From Leucoraja ocellata (Eukaryota): 64,000 nucleotides of DNA. The notes under the pieces are model-generated. The model saw only the letters and a program-made list of their open reading frames with translations, was not told the DNA's origin and made no database searches. Location of the stretch: contig JAWMAR010000079.1 in NCBI GenBank assembly GCA_036785375.1, positions 2,108,001 to 2,172,000 of the forward strand. Reading direction: 5' to 3'. A program made the position numbers and the translations under genes. Positions 1-64,000 of this stretch are shown here, one piece after another; positions within the stretch are counted from its first letter, which is position 1, and every line of letters begins with the position of its first letter.

Positions 1-676
1 TATTTAATCTCAAATATTCAAAGTATTTCTACATTTATATTTCGCTCATATTCTTACAGTATTTTAGATCCATTGTAGCGAGGAAGGAAATCAACTGGCC
101 CATCAAGCCCATGTTGAATTATATTGTGGATATTGCTATTCAGTTCTATTTCACCCAGGCTCTGTTTTTCAACTATTTATCTAATTCCCTCTCTGGTATT
201 GGTACTTGTTTATCATTGTCACGTATACCGAGATACAGTGAAAACGTTTGTTTGCCTGTTATCCGGTCAAATCAGATAATTCTCTACATGAATACCATCA
301 CGCTGTGCACAAGTACAACAAGTAGAGTGAAGAGGAGAAAAGGTATTATTATATAAATTTATCCGTGAGCTATCTCCGCAGTGTATAAGTCTCAATTTAT
401 TTCTCAAATAATCTGGTCAGCATCGCATATGTGAGTTATTTGACTTACATCTTTCTTACATTACAACATTGACTACAACCAAGCTTCAATTAATTTAATA
501 GACTTGTCATTCCAAGTCATTTTTTTGTTCAATCCCTATTTGCAAGCACGAAAGCCATTTAAAAACCATTGGCAGTTTTACTGTGTAACAATTGGCCACA
601 GCTATTAATGGAAAGGTAGGGGTGAAGTGAGAGGCAAGAGCTATGTTGACTTGGCTGATTTTATCCAAGGTGATTA

Positions 677-998
677 GGGGCAGCACAGTGACACAACTGT
701 GGTGTTGCTGCCTTACAGCACCAGTGACCTGGGTTTGATCCTGACTGCAGGTGCTGGCTGTATGGAGTTTGTGGATTCTCCCTGTGACTGCGTGGGTTTT
801 CTCCAGGTGCTCCGGTTTCCTGCCACACTCCAAAGGCGTACAAGGTTTGTAGGTTAATTGGCTTCTGTAAATTGTAAAATGTCCCTAGTGTGTAGGATAG
901 TGTTAGTATATGGGATGATCACTGGTAGGTCGACTTGGTGGGTTGAAGGGTCTGTTTCCACACTGCATCTCTTAAGTCTAAAGTATAAAGTCTAAAGT
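677..998 (+). mobile_element. HE1-type V-SINE (tRNA-derived head, V domain, CR1/HER1-derived tail)
   Basis: tRNA-like head (ggcagcacagtgacaca...gggtttgatcct), V-domain tgcgtgggttttctccaggtgctccggtttcctgccacactccaaa, LINE tail gaagggtctgtttccacactg, (tctaaag)n end. Confidence 0.85.
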
Positions 999-1544
999 GA
1001 GCTGCAGGTACGTCATTGTTTCACTTGGATTAGCACAGGAATATATCCTGTTGGCCCTTTACAACTGTGCAGTTCGCAAATGGAGGCAAGACAGGAAGAT
1101 TCTACAAACCATAGAGAGGTAAATATCTTGATAATTTATTTGTAAGTGGTCTTTTGGGATAACAGTTTACCAGGAAATTTAAGAGTTTAAAATAACTTAG
1201 AATTCTTCGTCCAAGGAAACTGCGGGGGTGCAGTTGTTAAGTATAGTCTCAAAAGATCATTCGATTTTTAGATATTAAGGGAAAGTGTGTGATAAGGGGT
1301 TAGTAGAGGAAAGTGGTCCTGAGATAAAAGACAAGGTCTGATTTAATTGAATGGCAGAACATGCACAAGGGTCTAATTGACCTACCCATCTTCCTATTTC
1401 TTATCTTCTTATGTGCATCATAGTGGCAACAGAAGCAACAGCACAAAAACATTCCATTCAGGGCAACCACTCTATTATACTCTTCACATAGTCTCAGTTT
1501 GAGTGCAGTTTATTGGACCCGTCTTCAGGCTCACCTTTAACATT

Positions 1545-1722
1545 CATATAACCATATAACAATTACAGCAGGGAAACAGCCCATCTCGGCCTTTCTAGTC
1601 CGTGCCGAACACTTATTCCCCCCTAGTCCCATCTACCTGTACTCAAACCATAACCCTCCATTCCTTTCCCGTCCATATACCTATCCAATTTATTTTTAAA
1701 TTGTAAAATCGAACCTGCCTCC
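1545..1722 (-). mobile_element. CR1 LINE 3' end fragment
   Basis: Translates as EAGSILQFKNKLDRYMDGKGMEGYG (CR1 ORF2 C-terminus) with a short tandem tail. Confidence 0.8.
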
Positions 1723-1888
1723 AGGTTACTTAGTAGTTGAGCATTAGCTTTCTTTAACCCATTATTTTCCCTTGCTCTCCCATTCTCTCCAAAAAGTTCC
1801 AATTCTCGTAAAGCCATTCTTACACCTTAACTCCTGTATCATAAGTCGTGCAGAGTGACTTCTATCAGGTGATTCTTGCATTATGACT

Positions 1889-2480
1889 TAGAATCTTACA
1901 GAGTGGAAACAGGCCCTTCGGCCCAACTTGCCCACACCAACCAACATGTCACATCTATACTAGTCTCACCCACCTGCTAAATATCCCTCTAAACCTGTCC
2001 GATCCTTGTACCTGTCTAAATGTTTCTTAAACATTACGATAGTACCTGCCTCAACTACCTCTTCCGGCAGTTTTTTCCATACCCTTTTCACCCTTCGCAT
2101 GAAAAAGTTACCCCTCAGGTTCCTATTAAATCTTTCCTCCCTCACCTTAAACCTATGTCCTCTGGTTCTCGATTCCCCAACACTGGGCAAGAGACTGTGT
2201 GTCTATCTGATCTATCCCCCTCATGAATTTGTACACCTCTATAAGATTACCCCCTATCCTCCTGCGGTCCAAGGAATAGAATCCTTGCTTGCTCAATCTC
2301 TTTCTATACCTCAGGCCTTCAAGTCCTGGCAACATCCTCGTAAATCTTCTCTGCACCCTTTCCAGCTTGACACCATCTTTCCTATAACATGGTGCCCAAA
2401 AATATACTCTAAATGCAGCCTCATCAACGTCTTTTATAACTGCAACATGACCTCCCAATTTCTCCACTCAATGCTCTGAC
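1889..2480 (-). mobile_element. CR1 LINE ORF2 3' fragment (frameshifted)
   Basis: ORFs 2153-2467 (LERVQRRFTRMLPGL) and 1966-2190 (SRTRGHRFKV...FKKHLDRY). Confidence 0.9.
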
Positions 2481-2760
2481 TTCTGTCTGGTAACTCCTGT
2501 ATTGGCCCTGCATGGAGACTCCTCCATTGTAGGTTTTGTATACTGAGTTTTGCCTGGTGACTGCTTTATCATGAGTCTTGGACCCATGTGCTGTTGTGAG
2601 TGATATGGATCAGAGACTCTGAACACCACCTGTGAACAGCACAATAATTCAGTTTCAATTCTCTCCCACTTTATCTATATTTAAGGATGGGACATTTTAT
2701 TTCTGCTCCCCAAACATGCAGGGTGCTAGGCTTATTACAAGACCCTTATCCAGTCAGTAA

Positions 2761-3282
2761 CAGGAGGACTCTCTCAAACGTCTACAGGTGCACAGTGGAG
2801 AGCATGTTGACTGGTTGCATCGTGCCTTGGTTCGGCAACTTGTGCGTCCAGGAGCGAAAAAAGCTGCAAAAAGTTGTAAACACTGCCCAGGCCAACACCG
2901 GCTCTGACCTCCCTACCATCGAGGGGATCTATTGCAGTCTCTGCCTCAAGAAGGCTGCCAACATCATCAAGGACCCACACTCATCTCTCCACTGCCATCA
3001 GGTAGAAGGTACAGGAGCCTGAAATCTGCAACATCCAGGTTCAGGAACAGCTTCTTCCCCACAGTCATCAGACTATTAAACACAACTTCAAACAAACTCT
3101 GAACTCTAACAGCCTATTGCACTTTATCTGTTTATTTATGTGTATATATATGGTCTATGGTATATAGACACACTGATCTGTTCTGTATTTATGCCTACAA
3201 TATTCTGTGGTGCTGCAGCAAGCAAGAATTTCATTGTCCTATCTGGGACACATGACAATAAACTCTCTTGACTTGACTTGAC
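2761..3282 (+). mobile_element. Rex1/Babar LINE 3' fragment
   Basis: YRCTVESMLTGCIVPWFGN...KKAANIIKDPH, ttcaggaacagcttcttccc motif, tail gacaataaa followed by (cttga)n. Confidence 0.85.
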
Positions 3283-3974
3283 TACATAGTCCAGGCTTTG
3301 GACTTAAATTTTTAGGATTTAAGCTCAGTGATCGATTGCATAAAGCAATTGTTGGCTGTGGGAACGGAGTCTGAATTGCCACTAATACAGTTATTCTAGG
3401 GTCACTGAGTTCATTTGCAGCACACATTTGTTTGACTGTCTCAGTATAATTTTGCAGATTAAGACATGGAATCTTTGTCCAGTATCTTGATGTCTGAGTG
3501 TCTGCCACCATATCAGCTCCTGGAGCCAAAGTCTATGGCGCCAAATGGAAAAAATCTTGACTTTAATCAGAAACTCAGCAGCCTAATGCAACATCAGAAC
3601 GAGTCTCTTTCCTTTCCTTTTGTTATTTTCTTTCCTCATAAACTTCCTTCCTTGTTTTCTTAGAGATTTTCTCCCAGCTGATGCGAGTCTAAACATTTAC
3701 TCATTTAGTCAAATAAATAATCATATGCAGAGAGAAGGCACAACAATGAGCCTTGTACACCCACAGCCCACCAACTCCCTACATTCAGGATACACAAACA
3801 CAACAGGCAAGAGAGAGAAGAAAGCTCCAATTCCTCACAACAGCATCGATTCATACAAAAATATATCCCACAGCAATGTGACACTGACAATGTGTCTGTA
3901 TGTCTGCAATTAATTTACCCTTCACTCTCCCGCTGCCTTTTGTGGCTGTCCGGCTTAGCTCCGCAACAGAAAAT

Positions 3975-4330
3975 CTTGGCATCAAACCTCACTCCAGAAA
4001 CTCAAGCATAAATTTATGCTAGCAGAGAGAGAGAGTACCATCTTACAATGAGAATCATATCTTCTACCCCCATCGATGCAAAACAATTCCCAGGCACTAT
4101 TTCAAAGCGGTGGTGGAGTTAAACACAAAAAGGATCTTGACCCCGAAATGTCACCCATTCCTTCTCTCCAGAGATGCTGCCTGTCCTGCTGAATTGCTCC
4201 AGATTTTTGTGTCTATCTTTGGTTTAAACCAGCATCTGCAGTTCCTTCCTACCTACACAATCATGTTAACCTGTGTCCAGTCCAACCAACATCACAAAAA
4301 CCAATAATCTGCTTATTATTGTGATGCATG
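3975..4330 (+). mobile_element. Degraded Deu-domain SINE interrupted by a Penelope pseudo-LTR fragment (~4125-4258)
   Basis: Deu-like ggcactatttcaaag...ccaaccaacatcacaaaaac halves flank cttgaccccgaaatgtcacccattccttctctccagagatgctgcc. Confidence 0.55.
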
Positions 4331-4619
4331 TAAATATGTGTACATGTTTGAAATTTGACACGTAACCAAATGTTGCTACATGTTTGTATCAGGCACTATT
4401 GTTTGGTTGAGGATTACTGCATTCAATAGAGGCTCTATTTCCATTTATGTAATTATCAAATCTGTCTGCTGTGTATCTTACATGGTAATAGTGCCTATAC
4501 TTGGAAGGTACTTTGTAGAACATGTGCGAGTTAGTGTCATTTTATGAACTGAGAATATCACAAAAGCTACGATTTCCAATATGTGGTGCCAGCCACTGCT
4601 GTTAGTCGGAAAATGATTA

Positions 4620-4876
4620 CAATAGACAATAGACAATAGGTGTAGGAGTAGGCCATTCGGCCCTTCGAGCCAGCATCACCATTTAATGTGATCATGGCTG
4701 ATCATCCCCAATCAGTACCCTGTTCCTGCCTTCTCCCCTATTTTTAAGAGCCCTATCTAGCTCTCTCTTGAAACATCCAGGGAACCTACCTCCACCGCTC
4801 TCTGAGGCAGAGAATTCCACAGACTCACCACTCTCTGTGAGAAAAAGTGTTTCCTCGTCTCCGTTCTAAATGGCTT
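4620..4876 (-). mobile_element. CR1 LINE 3' end
   Basis: (caataga)n tail and ggagtaggccattcggcccttcgagcc; close similarity to copies at 14390, 26688 and 39086. Confidence 0.9.
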
Positions 4877-4934
4877 CAATAATTGATTTTCGGTGGTAGT
4901 TCCACCTTTGTTATCTACCGCATTGAACATTATA

Positions 4935-5345
4935 TGGCTACGACACTCGCTGGGACGTTAAATTATTACAGAACTAGATTCTCTACATAAAACAATGGCA
5001 AACCATTCTGGAAATGTTGTTGAATTTGAGAAGTACAGTGAGTCTCAGCCATTTATCCTATATATGGAACAAACTGAAGTGCTCTTGAGATCAAACAATA
5101 ACACTGAACTATGGAAATGGAACAGAATAGAGAAATAGCACCATGTATAAAAAGACCAGGCCAATGTTTTTTATTGTTGGAGACATTTGAGACTTTGATC
5201 AGTCTGGCAAACCATAGATATCCTAAGAACATAATGTAAAGTTTTTGATGGGTCTTTAATCCAACACATTCAGAGATATTGAAGAATTGCAAGGATGAAA
5301 CATGCAAGCAGAGATTAAAGGAAACAATCAGTGAATACACAATCA
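4935..5345 (+). mobile_element. Degraded Ty3/Gypsy gag remnant
   Basis: PBS-like tggctacgac at ~4935; from ATG 4995 MANHSGNVVEFEKYSESQPFILYMEQTEVLLRSN, later ETFETLISLA and FNPTHSEILK...QRLKETISEY, matching the usual Gypsy gag N-terminal pattern. Confidence 0.5.
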
Positions 5346-5484
5346 AACAATATGCACAGGCAAAAGAGTATAATTTTATCGAATGAGAGGAATCTGGTGA
5401 AACTGAATGGACGTGGTGCTTAAATTGGTGTTCAAGTAATACAGCAGCAAGGGGCTGATGGTCTACAGATGTGAGTGGAATATC

Positions 5485-5830
5485 CACTGTGGCAACCATA
5501 AAATTTAATTTAATAAAATAATCTGGGCGTTAAAACCCAAAATCCTTTGTGGTGGATACCATGAAACTTTGAAATGTCATAAAAGTGCATCTCGTTCATG
5601 ATTGACCCCCAGGGAGGGAATTCTACCATTCTTACTGGAACAGGCCTTTACGACTCCAAACCCACAGTAAAGTTTTGGACTCGTAAAATGAATTTTGAAA
5701 AGACTTTGCAGCATATTCAATTATATCCTAATAGACATGATGTTGAACCACTAACGATATGACTTCCTCAAGGCCAATTGGGTATGTTCAATAAATAATA
5801 GTCTTTCTGGCAACACTCGCATTTAAAAAA
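5485..5830 (+). mobile_element. Old chondrichthyan SINE/LINE-tail repeat
   Basis: Same order of motifs as 56460-57210 (aataaatctgg...agggagggaa..gactcc...caataaa). Confidence 0.5.
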
Positions 5831-6904
5831 ACAAATAAAAAGAAATTGATATTCATTGGAGTGCAGAACAGAGAATCAGTCTGGAGATGGGACAAAAATA
5901 TGAAGCATTTTTGCGTATGGCATAATTCTGAAATTGAAGCAAAGAATAAGGCCACACAATTTGTATGGTTTTCAGCTTCATGGTTGAGTCACACAGATAC
6001 AATAAGTATGTTTGAAATCAATCGGTCTCGCCGGCGCCAAAAGCTACGTCCTTGTCGTGGATGATGATGGACTTATCCATCTTCAGGACGTTTGTTTCAG
6101 ATGGTTCAATTCTACATAGTCCCAAATGTGCAAGTTTTTGAAGAAAATGATTGCTGAAACATAGGACATATAGTCCTTGGAGCCTATGCCAGCTCATTCA
6201 GCATCAACAAAACCCAATGCAAGTTTCTGGGACAATAAATCATTTTCCATTTGAACAGATACGAGCCTCCACAGCCCAACATCAAATTTTCCTGTTTCTG
6301 TCTGCATCAGAACTGGCCATATCTACTCATGTCAGTCATCCAAATGTATTCTTGGCTCAGTGTTTTCTCTCTCCAATAGTGCATCCTGGCTTGCAGGGGA
6401 TGTACCATAGCCCTGCAATTAGGGGCACATGATAATAAGATGATGAGGCATAATCACCCTCCAACTGTCCCAATAACCTTATCAGATATTCCCTTTTTCC
6501 GATTCCTCCCTCCCTCCCTCACCTTTTCCGTTATTTAACCTTAAAATAACACACACGATTCAAGACATAAAGTGAACAATAAGAGCATTCTTCAAAGGTT
6601 AACGATTTGCAGTGCTGACCAGAGCTGCATGCCAATCAGGAGCCAGATGAACACGTCAGCAAGTGAAATATACAATTCATGATGATGGAAAAGAGATATT
6701 AGGGATGAAGTTATCCATTACGGAATATATATGAAAGGTTAAGTGTCTTTAAGAAGTATGCACAACATCAAATGTTGCTTTTGGTACATTGCTGCACCAG
6801 CCACTGCTGTTAGTTGGGAGTTGACTGACACTAATAAAGAGTGTTTTGCCACTGGCTCTCCACTATTATTTATCATATTCAAGCAGCAATACAAAAGGGC
6901 CTAG

Positions 6905-7065
6905 ACACTATAATTATCACATTCGTGTTTACGTATGTGAGCTTGCTATGTGCAAGTTGCTGTATCTTCTACATTACAACAGTATGTTTCAAGTACTCCA
7001 TTGACTGGAAAGGATGTTGGGGACAGGATGTAAAAGGTGCTACAGAAATGGTAGCTCTTCTTTCT
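6905..7065 (+). mobile_element. Deu-domain SINE 3' part
   Basis: ttgctatgtgcaagttgctg...ctacattacaacagt...ttcaagtactccattgactg...aaaggtgctacagaaatg; related pieces at ~410-480, 26020-26160 and 36560-36720. Confidence 0.6.
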
Positions 7066-9444
7066 CAACATCCCCCAACCCTTTCAAAAATCTGTGACTC
7101 CTCAGTTTCATGATTCTAGCAGCACAGATAACCCTCCTGCAATTGTTTGTCCTGTCAAGGTCGAAGCAGGCATTTTTGGCCATAAAATGTCATAGTACCT
7201 GAAAAGTGGACTCTTTTATAGGACCTTTCAGCATTAGTGTACCCGACTTCAGTTCACAAGGCTAAGAAATGGTCTGCCTATTATTTATGCCACTGCAGGA
7301 TGTCTTAATTTTTCTCCGAAATATCCCTAAATGTTTCACACACAGTTGAAATACTTCGACTGTTTTCAACAATTCAACAAGACCCTCACTCTAAGTGAAT
7401 GATATCCATTGAAGGAAGGTCTTTGGCCAAGATGATTAGCTGCTCCTCTTTGCGCAGAACTGTGTGATCCTTGACACCACACACACCAGCTGGCAGACCG
7501 AGAGTCCCACACCTTATTTGAGAGATGGCTTTACAATGAGAGCTACATGTTTAAATGTTACGAGGGGGGGACCCACCCACCCTCTGACTCAGAGGCAAAG
7601 CGCATCTAACTGAACCACAGCAGATAATTATTGTCTTGGAGCAGAGCCAGAGATAGTTGGATGAATGCTCAGTAAAACGACTTGAATATCTCAGCAGAAT
7701 GCTATCAGCAGAGAAACCTCCCGATTAATTGGATTCTAAATCTTGCCTTGGCCTGTCGATTCTTTCACTCAATTATCTCTCAAATATGGGGAAAAGGTTA
7801 CAAGGATTTTTTTGATTCGCAAAGGAAACACGTGTTTATTGCTTCAGCTCTCGTTCCTTATTCAATCCTTTCTTTTACTTTCTTTATTTCCTTTGCTTCT
7901 TGCTCATCAAGGCGCAGGCAACAAGCAGCAAAGGCGACTTCTCCACCAACTGGCTCAAATTTCCTCTCCCAAGGAACATCTCCCATTCTTTGACCTCTGT
8001 ACCACTTCAAAGTCATGGATGGGATGCAGGCACCGTCTGGGGCACAGTTTGTGTGCCCGCCTCAGGTAGAGGGGAGAGAAATCGCTGTGGTGTATTGCCA
8101 ATGTGTAATTGCACCTCACTGCTCACAGAGAACACTTTGCAAAGCATTTTAAAACTGCCATTCTCCACCCTGCCAAATTTGAAAATTGGCAAGCTCAGAA
8201 TTCCCCTCGAGCACTGGATTCGCATATGGTGAGAGAAGTCAATGATAGATGTGGAATTTATTCAGCACAGGAGGAAACCATTCAGCCCATTCTATCCGTG
8301 TCAGCTCTTTGAAAGTACACTTCAACTAGTCGCATTCGCCTGTTCTTTCACTCAATCCTGAAAAGTATTATTTTTCCACTACATATTTATTCAATGGAAT
8401 ATTATTAATGAAACTACTTCCACCATCCTTTCAGGCAGTAGTACTTGGAATGCATGACAGAGGTATTTTACAATACCTTTAGGAAGTGAGGAAACCATAT
8501 GATATGACCTCTTACACATCGCTGTTTAACCACTACTGTTGGCTGTACTGAACATCAATAGAAAATAATCCGAGGGCACTGTATGGATGATAGGTTTGAG
8601 ATGTTAGGGCTGAGGAAGAAGCCTGGCAGGAGCCGTGTCTTGGAAAATTGAACAAGGTTGTCACGGGAGAATTGTAACAATGGTAGGTTCTGTGGATTAG
8701 TTTGGATATGAACAAGGCATGGCAGCCTTGTCCCCTGGATTTTCCCTATCCACAGATCAGGTGTAGATATTCCTGAGAGCAAACAATACCACGAATATCC
8801 TGGGATGGATATTGAACAATGTGGAAAGAAAAAGGCAAAAGCCTGTTGTAACTGTAGAGACAACAGAAATAGGTCATTTATTTGTGTTCCAAAGGGATAT
8901 TTCAATCCAACCCCTACATAGACCTTTGAGAATTACATATTTGGTATAGGCAGCCAAGAATCAGAAGAGACAGTCAACAAATATGTCATCAGGCTATTGA
9001 CGTTGGCTAAAAGCTGAAACATTCAAACATTTTTCAATGAATCACTCTGGGTTTATTTGCTGTACAAGCTGGCATATAAGAGGAGTTAAGTAAAATTATC
9101 TGCCACTAAGGAAGCCTGCAGAATTGTCACATGGGTGGAAAGGAATGAGACCTTGCTGAGGCTCTTATGGAAGACACCTGTCCTCTAAGTGTCCTTTCAG
9201 TACAGAACAATTCTTTAATTGCAACCAAATATAACCAACTTACTGCTCGCATGAGCAGGACTCCACTGAAAGCAAATGCTGATAAAGACAACTGTCTTTG
9301 TTGCAAAGGAGACAAGTTGTAGAATAGTCCAACTGGAGGATCATCCATGCCCTGGAATTAGAGACTGAGGATGTGGCATTGGTGATGTTAAGTCAAATTT
9401 ATTACACAGTTGTAACGGAATTTTTCATGAAAACCTTACAGCAT

Positions 9445-10130
9445 AAACAGATAAGAAATAGGAGCAGGCCCTTTGAGCCTGCTCCTCCACTCAACCAAAT
9501 TATGGCTGATCACTTTATCATTCCCTCATTCACACCACACATTCCTTGAAATCTATTGTTTTTTATTTCCGATGAATTCAATGGCCAAGCCTCCAAATCT
9601 CTCGGGGATCAAGAATTCCAAATCGACATTACCCTATGATTGAAGAATATTCCCTGCAAGCTAGTCCTGATATCGTGCCCCTTCTTTTGAATCTATGACC
9701 CCCTGGCCCTTGACTCCACAGCACGAGGAAAGAACCTCCCCATATCCACATTTCTGAAAGAATTTTGCATGCCTCAAAGAAATCTCTTATTTTTCTCTTA
9801 AAGAATAAAAGTCGAGACAATCTCTTCTCATATGATAGGCCTGTCTTCCCAGGATGATGAATGCCCAGCATTCATCATCCTGGGAAGACAGGCCTATCAT
9901 ATGAGAAGAGATTGTCTCGACTTTTATTCTTTAAGAGAAAAATAAGAGATTACTTCCTCCAAAGCAAGCATTTATTGTGAATGGAGACCAAATCTGTACA
10001 CAATATTGCGGTATTGTCTTGTCAAGGTCCAAGTTAATTGTACATTTTTACTTTTGTATTCAAACCCTGATACCACAAAAGCTTACGTTCCAATTACCTA
10101 TCTAACTGTTTCACCAGCATTTTGGCTTAG
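9445..10130 (-). mobile_element. Degraded CR1 LINE 3' fragment containing a perfect palindrome
   Basis: ORF 9629-9871 GLSYEKRLSRL...GGHRFK; CR1 tail at 9455-9520. Confidence 0.75.
9781..9951. repeat. Perfect inverted repeat, 84-bp arms with 3-nt loop
   Basis: 9781-9864 is the exact reverse complement of 9868-9951; loop cca. Confidence 0.97.
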
Positions 10131-12037
10131 CGTAATTTAGAGAATAGTTTCTCCCCATCTATACTGTTGAAACCACAACATTTTGAATATGTCTACTGAA
10201 TTATGCTTTAAGGGAAAAATAGCCAACTTCTCTAATCTATCCACGTGGTCTGTGATATTGGAATAAATGTCCTATGCACGCTTTCCTGAAGCCAGACCAT
10301 CCTTCCAAGAACAAGAAGGGCTCCCATCTCGACATAGTCCTCAACTTGAGCCAGTGATTTGCAAAAGTACGACGTTACATCCTTCCATACTTTAGTTCGC
10401 ACCAATCAGCTCCTTCCTTTGTGATGTGACTGTAATGATTTCAAGAAGGTGGTTTATTTTCTTCTCAGATATTTCCCCTTTGATGTAGTGGGCACCTCTG
10501 ACAAAGCAGTGCCCCCTCATTACAGGAATACCATTAAAGGTTTTTGTGCTTGAAGTCTTCGTAGTGAGATAAACTCATAACATGCCGACTCAGAGTCGAG
10601 AGTGTTGTGCGCTGAGTCACTGCCGAGAGCAGATGTAAACCAGAGACCCTGATAAGCTTGTGTTCCAGTTCAAGTTGCATTCCTACTCGCCACTTACTCA
10701 AACAGTTTCAGCTTCTTATTTACTTACTACCAAACAGGAGGCCATTCATCCATTCAGGTCCATGCTAGCTCCCAGCAGAGCATTCCCATCAGATCCAATT
10801 TCCAAGTTACATTGGTCAAGTATCCTATTGGCAATCTTTAGGATAAGGCAGGAAACCAAAGCTCACAGCAGAAATCCATGCGGTCACAGGAAGAATGAAC
10901 AAATTCCACAATCACCCTAGGTCAGAAGTGAACACAGGTCACTGGAGTTGTGAGTTAGCAGAAGTAACTACTTCTTTGTTTCACTCCAGAAATACAAGGC
11001 GGACACTCAAATCCAGCAGAGAGAGACAACTGAACTGCTGCAGGGGCTGTCTTAAAAATGAAAAATAAATAATTGCATCATACTGAGATGATACAAGCAG
11101 CTATGGAAATGGAAAATCTTTCTGTATGGAATTTGAAGAGGCAAGACGCTTCAGTGGCTCTTCCTAGAAGATGGATGTTGAGTGAGGGCAACGGTTTGGC
11201 ATTGATGAAAATCAAAGGAATGAACGATTTCGGAGTGAAGGGAAGAAATATTAATATTAAAAAGGCAACAAAACCGGATTTGATATTCCTCATCAGTGCC
11301 TTGTGGCCTTGAATTCCATGAGTCCACTGCATTGTAATGAAAATCCAAATGATTCCCTGCTGTTGTATGGGGCAAGCGATCTGATGTCCTTATCAGTCAC
11401 TCCAGTCCTGGCCTCCAGCAATTTGTTCCTCATTGCACTCTATGGTAGCAATGTGCCACCTCATCAATACGATGATTAAAATCGGCCACTACTCCCAGAT
11501 TTTTTAGTCGCTTAACTGCTTAATGAGGTACATTCACTTTTCTAATGTGAATGTGAACTGCAGCAACCAATGTTTCTTGAGATCCAAATAGGAAAAATGG
11601 GACAATGCCATTTCCAGCTCAGACAAACTACAGCCTATTACACCAGCATAACAGTTGCCACAGTTGACTCAACAAAAGCAACAAAGGCAGTATCTGTTTC
11701 TTTAGTTCATTACAGGGATGTAATGTTGCTAGTGAGGCCAACATTTATTACCCACTCCTGAACTTCTGTGAAGAGGTGATGGTGGCAATGAACGCCATCG
11801 CCGGGTAATAAACGGGTTGGGTTTTTACAAAAGTCCTTGTTGATTTGTTTGTGTCAGAAATTACATAAAAATCAATCGATTTGTAACCATATAGCCACAG
11901 TATTTTAATGAATGGCATCAAATGCACATTAGGCTGACAAAAAAATACAATTACAGAAAGGAGAGTGAGTAAAAGAGGAAACTAGTTTTAGAAATGAGCA
12001 ATTGCTTATGTCAGACATTTGAATTTAATAATACTGT

Positions 12038-12123
12038 GGGTTTCGGGCCGAAACGTTGCCTATTTCCTTCGCTCCATAGATGCTGCTGCACCCGCTGAGT
12101 TTCTCCAGCACATTTGTCTACCT
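12038..12123 (+). mobile_element. Penelope pseudo-LTR fragment (3' half of hammerhead)
   Basis: gggtttcgggccgaaacgttgcctatttccttcgctccatagatgctgctgcacccgctgagtttctccagc, near-identical to the 18943-19135 arms. Confidence 0.8.
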
Positions 12124-12490
12124 CAGTGATATATTTGGGCGTTTACAACAATCCAATCCATTCATGATCTGATGCCCGTTTTTTTGGTCACCTCTATTCA
12201 AATTCTCAAATTGTTCCAGTGTAATCCGAGTTTTGGTTGCCTGGATTATTAGCCTAGTTCAGCCCTTATGGTTTAGTATTAGACCCATGCAAATTTGACA
12301 GCTGTGCTTCTCACGAGCCCTGGAGTGTGAAGATTTAAATCTTTCTCTAAAGATGAGTCTATTAATTCCAGTTGAAAGTCAGTGCCGTACTGAAAGAGTG
12401 CTGCACTGCCAAAATTATTTTTGAATGTCAAACCAAGATCTCATCTGGCCCTTTCTAATTAATTTTAAAGAGCGCCAGAGAAGGTCCATA

Positions 12491-12655
12491 GGGAGGAGCG
12501 AATGCCACCTGAACACAAGTTGTGGTCTGATCAACCACGGCTGGGTCGCCTGGGTGAGGGTATCTGATGTTGAAAGACCCGAAACACCCAATGGCCCCAG
12601 CTTACATCACTGATGATGCGTTCAGGAGCATCAATAGATGTATTTTTATCAATCA
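12491..12655 (+). mobile_element. HERO-like non-LTR retrotransposon 3' end inserted in a Deu-SINE
   Basis: ctgatcaaccacggctgggtcgcctgggtgagggtatctgatgttgaaagacccgaaacacccaatg...acatcactgatgatg resembles fish HERO 3' ends as I recall them. Confidence 0.5.
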
Positions 12656-14389
12656 ATTATCAAATATTCCGCCCACAAAACTATATCATTAGAACAGTAT
12701 AACTAGTCATGATCACATCACCGTTTGCAGCTGTATTATCTAAATTACAAAGGTGACTGACTGATCTCCAAAAATCTGATCTCCATTCACTTTAAAATAG
12801 TGCAGGGGGCATCCTGTGGTTGTTAGACACAGTAAATAAAGCAGTTTTTCTGCCTGGTATGAAGAAAATAAACCATTTTAAAGTGAATGGACTGCTTCTG
12901 AAGGTCTCCGGATATACTTTTCCAGTTCTGGTTTGCACAATGTAAGCATTTCTCAGACATTAGGTGGAAAATGTCTACTTTTTTAAAATAAAAAATAAAA
13001 AACAGGCTTACTACAATGATTAATTTAAGGGAATCAGAAATATTGACAATGCAACAAATCATTAACACTTTACACTTGGCAGAGGTAATGAATGTTTACC
13101 ATTGCAGTTTTTTGGGCGTAAACAAACAGAGTCAGACTCCAACAGCAAGATTAATTATTCATTTCCTTGAAGTCTAACTCTGCAACAAGAAACCTTTCTA
13201 TTAATGACGAAGGATTTCAGAGTGCCATACTCATAAATTATGCTTTGCAGACTGATTATTTGAACAGTGTTTCCAACCTAACAAATTATTTACACTGTTG
13301 CTTGAGCAACAAGTTAAAAAACGAGCAAGTAATGGAGACGATGAAGTAAGCAAATAATTTAAGTTATCTTCAGAATTTTTTATTCAAAATGATCAGGGCC
13401 CTATTGGCAGGACACTTGGAAGATCATAATATGATCAAGAGCTTTGAAGGTTTTTATTAATGGGGGGGGGGGGGGGGGAGACGAGGGGGGGGGGGAGAAC
13501 ATTACAAGGATATAACTAAGAGGACATAAAGGGGAAACACTGGTTGCGTGAAGTTGGATTTTCACATGGCATTCAATTAGACACTTGGAAATACATGGTG
13601 CTACATAAAACCAGGACACAGAATGAGGTAATGGTACAATGGCATGGATTGAGCATTGGTTACCAGTCAAGAAATAGAGAAACTAGGAGATACGGCATAA
13701 GGGTGTGGTATATCGGCACAGAGTGAGGATTGGTTAGCCGCCAGGAAATAGTGGAAATCAAAGTGCCATGTGTCTAATAAAGTGCCAAAGTGGCATGGTC
13801 TAATAAGATGAGCATTGCAAGAATTAATTCTTGAATATCTATTTACAATCAATATTAATGTTGTAGATGACAGTTCAATGTGTGAAAGGGACAGAAAGGG
13901 ATATAGACAGTCTGGTTGAGTGGGCAAAAGCACCTTGTATACGAGTCTTGCAAGGTGGGTAGCAGAGATTTCTGTATCCAGCTGATTAAGTGCAACTTTA
14001 GTCTCCAAACTACTGCACAGGTTTGTCTACTTTAACCTACCTTGCCATAACCTTCCAAAATATGTACCCTATCAAAGTTGGCCTGTTTCCAAATGTTGTT
14101 ACAATAATGGGTAGCTGTACCCGTTTGGCTGATGTTGCTCTATACATTCCGATTGGCACAATGTTGTTAGATTCCCAATGCAACACTACAATGAAGTTGT
14201 TGGTCCCTGTGAGATATTCTCCACTGCAACCAAAGACAAGTTACAAAATGCATACGGGATTTATTATGTCATGTTCGGAGGCCAAGCTCTGTATCGTTAT
14301 GCACTCATTCACCAAGGCATATGAGAGGAAGGATCTTACAGTCCATATATGCAAATAAAGCTCCTCTATCAACCAGCCTCCACCATACA

Positions 14390-14712
14390 TGGAGTTCCCG
14401 ATGTTGGAAGAGTCCAGAACCAGGGGCCACAGTTTAAGAATAAGGAGTAAGCCATTTAGAACAGAGACAAGGAAACACTTTTTCTCACAGAGAGTGGTGA
14501 GTCTGTGGAATTCTCTGCCTCAGAAGGCGATGGAGGCAGGTTCTCTGGATGCTTTCAAGAAAGAGCTAGATAGGGCTCTTAAAAATAGCAGAGTCAGGGG
14601 ATATGGGGAGAAGGCAGGAACAGGGTACTGATTGGGGACGTTCAGCCATGATCACATTGAATGTCGGTGCTACTCGAAGGGCCAAATGGCCTACTCCTGC
14701 ACCTATTGTCTA
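14390..14712 (+). mobile_element. CR1 LINE 3' end
   Basis: ORF 14389-14631 ESRTRGHSLRIR...FFSQRVVSLWNSLPQ...FKKELDRAL; tail cctactcctgcacctattgtcta. Confidence 0.9.
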
Positions 14713-15829
14713 TATAACATTGTTCTCCAACAATAAACGTGTGCAATCACACTCTGGAAATTCACCAGCACATTCTTTGACCATCTGAGGGACGGAAAAT
14801 CACCAACACAGCTCTTGGTGATCTGAAGAAAATAATGTTTCAGCATGAATTTCTCAAATTGGTGCAAAGCTCATGATCCATATGCTCTGAGACCAGGACA
14901 ACCTGCAGCAGGCAACTCAAGGGACTGGAAAGGAAAAATAGAAAAATCAGCAATATCATCCAAATGATAAGTGAACAAATGTTAGTATTCCTGCCCCAAT
15001 GGCACTTGCTCTACTGGTCACATCCGACACTAAATTCCCAAAACAAACTATTCCTGACTCTACCGTGGTAAGAGGTTATCAGGCGGACAGAGGAAAAGAA
15101 AATTACAACATCCCCACAGCTTCCTACAAATCTCTGGCCCATAACCAGAGAAGCGTTTAGGTTGGCACCAGGCACCAGGAGCACACAGCGGTTCAGCTTA
15201 AGTGGTGGTACCACACAAACTACCATTCACTGCCCCATCTACGGCAAAATATGAGAGTTTCACATTCACCTCCTTGTTCATTTCAGAATACACAATAATG
15301 AGGTGACATTAACTCAACTTACCTTGAGGAACTGCTTAAGAAGAAAGACTCCATTTATGCTAATGTCTGCAAACCTCATCAGTTCTGGTTACCAACATGA
15401 TAATGCTTAAATTGCTGGAGTAAATGCCCTGCTTGATTACCAAGCAGTCAGCATTAGTATCAATTCTGTTGTATTGCCGTGTGCATTCTATTTCCCACAG
15501 CACTGACATTATAGGTTTCAGTTTTAACATTTATCTATAAAAAGTCTATAAATCTGAGTTATTGTTCATGGCATAGATATTGTACTTATCCATTTTAGTT
15601 CCTCAATCTCTGAACAAACTTCCAAACGCTCTGTTATCACTTCAAGTGCCAGTGAAGTTGCAGTTGTTGCTCATCTTAGACTTGGATTTGCAGGCTGCTG
15701 GAAACTGAAGCACTTGGCTATTTTTAAACCTATGGCGAGTCATGATAGCGACAGACTGAAGAATTTATTTATTTGGACAGTAAGAGTTCATGGCAACACC
15801 TTCACCACGAGGATGTGAAAGAGGAGATT

Positions 15830-16560
15830 GGTTTAGGAATCTGATAGCAGTGGGGAAGAAACTGTCCTTATGTCTGGACATCCAAACTTTCTTCTATCTT
15901 CTCCCAGAAAGTTTAAGAGAGAAAAGACAGTAGGTGTAATGTATGCAACATTTATACACATCATCAACATGCACCCTCTGAAGGGGAGGCTTTCATTAAA
16001 TGACTTGCAGATCGCATCGTTGCCGGACGTCTCTTTATTGTGCTAGTCACAACTGGGTTTTACACAAGACATACAGTGGGCAAGTGACGGCATCTTTGAC
16101 GGAACATCCAGCCGTACTGATGCAAAGCACCATGAAGATGTACTGGGTGCAACAAAGTGGTGAGCCTGTGATGGCTGAGTTCAGTCCTTTCTGCAGATTC
16201 AGGCAGTCAAGAGCAGAGCAGAGCCGACTGAGATACTTCTCATCAGAATTGCATCTGTAGACGTTCGAGAGAATCCTTGTGGACATGCTGAATCCTCAAA
16301 GACGCCGAAGAAAGTAAATACACTGATGAACTTTCTTGATCACTGCTTCAGTTTGAAGGGACTAGGTTAGGTTGCTGGTGATATGAACGACAAGGAACCT
16401 GAAGCTGTCAACCCTCTCTTTAGCAGGATGCCAAGAAACTTGAAGCTGTCGACTATCTTTGCAGCAGCTCTGTTGACGAGAACAGAATTGTATTCACTCA
16501 CCCCCACTTTCCTCGGTCAACAACCAACTTTATCGACTCACTAACATTAAGGGCTAGGTT
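15830..16560 (-). mobile_element. Degraded Rex1/Babar LINE fragment
   Basis: MSTRILSNVYRC in ORF 16047-16286; ggaacctgaagctgtc (SFRFL motif on minus); ggggaagaaactgtcc. Confidence 0.7.
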
Positions 16561-18597
16561 GTTGCAACTATTCCCTTCTTCTGGTCTCGACATTGTGTTG
16601 GTGGACGTTTCTCTGGCTAAGATGGAGGTAGTTGTTTCAAATGGTTCTCTATTCCCTTTGTGCTCCCATTGCCTAGGTCTAGAAGTTATTTTTCCTCTTC
16701 GTGTCCCTTTCTTTCTGAACCCTTGTACAAGGGAACCACATCTTGTTCCCTTGATTCTCTACCAAACAAATGGTTGACTAACTACCATCTCTGCCTGGAT
16801 GCATTTGTTCAAAGAATGGATCATAGAAAGTGTATAACACTATAGAGACCATTTCATGGTGCGGGTTGATAAAAAGTTATTGAGCCTATCTTGAAATCCA
16901 GCACTCTGTCTATAATCCTGCAGGGCACATAGTCCTTTTATGTATTCCATACCAGACCTTCTCTCCACTCTTTTGTTGTAGTTTTATTTTCCTCCGTGCC
17001 ACTCTATTTTATTTTTTACCTATTTCATGAAATGAATGCTCCCTGTATTTCTGACCATTTTAATGGAAATAGATCCTTCCTCTTTACTCTATTTAGGCCT
17101 TCATAATTTTTTGCACCTCTGTTAATTCTTTCCTCAGCCTTCACTGTTCCAAAGAAAACAACACCAACTTATCAAGGATTATCAAATATTTCCCTTAGCT
17201 ACAATTTTCCAATCCTGGCAACCGTTCATAAATCACACTTCTCTTTGTGTGATCACATCTTTCCTGTAATGTGACGATCAGAACTGTATGATTTAGTTCA
17301 GCTTAGCATAACCCATGTTACAAATGCAACCCTCCTGCCCTCAAGTTCCTTATACACACCCTTCCAACCTCCTCTCAGCTCATTTCCCCAATTTCTCCCT
17401 TTCATCTGAAATAGCAGATGGGGTATTTTTCTGGAGAGCTTCATTAGACAGCAGAGGTTCGATATCAATGAAGATTTGTGTTGCCAGATTCGCCGAACAC
17501 TGTGTTAACGTTTTCTTTACTTGATGCACCATTTTGGCAAGGATTCGAGTGGCATTCATTTAATCAATGTGATAAAATGGTTATGCACAACCCATAGGGT
17601 TAAGTTGCCACTGTAAGTTGTTCCCAGTGCATAGGTGATGGAATTTGCAGGCAGTTGATGACAGTATATGGAGAATGAAAGAAATGATGAATATAGGATC
17701 AGTGAAAATGTGTCAGCTATGGTCGGTATGAATTTAGTGGGCCAAAGAGTTTCATGCTGCGCTCTCTACAATTTGGTGGTTATCAATAGATAACAGTTGC
17801 TATCAATTTCAATAAAGATTTCAAAAAAAACATATAGAACTCGCATGCATTTCAGGAGAAATTAAATAAACACAGGATGGAGAAAGGATTGGACAAGTTG
17901 ATGGGCAGGCATGAGAAGGGGTGGGTGTAGTTTTATGTGAAACATAAGCCTGTAAGGCTGAATGACCTTTGTATTTAAATGTAATGCCAGACTGCATAAT
18001 AATTTGGAACCTTAACCTGTTGTTGAAAATAAATGGATAGGTGGATGCTGTACTTCATAATTAGAATAGTATTTGATAGCTAATCAGTCCACAGACTGAA
18101 TGTGGTGCCAATAGGTCTAACCAATTATCAAAGCATGTCTCATTCTCACGAATGCATGTGCATGATTCAGCAATGTCAATGTCACAAGAGGTACACTTGG
18201 GCAACCCTTGGACTTGTTTCTCGCAAGTTTACATCACTCCTCCCTAAAGGAAAACAATGGTGAAGGTTCAATCTCCTCAACACAGTGTCAGTCCACCCAG
18301 CAAACTTGCTAACATTGAATCTGCCACCTTGATACTTGGGGTAATTTGCTGTGCCTGTGGGAAGGTAAATCTTACTGGGATTTTATAAGCCACAAGTACC
18401 CTCTGTTTTGACGATTTCAAAAAGATAAGCTTGTTTTTTTAATCACAGTGACTGGGACTTTGAATGGGTTAGGCAGTTGGCTGAGGATGCCCCACACCTT
18501 CGGCATCACTAAGAGGTCAGCAAAATTATATGAACAGTGCAGTTTTAGAAACAATGGAATTAAAATATTTTGGATTAGCTCAAATCACTTGTTTACT

Positions 18598-18880
18598 TGT
18601 AGAAACAAAGAACTGCAGATGCTGGTTAATACACAAAAAGTACTGGAGTAAGCAGCATCTCTGGAGAACATGGGTAGGTAATGTTTCGGGTCAAGACCTT
18701 TTGAGTACAGGTTTAGTTTATTGTCACATGTACCTACATACAGTGAAAAGCTTTTGTTGCATGCTAACCAGTCAGCGGAAAGACAATACATGATTACAAT
18801 TGAGCCATCCACAGTGCACAAATACATGAAAAAGGGAAAAACTCGAATAAAGTTACTCCAGCACTTTGTGTCCTTTTGCC
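18598..18880. mobile_element. Penelope pseudo-LTR fold-back remnant interrupted by a Rex1-type tail
   Basis: gaactgcagatgctgg...cagcatctctggagaac...gtttcgggtcaagacc, then gtttattgtcacatg tail, then inverted agttactccagcactttgtgtcc. Confidence 0.65.
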
Positions 18881-18913
18881 ATTTGATTAGTTGACACACC
18901 AGTCCACTGCTCA

Positions 18914-19135
18914 AGAAGGAACTGCAGATGCTGGAAAATCGAAGGTAGACAAAAGTGCTGGAGAAACTCAGCGGGTGCGGCAGCATCTATGGAGCGACGG
19001 AAATAGGCAACGTTTCTAGCCGAAACCCTTCTTCAGACTGAAATAGGCAACGTTTCGGGCCAAAACCCTTCTTCAGGCCATCACTCCATAGATGCTGCCG
19101 CACCCGCTGAGTTTCTCCAGCACTTTTGTCTACCT
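18914..19135. mobile_element. Penelope-derived fold-back element with 52-bp inverted arms
   Basis: 18943-18994 is the exact reverse complement of 19084-19135; flanked by agtccactgc (18901-18910) and agtctactgc (19136-19145). Confidence 0.85.
19001..19079 (-). ncRNA. Two tandem minimal hammerhead ribozyme motifs
   Basis: Minus strand: GGC CUGAAGA AGGG-UUUUGG-CCC GAAA CGUU GCC uauuuc AGU CUGAAGA AGGG-UUUCGG-CUA GAAA CGUU GCC; CUGANGA/GAAA core with AACGUU palindrome in place of helix III. Confidence 0.7.
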
Positions 19136-19510
19136 AGTCTACTGCCACCCAGAATAATTCAGAATAAATGCCCATCGAATGCTGACCGATACTTGCTCCT
19201 TGAGCTGATTTTAATATCCATTACCCCATTTTCACACCCCTCCATTGTCTCCATCTTTCCTAAATCTGTGACCTCCTCCAGCCCTATGCACTGTAAAATC
19301 TCTGCATTTCTTTCTATTTGGCCTTTTGCTTATTCCCAGTTTCTATCACTCCCACCACTGACAGCCCTTGCTTTTCTGCCAAGGAGTGGAATTCCCTCAA
19401 TAAATCTTCCACCTCTTTTAATTTGCCCCTTAAAACTCACCATTTTGACCACCTGTTCACTGCCCTAATATATCCTATTGTGGCTCAGTAACAATTTTTC
19501 TTTGGGTTAT

Positions 19511-19732
19511 GTGTAGGAAGGAACTACAGATGCTGGTTTAAACCAAAGAAAGGGACAAAAAGCTGGAGTAACTCAGCGGGACAGGCAGCATCTCTGGAGA
19601 GAAGGAATAGGTGACGTTTCAGGTCGACTTCCAGTCTGAAGAAGGGTCTCGACCCAAAACGCCACCCATTCCTTCTTTCCAGAGATGCTGCTCGTCCCAC
19701 TTAAGTTACTCCAACTTTTTGTGTCCATCTTT
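19511..19732. mobile_element. Second Penelope pseudo-LTR fold-back element with central degenerate hammerhead
   Basis: Imperfect inverted arms around ctgaagaagggtctcgacccaaaac (19636-19660; GAAA changed to AAAA). Confidence 0.75.
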
Positions 19733-20605
19733 CTTTATGTAATGCTGCCTAGAGAAATTTTGCAACTTAAAAGATGCCATAAACGCAAAGAGTTACAATT
19801 GTTGTTTCTCTTATTTAGTTTTAAGGGCCAACACAACAGATATTCTTCTTTAATTGTTTGCATTAAGTATGTCATAATAACATGAGTTAAGGAAACTCAG
19901 CTTTCAAATGTTGTTCCATGCATAGGGCACAGACCTCAGAATTGCAGTTTCATGCCTATACACCAGACGTTTATCACAAGCAACAGAAGGTGGATTTCCA
20001 TTGTCTCATACTAACGTACAGTGACAAAACAGCCTCACCTACATACTGATCTTATTTTGAACCATTGATATTTTTCTATGGGGCCATTGGATGGAGAATT
20101 AGTTACAACTGGGCAATGTTTCCTAGGCAGATCAGAACATGTGACAAAGTAGAAGTGAGTCACTTTATCACTCAGCTTCATACAGGTGTTTATGCTCCAT
20201 ACTATCCACCCCTTTAATACATCTATACTATTCATCTCAACAACTTTCTTAGGAAAGAAGTTACGCATTCTTACCATTCCCTCAGTAAAGACATTTCTTC
20301 TTAATTCCCATTTGATTTATTGGTGAGAATCTTAAATTGACAGTCTCAGGTATGCTCGTTCCTACAAGTAGAAACATTATTTTTGTATGCACTTTATCAA
20401 AAGCTTGCATAATTTTAAAGATAGTTTTCAAGGCCTTTCTTTCTCACGAAGAATAAGAGACATCGTCTATTCATCTTTGGAATCAACTTTGGAAATCTTC
20501 TCTGAACCCTCTCTAGTGGTTCAATATCATTATAACATGACAATCAGAAATGTACACAGTGCTCCAAGTGTGGTCTTACCAGGGTTTGATACAACAGTCA
20601 GAAAG

Positions 20606-21250
20606 TCAAGCAGCAGCTGTGGAGGGAACTGGACACTTGACGTCTCAAGTCGGGATCCTTCATCTGTACTGAAAGAGGGGAGATAGCCAGTATAAATAGT
20701 TTTGGGGGGGGAGATCGAGATAAAGTTGGATTGACTGGCAGATGGATCCCAGGTGGGAGGGAATGGTGAAGTGACAAAAGCTGGTAGGTGATAGGAGGCA
20801 ACATGGGCGGCAGATATGAAATCTGATAGGTAACAAAGGTGAAGTATAGAACCAAATAAAGGTAGTAGGTTTTTGGCAGATGGAAACTGTGGGAGGAGTA
20901 CGTGGGTGATAGACATATGGAGTGGCTGGGGAAATGGAAAAAAAGTGTGCGGGGGTGCTGGGTAGAATGAGAAAGAAAGACACAAGAGCAGTTGAAGGTT
21001 TCTTGAAATTAGAGAATTCAATCCTTATGTTATTGGTTTGCAGATCTCCAAGGTAGAATATGAGGCGATGTTCCTCTAGTTTGCAAGTAGCCTCACCTTG
21101 GCTGGGAACAGACAGGTCAGAGACGCAAGAGAGTGCATTGGATGGAATCTTGAGCAAAAAAACAAAGTGCTGGAGGAACTCAGCGGGCCAGGCAACATCT
21201 GTGGAGAGTAATTTCAAAATAGAGTTCCTTGCACCGTTTTTCAGACCAAG
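20606..21250 (-). mobile_element. Degraded Penelope-like element 3' end (GIY-YIG C-terminus plus pseudo-LTRs)
   Basis: ORF 20660-21217 contains SQGEATCKLEEHRLIFYLGDLQTNNIRIEFSNFK, homologous to the 59898-60224 C-terminus. Confidence 0.8.
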
Positions 21251-21751
21251 ATCCTTCTTCTTGAGGTTGGGAATGAGAAGAGAAACTGAAAATGGAGGAG
21301 GAATTCAAATAGCTTGCAACCAGGAGCTCCAGATGACCAGATAACATTTTTATGGGCTTGCCAACCCACTGCACAATCTTAAATGATTGGTGTATTTGTA
21401 TTCCAAGATCTATTTGATCTTCTACCTGACCTCTTCCTCTTCCCTATTGATCCTTACAAACATACAGCCTCACAAGCATCTGTATTGGACTTCATTTGCC
21501 AATTATTTACTCTTCCTGCAAGTTTACTAACATCTTCCTTGAAATGTGTTGCACCTTGAATATTGTCTATCCATCCTCCAATGTAGCATCATCAACACAT
21601 TTATAAATTGTTCCCGATTCATTTATGTGAACTGTGAGCAGCAGCCGTTTACTATAGGGTACCCCACTATTGACTGTCTTCCACTATAAATAGCTATTCT
21701 TAATTCCACCTGTCTGCTTTTGTCCTGAGGTCAGCCAGCAATCTATTTGGC

Positions 21752-21875
21752 GAGACACAAAATGCTGAAGAAGGGTCCCGACTCGAAACATCACCTATCC
21801 ATTCTCTCCAAAGATGCTGCCTCATCCGCTGAGTTACTCCAACCTTGGTACAAACCAGATCTGCTGTTCCTTGCT
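21752..21875 (+). mobile_element. Penelope pseudo-LTR with hammerhead core
   Basis: ctgaagaagggtcccgactcgaaacatc (21765-21792) followed by agatgctgcctcatccgctgagttactcc. Confidence 0.7.
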
Positions 21876-23309
21876 TTCAAAATCCATTTGGTGACTTTTT
21901 TTGAGCTGTTTCAATATTCTATATGGGGTATCTCATTGAAGGTTTCGTGAAATCTAGATAATTTACAATTACTGTATTATCATTGTCTATTCTCGCTGTC
22001 ACCTCTTCAAAAGGTTCATTAAGTTTCAAACATTCTTTTTTCCATTTCAAGACGTCCTTCAGCTCTCTCCTTTGGTTTTCCACCATCCTTCATCCAATCT
22101 TAGGTTGACTGATTTATAATTCCCTGGCCATGTTCTATTCCCCTTAAACATTACTTTGGCTATCTGTCAGACCTCTGGCCCTACAGCTTTTTCCAATGAC
22201 ATACTATCAGAAGCAAGGCTTCTGCTCAGCACTTTGGTTTACAAAGCATAGGATTCCCTGTGCTGCATTTCTTATAGCAGCCTCCTTGGCTAGTTCAGCC
22301 ACCTTAAAAAAAATGTTTATCTATAAAATGCCTGGGTCTCTCTGTTCAGAGGGGTGGAGGCTTACAGCTCGCATGTTCGAGCCAAACAACCCTTGTTATC
22401 TCGAGAGGGCTTCTCTGGATTGGTTTGCCAGTACTGATCTGGACACTGCCAGGGAAGTCTAACAGAGAGTCTGGCGCCCTGTTTTATTTGTGGGATGCAA
22501 TGCCTGCCATGTTCCTGTCACATCGATTAAGAGGAATGACTATGATGACAGTTCATTCCCGAGAATGCTTCTCGCACTCCTGGAATTTATTTCTTTGTCT
22601 GCTTTGCATTCTGGAGACTGAGCTGTTGCTCGGAGCTTGCTTTGCTGTTTCCCTGCCACTCTCTGATTAAGCAGGAATGGCTCAGCAATCTATACAGACA
22701 CTTCCACTGATATGCATATATCCACCCGTGTGAAAATAAGAAAAAGGGAGTGAACAGGGCCAGACTGACGCCAGCGATTTCAGCAGACCACTCTAAAGAC
22801 CTCACTGGAAAATGGGAAATGATTGGGGAGGTGGATGTGTAGACAACAGCATATCAGCCCTTTTACAGCCGAAAATTAATCCACCTGCGGATTAACGCAT
22901 ACAACTAAAATACTCAGTGCATTAACTAAAAGGGCCACTGCAGGCAGAGGGACAGCCGACTCACAATGTAGAAATCCTACAGGATCAGGAACGACAGTGA
23001 GTTTATAGGAGTGGAAATCCCACAATGTCAGAAGGAACAATAGTTATACAGGTATTGGAATCCAACAGGATCAAATGGGACACTGGCTTTATAGCTGTTG
23101 GACACCCACAGAAATGCTTGGGAAATGGTTTTTGGAGGTCTGTAAATTTCACAGGTTCAGGTGGAAGACTGACATCACATCCTACCCAAATATTATTTTC
23201 CATTGATGAGTATTCTGGAGATTCCATCCATGACGGGAAAGGTGCTACATATTGATTCAGGATTAACCATTTTGAATATTGAAGACAATTTGAAGTTCAT
23301 AAATCTGAT

Positions 23310-24595
23310 AACATGAGGGAAGAAGTTGTTCTCGAGTCTGATGGCGAGTGTTTTCAAGCTTCTGTACCTTCTGCTGGACAGCGCAGGAAAAGAAGGAATG
23401 ATTTGTTTGTTATATTAGCTGCTTTTTCAAGGCAGCATGAAGTGTAGATGGAGTCAATGGTGGAAAATCTCATCTGTGCGATGGACGGTGCTACAACTAC
23501 AACTCTCTGCACTTTCCTGCAGTCTTGGTCAGAACTATTCCCAAACCAAGCTGTGAGACAACCCTACAGTATGCTTTCTATAGTGCATCTATAAAAGTCT
23601 GTAAGAGTCACTGGAGATATGCCAAATTTCCTCAGTTTCTCAGGAAGTAGAGGCATTGGTATGCCTTCTTGGCTATCACACCTACGTGGTTGGTCTACGA
23701 CAGATCATTGGTAATATTAACGCAGAGGAATTTGACGCTCTTAACCATTTCCACACCGCTGAGGCTAATAGGGCCATGTACTCCACCATGCTTCCTGAAG
23801 CCAATAACTAGTTGCTTCATCTTGCTGACATAGATGGAGAGGTGAATGGCCTGCTGCCATGTAATTCATATCTTCATCCCCTTCCTGTACTCCATCTCAT
23901 CATTGTTTGTGATTTGACCTGCCACTGGTGTTATCTGCAAACTTATAGATGGAATTAGATATGAATTTGACGTACAGTCGTGAATATATAAGCAGTGTAT
24001 AAGGGAACTGAAAACACATCCTTATGGATCACCAGTATTGAGAATTATTGTGGAGGAGGTAATGTCACCTATCCTCAGTGATTGAGGTCTGTGAGTCATA
24101 AAGTTGAGGATCCAGTGGCTAAAGTGATCATTATCATAATCATACTTTATTAGCCAAGTATGTTTAGCAACATACGCGGAATTTGGAGAGCTAATTCCTA
24201 GGTTGAGTACGGAGATGAGTTTGGATAAGATTATAGTGTTGAAGGCAAAGTGATAGTCAATAATTAGGAGTCCAATGTAGGAGTCCTTGTTGTCTAGGTG
24301 CTCCAGAGATGAGTATGGTGCCAGGGAGATGACGGTTGCTGTGGACCTGTTGTGACAGTAAGCGAACTGCAGTCGGTCAAGGATGGCTGGGAGGCTGGTG
24401 TTAATGTATGCCATCACTGGTCTCTCAAAACCACAATGATGGCGAATGTCAGAGCCATTGGAGGGTAGGATCAATAAGGCACGTTAGCTTACCTTTCTTT
24501 GGCACCAGGATGATAGTGGTCTTTATGAAGCAGGTGAGGATCACAGAATGTAGTGAGAGATTAAAGATGTCTATGAACACCTCCGCCAGCTGATC
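23310..24595 (-). mobile_element. Rex1/Babar LINE RT fragment (pseudogenised)
   Basis: ORF 24022-24474 FERPVMAYINTSLP...LQFAY..NRST...LEHLDNKDSY...AFNTII.SKL. Confidence 0.85.
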
Positions 24596-24609
24596 CACAC
24601 TAATATAAG

Positions 24610-25270
24610 TGGGGTGGAGTACACGCTCTAGGCTATATCAATGGTGCTGAAATAGAGATAGTCGAGAGCTTCAGGTTCCTAGGCATAAATATCACCAACA
24701 ATAATGTCCTGGTTCAACCAAATGGATGTTAAGGCCAAGATATCATACCAAAGTCTCTACTTTCTCAGAAGATGAAAGAAACATGTTTCAAATAACTCTT
24801 ACCAATTTCCACAGATGCACCATAGAAAGCATACTATCGGGATCTAGCACAGCTTAGTTTGACAACTGAATTGTGAATCAGACCAGTACATCACACGTCA
24901 GCCTCCCTCCCTCTCTCTCCCCCATGACTTTACAAATTACACTGCCTCAGGAAAGGAACCAAGATAATCAAGGATCACTCATACTCCATTGGACAGAAGA
25001 TTTTAAAAAGCTCATACGCATGTACCACTAGATTCAACGACAGCTCCGTCCCTGTTGTTATAAGACTCGTGAATTGACCTCAGGTGCATTCCCGATTCCC
25101 CAATCTACCTCGATACAGCCCTTGTATCTTTTCATTTATCTGCACATCCTCTGTAGCTATAACATTATATACTGCATGGTTTGGTTGTAATCATGTATGG
25201 ATCATTTACCTGGAAAGCACGCCATATGGCCTTCCAGTGTATCTTAGTTCATGTGACAATAATAAACCAA
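24610..25270 (+). mobile_element. Rex1/Babar LINE 3' fragment, opposite orientation to the adjacent copy
   Basis: INGAEIEIVESFRFLGINIT, RCTIESILSG, tail catgtgacaataataaacc. Confidence 0.8.
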
Positions 25271-26687
25271 TACCAAACTGTGCCAATAAGGTATTTCATT
25301 AAGTAAAACAAAGATTTGTAGCTGCGACATTTTCCTCGAACAGAAAAGCCTGGTAATCAAAACTATTATTTCTTTCTCTTTCTTGATCTCTAGTGAGTCA
25401 CTGCTTAATTCTTTCTGCAGGGCACTCCATTGCTGAGCTGCTTCATTGGGTCTTCATTAGATTTTCATCAGTGCTTGACAAGCTACCTTCAGGAAAGATG
25501 TTTCACTTGGCTGGGGAGCGTAGAAGCAGAGAGCATATCTTAGATATGGGGAAAGCTGTTTACGGTTGAGGGAAATAAATATGTCTTCATTCAATGGCTG
25601 GTGAGTCTTTGGAATTCTGTATCCCAGGGGTCTGTGGAGGCTCAATCACTGAGTTCATTCAACGCAGGCCGATAGACTTCTTGTTGTTCAGAAAATCAAA
25701 GCATAATGGAATGGGTAAAGAAAATAGTAATATAGATGAGTTATGATCTTCATGAATGGTGGGGTAAGCTCAAATATGCAAATAACCTAACACTAGTCCT
25801 ACTTATTTTTGAATGGATTTTATATAAAAATGAATCCTCCAACAACTGGTGTCATGGGAGATAAGGTGCTTAGGGATATAATTCCAGAGCTTGTGACCCA
25901 GGCAGCTGATGACACAGTTACTCATGATCATGATAGAATTATTAAAATGGGGGTTGACCAAAAGGTGAGAATTAGAGGGCCAAATTTTAACCCTTTATCA
26001 ACATCACTTTAAAAGGTTTATTGGCCATTCGTTATATCACTGGTTATGGGATCTTGCTGTGCTTCAATTGTTTACCACGTTTCCAACACCACAGCTGTGA
26101 CTATATTTCAAAATGTTGTTTCACTGGTTGGACAGAACACTGAGTATCCTGAACCTTGCTTTCTTACTTCATACTAATGTTCAGAACCTAATCTAGTCCA
26201 GACCTATTGGGAGAACTAGGAACCCAAATCACATAAAAGATAAGAGGTCTCCCATCCTGTGTCTGGGGAGTATTTGAACCCAAGCCCCAAAAGAGAGAGA
26301 CTCAATGTCTAATCTGTTGCGTCATCCACTATCCTCAAGATCATGTGTTGCTATTATTCAGCCTGTTTTAGAGGATGTTTATTTTTTACAACCGCTGACT
26401 GTTCACTTATCAGTCTTGATTTTCACTGTTGAGATAAACAGGTTGTTGCATCCATAACCAGTTCCGGACGTATTTGTATTTGTCAACAGGAATGTCCTGT
26501 TTATTCTTATTCCAACCAGACGAGAAGGAGCATTTTTTGACCAGTTAACAGCATTAACTGTCTTAGAATCATGACTGTAGAATGAAGGCATGTGCCTTTT
26601 GAATTTATGTTGGTTTCTCATAACATAATCCAGTCAGTCACATTGGCCCACTCTTTCCCCATAACTCTACAATTATTTTACCTTCAA

Positions 26688-27448
26688 CATAGAAACATAG
26701 AAGATAGGTGCAGGAGTAGGCCATTCAGCCCTTCGAGCCTGCACCGCCATTCGATATGATCATGGCTGATCATCCAACTCAGTATCCCATCCCTGCCTTC
26801 TCTCCATACCCCCTGATCCCTTTAGCCACATCTAACTCCCTCTTAAATATAGCCAATGAACTGGCCTCAACGACCTTCTGTGGCAGAGAATTCCAAAGAT
26901 TCACCACTCTCTGTGTAAAAAATGATTTACTCAACTCGGTCCTAAAAGACTTCCCTCTTATCCTTAAACTGTGACCCCCTAGTTCTGGACTTCCCCAATA
27001 TCAGGAATAATCTTCCTGCATCTAGCCTGTCCTTAAGAATTTTGTAAGTTTCTATAAGATCCCTCCTCAATCTTCTAAATTCTAGCGTGTACAAGCCGAG
27101 TCTATCCAATCTTTCTTCATATGAAAGTCCTGCCATCCCAGGAATCAGTCTGGTGAACCTTCTCTGTACTCCCTCAATGGCAAGAATGTCTTTCCTCAGA
27201 TTAGGAGACCAAAACTGTACGCAATACTCCAGGTGTGGTCTCACCAAGACCCTGTACAACTGCAGTAGAACCTCCCTGCTCTTATACTCAAATCCTTTTG
27301 CTATGAATGCTAACATACCATTTGCTTTCTTCACTGCCTGCTGCACCTGCATTCCTACTTTCAATGACTGGTGTACCATGACACCCAGGTCTCGTTGCAT
27401 CTCCCCTTTTCCTAATCAGCCACCATTCAGATAATAGTCTACTTTCCT
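26688..27448 (-). mobile_element. CR1 LINE ORF2 3' fragment (relatively young)
   Basis: ORF 26942-27400 QRDLGVMVHQSLK...RPHLEYCVQFWSP...EGVQRRFTRLIPG; (acataga)n tail. Confidence 0.93.
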
Positions 27449-27909
27449 GCAAATTCCCTATGGAATACCAGGTTAAACCTGTGTCACCGTACCTCCAGAC
27501 ATCAAAGATTTTCCACACCTCACCACTGAATTGTTTGCCTGTCAATTTAATTCTGCACTCCCTGGTCATTGAACTATCCGCTAATGGGATCAGCTTTCAT
27601 TCCTCTGACCTTATCAACAATCATCAAGGTCTTGTACATCTCTGTCAATCTACATTCCTCCAAGAACAGTTCCAGCTATTAACAGTTTAATCCAATGACT
27701 GAAATCCGTCTTTCTTAGAACCATTGCAATAACATTTCTCGTTTCTTCAAATTTTTAGTTTTGGCTTTATGTTGACTACCAATATCATCCAGTCCAATTC
27801 CATTCCTAGATATTTGCCTTTTATTTCTGGAGGCACCTCATATTTATTTCTGAACCCTCTGTAATCTCTGTGTTCACCCTCCAGCTGTATAAACCCAAGG
27901 ATTTGACAT

Positions 27910-28001
27910 AGGTAGACACAAAATGCTGGAGTAACTCAGCGGGTCAGACAGCATCTCTGGAGAAAAGGAATGGGTAACATTTTGGGTCGAGTCCCTTCAG
28001 A
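27910..28001 (-). mobile_element. Solo Penelope pseudo-LTR insertion with 14-bp TSD
   Basis: caaggatttgacat (27896-27909) and caaagatttgacat (28002-28015) flank the insert. Confidence 0.75.
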
Positions 28002-28871
28002 CAAAGATTTGACATTCTGTCTAATGTTTGGAGACAGTTAATGCAGATTGAATCTAGAGGAAATTAGATCATATTGAACATTAAAAAAATTGTAGGGTTA
28101 TAGAGAAATGTTCTCCCCTATTTTAAAAAGCTCCTTAACTTCTGCCTACCTAGCAGCAATATACCCTTTTGTAACTTGATTATGTGATAGTTGTTTCTAT
28201 GAAATACCTGGGTTATCTCATTGGAGACGCAGTTTAATATTGAATACAACGACTGCACCAAGCTCCAAGTAGAACAAGAGAAAGTAATGTCAAGGAAAAA
28301 CTCTCAACCTCTTTTCCTTATTCCCATGTTTCCCTCCCTCTCTTCCTTTCTATTCCTCCCCCCCCCCCCCCCCATACTCTCCCTCTCCTATTCCTTCTGT
28401 CTCCTTCGCCCCCTTTTTACCCTCAAGCTCATTTTCATGGATTCATGTTCTGCCTCCTTTTTCCTTAACCCTAAACTCCCTCTCCACCAGCTCCAGTTCC
28501 CAGTTTCAGACACCCATCTCTTTAATATTGCAAAGTTGTAGGAAAACAAGGAAAGGCATATCAGAGGTCAGGAATTGTTTGCTGCACAGTTGATGCAGAA
28601 AATATTTAATTGCGTCACTATACCACTTCCAGAAGCAACGGACCTCCATTATAAAATCAGGAAAAAATAGTAAGTTCCATCCTGTGCTTTGTGAAGCAAA
28701 CAACATTGCTTTAACACGCAATACCATTTTTAATTTACACAATGTTTCCTGTCAGTTGTTTAAGATTTCTAATGTTTATATTTCTTGATAATTAATTTTG
28801 CTGCACTTTCTCCCTCTCTGCAGGGTCTAGTCTACTGTTATTTCATTGCCCGACTCACAGACAAGCATTCT

Positions 28872-29100
28872 GAGTTAGATTTTGCTCTTAGGGTTACAGA
28901 ATGAGTTAGATTTAGCGCTTAGGGCTAACGGAAATAGTTAGATTTAGCTCTTAGGGCTAATGGAATCAAGGGATATGGGGAGTAAGCAGTAATGGGGTAC
29001 TGATTTCGGATGATCAGCCATGATCATATTGAGTGGCTGTGCAGGCTTGAAGGGCCGAATGGCCTACTTCTGCATCTATTTCCTATGTTCAATGTTCTAT
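28872..29100 (+). mobile_element. CR1 3' tail with a triplicated ~32-bp 5' junction
   Basis: 3 x gagttagatttagctcttagggctaa-like unit, then ggaatcaagggatatgggg...ggccgaatggcctac. Confidence 0.8.
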
Positions 29101-29393
29101 TCCAGTAGGATCCAGCAGGGAGAGAAAGCAGGCATAAGGACATGTTGGTTTATTATTGTTGGAAATGATTGTCACCAGCAATTCTCATTGCCCGTCCTAT
29201 GCTGACTATCCCTAATCAGCCTTTGCCCATCCAAATGCCTGTATATCCTATCACTCAGAACACTCTACAGTAACTTACCAACTACAGATATTAGGCTCAC
29301 CAGCTTATAGTTCCCAGCATTTTCCCTGCAGCCCTTCTTGAAAAGAGGTACAACATTTGCCACCCCACAGTCTTCCGGCACCTCTCCTGTCCA

Positions 29394-29790
29394 CAGGGGT
29401 GGAAATCGGTATCAAAATATGGGTGGGACACAATTTGGGGGGGGGCCACAGTTTCTTGGTGGCCGTGTGCACGCGCATACACAACCACGCAAGGCTTTGG
29501 CCTTGGGCCCTGTGGACGGTAACATCGGGAGCTAAACTGGATGGTGACCGACTCCGAACTCCAGCAACAGCAGCTTCTTCCACCCCGAATCGTGGGACTT
29601 GAATCGGCCCGTTCGCAGGGCCTTTCATCGCCCGGTGCGGCTTAAAATCGGCCGGCGGCAGCTTCAACATCAGGAGCCTCGATCGCCTCGATGCAGCTGT
29701 TTCGATTTTAAGCCACACTGGGCTATGAAAGACCCCGCGAATGGGCCAATTCAAGTCCCGCGGTGGAGCGTTTAAACTTACGGATGATCA
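29394..29790. mobile_element. GC/CpG-rich non-autonomous element, possibly hAT-like left end
   Basis: Abrupt GC-rich block beginning caggggtggaaatc; no matching right TIR found. Confidence 0.35.
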
Positions 29791-29969
29791 GAGGCCAGTA
29801 TTGTAGAAGCACAAATGTCTCAGGGTGTTGCAAGGCTGATAAAAACTACAGGTAGAGGGAGGGGTGATAAGAGGGATTTTAAGACAGGCTGAGAATATTA
29901 AAATGAGGCCTTGTTTAACCGAAACACAGTGTAAGTAGTCAGCAATCAAAGGGAGGAATATTAACATGT

Positions 29970-30790
29970 CTTGTTTAACTGAAACCTGTACTCCCAGATC
30001 TCTGTCCTGCAGCACTCTCCAGGATTCTACCATTTACTGTGCGAGTCCTGCCTTGGATTGGCAAACCAAAGTGCAACACCTCACACTTGCCAGTGTTAAA
30101 CTTAATATGCCATTCCTTTGTCCACCTGCCCAAATGAACTTGATTATGTTGTAAATTTAGATATCCTTCTTCACTATCCATAATATCAGCAAATTTGATG
30201 TCACCTGCAAACTTAATAACAATGTTAACTACATTCATCCAAATTGTTACTGCAGATAACAAGCAACGATGGACCCAGTACCAATCCCATTGGCACTCCA
30301 TTGGTCACAAGCCTCAAAACCCTCCACTACTTTTCACTGGTTCCTCCAAGCCAATTTTGAATCCAATTAGCTACCTCACCTTCCATTCCATTCCGTGTAC
30401 TCTAATCTTCCTACCTAGCCTACCATGTGGGAGTTATTCAAAGGCCTTACTAAAGTCCATGTACACAACATCTATTACCTTGCCCTCTGCAATCTTCTTG
30501 GTGACCTCTTCAAAAAACGACCCAATTTATGAGATAGGATTTTCCATGCAGAAACCCATGGTGACTTTCCCTAATTAGTCCTTGCCTTTCCAACTGCTGG
30601 TGAATCTTATCCCAAGAATCCCCTCTAACAATTTACCAAATACCAACACAAGATGATAAGAATAAGTATATCCTTTTATTCTGAAGCTGTGCCCTCTGGT
30701 CCTAGACTCTCCCACTACTGGAAACATCCTCTGTACATCCACTTCTCAGCCCTTCATTATTCTGTAGGTTTCAATGAGATCCCCCCTTTG
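29970..30790 (-). mobile_element. Degraded CR1 RT fragments
   Basis: ORF 29975-30301 KFAGDIKF...WHIKFNTGKCEVLHFG; ORF 29788-30033 QDRDLGVQV. Confidence 0.8.
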
Positions 30791-31169
30791 TAACTGCTTT
30801 AAAACTTGCAGAATTATGGTCACTGGTCCCAAAGTGTTTCTTTACTGAGTCACTTGCCCAACCTCGTTCCCAAACAGGAGGTAGTGTTGCGTCCCCTTGA
30901 CATATTGATTAAGGAAGTTTTCTTGGAAACATTTAATAAATTCCAACTTGTCGAAACTTATTATCAATAATTGCTTTATCCTGAAGCAAGCCTACGCACT
31001 CACGCTCAGAGTAAAGCAGTGTGATGTCCAAATAAAGGTTTGCAACCATTCTGCAACGGAGGTTTTGAATTATCAAGGAAACAAGTTATTTGAAATGAAC
31101 AAATTGTAGTTTTGAAAAATCGTCAAAAGACTGATCATGACCAAAATACATGCAACATAAACTGGCCTC

Positions 31170-31415
31170 ATGGTGGCTCGGCTGCTGCCTCACGTTGCCA
31201 AAGCCTCAGGTTTGATCTTGACCTTGGGTGCTGTCTGTGTGACCATGTGGTTTTCTTCCACATCCTAAAGACCTTTGGACTTGTAGGTTAATTGGCCTCT
31301 CTGTAAATTGCCCCTGGTGTGTCGGGAGTGGATGAGCAAGTGGGAAACATAGTCATTAGTGTGAACTGGCGATTGATGGGTGGTGTGGAATGGCCCGTTT
31401 CCTTGTTGTATCTTG
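31170..31415 (+). mobile_element. Degraded HE1-type SINE
   Basis: ctgctgcctcac...ggtttgatcttgacc..ggtgctgtctgtgtg...tgtaggttaattggc...gtaaattgcccct. Confidence 0.7.
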
Positions 31416-33589
31416 CATTCAATTAATCATCAACATGAAACCAACCAATTGTGACTGGCCAAATATTGCTAAGAATTTGGAAGAAATGGCTCCATGTGCA
31501 GAATTTGCCAGCATTGCAGACCAAATCACCCAAAACTTCACTCCATAGATGCTGCTGCACCCGCTGAGTTTCTCCAGCATTTTTGTGTACCACCCAAAAC
31601 ACAATATCACCATGAAAGTGGTCAATTCAACATTCCAATGAAGCCATGTAAACTTTTGTCAAACAGAAAATGACAATTTCCTCATCCTTTTCAATGCATA
31701 TTTAAATTGGATCGAAGCCAGACATATGCGTATTTGTATGACATTATTTGAAGAATTATCGTGCATCTTTGAAATGCTTGGAATACCAGAACTAGAGTTC
31801 AGCAACGGAATACAATTCACATAGCCATTGCTTGTGAGATTCAAGCAGTTCAGTTTAGTTTATTTAACAACGTACAACATCGAACATTGACTGACTCCTC
31901 GGTTAACATCTCATATTCAATAAAACCATGGAGATACTGTATATGGGTGTTAAGAGGAGCTTTAAAGAATGCATGCAATTTCAGTTTCTCTAGATATAAA
32001 TGGTCATCTTCTTGTTAAATACCACACTATGCCAGACTGTACCATTGGTTTCAGCATAACAAAGCAATTAATGTATCATTACCTTTGTACCCGAATGACT
32101 TTATTGTTTTCGATCTTCGATGGGAGTATAAGGACGGCAAAGATAGCAAATGTGCCGAGATACCTAAAGAAAGGCAATATTGACAAAGTGGGAGTCAGAA
32201 TCACAGGATTGGTAACACATACAAGACTCAGAAATAGAATACAACTTCTCGACATTCACCCTGTCAATTCTCTTCAAAATCTTGTATGTTTCAATATGAT
32301 CATCTCTCATTCTTCTAAACTTGAATATAGGCCTAATCTGCTCAACCTTCCTTCAGATGTCAACACCTTAATATAGGTGACAGTTGATCTCGAGGACTTC
32401 TTCTTCGTTTGTCTAACAAGGAGTGTAAAGAGCCCAAGAAAGACTGCAACCTTTCTCTGGAACTCATCCTTGAATCCAGTTGACTCCCTCCTGTTCCCCC
32501 TTTCTATCTCTCACTCACACTACAACAAAGCAGAGAAAAAGTTCAATCCAACTTGCTCCCAGAATCCGTCTGCCTGTAAGAAGTGGGTAGACCTAGCCAA
32601 AAGCAACCTTGACTTGTAAAAAGACTCCAGTCATGCTGGAATCACATTCATGTGACATTGGATTCTAAATCTAACGCAATAACTCTGCAGGGGTGGGGGG
32701 GAAATCAAAGCTCCGGTCGGGGAATCGGGTGTCCTTTGGTTCACAACACATTTTATTCTGGAGCCATGAATGGAGATGGAATAAACGGGTAAACATCAGC
32801 AGTAAACATTGTGGGAAAGCGTATAGAGTTAGCAGCAGCAAACAATAAGGAAGTTAAAATTAACTTCCCAGGGTCACATCTCCATTTATGCTATGTTACA
32901 ATGACCCATGTAACACTGTCACATTTAGCACTCAATTTTCTCAGAACATATCTAGAGTGCAAATCATGTATTATTGCAAAATTATTAAAATTTATATTAT
33001 TAAAATTTATGTTTGTTTATTTTTATTCACCTCCTGCACCATCCTCATTGGAATATTCCACCACTCCCCACACACCATCCAAAGTGGAAGCATCTTCTTT
33101 AAGTCTACTGTAATGGATCATTTAAGGCAAACACTACAATGAACATAGCCCAAACGTCTGTTCAATAGCAGTGTCTGCTGAAGAGCCGTGTCCCTGGCAG
33201 TCCCAGCCTGGGTGTGGTTGTAATTGGAACGGCTAGAGTGGCAACTCCCCAGTCCAACTTGGCACCACATCTCCCCAGAGTTTACCTCAGCAGCTTTCTG
33301 CATAATAGACACCAGACACTCCAGACACTTGAACTTGCTTTGCAATGTTTTTTCACTTATATTCAATGTATGCAATGCTCTGCCCATCTCATTGCGGCTT
33401 GGGCAATGGTCCCCATCGCACTCATAGTAATACAGCAGAGAAACTGGCCATTCAGCATAGTTATAAATCATTCCTGCCCATGTACCTTCACAAATGGTCT
33501 TTTCAATGTCGTTGTTGTACCTGTTTCAACTGGCAGCTTGATCCATAATCCAAAACTGTCTGTGTTAAAAACTACCACTCCTATTTAGT

Positions 33590-33995
33590 TTCCTATTAAA
33601 GCTTTCCCCTCACCTCAAACATATACCCTCTACTTATTGATTTCCTCAACCTTGTAAAAATACTCTGTGCATTCACCTCATCTATTCACCTCATGTTTTC
33701 ACACATCTCCATAAGATCACTGCTCAGCCTTCAGCTCCACGGAATTAAATCTTAGCCTGCCTCTCCCTATAGCTCACTCTCAAATCCCAGAACCATCCTC
33801 ATTAATTTTTCTGCACCTTTTTTCAGCATAATGGCATCTTTCCTGTAGCAGGGTGACAAAAACTTTATCCAAATATCCTAAGTATGGTCTCATCAACATC
33901 TTGTAAACATAACTTCCCAATTTTAATACTGGGTTTCCTGACTGAGGAAGGTCAGCATACCAAAAGTCTTCCTCACCACCCTATCTACAAGTGGC
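33590..33995 (-). mobile_element. Degraded CR1 fragment
   Basis: Colinear with the 2110-2480 CR1 (cctattaaa..ttcccctcacc...gggtgacaaaac). Confidence 0.7.
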
Positions 33996-34437
33996 ACCAC
34001 TCGAAGTTGCTCTTGTGCATCAACTGCACTGCTGATTTAACAAATTATATTTGTTCATCAGTAATCAAACTGTACATACCAGTGGATGCATTAGGATCAG
34101 CAGCAATGCCAGGCCATTAAGTTCATCATGCAATAGTTTTAGTGAGTCTGGGGTTTGTGCTAATTCAGTCCTTGCTTAATGGCACATAGCTTGGAATTGG
34201 CAAAGAGATAATGATGCGGTTGGCTCTTAAATGCCCTATGAAACATCCGATCAAATACCCAGATCAAAAGCAATTAGGGGGTGGAAAAAAATGAAATAAT
34301 TAATTTGAAGAAATTTGGATTTGACCGTGGCATAATGGGGTCTACAAATTCAATTTTTTCTTTGGCATGCGTCAGTGAACTGCAAGTCATTTTCTGCAAA
34401 GTGGAGACTGATGGAAAAATTGGCATACCTCTGAATT

Positions 34438-34780
34438 AAGTTGCCAATACTCCAAGATTATCCTGGAGTTTCCAAGAATTGAAGATTAAACAGATGAACA
34501 TTGCCAGAAGCAAAAAACGGGCAAAAAAAAAAACAGGATTATTGAACAAAAACTGTGTTGTTTTCGTTTTCTTTGAAAACTTCTATTTGGTTCGAAGGTT
34601 GCTGGCGATGGGCAACTCATTAACAATCAAGGGGAATCCAATTGGCTAATAAAGTCAGCCTGCATTCCTATTGGCTTTGAGAAGATGATTAAACCAATAG
34701 CGTTAAGAGCGGGATGATTTAAGGTGGGAGGTCATGTGATGGATGTTCCTGGTAAATGACCAGCCAATACTGGCAATCCT
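34438..34780. mobile_element. Old hAT-like MITE
   Basis: Degenerate inverted ends aagttgccaa ... ctggcaatcct; similar left end at ~54263. Confidence 0.35.
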
Positions 34781-36899
34781 CCCTGAAATAATGGGATGAG
34801 ATTTGACTTGGGCAGTATCACAAAACAGGTGAAGTCAGGTTTGCTGCTGAATAGACACTGCTTTGATATTCAGCACCATTGATTTCAAGGCACAGCATGA
34901 CTGGAATCCCCCATCCTTCTCCAAAAAAAGCATCTCAAAGAAAGGACATGCAATCAATACAGGCCACAAAAATAATGTCTATAAATGCTGAAGCACACAT
35001 GCCTAAAATCTGGAGAGCATCCATTTTTGGTTCTTTAAACATGGTTACATTTCATACTAACTCCCAATTGGGTCCCATGTAAAAGAAACAAAAAACTTTT
35101 TTTTTTAAATCACAAAATTGGCCTAAATCCAATTTGAAACAGTGTTTGGGTGGTTTATGCTCAGAAACAAACACCAAAGTGGGATTTCATCCAATTTTGC
35201 ACATCTCTCAAAAAATTTACTGCACAGCAGTAAGAGAAGGATTCATGATGTTTTAAAGGCACAGTCCTCAGGGAGACCAACTAGCGAATATACATTTTAT
35301 AGCTGCCGTGGAAAGAGAGTTCCAATTAATTCAGGAGTTAGGTCATTTGATTCAGGAAAGCAAGCTTACCAAAAGAGGAGGCTGGCAGGCTGGAACAATG
35401 CTGAAAGAAATATCATGACACTGCAAGAAATTTCAAGGTGGTCTCCACACCCTTTATAACTGCTGAGTAGAGCCCCCATGGGGAAGTGTATTTAACGTGG
35501 TTTATGTTCCTTTAGCAAGGTACCATTCATCAGAAAATGCAGAAATGTTGAAGCAAGCCATCAAAGTAAATGAAGCAGGGATTTATTCAACTGCTTATCC
35601 AAAATCAATGCAGGTAAAAAGGATAGTATGATGTGATGGAATTTTATGGGTTATTGGTGTTAAGGTTTACACAATGGAGAAGCTCATTTGTTTTCCATTA
35701 GCGAATTTATGTTGCGAGATCCTAATGATATTCATTATCCAAAAGGACATTTGTCCAAGAAAAAAGTGTGACCACTTAATGCAGACTTGAGAATCTAAGT
35801 GTCATGACGACTCCCATGAAAGTTGCAGTTAATTGTAACAAAGTTTTGCATTTCTTCCGCGTCTTTCACAAGCATTAATATATTTGAAGCGCAGTCAATC
35901 TTGTTAAATAAGAAATGTGACAACCAACCAACAAGACCTCATGGATGGTAGTTTAACAAAGCAAGCCTCATATAAATGCAGATGCTGGAAATTTGAAATA
36001 GGATCACAAAATGCTAGCTTCAATGGAGAAACAGAGAAAAAAAATTCATTACAAAGACCCTTCATCAGAATTTGACAACAGCTAATTTAGTTTTCAGTGA
36101 TGTTGCCTGCAAGTATTGACCACATCACTATGGATAATGTCCTTGCTCTTTAAAATAATTCTTTGTAATCTTTACATCCATCTGAGATGTCAAACATCTA
36201 ATCTGAAAGGCAGTCATATCTATAGGAATTTCACACGAGTTCTTTGAAGTACACTTGACAACATTAATCTGAAAACAGCAGTGACAAATAAAATAGTACA
36301 TCATAATAATATTAGGGACACAAATTACTGCAGATACTAGAATTTTGAGCCAAAAACAGTGTTGGGAGACCTCAGAGGCCAGGCTGCACATGTGAATATG
36401 GACAGATATGTTCTTGCCCCACCCCTCCACCTCAAATGTTCTCCTCTCTATTCCATCAGGCTGAAGCCCCAACCCAAAACACTGTCTGCTCATTTCCCTC
36501 CATATATGCTGCCCAGGCTGCTGAGTTCATCCAGCACTTTGCTTTTTGAATATTATACTGTAATACTGCTGCTTGTGGAAGCCCGTTGTGCAGAAATTGG
36601 TAGCCTTGTTTCTACATTACCAATGAGACTACACTTGGGGAAAAAACATGACATGCTGTTAACAGCTCTGGGATGTCCCGAGAATAAAGGTATAGTGGAA
36701 ATAAATGTTTTACAAGATATCACTGCCAAATCTAATTCCAGGTTCATCTGACACTTGCACACAAGGAGGGTTATACTTTGAACTGTTTTTTACTTCAATT
36801 GAAAATAGGGAAACCTGCAATTAATGGACAGCATATCTAATATCACCTGTCACAGACCGCAGTTTCTAAACTGCCTCTCTGGGAATCCCTGGAGAAGAG

Positions 36900-37283
36900 C
36901 TCTGACCGCCGGCCCGCGGCCTACAACATCTTTTGAAGCCGCGGTCTGCTGTGCTTCTAACCAGGGCGCAGCGGGGTCTTAGATCTTCGACCGCCGGCCT
37001 GTGGCCATCTTGAAGCTGCGGTTTCCGGTAGGGAAGCACCGATTCAGGACTTACCTAGTCTGCACATTTGGTCGCCCGCAGCGGCGACTGTGGAGGGTGG
37101 TGGTCCCGACCACGGAGGAAAATGGAGGACTGACTAAACCTTGTGCCTTCCACCACAGTAATGAATGCTGTGGTGGATGTTTGTGTTAAATTTTTATTGT
37201 GTATTGTGTGTTCTTTTTTATTGTACCGCTGCTCGTTTCACTGCACTTTATTGTGTATGTGACGAATAAATCTGACTATTGAC
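36900..37283 (+). mobile_element. GC-rich SINE-like retroposon with Rex1-type tail
   Basis: CpG-rich head with an internal repeat (gaccgccggcc...cttgaagc.gcggt x2); tail tttcactgcac...gtgacgaataaa. Confidence 0.55.
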
Positions 37284-38204
37284 CTCTCATTTCCTTCCCC
37301 TACCTGCGCATCTACTAGCAGGATAGCGAAGGGTGAAAATGTTAGTAGATTTACCCTTTTATCTTCGAATGGTACTTATCCCAGTTGAGATATGATGACA
37401 ATAGTTATCTAACTCAGATTTGCAGTAATACAACACTGTAAATGGTCTTTTCTCATCCTGCAAAAAAAATGTTATTGACATCATCGGTTCATAAAGAAAA
37501 CTTCACTAATGGAGCTGCCCTTGGAAATTTGTTTCCATCCTGATCTGCTATGGGATGACATGCAAGCCATGTTCATAAAGAATATGCTGATGTCAGGTCT
37601 CAGTGCAGACTGAGGTCAGGAGAGGCTGTTTCATTGCTCGTTTCTTATCAGCCTTTTTAACTGGCTATACGATACCACCAGAATTGCAACTCCCAAATTA
37701 CCATGAAGGCCCATTGTCCGGGCAATGTTGCAGTATATGCCTGGCAAGCATAGCCGTGGTGTCCTCTGCCGCTGCTGCTCCACCGTTGTAAGCCGTGTCT
37801 GGTCAAACCCCAAGCTGTTGCAGGGCCTCCAACCGGCCCACTCCGTCACCACTGCAGTGCACTACTATCCACAGCCAGTCAGGCAGCAACTCTGGAGAAC
37901 ATGGATAAGTGACAGTGCTGGTCGAGACCCTTCTTCAGTCCCTAATCTCTAGTACAATCACGACAGTTCCTAGTTCGGTAGCTTACAACACAACAATATG
38001 AATATTGAAATCTCCAACTTTAGGTATCGAGTCAAGATCTACCAACCATTTATCACAATGTACAGACATCTGCATACACAAGCACTCATAGACTGAGCTC
38101 TAAGTCATCATTAACTCCTCTACTGAACAGTACAAAGGAATGGGCCATACACCAAATATCCAGAAAACATAGGTTCTCACCATGCCTTCCCGTTGCCCCA
38201 CTAG

Positions 38205-38780
38205 AACATTTAAAAACCTTTTGGACAGGCACATGCATAGGTTTAGAGGGATGATAGACTAAGTGCAGAACCATTGGGTCTGCTCCCCCTATGCAATATT
38301 CCACCACTCACCCATTCCCCAAACGCAACCCGTTCCCCCAACGCAATATTCCACCACTCACACATAGCCCCCAACTGCGCAGGCGCAGCTCATTTCCTCT
38401 CATCCCCCAGCACTCCCTCCTCCTCCTCTTCATGGGAGACCAATCTGCGTGACGGCGACTGTTAGGAGAGGAGACCAATCTGCGCATGTGCTGATTTTAA
38501 GATTTTTAAACCTTAATAACTTTTAAAATACACCATCGATCGGAACAGAACTTGTTGCCCTTGTAGCACAGGAGAATGGTGAGCGAAAAATCGTAGTGCT
38601 ATTGTGCACCGTTCTTGCGCAAATAGAAAAAAAAGCAAAACCGGAAGAGGACAAGATCAGAGATTTTGTTATGCATGTATAGATGGACCAAATGCAGGCA
38701 GATGGCATGCGTAGATAGGGCATCTTGGTCAGCACGGGCAAATTTGGATCGAAGGGCCCGTTTCTGTGATGTATGACTCC
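38205..38780 (+). mobile_element. CR1/HER1 tail split by a Helitron
   Basis: ggtttagagggat | atggaccaaatgcaggc joins across the insert. Confidence 0.75.
38254..38683 (-). mobile_element. Non-autonomous Helitron
   Basis: 5' A|TCTATAC...aaaatctctgatcttgtcc; 3' hairpin gcagacccaatggttctgc then acttagtCTAT (CTAG variant); no TSD. Confidence 0.75.
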
Positions 38781-39085
38781 AATTGTCAACATCCATGACT
38801 AGATTACGGAAAACAAATTTCCATATCTTGACAGCCATTTCTTGCACGAGTTGACATTGATGAATAAATTAACGTCCACCTCAGCAACATGGCCTTCGGT
38901 CAACTGGGGAGATAGGTGCTTGACAATTAAGATTACAAATGCACCAAGCTCACGGTCTGCCAAGCAGCAGAGATTTTCAAACTCTCTCAGTGCTTTTAGG
39001 AGGTCCAGAGATATGAACATTCTGAAGCAAGCACCTCAAATCATTAAGAAACTCAAACAACCTTGCCAAATAAAACCCATCAACT

Positions 39086-39727
39086 CATGCAGGTACAGCA
39101 GGCAGTGAAGAAAGCGAATGGCACGTTGGCCTTCATAACAAGATGAGTTGAGTATAGGAGCAAAAAGGTCCTTCTGCAGTTGTACAGGGCCCTAGTGAGA
39201 CCACATCTGGAGTATTGTGTGCAGTATTGGTCTCCAAATTTGAGGAAGGTCATTCTTGTTATTGAGGGAGTGCAACGTAGGTTAGTTCCTGGGATGAGGA
39301 CTGTCATATGTTGATAGAATGGAGCAGCTGGGCTTGTATACGCTGGAATTTAGAAGGATGAGAGGGCATCTTATTGAAACGTTAAGGGTTTGGACATGCT
39401 AGAGGAAGGAAATAGGTTCCGGATGTTGGGGGAGACCAGAACCGGGGCCAGAGATAAGAAAAAGGGGTAGGCCATTGAGAACGATGAGGAAAAACTTTCG
39501 CAGAGAGTTGTGAATCTGGGGAATTCTCTGCCTCAGAAAGCAGTGGAGGACAATTCTCTGGATGCTTTCAAGAGAGAGTTAGATAGAGCTCTTAAAAATA
39601 GTGGAGTCAAGGGATATGGCATGAAGGCAGGAACGGGGTACTGATTGTGGATGATCAGCCATGATCATATTGAATGGCGGTGCTGGCTCGAAGGGCCGAA
39701 TGGCCTACTCCTGCACCTATTGTCTAA
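39086..39727 (+). mobile_element. CR1 LINE ORF2 3' fragment
   Basis: QVQQAVKKANG...RPHLEYCVQYWSP; tail cctactcctgcacctattgtcta. Confidence 0.9.
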
Positions 39728-41159
39728 TTGGAACAATATGTGAACTAACATCAGTAACCTCCCCCAAGACATCATCCCCAGCAGAAATGCATTTCGTTGT
39801 CTCTGTACTGTACACTGACAATGACAATTAAAATTGAATCTGAGATGTTCTAGTCATGGTCAACCAGTCTGATGGGTGTGTCACATCGTCTATATGCCCA
39901 ACTCGGAAATCAGGAACTGTATTCAGAGCTCCATTGCAAAAAGAGTTTGGCAGGCAGTTAAAGAAAATGCTTCAAGAGTGTTCACAAAATCTCCTTAAAA
40001 AGATGTAACATTTCCAGCAACTTGTTGCAGTCTGTCCCATGTTGCTCACAATAAAAACAGAATCGAGGAATCATTGGGCATTTCTTGACTCTGAAACAAA
40101 AGTGTGGATAATATTCACAAATATCCCCACCTGTGGCAAAGCCTCCCATCATTGCACCAGCCAGCCTCACCTGTCCACTGAATCCTTGTGGAAGTAAGTC
40201 ACCATCAACCCAAAGGACTACTTAAGAAGATGGTCATCCATCAATCACCTTCTTGTCACCTTCTTCAGCCTTATCACACACCACTGTTAACAACTTACAT
40301 AACCTTGAACATAATTATTTTATCCAAACACTTAGCCTGTGTCTATGTGGTTAGTCAGTGAAAGGGTTAAGCTACTCATGTGCTTTTAATGAGGGCAACT
40401 CCAGCTCTCTTGCAAGCATCTGATTGTCATTAAGTTCAGTGGCACAGCCATGTCATTAGAGCCTAAATGCAGTAAACATTCCTTTCTGTAAAGCCTGACT
40501 TTCACCAGGAACAATAATGATACTTTATTGAAGGAGATACGGTACCTTACCCTTAAAGTGATAAAAAGATTTCCATAATTGTGGTTAAAATACTTCTGCA
40601 TTCGAGTAGATGATCAGGAAAGGTTTTCTACATTTTTGGAATTACACTGGTTCAACTTTGGATCATGGGAAAGGCGATTAAGTCTTTTCTCGTTGGCCTG
40701 GTTCTGCTTTCTTATCACATTGGCAGAGTCTTGGGTCATTACTCCCTTGAATGCAGGGGCTGCAATTTGGGAATATAAATCAAAACGGCCCTTCAATCCA
40801 AAATTCCACGCAAATCACTTGTCAATAAACAGTCATCTTCTGCAAAGCATGATGTCGTTCACAAACTAATGTATTCTGAAGCCTTTGCAGTAATAGGATA
40901 GTGTGGAGCAGATGGGTGAACGTTTACAGACCTTGTGACTCTAGCAGCTGGGAGGTAATGAGGTGTTCAGCTGACCTATTTAAACAACCAATTAGCAGAT
41001 CAGCATTTGTAAAGCAGCCATTAATCAGATGCGTGCCTGCTTTGCATAGCTACAACCTGAGATAAAACTTATAATTGGCCTCAGCGGCCTTGAGCTCGGG
41101 AGGTGAAATATTGGTCAATGTGTTGGCTGTTGATCAATAACCAGTGGCTCATGTAGGAA

Positions 41160-41455
41160 GTGTGTGTTTGTGCATTTTCTGTGCATGTTTTGTGCATTTG
41201 TGCTTGTAAGTGGCTTGTGTATTTGTGTTCTTCTCTGCATAATTGTGATTATTTTATGTACATTTGTATATGTGCGGTTTGTGTATATGTCCTTTTCTAT
41301 GTAACTTGTTTCTGAATTGAGCGATATGTTTGTGTTTTGTGTCTATATGTGTTTTGCGTTTATATGTGTGTATATGGTGTGAATGCAAATATTGCATTTT
41401 GTGTTTTCCTCTGTGTATGTTTATGAATGGTGCATCTGTGGCATGTGTTTGCATA
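41160..41455. repeat. Degenerate TG-rich low-complexity tract
   Basis: Repeated tgtg/tttgtg/tatatg words. Confidence 0.7.
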
Positions 41456-41929
41456 ACATGGGCATAGTGGTGAAAGACGATAAATTGAGACACTAGAGGT
41501 GGCAGATGTTGTAACTCAAGAGTAAAAAATCAAGTTGCTAGAAGAACTCAGCAGGTCATCCAACATTTGTGGAGGCTAAGGGATAATCGTCTTTCACGTT
41601 TAGACCTTGCATTAGGTCTGGCACATACTATCTGACCTACTGAGTTTTTCTGGTGGCTTTTCTTTTGCTGAAGAGATATTGACCTTGTCTGTGACTTTGG
41701 TCAAGTTACCTACAATCAATGTCAGAGCTGATTAATGAAGGAATAATTTGAAAAGTTGCAGAGCAGTGTCAACAAAATCCTGCAAGGAGCCATCCGTTTC
41801 AAAAGGAGGGTGAGAAATCTGTCAGAGGCAGCAAGAAGAGAGGACAAAACACAAAGCTGTAACAAATATTTTTGGGTACAAAAATAATGCGTGCACCAAA
41901 CGGAACTGTCATGCTCAACAGTGCCACAA

Positions 41930-43065
41930 GTACCGGAAAACACTGCAACATGCAGGATCCACTCCAAGTCGTACATAATTCTGACTTGGAAACATATTAC
42001 CATTCCTTCATCATTAATCTTGGTATTGGATTATTATTGTCATGTAAACCAAGACACAGTGGAAAAACCCAGTTTGTGTGCTATCCAGTCAAAACATTAC
42101 ATGGAGTACAATCAATCTGTACAGTTACAAGCAAAGATCTTAGAGCTCTGCTCTAAGATCTTTGGTTACAAGTAGTCCGAAGAGGATAATAACCAGAGTG
42201 TAGAATATAGCCACAGCTACAGTGAGAATGCAGACAAAAGAAAAGGTGCAAGGGTTGCAATTAGATAAGTTGAGAGCTCGGGGCAAGCTTATGAGAGGTT
42301 GGTGATAGTCTGATAACAGTGGGGAAGAAGCTGTTCCTGAATCTGATGGTACTTGCTTTTAAGATTTTGTATTCTCTGCTGGACAAACAAAGGGAGAAGA
42401 GGAAATGACTGAAGTCCTTGATTATGTTGGCCACTTTGCCCAGGCAGCATCAAGTATAGATGGAGTCAATGTAGGGGAGACTGGTTTGCGAAATCAACTG
42501 GACTGCATCATCAAAGACCCTCACACCACCCTGGCCACACACTCATTTCACCCCTGCCATCTGGAAGAAGGTACAGGAACCTGAAAACTGTAACGTCCAG
42601 GTTCAGGAACAGCTTCTTCCCTACAGCCATTAGGCTATTAAACACTACAACCTCATAAGCTCTGAACAACACACACTATTATTGTTTGTTTGTTATGTGT
42701 ATACATTGATTTTTTTTCTCATTTCATTGTACTATCTGGGACATGTGACAATAAAACACTCTTGACAACTCTCTGCAGTTTCTTGCGGTCTTGGGCAGAG
42801 CATTTGCTAAAACAAGTTGGGAAGCACCCAATAGGATGTTTTCTACAGTGCATCTGTAGAAGTTATTAAGATTAATTGGGGAAAGCATCACTGTATCGAT
42901 ATCCCGAAACGTTCTCCCCACCCGCACTACAAGTGTACATTTACTAGGAAGACTGCAGCAGTCAAAGAAGATGGCTCAATACCACCTCCTGAACGGCAAT
43001 TAGGGTTGGACTATAAATGCTAACCTTGTCGGCTACATTCAAATCATGTAAACTAATATTTAAAA
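41930..43065. mobile_element. Three-level nest: old CR1-like tail (+) containing Rex1 (-, ~42020-42890) containing Rex1 (+, ~42508-42766)
   Basis: Outer ccattccttcatc | catcactgtatc halves; minus Rex1 ggactgcatc | aactctctgcagtttcttg halves; inner atcaaagacc...ttcaggaacagcttcttccc...gacaataaaacactcttgac. Confidence 0.7.
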
Positions 43066-43216
43066 AGTCAGATCTTCTTGAGATCACAGTATTTCTCAAG
43101 TCTCAGCTGGACTATGAAACAACAATTTGGGGGTTTAGTCTTGTAACCACTTACAGGACTCTTTTATTCCTTTGCCAATTGGACTCTCCACAATCCAATA
43201 CGCTTTGCCTAACCAA

Positions 43217-44183
43217 TGTCATATCAATCCATCACACTGGTCCTCCCTGACACACGTTGCGTTTGATAAATCACTGGATTCAGATAACAATTTTGTTTCA
43301 CTCAGTATTTTATTACACTCCTAAATAAGGCACATACACTCACGTATCCCCGAATATCCCTGAACACACTCGCAAACCCCGAGTACACAGCAAAGCACGC
43401 CACGGGATGTTTCGTTCAAGATCACCTGGCACTGTTCGCGACACAGTCCAAGGCTGAGGTTCTCTCCCCAAAAGGGCACCCAACACCAATCTTTATGGCA
43501 TTTCTTATCAGAGCAGACCGCGCCACTGCCCCCTCCCCGACCCAATCATAAGCCCCCCTTGTCTGCAACGTTTCTGCGCTACTTGCGGCAGGGGGCACAG
43601 GTGATCTACCCAACTATTGCTGTTGTTTTGCTCAGCTCAACTAGACATTGTTTGGGAACATCTACTCAAACATTGCTGTGTTTTGTTCGCCAACGCAGCC
43701 TTTCCCATGCACTGATCGCAGGTGCGAGGAGATAAACTTGTTTTCGTAGACCGTGGGATGTATGGCTGCTAATTAGGCTGATAACTCCATTTCACATTTT
43801 AGCTGAAATTGTTAGTTCAACCCTCACACTGCACTCCAACTCTTGGAGTCATCCGTCTACATTAGCGTCCATCTAACTACATGTTAATGATTATACAAAC
43901 AATAATAATCACAAGTAAAGTATAATTATTATATCTCTATGAATGTGAGATTATGTCAAACTACCTATCCATGCCATAAAGGCATGAGTTATGTGTTCTA
44001 TCAGACACTGAGCTAGTTTCAGATGTCTCTGTGAAAGCAAATATTATCTCAATGGCCTTGCAAGCATCCCCATGATTTACAGGCCCCTTTTAATCAGCCC
44101 AAGCATGCAAAGTTGTGTTTTGAACACAATTTCACCGTAACAACATACACCCCAAATCCCATTACATTCGGCCCACAGGCTCA
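43217..44183 (-). mobile_element. Putative 3' LTR (~0.97 kb)
   Basis: Starts TG just after the purine tract agagagtgaagggatggta (~44185-44203); CCAAT and GC-box near 43530-43547; AATAAA at 43309-43314; candidate end ...atgaCA at 43217. No second LTR is present to confirm the ends. Confidence 0.6.
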
Positions 44184-44204
44184 ATACCATCCCTTCACTC
44201 TCTT

Positions 44205-44555
44205 GGCACTCCTCACACGGCAGTAAGGAAGCACACAATTCCAGAATATTATGCCACCACCAAAACAAGCCCAGTCACCAGCCATGGCATATGCCCACAA
44301 GCTCCAAACTCCCAAGATCAGTTCGTATTGCCACCATTTCAGCACTCAGGGCTTGGATAGCCTGCCCTGCAACTACTAGCCTGAGAGTGGTCCCGTTGTC
44401 TGTGATGTGGGACATGTGTTCAAACTCAGTTTACGTAGGTACGCATGCAGGAGCGAGAGATAGGCGTTTGATTCCGTGCAGACAAGTGATGCGGCAGCCA
44501 GCACTGCCAGAAGTATCAGCCCGTGCCATCGTCCGATACACATGATGTGCCTCAT
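44205..44555 (-). pseudogene. env: Retroviral env remnant (signal peptide, SU start, TM heptad, membrane anchor)
   Basis: Acceptor tccgtcttctctttacAG at 44563-44580; ATG 44555 MRHIMCIGRWHGLILLAVLAAASLVCTESNAYLSLLHAYLRKLSLNTC; other frames give AGQAIQALSAEMVAIRT and GLVLVVA/IIFWNCVLPYCR. Confidence 0.65.
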
Positions 44556-44586
44556 GATTGTTCTGTAAAGAGAAGACGGAGCTGGC

Positions 44587-45620
44587 TCACTCTCGCCTGG
44601 TTAAGTGCTGTAAAGGTAGACATCTAGGTTTATCCTCCCCGGTCACCAAAAGCCACTGCGTATTGCCCTGTGCTGCAGCAATAACTTCCCCCTTGCGAGG
44701 GGGTCCCCCACCGGGGACCGAAACTCACAGCTTCCGGGCGTCTTCCTGATGTTCTTTCGTCGGTGTGGCGTCATCTGGCTCGATTGCAACAGCCAGATGT
44801 CGGCTCATGGGTGTATCACCCTGCCAAAGGCCGTTGGTTCAAGTTGTTTACTGCTTGCTGCAACACAAGGGCCCACCCCTTGAGTGTATGGGAGGAGGTT
44901 AGTGTACATATCTGCTTTTTAAGTAGACCATTCATACGCTCCACCAGCCCTGCTGCTTTTGGGTAATACGAGATGTGGAGGGTTCACTGCACCTCATCAT
45001 CAACTGCCCACTGTTATACTTTGTGACTGGTAAAGTGGGACCTGTTTTCAGACTGAATCTCCCATGTGGTGCCATACACGGCCATTAGTTGGTGCAGACC
45101 ATGTATTCCCCACCCCTGGGACTGAACTGTGTCATCCACACAGCCATACCGTTGGCAACTGCCCAGGATTCGGTGTATAGTTGGACTGGAGTATTGTCAT
45201 CGGACAAAGGAAGAGCCATGACCTCCTCATGCAGACGGCTAACACTGTCAGGGCCTCTCTCAGCCCTATCAGAGATGTACCATTTCCATTTTACAATAGA
45301 GGAGAGCTGTGCGTGTTCCTCCTTATGGGAGATATTGGCTGACTTAACCCAGGTAATAATAGGTAAGAGAGGGCGCATAACCACTATCCCACCCGCCATA
45401 AGGTGTTTGGTAGCAAGGAGTGCCAAGTAACATGCAAATAACTGTCGTTCAAAGGGTGAATATCGCGCGGCGGGGGAGATCAGGCAATGTCTTTGTCCAG
45501 AAGTCGAGACTCGCCCGCTGTCCATCATGCTGTTGCCACAGACTCCACTCCTCCTCACGAGCAGTAGCCGACATCTGCAATTCAAAAGAATATGCTGGTG
45601 ATATCTGCAGAAATCAGCCA
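44587..45620 (-). pseudogene. pol: ERV-L-like pol remnant (connection, RNase H, integrase)
   Basis: FELQMSATAREEEWSLWQ...DFWTKTLP, YSPFERQLFACY...MRPLLPIITWV...AQLSSIVKWKWYI..RA..GP..VSRLHEEV, LYTESWAVANG, SHFTS...HISYYPKAAGLVERMNGLLK, VLQQAVNNLNQRP, GPPRKGEVIAAAQGNTQWLL; stop at 44587-44589. Confidence 0.9.
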
Positions 45621-46480
45621 CATAGGTATGAGTGTAAATGGAATATTGCATGAGACTGAGAATGCATCCTTGCGGGCACTAGTGTTGGGAATTATCATGG
45701 AGGATGTTTTGTTGTATTTCCTCACCGATTGTGGTCTGCGGGTCAGGAGGTTGAGGAATGCAGAGGGGGATGACCCCTAGGTCCAAAAGTTTGGAGATGA
45801 GTTTGATTGGAATTATGGTGATGAAGGTGAAGCTATATCAATCAATAATCTTACGCAAGCTAGACACAAAATGCTGGAGTAACTCAGCGGGTGAGGTAGC
45901 ATCTCTGGAGAGAAGGAAGGGCGACGTTTCTTCCTTATTATCCAGATGTTCCAGCAATGAGTGTGGGGGCCAGGCAGATGCCATCTGTATGAACCTGTTC
46001 CACTAGGCAAACTGCAATGGATCAAGGATATCTGGTAGGGCTTATTATATGACCTTGATGCACTTCATGATGGTGGATGTCAGAGCCATGGTAATCATTA
46101 AGGCATTCTACCTTGCTTTTCTTTGGCACCAGGATGTTACTTCATAAAGCAGGTGGGAAATTCAAAATAGAGCATGGTGAGATTAAAGATGCCAGTGTAA
46201 ACTCCTGCCAGCTGCTCAGCATAGGTCTTGGCGATACAGCAGGGAATTCCATCTGGGCCAATTGCTGACCGAGTTCACTCCCAGGTAGGCCGATCTGACA
46301 TCTGCGACACCAACTGTTGGTATACTTTGCAGCTGAGGCTGTCGGGGTAGATAACGTCATTCCACTGACCTTCTGTTCAAAGCAAGCATAGAATGCAGAA
46401 CTCATCAGGGTGAGACATGGAACGCATTGTTACCTGCGATATACCGCTCCACTTCAATTTGTAGCCCATTAAACATGTAC
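45620..46480 (-). mobile_element. Rex1/Babar RT fragment abutting the ERV (contains a Penelope pLTR piece at ~45860-45930)
   Basis: SAFYACFEQ (ORF 46142-46405); ggtgccaaagaaaagcaagg; gtgttgggaattatcatggagga. Confidence 0.7.
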
Positions 46481-47589
46481 ACTTCGTCACCATCAATGCA
46501 TGGTTATCCAAGGACTCGGGATTGGTCCAGAATTTCCTATTGGCATCCTTGATGGTTTTCCAAAATCGTATATAGGAGATTGTTTCTTACATTTATCTGC
46601 CCATCAGAAATACTTCTGTTATATGATGATATCCAAAACAGCAGGTTCACCATACAGACTGGAGTCTAGCATCTATTTCTCAATGACAGAACAATGGGTA
46701 AAGGATCTCCTTTATCGATGTCTTTTTTTTTTTCCATACACTTCTGCGAAACCACTTGGGATGGTTTTCCACATAAATTACTTTCTTTCTGGCTCTGCCT
46801 TGACAAGTAATTTATGGCATCTGGTATGATATTAGATGGAACCTGATGTTATCCCATTTTTATTGGAATCTTCTAAACACTGGAAAATTGGTTACATTTT
46901 TTAGCTTTTCAATTACCTTCTTTTACAGGCAATTAAGTTTTGGTGCCAGTAAAATGTTGTTGCCAACAATGTAAATACATGTTTGATGCCAGTGAAGTTT
47001 TAATGCCAATAAAACTCTGTTACACTGTGATATACTTTTCTATTGAAACACATTTCTGTTTCATTGCTGTGTGCCTTGTTTTAGTTCCATTTGTGTCCTA
47101 CTCTGAAAGGACTTGACTTACGGTAACATTTCTTGGGAAACCTCCCAAACAGTTTTGCACGCACAGCAATTGGCACCATATAGTCGTGACTGTTGCGTGG
47201 GTAAGTTTAGGTCATTTATCAAGCCAACTACCTCCTTATTCACACTGACCGACCTTGGCTCCTAGTTGAGCAATGCCTTCATTTCAAAATTCTTGCTCAC
47301 AGTTCCAACTCTCCATGAGCTCATTGCTCACTTTTTTGTAATGTCCCACAGTCTTGCAACCCCCTAAATCTTTGCACTCCTCCAATTCCAGCCCCTTAAT
47401 TGGCCTATTGTCTCTCTCCACCAACACCTCCAGATACTTGAACTGTCAGCTCTGGAATATTCTCTCTAAATGTGTCTGCCTCACCAGTTTTTACTTTTCT
47501 CTTTTAACATGCTACTTAAAATCTGATTTTACAAGTGTGTGAGCATTTGGTCATCTGCTTATTTCCTTATGTGTTTATCGCATGTGAAT

Positions 47590-50150
47590 AAAACCAGCTT
47601 ATCCAATCTTCCCTTGCAATTACAGCTCTCTATTCTAGGTTAATTACTAATGCATCCCTTCACCAGTATGTTTATTTCTACCCCATCCTTCCTGTAGTGT
47701 AGCATCCAGAACTGTACACAATACCCAATTTATGGTCTAACTGGTGCTTTATACAATTACAACATGACATCCCAACTCTTCATGCCTCAGCCTATGAAAG
47801 AAAGCATACCAAACTACCCTATCCACTTATGCTACCATTTTCAGGGAGCTATGAACATGCGCCTCAAGATCTCTGTAAATCTATGTTCCTAAGAGCCCTA
47901 CCATTTACTTTATACATCCTACAATTGACCTCACACTTATCTGGATTAAATTCTATCTGCTACCACTCCACCCAATTTTCCAGCTGATCTATGTCCAGCT
48001 GTATATACCGATTCAGATTCAGATTCAATTTTAATTGTCATTGTCAATGTACAGTACAGAGACAACAAAATGCATTTAGCATCTCCCTGGAAGAGCGACA
48101 TAGCTCCTGGAAGAGCGACATAGCTTACATACTTAATGACACAATTTATGACTCCACTAATTTTCCGATCATCAACAAACTCACTAATCACGCCACTACC
48201 TTCTGCCTCCCATCACCCAGACAATTTTGGATCAAGTCCACCAACATACCTCCATCCTGTGTGCCTTAACCTTCTGGACCAGCCTACCAAGAGCTTAAAG
48301 CTCTTGTGAACTACATTCACCTCTCTGCCTTTGTCAATTTTCTTCTTCACCCTCTCAAATATGCTCAATTTGTGAGACATGGTTTCCCTGGCACAAAACC
48401 ATGCCGTCTCCTAATCAGTCCCTGTCTTTTCAAGTGAAAATAAATTCTGCTCCTCAGAAACTTTCCAACAACTTCTCAATCACCAGACCTATCCCTACTT
48501 TCTTTTTTGAACAAGGGGACATTAGCTTTATTCCATGCTCAATGAAGGTACAAAAAAAAATCTTATCAGACCCCCAGCAATCTCCTTGCTTCTATTAAAA
48601 GCCTGGGATAGATCCCATCAGGCCTGTAGATGTATCCAATCCAAAATGCTTCAATACTTCTAAAACTTTCTTCTTCCTCAAGAATACCGCTTCCTTAATT
48701 CCCCAGTCTCCTTTTCCCTGGTGAATACCAATGAGAAGTATTGATTTATGATCTTGCTCGTTCCTGACACCACGCATAGATTGCCCTCTGCCTAATGTAT
48801 AGTAGAATTGTCACTGAATTGTATGCAATAAAATAATTTCACTGTGCTTAGGTGCATGTGATAATAAAGTACCATTTAACAATTAACCCATCCCTGATTT
48901 CTTCCTTAGTTACCATTTTGCTTCCAATATACTCATAAAAGGTTTTAGGGACCTTATTAATCCTATTTCCATTTCATTGTCCCTTTTCCATCCCATAATT
49001 TCCTTCTTAAATTTGCTCCGGAATCACCTATAAATCTCAAGTAACTTGCACAATACAATTTCCTACACCTGATATACTCTCCCTTCTTTTCTCGGATTAA
49101 ACCGTCAATATCCTTGATAACTATGATTCCCTACACCTACCATCTTTGCCTCTTACCTTTATAGAAACATGCTGAATCTGAACTTCTACCATCTCATTTA
49201 TAAATGCCACCCACGTATAAGATGTTGTCCCCCCCCCCCCCCCCCCCCCATGCAGCTGCTCTAGTCTATCTCTCCCAGTTCTTACCTTACACAATCAAAA
49301 TCTGCCTTTCCCCAACTCAAGGACTAACTTTATATTTTTCAATAACAACCTTGAAATTAATGAAAGTTCTCAAAGGAACTTTGGCAAAGGAACAAAGGCA
49401 GTTCTCAAAGGGTTCCTCCATTGCCATTTCATATCATTTTCCGTTCTCATTCCATAAGATTGGGTCAAGCATAGCCCCTTCCCTCATAGGACTCTCCTTT
49501 AGAAAACCCTCTTGAATGTATTTTACGACTTACTCCTCTCATCCAAGCCCCTTGCTCCGAGGCAATTTCAGTCAATACCCTTCTATTGTAACTCTATCGT
49601 TTTTACATCATTTCTGCAATTCGTATACATATTTGTTCTAATTCTTTCTGCCTAAAGGGAGACCTACGATCTAACACCATCAAAATATCTATCCCTTTAC
49701 TATTACTAAGTTCTATACATGCTAACCAATTTTAATACCGGTAATTTGAAGCAAAATGTGAGATTTTCGTACATTGATGATGTAGTGTTAATGAAAGTAG
49801 ATGTTGTTGCTATTTGTTTGGCATCTGGCAAGTTTGAATTTATTTTCACTTACTGCATTTGTCCCATATCCCTCTAAATATTTATATCCATGTATCTGTC
49901 CCAGTGTCTTTTCAACATTGTTATTATACCTAAGATAGACACATAAAGCTGGAGTAACTCAGTGGATCAGACAGCATCTCTGGAGAAAAGGAATAGGGCA
50001 AAGCCCTTCCTTGGACTGCTTGCCTCAACTGCTTCCTCTTGGAGCTCATTCGATATAACCACCACCCGCTGTGAGGAAGAGATACTCTCAGGTTCAAATC
50101 TTTAAATCTTTCTCATCTCATCTTAAACTTATGCCCAGTACTTCTGGATT
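47590..50150 (-). mobile_element. Long, highly degraded CR1 fragments with small nested tails (48010-48125, 48795-48880, 49935-50015)
   Basis: ISEFVDDRKISG, VLEVLKH...GLMG; ccagaactgtacacaatac. Confidence 0.65.
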
Positions 50151-50159
50151 CCTACAAAC

Positions 50160-50860
50160 ACCTTCTCCCTAGTCAGTTAACCAATTCCACGGTTAGCAAC
50201 GATGTATCCCATTTGGAAATACACTGTCCCTAGCCAACAATCAGCCTATCAGGGAACCTCCCTGCCTCAGGTCATCTGTTGCCTGGCTCGATTTGTCCTT
50301 GTTTTTTATTGCTTCCAGTTTCTTCTCCCCCATCCCCGTCAGTCTAAAGAAGGGGCCTGCGCCAATGCATTACTTTTCAATTTTCTCAAGAGAAGCTGCC
50401 TGACCCGCTAAGTTACTCCAGCATTTTGTGTGTATCTTTGGTATAAACCAACCTACTGTTCCTTTTTATGACATCCCATCTTTTATATTAAGTTTGTTGT
50501 CTGGTGAAAGCTAATGTGCCCAAAAGCCTTCTACATCCTCTATCTACCAGTGAAAAACAAGTGTCGGAGTAACTCAGCAGGTCAGGCAGCATCTCTGGAG
50601 AACATGGATAGGCAGCATCTCTGGAGAACATGGATAGGTGACTTTTCAGGTCAGGACCCTTCTTCGGACTGATTGTGGTGGGGGTGGGGGGGGGAATGAT
50701 GTAGAAAAAGCTGGAAGAGAGGAGGAACAGGCCAAAGCCTGGGAAGTAATAGGTGGATGCAGGTGAGGGAGGATTGTTAGGCAGATGGTTGGACAAAGAG
50801 TAGAATAAAAAGGCAGGTGAGACAAAAGGATTGAACAATTGTGAATTGTTTGCCTGATAT
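50160..50860. mobile_element. Two Penelope 3' ends in opposite orientation (+ 50160-50470, - 50545-50860)
   Basis: gctgcctgacccgctaagttactccagc on plus; ggagtaactcagcaggtcaggcagcatctctggag on minus, with a ~25-bp tandem duplication at ~50585-50638. Confidence 0.65.
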
Positions 50861-52534
50861 TCAAGATGCAATTCACATGACTGAATCTCAACCATATTGA
50901 TGGCCCCACTGAAACTTGAAAGAGCAAACGACTGGGAGTAGAAATCTGGGTATGTTAATTATCTCAGACTTCCATGCCAGAGTTAGAGATATCTGCAACC
51001 TGGTAAAGTAAGATCCGTGAAGATCTCCACTCCAAAATATCCATTAACGTTTCATTGTCCGCTGACAGAGAGCAGAAAACATAAACACGTGGCATTGCAA
51101 GGATTGTAGGTCCCTAATGCAAAAAAAAGTAATTTCTTGTTGTGTATATCAAAAGGGAACTCACACCATAAATTCCCATCTGGTTTGTGACTACACACAG
51201 CACAACACAGAGGTCTTTGCTCAGTGTTCCACAGCAGTCATGATGCCTTCATCCTGCACCAATTTATAGTAGGTTCTACACAACCCAAAGAATGACAACC
51301 AAAAGGGTAGCAGCAACAGCCATCCACTGATGACAGAGCTCATGGATCTAATACAATATTCATGCAATGAAGGATGTCACACAAAATATGATTCAGCCCA
51401 TCAAAGGCAGGCTTATATAACTGACCAACCATTTCTGGATGAGTCCTACAGGTAAAATGTGAAACATAACATGCAGTTGGAGAGCCGTTTACCATTCATT
51501 CTAGGATAACCCAAATCTCTTTGCTACCATGCATTCTGAAGAGGTCAATGCTCTAACACAGAAAATGTTAAATCAATGCGTGCACGGTAAGATCCCACAA
51601 ACAGCAAACTTGATAATGCCTACATCCACTGTTTATTGAAATAAGAACAGGAAGTGCTGGAAATACTCAAGGCAGTGCCTGCAAAAAAGGAACTGAGCTA
51701 ACATTTCAGGTTAATGATTCTTCATCAGAAGGGTTACGAGCACATCCTCTTTATCATATTTCTAACACCCGCATTTTGAATTTCATCTGATGCATTGGTT
51801 ACAGGATAAATTGTGGCTGGGTCAATGGGAAAACTACTCTATTATTTTCAACATATAACTATAGCGTCTTTTTGCATCACCTGAAATAATGGATAAACCC
51901 TGATTTAATTAATGACATCCACCAGAGAGCACTTCCAATACAACAGTAGGGCAGTATTGTGTTGGAATGTCAGACTATATTTTCTGTGTTCAGGTCTCTG
52001 GAGTGGGGCTTGTATCACAATTCTTTTGTTTAAAAAGCCTTGACTGATTTGTTTTTTTACATAAAATGCCTGTATTCACTCCCTTCCCTGGACTGTCCAC
52101 TTAATGACTAGGTTAGTCAGACCTGTATGATTATCACATCACATCTCAGGTGTGTAACTTGATGTGTGTTGCATATTTCCTTATGTATAAGGTATAGAGG
52201 GATACCATCTTCATAATTCATAGGTGGGGAAAGGAATTTAAACATAGGTCTTATTCCCTTGGAGGCAAACATTGCTTGACATGCTAGTGTTTTCCTTTAT
52301 GTGAATATTGATAGAACAGGATACAATTATTGCATCAACTTCTGACATTTAGCTTTTGGGCAACAATCAAAGGATTGCAAAATACGGAGGAAATGTCACA
52401 ATGGGTGTCTCAAGTAGACGGTCTCACGATTACTGGCTCCATGGAAACTGCAACAGCTTTGATTAATTAATTTGCTTGGAATTGGGTTTAGTCTAATTGA
52501 GGAACAATTACTGAAAGCACAGATTGGATGCACA

Positions 52535-54215
52535 AAAGACTGCAGGTGCTGGAATCTGAGGCAAAATCAAGGAGAGCAGCTGGAGGAACTCAATGGATCA
52601 TGCAGCATCTGTGGAGGGAAACAGACAGCAGACATTTCGGATCAAGATCCTTCATCTAAACTAAAAGAGGGGAGATAGCTTGTGTAAAGAGTGGATTAGT
52701 AGAGAAAGAGCTAGCAAGGAAATGTTAAGTGCAGGTGAGAAGGTGTTGATTGGCAGATACCAATAAGGAGGGGAAGGGTAGCGATGGCACATAAGCCAGG
52801 GAGTGCTGTAGAAAACAAAAAGCTGCAGATTCTGAAATCTGAAAAGATGAAGAATGCAGCTGAATGAAGGGAGGTGGCAGATGGAACAACAGAGGGAGGG
52901 GAGAGGTGAGCAGTGAATTGGAGGAAAAGGATCCAGTGGAAGGAGTGTGGGGAGAGGGGGGGGGTAAAAGACACAGGACGGTCGGGTGCTTGAAATGGGG
53001 CATACGAGAGAGGATCAGGGTAGATAGGAGGAGAGTGAGGGTGCAGTTTTATCTAAAGTTGAAGGTTTCAATGGTCATGTTGTTGGGTTGTAGAAGGCAG
53101 AATATAAAGAGTGTTCCTCTACTTTGCAATTGGCCTTATCCTGACAGTGGAGGAGGTTGAGCATAGACAAGTCAATGTGGGGAGGGAAGTGGAATCAAAG
53201 TGGTTGGCAACTGGGAGATCCAGCGGAAGGAACGCAGGTGCTCGGCACGAGTGGTCACCTAGTCTGCATTTTGGTCTCAATAGGCGAGGTGGGAGGAGGT
53301 ACAGCTGAATCTGTCTCACCCAGAAGAACTGTATAGATCCCTGGATAGAGAGGGAAGTGTAGGAACAGATGTTAAACCTATAGTTGTAGGGTTGAAGGAA
53401 TGAGTGGAGGGATAAGAGAACGAGAAAGTCACAGAATGGTCCATGCAGAAGGTCCTGGGGAGGGGAAAATGTGATTGATTTCATCTCCCCAGTCACTTTT
53501 CTGTAACTTAGGTGTAACACCTCTCCCTACAACCTTCTCCCTCAACTCCATCCAGGGATCTAAACAGCCCTTCCAATTGAGACAGATATTCAACTGCACC
53601 TCCTCCAACCTCATCTACTGCATTTAGTACTCTCAATTTGGCCTCCGCTACATCAGCAAGCCGAATGCAGACTAAACAACCACTTTTCCTAGAAACTGCA
53701 CCCTGTCTATTGTAACCATCTGGATCTCCTAATTGCTTGCCAGTTTAATTCCTCTTCCCATTCCCAGATCAACTTGTTTGGCCTCAGCCTCCTCCACTAC
53801 CAGAGTGAGGCCAAACAAACTAGATGAACAGCATCTCATATGTCACCCGAGTAGTCTATAACCCAATGGCATGACCACTTAACTCTGATTTCAGGAATCA
53901 CACACTCCATCCCTTTCTCCCTTCCTACATTTCCTGGTCATCTCTCACACTCCCTGCTTCTCACATTAACCCCATCTCCCCCCCCCCCCCCCCCCCCATT
54001 ACTCATCTCTCCTGTGTTCCCATCTGCCACAACTCCTCAGTTCTTCATCATCTTCCTTTCCTATCAGATTCCAGAATCTGAAGCCTTTTGTTCCCCACAT
54101 TACTTCTTGGTGTCTGTTGCTATCTCCACTTTTCCCTCTCCCACCCGATTCAAACAACTCCTCCTCACTTACTTACAAGTGCTTGCCCCAGCCCTGCCCT
54201 CTTTTAACTGGTTAT
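52535..54215. mobile_element. Divergently oriented pair of degraded Penelope-like 3' regions (- 52535-53500, + 53505-54215)
   Basis: Minus ORF 53119-53520 RPKCRLGDH...DLPVANHF; plus strand atccagggatctaaacagcccttcc...cacctcctccaacctcatctactgc. Confidence 0.75.
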
Positions 54216-54896
54216 TTTAGAGTCACAATGGGCCCCACAATTAATATGACTATTACTGCACCAGAATTGCTAAATCTCCAGGAACGTCCTGGAGTCTCAA
54301 GACCTTAAGGATAATCATCCACTTGATGTTGAAGACAAAAATCCAGCAATAAAATCACAGAGGATGTCATGGAGTGATGATTTTTGTCATATTTCCTTTG
54401 TTAAAGAAAAGCCCAAAGTGAGATTCTGAGTTTAAATTCCAGTTTAGTCTAAGAAGCCATCTCAATACAAGACTTGAAAGAACGTAAGGAATGGTTGTCA
54501 TGAGGCAAGTTAAACAAGTGATTGGCATTTAAAATGTCTGCAAGCACTCATTCAAGAGGCTGAGTGCTATTTTAGTGGTTCCACTTGGCCTACTGCTAAC
54601 TTCTAATAGTGGTTATTTGGAAATGATGTCAGTTTCAAGCAATATTTAAAGGCATAATCACCATTTATAGGAGTACTCTGCATTCCGCGGCCTCTGCACT
54701 GAGATCTGTGAAGAATACTAAAACACTCGCAGCAATTTTTCCAGGACATTTCATCCATGCCCAAGCAAATTTACTCTGGAGATTTTTGAAACACTTCACC
54801 TATAGGAGAGGTCAATGCTGCAGTGTTGCACCTCATTGAGTGTTCAAGCCATCCTCCAAGAGACCCTCTTTTTGTATCAAAAAGAGGGCATGAAAC

Positions 54897-55250
54897 CTTT
54901 TTTTTTTTTTTTAATTCAAAAATAAACTTTATTCGTTTTAAAAACTATATCTATATTTATCTACAGTGGGCCTTCCCTACCCGTCCTTCATGTTGGCCGC
55001 CCTGTTGGTGACATCATCTGCGGCTTACTCCTCAGCACCACCATCTGCCACGCACTTTCTTCTCCTTCCCCAACACCCTCTTCCATGAACTCTCCTTCTA
55101 TGGGAGGGGGCTGGAGTTGATGTCTGGAATCTGGTCTGGTCTGGTCCCCCCCTCAGCTGAGGGACAGCAGCGGGTGGACAGGGACTGGCCGAGCGGAGGC
55201 TGAGCCGGAGTGGGCAGAGTCGGGTTGCAGGGTGGCCGAGTTTGAGGAAG
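54897..55250 (-). mobile_element. Polyadenylated retroposon 3' end (Tx1/L1-like tail)
   Basis: Minus strand ends cgaataaagtttatttttgaatt followed by a poly(A) run. Confidence 0.5.
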
Positions 55251-55254
55251 GAAG

Positions 55255-55640
55255 TGGGGGAGGTTGAGAATGGGGAATAGAGGGAGAGGAGGGCAGTGGG
55301 GGGGGGTCAGGAGGGATAGTGGGGGGGGGGGTGGGGGGGGGGATAGGGGGATGTGAGGAGTGGGGGAATAGAGGGATAGGAGGGGGATTGGGAGGGGAGA
55401 GGAGGGAGGGAGTGACTAAGGGTAGGGGAAAGGAACGGGAGGGATTGGGGGAGGGGAGAGAGGGGAAAGAGGGAGGGTGAAGAGGAAGGGGAGGGAGTGC
55501 TGGGGGATGAGGGGAAATGAGCCATGCCTACGCAGTTGGGGGCTATGCGTGAGTGGTGCAGTATTGCATTGGCGAACGGGTTGCGTTGGGGGACCAGGCC
55601 TCCCGTGTGACAGGGACCCAACTGGTCCCACTTAGTCTAG
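55255..55640 (+). mobile_element. Helitron 3' part with G-rich tract
   Basis: Hairpin gggacccaactggtccc, then acttagtCTAG|T; subterminal sequence shared with the 38254-38420 Helitron. Confidence 0.75.
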
Positions 55641-56679
55641 TACCTTTTAAACACAAGCACAGTGTCAGGCAAGGACTAAACAAATATGTCCATAATATGT
55701 TCAGCAGACATCATAAAATAAGTCAAGCGCACTTCTGATCTGGTGAGTTGTCTATTATTCATGACATTATTCTGTCATTATTGCTTGGTCTTTATGCTTT
55801 AGCTTTAGGTTAAAAATTGGCTCCACAAAAGGCAAGGATTGCAGCATTAGAGTTGCTAGTTTGAGTATAACACACAAGAATGATTCACTTGTTTTAACTG
55901 CTTAATACAGTACTATGTTGGCAGAAGCACTGCCATTTATTTATTAACTGAACTGATCCCCAAATTCTGTTTGAATAGATGAGAAGGATTCTATGGAGAC
56001 TTGGAGATGTCCTTGGAGGCTTCTTTATGTCTGATCAACAATTCATACCATAAGTAACACCATAAAAGGTTAATTGGGTGTTTGTCACAGGAATTCCCTA
56101 CCTTGACATACCTGCCTCTCCATCTATCATTTAAACATTAAAAGTTACAACTTGAACAGGTTATGGTCACCTGTCTTATTTTCAACCCAGCACAAACTAC
56201 ATTTGCTTCAATAACTGAGACAGGAAAAGACTGTGTCAGCAAACGAAGGAGAAACATACACTGATCCTTCTGAATTTTTATTCAAGATGCCTCCATATGC
56301 GAATAGGTGTTAGATTTAGATGAAATGCTGTTTCCGACAAACTTTTAAAGGCAATCTACAAATGCAAGTTGAAGTTGTGGAATTTTGCTCTGCATGCAAT
56401 TATTGACCTATTTATTAATATAGCCACTGCAGCAAGGCGTGCAAGTCCCTATTTGACTTGGAATGCAAGATCAAATCACAATATGGCAGCTAGGGAATTA
56501 AAAGACATGTAGTTAAATAAATCTGGATTTTGTTTTTAAAGTTAGTATTGAAATAGTTATAAAAATATCCAATTGTAAATCCCATCTGATTCACTAATAT
56601 CCTTCAAGGAAGGAAATCCACAGTCCTCACCCAGTCTGACCTACATGTGACCCAGCACCATCTAAGAGGTTGACTCTAA

Positions 56680-57129
56680 AGGGCCTGTCCCACGAGCATG
56701 CGATTCCATGCGGCAAGCGCGACCTAACGTGGTCGCTTGAGCCGTACGGCCTCGCGGGGCCGGTCTCACTTCGATCACCGGAGCCGTATGGAGTTGCGCA
56801 GAGCTGGTCCCTACATCGCGCGGGGCTCCGAAAAACTGACCGTGTTCAAAAATTCCGTGCCGCAACGGCCTGCAGCCGCCTCGACGGGCATACACAGCGT
56901 ATCGACGCCGTACGTCATGCACGAACTTCCCGGAGGACTTCGCTCGAACTTCACGTCACTCACCCGACCTCCGCGTGGCCCCCGCTTCTGGTTTGGTCGC
57001 GCTCGCCACATGCAGGCGCATGCTGGTGCGACCGGTCCTGTACGGGGATCACTCGACCTCCGCGCGGCCCCTGCTTCCGGTTTGGTCGCGCTTGCCGCAT
57101 ACAGGTCGCATGCTTGTGAGACAGGCCCC
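56680..57129. mobile_element. PIF/Harbinger-type MITE inserted in an old SINE
   Basis: ~45-bp TIRs agggcctgtcccacgagcatgcg...cggcaagcgcgacc / ggtcgcgcttgccg...cgcatgcttgtgagacaggcccc; flanks TAA and TTA; CpG-rich. Confidence 0.8.
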
Positions 57130-57881
57130 TTACTCTCTCATTGATTAAGAGAAATTTGGTATGGGCAATAAAGGCAGGCTTTGCCAACCATGGCCACATG
57201 TGTGGCCGAGTTGAAAAGTATCCAATTTCAACAAGAATCTTCACTTTCGACTGTAAATTTCCTGTGCAAGTATTACTCAGTGTCCTTGTCCCATGACACA
57301 AGTACAAATCCAGTATCAAACACACAAAGAAATGTTTTTTGCTTCACTTGGTTTGTTCACAGTAAAGGGGTTTTCACAAGCAAACCTACAACTACTGATA
57401 ATTATAACATCAGCTTTTGTGCATAATGTGAATGAAATTGTGTACTGTAAAATTAACAATTCAATTCAAGTGCAGTTTCTTACCACTTCAAGCAGGATGC
57501 AAGGCCACCAAATTCAAGTGCAGTTTCATACCATTTCAAGCAGGGTGCAAGGCCACTAAAGACAGCGAGTCGTAACCTCTCCCTCCTCCATCTTGTAGAG
57601 ACTGAGCCACTCCCTCACTTCTGGCTTTTATAGTCCCTCCCCCTCCCACCAGAAGGGGCGTGGCCTTCATGGCGTGATTGACAGGAGAGCGAATCTCAAC
57701 ATTTTTAAAACACTAATAACTCTTTTATGTTTCATCGATGGGAAAAATCCTCGGCACCTGATGAGCGGAGGGGGACTCCGAGTAAGATGGCCAAAGATCA
57801 CAGCCGTAAGTGGTAGCGTTTTTTCTAAATTCAATATAAAGCGCAAAGAGGAAGAGGTCAAGATTGGACTTTTAATGATAT

Positions 57882-58043
57882 ATTAGGCAAGGCAACTTTA
57901 ATTAGGCAAGGCAACTTAAATTAGGCAAGGCAACTTAAATTAGGCAGGGCAACTTTAATTAGGCAGGGCAACTTTAATTAGGCAAGGCCACTTTAAATAG
58001 GCAAGGCCACTTTAAATAGGCAAGGCCACTTTAATTAGGCAAG
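57882..58043. repeat. 19-bp minisatellite, ~8.5 copies
   Basis: attaggcaaggcaacttta unit. Confidence 0.95.
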
Positions 58044-58048
58044 TCAAA

Positions 58049-58190
58049 TTTAGCATTTCCAAACCAAAGGCAATACAGCTTTAGCATTTCCAAACCAAAG
58101 GTAACACAGCTTTAGCATTTACAAACCAAAAGCAACACAGCTTTATCATTTCCAAACCAAAGGCAACACAGCTTTAGCATTTCCAAACCA
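58049..58190. repeat. 31-bp minisatellite, ~4.6 copies
   Basis: tttagcatttccaaaccaaaggcaacacagc unit. Confidence 0.95.
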
Positions 58191-58541
58191 CATTAAGGGC
58201 ACTGACAGGTCAGTAAAACCACTCACAGTTTAGTAGACATGCAGTGTTATTCACAGCTCAGACTGAGAGACGTGATCCTCTCGCTCCCCTATCTTGCAGA
58301 GACTGACTGAGGCACTCAACACTTCTGGGTTTTATAGTCCCTCCGGAAGGGGCGTGGCCTTCAGGAGAGAGAATCTCAGCATTTTTTAAACACTAATAAC
58401 TTTTATTTTTCATCAATGGGAAAAATCCTCTGAGTAAGATGGCCAAAGATCACAGCCGTAAGTGGCAGCGTTTTTCTAAAATCAAAATACAGAACAGGAA
58501 GTGGTCAAGATCAGACTTTTAGTGATATAGATATAACTATA

Positions 58542-58984
58542 TCTATATACTATTAAAACTGTGTGGCTGCTGGCTGCCTGGCTGCCTGCCTGTGGGTGCC
58601 AGCCTTCGATTCGTTGCCACGACAACCCCCGACCCACAAACTCCCTGATTTTTCCCATTTCGGTATAGATTTCAATTTTCATTACATGTATTCACTCCTC
58701 ATTAAATTTTGTCGTGTTTATGTATACAATTTTAATCAAATCCTTTTCCGCCCCCCCCCCCCCCCCCCCCCCCCCCCCCCACTCACTCATTTTGTCGCCT
58801 CCTGCTGGCCAGTGACCACAACGGCTGCTGGCGCCCGCCTCTCGCCTCAAAGACGCCATTTAAAAACAGCCGCACTGCTGATTCCTGAGCCGCTTGAGTT
58901 GGAGGACCGCGTCTCCCGTGGGGGCTACGGGTAGGCAACGGCTGCGTTGGGGGAGCAGACCCAACGGGTCTGCACTTGGTCTAG
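58542..58984 (+). mobile_element. Complete non-autonomous Helitron (443 bp)
   Basis: A|TCTATATACTATTAAAAC ... hairpin gcagaccc-aac-gggtctgc, acttggt CTAG|T; inserted between A and T with no TSD. Confidence 0.85.
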
Positions 58985-58987
58985 TAA

Positions 58988-59030
58988 ATATATATATATA
59001 TGTGTGTGTGTGCGTGCGTGTGTGTGTGTA

Positions 59031-59063
<33 letters not shown>
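58988..59063. repeat. Compound microsatellite (AT)n(GT)n(AT)n(AC)n
   Basis: Directly visible. Confidence 0.9.
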
Positions 59064-59234
59064 TAATTTCCCTCCTGCGATTAATAAAGTTCTGTCGTAT
59101 AGTATCGTGTGTGCAGGACTGCAGATTCTGGTTTAAACTGAAGATAGACACAAAAAGCTGGAGTACTCAACAGGTCAGACAGAATTTCTGGACAAAAGGA
59201 AAATATTACATTTTGGGTTGGGTCTGAAAAAAGT

Positions 59235-59397
59235 TCCTGCACACCTTTGGAATGTGGAAGGAAACAAGAGCACCCGGAGAAAACCCATGCGACCAAAGGG
59301 AAAAGGAGCAAACTCCATACAGACAGCACCCATATTCAGGATCAATTCCGGGTCTCTGGCACTTTTAGGCAGCAACTTTATGGCCAATATACTGCCC
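59235..59397 (-). mobile_element. HE1-type SINE 5' part, joined to a Penelope pLTR piece (59110-59232)
   Basis: ggaaacaagagcacccggagaaaacccatgcg...caaactccatacagacagcacc. Confidence 0.75.
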
Positions 59398-59546
59398 CAT
59401 AGTCTTGAACTGAATTAAAACATACAGTAGCTGTAAAGGGGGACATAGCGTCACTTAGAGATTTAAGACTGAAAATGGATAGGTTTTTTTTTAGTAACCA
59501 AAGTTATCAGCGTATAATTTTTTGTGTGTTGGAAAACAAAATATAA

Positions 59547-59770
59547 TGGCACAGCTGGTGGGCTTGCTGCCTCACACGCCAGAGATCTGTGTTCGATCCT
59601 GTCCTCGGGCACTGTCTGTGTTGAATTTGCACATTCTCCCTGCAAGCGTGTGGGTTTCCTCCCACATACCAAAGACGCATTGGCTTTGTAGGTTAACTTG
59701 TCTCTGTAAATTTGGCCCTAATGTGTAGGGAGTGGGTGAGGAAAGTTGGATAACAGAACATGTGAATGGG
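59547..59770 (+). mobile_element. HE1-type SINE truncated by a Penelope insertion
   Basis: ggcacagctgg...gttcgatcct...gcgtgtgggtttcctcccaca...tgtaggttaa. Confidence 0.75.
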
Positions 59771-59897
59771 TAGACAAAAATGCTGGAGAAACCCTTCTTC
59801 AGACTGATGTGAGGGTGAGGGAAGGGCGGGAATAAGAAAGGAAGAGGTGGAGACATTGGGCTGAGGGAGAGCTGGGAATGGGAGGAGAAAGTAGGGA

Positions 59898-60437
59898 CTA
59901 CCTGAAATTGGAGAAGTCAATGTTCATACCGCTGGGGTGTGAACTGCCCAAGCAAAATATGAGGTTTTGCTCCTCCAATTTACGGGAGGCCTCACTCTGG
60001 CCATGGAGGAGGCCCAGAACAGAAAGGTCAGATTCGGAATGGGAGGGGAAGTTGAAGTGCTGAGCCACCGGGAGATCAGGTTGATTATTGCAAACCGAGC
60101 GGAGGTGTTGGGCGAAACGATCGCCAAGCCTAGGCTTGGTCTCACCGATGTAGAGCAGCTGACACCTAGAGCAGCGCATGTAATAGATGAGGTTGGAGGA
60201 GGTGCAGGTGAACCTCTGCCGCACCTGGAAAGACTGCTTGGGTCCTTGAATGGAGTCAAGGGGGGAGGTAAAGCGACTAGTGTAACATTTCCTGCGGTTG
60301 CAAGGAAAAGTGCCAGGAGAGGGAGTGGTTTGGGTGGGAAGGGATGAATTAACCAGGGAATTACGGAGGGAGCGGTCTCTGCGGAAAGCTGACAGGGGAG
60401 GAGATGGGAAGATGCGGCCAGTGGTGGGATCCCATTG
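59898..60437 (-). pseudogene. GIY-YIG endonuclease domain of a Penelope-like element (open ~180 codons, 5'-truncated)
   Basis: DPTTGRIFPSPPLSAFRRDRSLRNSLV...FPCNRRKCYTS...FTCTSSNLIYYMRCSRCQLLYIGETKPRLGDRFAQH...HF...RKLEEQNLIF.LGS.HPSGMN. Confidence 0.9.
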
Positions 60438-60499
60438 GTAGCAAAAAAGCTGGAGAAAATCATCGGGTGAGGCAGCATCTATGGAGCAAAGGAATAGAC

Positions 60500-60530
60500 G
60501 ACGTTTCGGTTTGAGACCCTTCTTCAGACT
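60500..60530 (-). ncRNA. Minimal hammerhead ribozyme motif in Penelope pLTR
   Basis: AGU CUGAAGA AGGGUCUCAAACC GAAA CGUC. Confidence 0.6.
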
Positions 60531-60879
60531 GATGTCGAGGGGGGGAGGGAAAAAGGAAGAGGCGGAGACAGTAGGCTGTGGAAGAGCTGGGAATGGGAGG
60601 GGAAGGAAAGAGAAAGCAAGGACTACCTGAAATTGGAGAAGCCAATGTTCATACCGCTGGGGTGTAAACTACCCAAGCAAAATATGCGGTGCTGTTCTTC
60701 CAATTTGCGGTGGGCCTCACTCTGGCCTTGGAGGAGGCCCAGGATAGAAAGGTCGGATTCGGAATGGGAAGGGGATTTGAAGTGTTGAGTCACCGGGAGA
60801 TCAGTTTGGTTATGGCGAACTGAGTGGAGGTGTTGTGAGAAGCGTTTGCCAAACCTCATCGGGTCTCATCGAGGTTGAT

Positions 60880-61254
60880 CATACGCTGAATAATCCAACC
60901 ACATTTTTGTTTGGAAGTGGAAAGAAATAATAGAAATTGCAATTATTGCAACGTGTTAAAAGAGTTGAGATACTGTATACACTGTATTATAATTTTGCTG
61001 CATGTCATTGTGGTATATATCATATCTTGATTGGTGAATATGTTTAGTTTGTGACTTTATTTGAAGCAGAAATAATATGTGACTGCTTCATTGAGCATAA
61101 TTCCGACTGGTAACTATGCACTTCGTCCGAGCACATTATCGCACGCGTCATGCAAGCCGTCTTAAATGACCACCTAAATTGTCATTCGGCAACCTAAAAA
61201 GCTGCCTAGGTTGCCCGGCTGGCAACAGCGAAAAAATGTTAAGTGAGAGCCCTG
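60880..61254. mobile_element. One end of a hAT-like non-autonomous DNA transposon
   Basis: Terminates in aagtgagagccctg (CAGGGCTCTC-type TIR); subterminal ggcaacct/aggttgcc inverted motifs; partner end missing. Confidence 0.5.
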
Positions 61255-62335
61255 GTTGTCTACCATGCCTACTGTTAACCTCAGAATGACAGTAAATACA
61301 GATGAATCCAACATTACAGGGGCAGTTAGATTCCTAAAAAAAAAGAATATCGCTATTCTTCATAACACAATGCTGCATCATCGTCAGTTCATGCATCAAT
61401 AAACCACAAGTTTAAAAAAATATTTATCTTCCTCTTTTTAAACACTCAGTGAGAGTGAATTTTATTTCATATCTGAAATTTTGGGGAAGTGATGTATTAA
61501 TTATTTAATGCAAATTTTCAATACCCTAATGGCCACAATACAATGGCCTGGATCACATTATAGTTAAGTATTGGTCAGTCTAAAAGTAGTAGTTGGAAAT
61601 ATGCGCATTTTTGGTTTATCTGTGAGCAGAGCATGTAATATTGTGAACTATGGGGAGACACAAAGCTGCCGGAACAAAAGCATTGTGTTTATTCAACTCT
61701 AACTACACTGCACACTGATGCATACATCATGTTTATATGTCATACGTTTTCATACACCACAATAGTGAAGTTTATGTCATGGTGGGAATATTGACAGGAA
61801 AGCATAAAATTCACAGCAAGTAGCTACATTTCTATAATACCTTTCAGAATCTCATGACATCCCAAAGCACTTTACAGGCAATGAAATGTGCCTTATGAAT
61901 ATGTCTTTCTTGCTTTTTTTATACCTGACCTGGGAGTGCTTGATTCGTGAAGAGGGAAGATTCTTATTTCCCTTTAAGAAAGAATCAGTCTGTTTTTTTT
62001 AAATAGGCAAACCTCAACTGCAGTATATGTGGAAGGATGGAAGTGGAGGAAGAAGGCATGCACTCCCTTCATTTCCAGCCATCAAAAAAATAAACACCAA
62101 TCAAAATTGCACATGCTGGAAATCTGAAATAAAGAGAAATCAAGGAGAGAAAGAATTAGCATTTCAGATGAATGGTCTTGTATTACCAAATGAGGCCAAA
62201 AATATGTGTGCACATTTCCTCTAAAATTAATATCCTGTACATGTCCTTGGCCTCAATTATGCCAGAGATGGGGGTAATTCTCTATGGCTAAGTTTTGTGT
62301 GAGAAAACGGGAAGGGCACGACAACGATTAGTTAC

Positions 62336-62880
62336 CAGATCGCACCAGATCTTCGGACCACATCACACCCATCCTCACTCAGCTCCACTGGCTCCCTGTG
62401 CACCACCGGATTAACTACAAGATTTTACTGCTGACCTTCAAAGCCCTACACCACCTTGCTCCCCAATACCTCTCTGACCTGCTGCTACCATACACTCCTT
62501 CCCGGTCACTTCGTTCCTCCTCAGCTGCAATTTTAACCGTCCCCACATTTAGACTCAGCACCATGGGTGCCAGAGCCTTCAGCTGCTCTGCCCCACGTCT
62601 CTGGAACACTCTTCCACCTCCCATCCATCACCTGGACACTATCGATCAATTCAAATCACAACTCAAAACACACCTGTTTAGATTAGCATACCCGACATAA
62701 CTTCCACCATGTTCACCCTGATTTTAATGACTTTAAATGTTTTGTGTTTTTTTTTTGTTTTTTTTGTTTTTAATCAACTTGATTTTAATATTGATATATG
62801 TATTGTGATTTTATGTCCTGTGTCCTTGGGTGTCCAGAAAGGCGCCAGCAAATAAAATGCATTATTATTATTATTATTAG
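62336..62880 (+). mobile_element. L2 LINE 3' end with (TTA)n tail
   Basis: DHITPILTQLHWLPVHHRINYKILLLTFKAL..LAPQYLSDLL..YTPSRSLRS...GARAFS..APRLWN.LP...FKSQLKTHLF; attagttac at 62327-62335 and 62876-62884. Confidence 0.93.
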
Positions 62881-62904
62881 TTACATCTCTGAGATAGAAG
62901 GTAT

Positions 62905-63275
62905 TTAGTTTAGCGATGCAGCATGGAAAAAGCCCCTTTGGCCCAACGAGTCCGTGCCGACCATCAATCACCCATTCACACTAGCTCAATGTTATCCTAC
63001 TTTTGCATACAATCCCCACAAATCAGAGGCAATGCAGACGCAAACTACAAACCATAGACACAAAAACCTGGAGTAACTCAGCGGGACAGGCAGAGAAAGA
63101 ATGAGTGACATTTCAAGTCGAGACCCTTCTTCAGACTTACAAATCGTACGTCTTTGGTATTTAAGAAGGAACTGCAGAACGTGCAAACACCACACAGACA
63201 GCACCCAAGGTCAGGATAGAACCCGAGTCTCTGGTGTTATGAGGCAGGAGCTCTATCAGCTGCACCATTGTACCA
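62905..63275 (-). mobile_element. HE1-type SINE interrupted by a Penelope pLTR (63055-63138)
   Basis: Tail ggcccaacgagtccgtgccgaccatc; head cacacagacagcacccaaggtcaggatagaaccc; insert ends tttcaagtcgagacccttcttcagac. Confidence 0.75.
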
Positions 63276-63453
63276 TCCAGTAGTGCATTTGTGAAAAGTG
63301 TAGTTGCCAGGCCTGAAATAAGACGGCCAGCATTAGGATGGGAAGACTACAAGCAAAGTGCTTAAGACGGAAGGCAAGATGGTGACAAAGATAGAATCGA
63401 TTTTAATGAAATGAGAGAACAGAAAGAGTTGGACACAAAATTGTTAGCATTGT

Positions 63454-63875
63454 TGATTGATTCTTTATTATCACGACATGTCACAGTGAAATTCGGTTTT
63501 GCGTACCATTCACAAAATATGCAAAGAATCGCCACGTAGTTACAAAGTGTTCAATGTACTCCCCAAAGATCCTTCTTGGTTCTCGAGCTGTCTGGCCTCC
63601 GGCACCCACCATGAGCCTGCCAGGTCCTCTCTTGGAAAGCTCTGCAGCGCTCGCCAGGAACTTCCGGTGGCCTACCTTGCTCCACAATGGACCACCTTGC
63701 TTCTCGACAGTCCAACTCGCTCCTCGACAACCCACCTCAATGTTTGCTCACAGGTCCATACTTGCTCTTGTGGCACGGGTCCTGTCGACGTCTATGCCGA
63801 GCCAGTTCTATCAGATGGGCACGACATCCCCGGCGGGCAATGGAGGGTCTACCCCCACTCACTGGGAACAGTTGA
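63454..63875 (-). mobile_element. GC-rich non-autonomous retroposon with Rex1-type tail
   Basis: Minus strand ends aatttcactgtgacatgtcgtgataataaagaatcaatcaa. Confidence 0.5.
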
Positions 63876-64000
63876 TGCCAAATTGTAGACAATATTGATG
63901 ACAAATTCATTTTTACAGAGCTGGAAGATCAAGTCTGAAAGGAAGGCAGTGAGTAGGGTTTAAAGGGTGGTAAACAGAATTGGGAAAAGTCAAAGTACTT

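Follow-up and report, generated by a model that had tools for sequence, protein, structure and literature searches.

A remnant of about 2.3 kb on the minus strand, from about 45600 down to 43255 of the window (the whole 64-kb stretch of DNA that was analysed), is best explained as a non-coding, 5′-truncated provirus of the ERV-L/ERV-S type (class III, clade Huo). Its deletions in pol and, likely, in env are common to other copies, so that the element was likely non-autonomous and copied by the proteins of intact relatives; we give this reading a probability of roughly 70%. Five pieces of pol with about 280 codons in all, some 0.4 kb of env-like DNA, a polypurine tract and one LTR make up the remnant. 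The pol order RT–tether–RNase H–integrase, an env region (recognized by position only), the polypurine tract and a TG...CA LTR are those of an endogenous retrovirus of the Retroviridae. The locus cannot encode a working enzyme, and any present role would probably be confined to the promoter and polyadenylation signals of the LTR.

Overall structure of the element

The contig comparison was made at 85% likeness in four runs (X1, X4, X8 and X12), and twenty runs of ten organisms contain part of the stretch. The sequence-only reading had set the retrovirus at 43217..45620; an element does lie there, but its 3′ end is at 43255 and the last 38 nt of that interval are flank, which from 43254 is covered by contigs at single-copy depth. 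The 5′ edge lies near 45590–45600, and two X12 contigs (records 14 and 15) turn unlike beyond 45588–45589. The single 3′ LTR of 891 bp (43255..44145, minus strand) starts with TGTTG at 44145, has an inverted copy of this motif agreeing in four of five positions at 43259–43255, and carries the signals TATAA at 43933 and 43895 and AATAAA at 43314. Summed contig depth rises from 20, 44 and 36 in the flank to 1500–7800 in the last LTR bins. No second LTR copy and no 5′ leader, where the tRNA-Leu or -Ser primer site of a class III element would lie, were found within the 64-kb window, gag, protease and RT gave no match within it, and Rfam returned 0 matches across it. The observed/expected CpG ratio in 43255–45600 is 0.48–0.63, compared with 0.26–0.27 in the flanks, and the GC content is 52% inside the element and 41% in the flanks.

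The pol pieces and their deletions

The eight peptides that the sequence-only reading had picked out are all on the minus strand and follow one another in the order that it gave, and their matches lie well beyond chance level. The retroviral order of the pol motifs therefore stands, but they do not form a continuous pol: two large deletions, stops and frameshifts near 45475, 45110 and 44820 interrupt it, and RT is absent. Piece 1 (45479..45598), the end of the RT thumb and the start of the tether (WSLWQ...FWTKTLP), matches class III Pol at 40–54% over 35–40 amino acids. Piece 2 (45202..45471), the tether or connection (YSPFERQL...SIVKWKWYI), matches the mouse cluster P0187 at 57% over 89 amino acids and the stingray protein P0153 at 56%. 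Piece 3 (45121..45183) is a short RNase H fragment (LYTESWAVANG) with a match of 81% over 16 amino acids to P0153. Piece 4 (44822..45106) corresponds to the second half of the integrase core; two stops interrupt its frame, and it matches P0153 at 62% over 92 amino acids. Its Pfam matches to rve and rve_3 are weak and under the cut-off, and its best E value against PDB integrases is 1.3e-5. Piece 5 (44587..44821), comprising a linker and the integrase C-terminal domain (GEVIAAAQGNTQW) up to the pol stop at 44589–44587, lies in another frame than piece 4, contains one internal stop and is colinear with P0153, with a match of 37% over 86 amino acids.

When the 127-amino-acid tether/RNase H frame (45468–45088) was searched against 5.8 billion proteins, the Gag-Pol of the red stingray Hemitrygon akajei was found with an E value of 3.7e-28, and only three proteins among 203 candidates were recovered, namely this Gag-Pol and two caecilian Pol models; a library of 1.84 billion gave 176 representatives at E values up to 0.001. 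The relatives include proteins from Hemitrygon, Hypanus, white shark, seahorse, killifish, toadfish, bichir and lungfish, as well as from frogs, caecilians, a newt, lizards, birds, marsupials and mouse. From the nearest relatives (Hemitrygon), and from a Hypanus gene model with matches of 47–59% to further repeats of the window, the host is likely a skate or ray. The PDB gave no match for the tether frame, and Pfam gave no family for the tether, env-like or upstream frames.

The first deletion, between pieces 2 and 3, has removed about 90–95 codons: the spacing from the tether motif to the RNase H motif is 40 amino acids here, whereas it is 123–136 amino acids in all 32 compared proteins that have both motifs. 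The second, between pieces 3 and 4, has removed about 170 codons, that is, the rest of RNase H, the integrase zinc finger and the first half of the core. The spacing from the integrase core to the C-terminus is 47 codons here and 51 amino acids in the stingray protein, compared with 162–181 amino acids in four other relatives, among which those from mouse (175 amino acids) and killifish carry a Pfam dUTPase. There is no room for a dUTPase between the integrase core and the C-terminal domain, and the element is not an ERV-L in the strict sense.

Copies, shared deletions and age

The junction counts come from the 32 contig pieces listed, a small and length-biased part beside 360,920 further pieces. 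At least eight of those listed cross both pol junctions and extend at least 31 nt beyond them. Three of these are the locus itself or orthologues (0, 5 and 10 differences), and at least five of the listed pieces (X1 records 5 and 6, X4 records 19 and 21 and X12 record 13) are paralogues, with 46–53 differences in 337–418 nt (12–14%) and 2–8 gap positions. At least two more listed contigs cross the first junction only, and at least two listed records (X4 record 22 and X8 record 31) cease matching exactly at 45205 and then continue; judged from the alignments, the latter are apparently copies without the first deletion, diverged by about 10–12%. In organism A at least three loci carry both deletions, and forms without at least the first deletion coexist with them at similar divergence. 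The paralogues of equal coordinates in organisms A and B are probably the same two loci, hence about three loci per genome.

Several independent loci with the same internal deletions (at least five listed contig pieces) are characteristic of a non-autonomous LTR derivative. As the paralogues have identical pol deletions, it is likely that the form with these deletions multiplied as a non-autonomous element; most simply, intact relatives would have copied a deleted master in trans. A different account of the same class III remnant is that the deletions arose once and were spread by duplication or gene conversion at the DNA level, with no helper-dependent retrotransposition. The small number of loci agrees with this account, as does the fact that the shared junctions are known only from short contigs of 300–450 nt, among which no complete deleted element with two LTRs and target-site duplications is seen. 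However, in X1, X4 and X8, compared at 85% likeness, the 3′ flank (43105–43245) stays at the depth of a single contig, whereas depth is several-fold higher in the interior and about 75–175-fold higher at the LTR end (as summed depth, which is not copy number), and a flank at single-contig depth argues against segmental duplication. Moreover, the deleted and the apparently undeleted paralogues are about equally diverged. We therefore regard spread at the DNA level as unlikely, and continue with amplification in trans.

The junction between the LTR and the flank is bridged by single contigs in what is likely the element's own species (0 differences), in organism B (9 differences in 436 nt) and in organism D (19 differences and 2 gaps in 458 nt), which corresponds to a divergence of 2–4%; X12 (organism E) has no contig over 43156–43245, and the junction result covers B and D. 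The same insertion junction in organisms B and D indicates that the insertion predates the split of these two and the element's own species and is old. At the mutation rate given for the epaulette shark in the consulted part of PMC10587355 (7e-10 per site per generation, a value from another species and with a ten-fold interval), a difference of 4% between orthologues already corresponds to many millions of years, and a rough estimate of the age would be tens of millions of years.

Phylogenetic position

The trees were calculated from 32 rows, including five gamma-type outgroups, after eight ingroup rows (near-duplicates, short or chimeric) had been dropped, and their columns cover the tether, RNase H and integrase; the formal assignment of class uses a phylogeny of the RT core, which is gone here. 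The RT of the stingray relative is 50% identical to that of the mouse cluster. In all three careful trees the sister of the element is the H. akajei Gag-Pol, with support values of 95/96 (810 columns), 98/93 (241 columns) and 96/94 (no outgroup, mixture model), and the element groups with the stingray among mouse ERV-L-like, amphibian and teleost elements. A quick first tree, with chimeric gene models as outgroups, had left the position of the element unresolved.

The assignment to an ERV-L/ERV-S-like, class III lineage, which had been proposed from the motifs, is borne out: the tether matches the mouse cluster at 57% over 89 amino acids, none of the five class I references has a significant tether match, and the trees agree. 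In the Pol phylogeny the element stands with MuERV-L-type elements, apart from class I, as expected of class III (HERVS/L-like, clade Huo). A gammaretrovirus-like, class I identity was also considered, and placement with PERV/REV/MLV was rejected (p-AU 2e-51 and 1e-67).

The sequence-only reading had further suggested a poorly described deep branch. In its strongest form this would be a branch born in chondrichthyans at the base of the ERV-L/ERV-S radiation, which co-diverged with the jawed vertebrates. With the element forced to be the deepest ingroup row, the tree was kept on the 241 filled columns (p-AU 0.559, a log-likelihood 2 units above that of the free search), and the deep ingroup nodes are poorly supported. 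On 810 columns, however, the same placement was marginally rejected (p-AU 0.039), and the end branch of the element is long (0.67–0.72), which invites long-branch pull. A single clade of the element, the stingray and the white shark was rejected (p-AU 0.005), the white-shark element being placed with those of killifish and seahorse (100/98), and the part of PMC6001957 at hand describes cartilaginous-fish retroviruses as not basal in any major clade. A deep, co-diverging branch is thus quite improbable and the suggestion mostly unsupported, although a basal position as such is only weakly excluded by these alignments. The Pol proteins of Carcharodon (P0175/P0006), Nothobranchius (P0186) and Hippocampus (P0008) cluster closely on short branches (100/98), a pattern that suggests host switching between sharks and teleosts. 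With one clade rejected, skates and rays on the one hand and sharks on the other seem each to carry a separate ERV-L/S-like lineage, which agrees with host switching and not with co-divergence.

Class III was tested here against gamma-type outgroups, in rows that include no SnRV, foamy, epsilon, HERV-L or HERV-S sequence; the best 120 of 461 proteins in the homology search for outgroups contained gamma-type proteins only, with no SnRV, foamy or epsilon sequence among them, and a scan of IMG/VR with the mouse-cluster Pol gave no match. An SnRV-like, epsilon/gamma or Gypsy element might then have been mistaken for an ERV-L-like one, the more so as elephant-shark ERVs are described as SnRV-like or epsilon-like in the available part of PMC4977317 and as neither SnRV nor epsilon is present in the tree rows. 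Such a mistake is nevertheless highly improbable. The mouse ERV-L-like cluster, which matches the tether so well, also matches the integrase at 45%, whereas class I references reach 26–33% in the integrase. In the PDB the stingray relative finds foamy-type PR-RT (E value 8e-55) and MLV-type RT (6e-53) far above Ty3 (4e-33), with PFV integrase first among the integrases. The gamma and Gypsy readings can be regarded as already largely refuted.

The env-like region

The segment behind pol (44146..44584, minus strand) is a likely env remnant by its position and motifs. A pyrimidine tract (16 pyrimidines in 20 positions) precedes an AG at 44564–44563 in a splice-acceptor-like context, and an ATG at 44555 is followed by a hydrophobic leader with a Kyte–Doolittle 13-mer maximum of 2.95 at 44519. 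A heptad-like stretch runs up to 44320 and is followed by a hydrophobic tail and then by the polypurine-tract-like motif GGGGTG (44153–44148). Two contigs (records 10 and 28) diverge at 44320–44322, inside this part. Pfam, the Atlas and BLAST gave no support for the env-like region (the Atlas had no usable match for the 59-amino-acid leader frame), tblastn of the collected relative proteins against it gave matches at chance level only, and neither the CXXC motif of SU nor the immunosuppressive domain and CX6CC motif of TM is present in the 0.4-kb remnant. The segment is likely a deleted env, and the organization may be that of an ERV-S-like type, with a putative env.

Co-option of the element under selection, as an LTR promoter or a short env-leader peptide, is scarcely credible: the insertion has been retained in at least three organisms and the splice-acceptor-like context and hydrophobic leader have survived, but stops and frameshifts run throughout the element, its orthologues differ by 2–4%, about equally inside the element and across the flank, and none of the 84 long frames of the window has a Pfam match to a host gene.

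Neighbouring repeats

Upstream of the provirus and outside it lies a decayed high-copy repeat (45600..46160, minus strand; repeat family D2) of high contig depth, which is split by a SINE-like repeat at 45855–45943. From its motifs we take the upstream repeat to be a putative RT of a Rex1/Babar-type LINE; neither Pfam nor the PDB gave confirmation of a LINE label for 45600..46160. Elsewhere in the window, fragments at 2228–2401, 27041–27415, 29199–30652, 39090–39375 and 47685–47810 match the non-retroviral parts of chimeric bird gene models and are presumably CR1-type LINE ORF2. Penelope-like remnants at 59901–60832 (minus strand), 21002–21121 and 53696–53815 are recognized by a weak GIY-YIG match (E value 9e-4, under the cut-off) and by a match of 41–59% to the C-terminal portion of a gene model from Hypanus sabinus; 59874–60131 and 60599–60856 form a direct repeat of 85%. 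Two adjacent tandem arrays occupy 57844–58221, with a 19-nt unit in about 10 copies and a 31-nt unit in about 5 copies. At 9777–9955 an inverted repeat of 88 nt, almost perfect (99% complementary) and with a loop of 3 nt, is either a MITE-like hairpin or an assembly fold-back.

Evolutionary scenario and relation to previous work

The history of the element may have been as follows. An exogenous ERV-L/S-like virus without a dUTPase would have entered the batoid germ line, and one provirus would then have lost about 260 pol codons and most of env while retaining its LTRs and polypurine tract. Helper copies may have provided in trans for the packaging, reverse transcription and integration of its RNA, which would have produced several loci with identical junctions. 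In the present copy the 5′ half would later have gone, likely through a deletion or rearrangement beside the LINE remnant, followed by neutral decay for what were likely tens of millions of years.

The novelty that had been claimed for the lineage largely falls away. According to the accessible part of Blanco-Melo 2024 (PMC11089739), six chondrichthyan genomes contain 2,843 RT loci of clade III, which are the majority of their ERV RT loci, and RefSeq contains stingray and white-shark models. In the portion of Xu 2018 (PMC6001957) consulted, clade Huo, which takes in the class III ERVs, is found in all major vertebrate lineages, and in its S2 Fig. the tips Rh_ty_ERV3 (whale shark) and No_fu_ERV1 (killifish) adjoin HERVL, Murine_ERVL and HERV-S, as far as tip order alone can tell. 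The description of the lineage as best known from tetrapods was a correct account of older reviews: PMC4977317, in the part consulted, treats HERVS/L-like elements as a tetrapod group and describes the ERVs of elephant shark as SnRV-like or epsilon-like. This accounts for the surprise at finding such an element in a cartilaginous fish. A literature search, from whose reach most subscription journals were excluded, found no paper naming a skate or ray ERV-L family, and the family of the element is not named in the available parts of PMC4422223, PMC10699275, PMC10536682 and bioRxiv 2021.11.23.469661.

The locus itself matters little, being a single dead representative of a group that had already been reported from cartilaginous fish. 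The additions are modest: a batoid branch distinct from that of sharks and teleosts, and deletions common to several copies, which suggest a non-autonomous subfamily. In a broader and tentative reading, to which we give slightly less than even odds, batoids hold their own dUTPase-less, env-bearing ERV-S-like lineage, apart from the shark/teleost ERV-L-like lineage of Xu 2018. This lineage would have spawned a non-autonomous subfamily with fixed deletions in pol and env, a fish parallel to the mammalian MaLR, and the spread of this subfamily in trans would date back tens of millions of years; in a stingray, long and nearly identical Gag-Pol copies and Fv1-like Gag genes are still present. If this is true, the stingray is a place to seek a class III retrovirus that was active until recently, or a co-option of the Fv1 type among cartilaginous fish. 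It is the stingray relatives, and not this locus, that can inform on the age of the group and on a possible co-option of Fv1-like Gag outside mammals.

Comparison with related elements

The nearest relatives are the H. akajei models (XP_072891825.1 and XP_072898008.1; P0001/P0153), with 57% over 241 columns. Their integrase C-terminus is colinear with that of the element and likewise comes without a dUTPase; they have long Gag-Pol frames (known as gene models only), whereas the copy in the window is deleted, truncated and interrupted. The P0001 cluster comprises 13 gene models at 90% or more, including four Gag-Pol models of 1,520–1,579 amino acids, and five of the 13 members bear the RefSeq name 'Friend virus susceptibility protein 1-like'. 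The cluster is a young class III family of this stingray, possibly with candidates for Gag co-option. Fv1 itself descends from MERV-L gag (PMC4977317, part consulted), and no paper naming the H. akajei ERV gene models was found.

In the available material of PMC6001957, the start of the Rh_ty_ERV3 Gag has several motif blocks in common with the stingray Gag (by eye, in the first 400 letters), and No_fu_ERV1 opens with TGTTG, as does the LTR of the element; the place of Rh_ty_ERV3 is more likely in the branch of white shark, killifish and seahorse than in that of the batoids. Among four further little-skate records of that source, none had an ERV-L-like look by eye.

The mouse cluster P0187 (753 members, including those from Mus) would be MuERV-L, judged by its members and motifs. 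Its motifs YSPFEKQLL, SIIKWKWYI and DSWAVANG have counterparts in the tether and RNase H of the element. The MuERV-L-type mouse element has a dUTPase between the integrase core and the C-terminus, for which the element in the window has no space. MuERV-L is not known to carry an env, unlike the element with its env-like remnant. MaLR are deleted ERV-L-type derivatives that are thought to be copied in trans, with no known pol and with far higher copy numbers; the element, in contrast, retains scraps of pol and env, and only a few loci have been shown.

A parallel in organization exists with XtERV-S of Xenopus tropicalis (PMC8278194, as far as available) and HERV-S, in which a class III pol is followed by env, as it is in the element by a likely env recognized by position. 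XtERV-S differs in being intact, with a dUTPase region and a demonstrated gamma-type TM. Besides over 140 solo LTRs, the same source counts 19 XtERV-S copies with internal deletions; these deleted copies keep the 5′ end of gag, whereas the element described here keeps scraps of pol.
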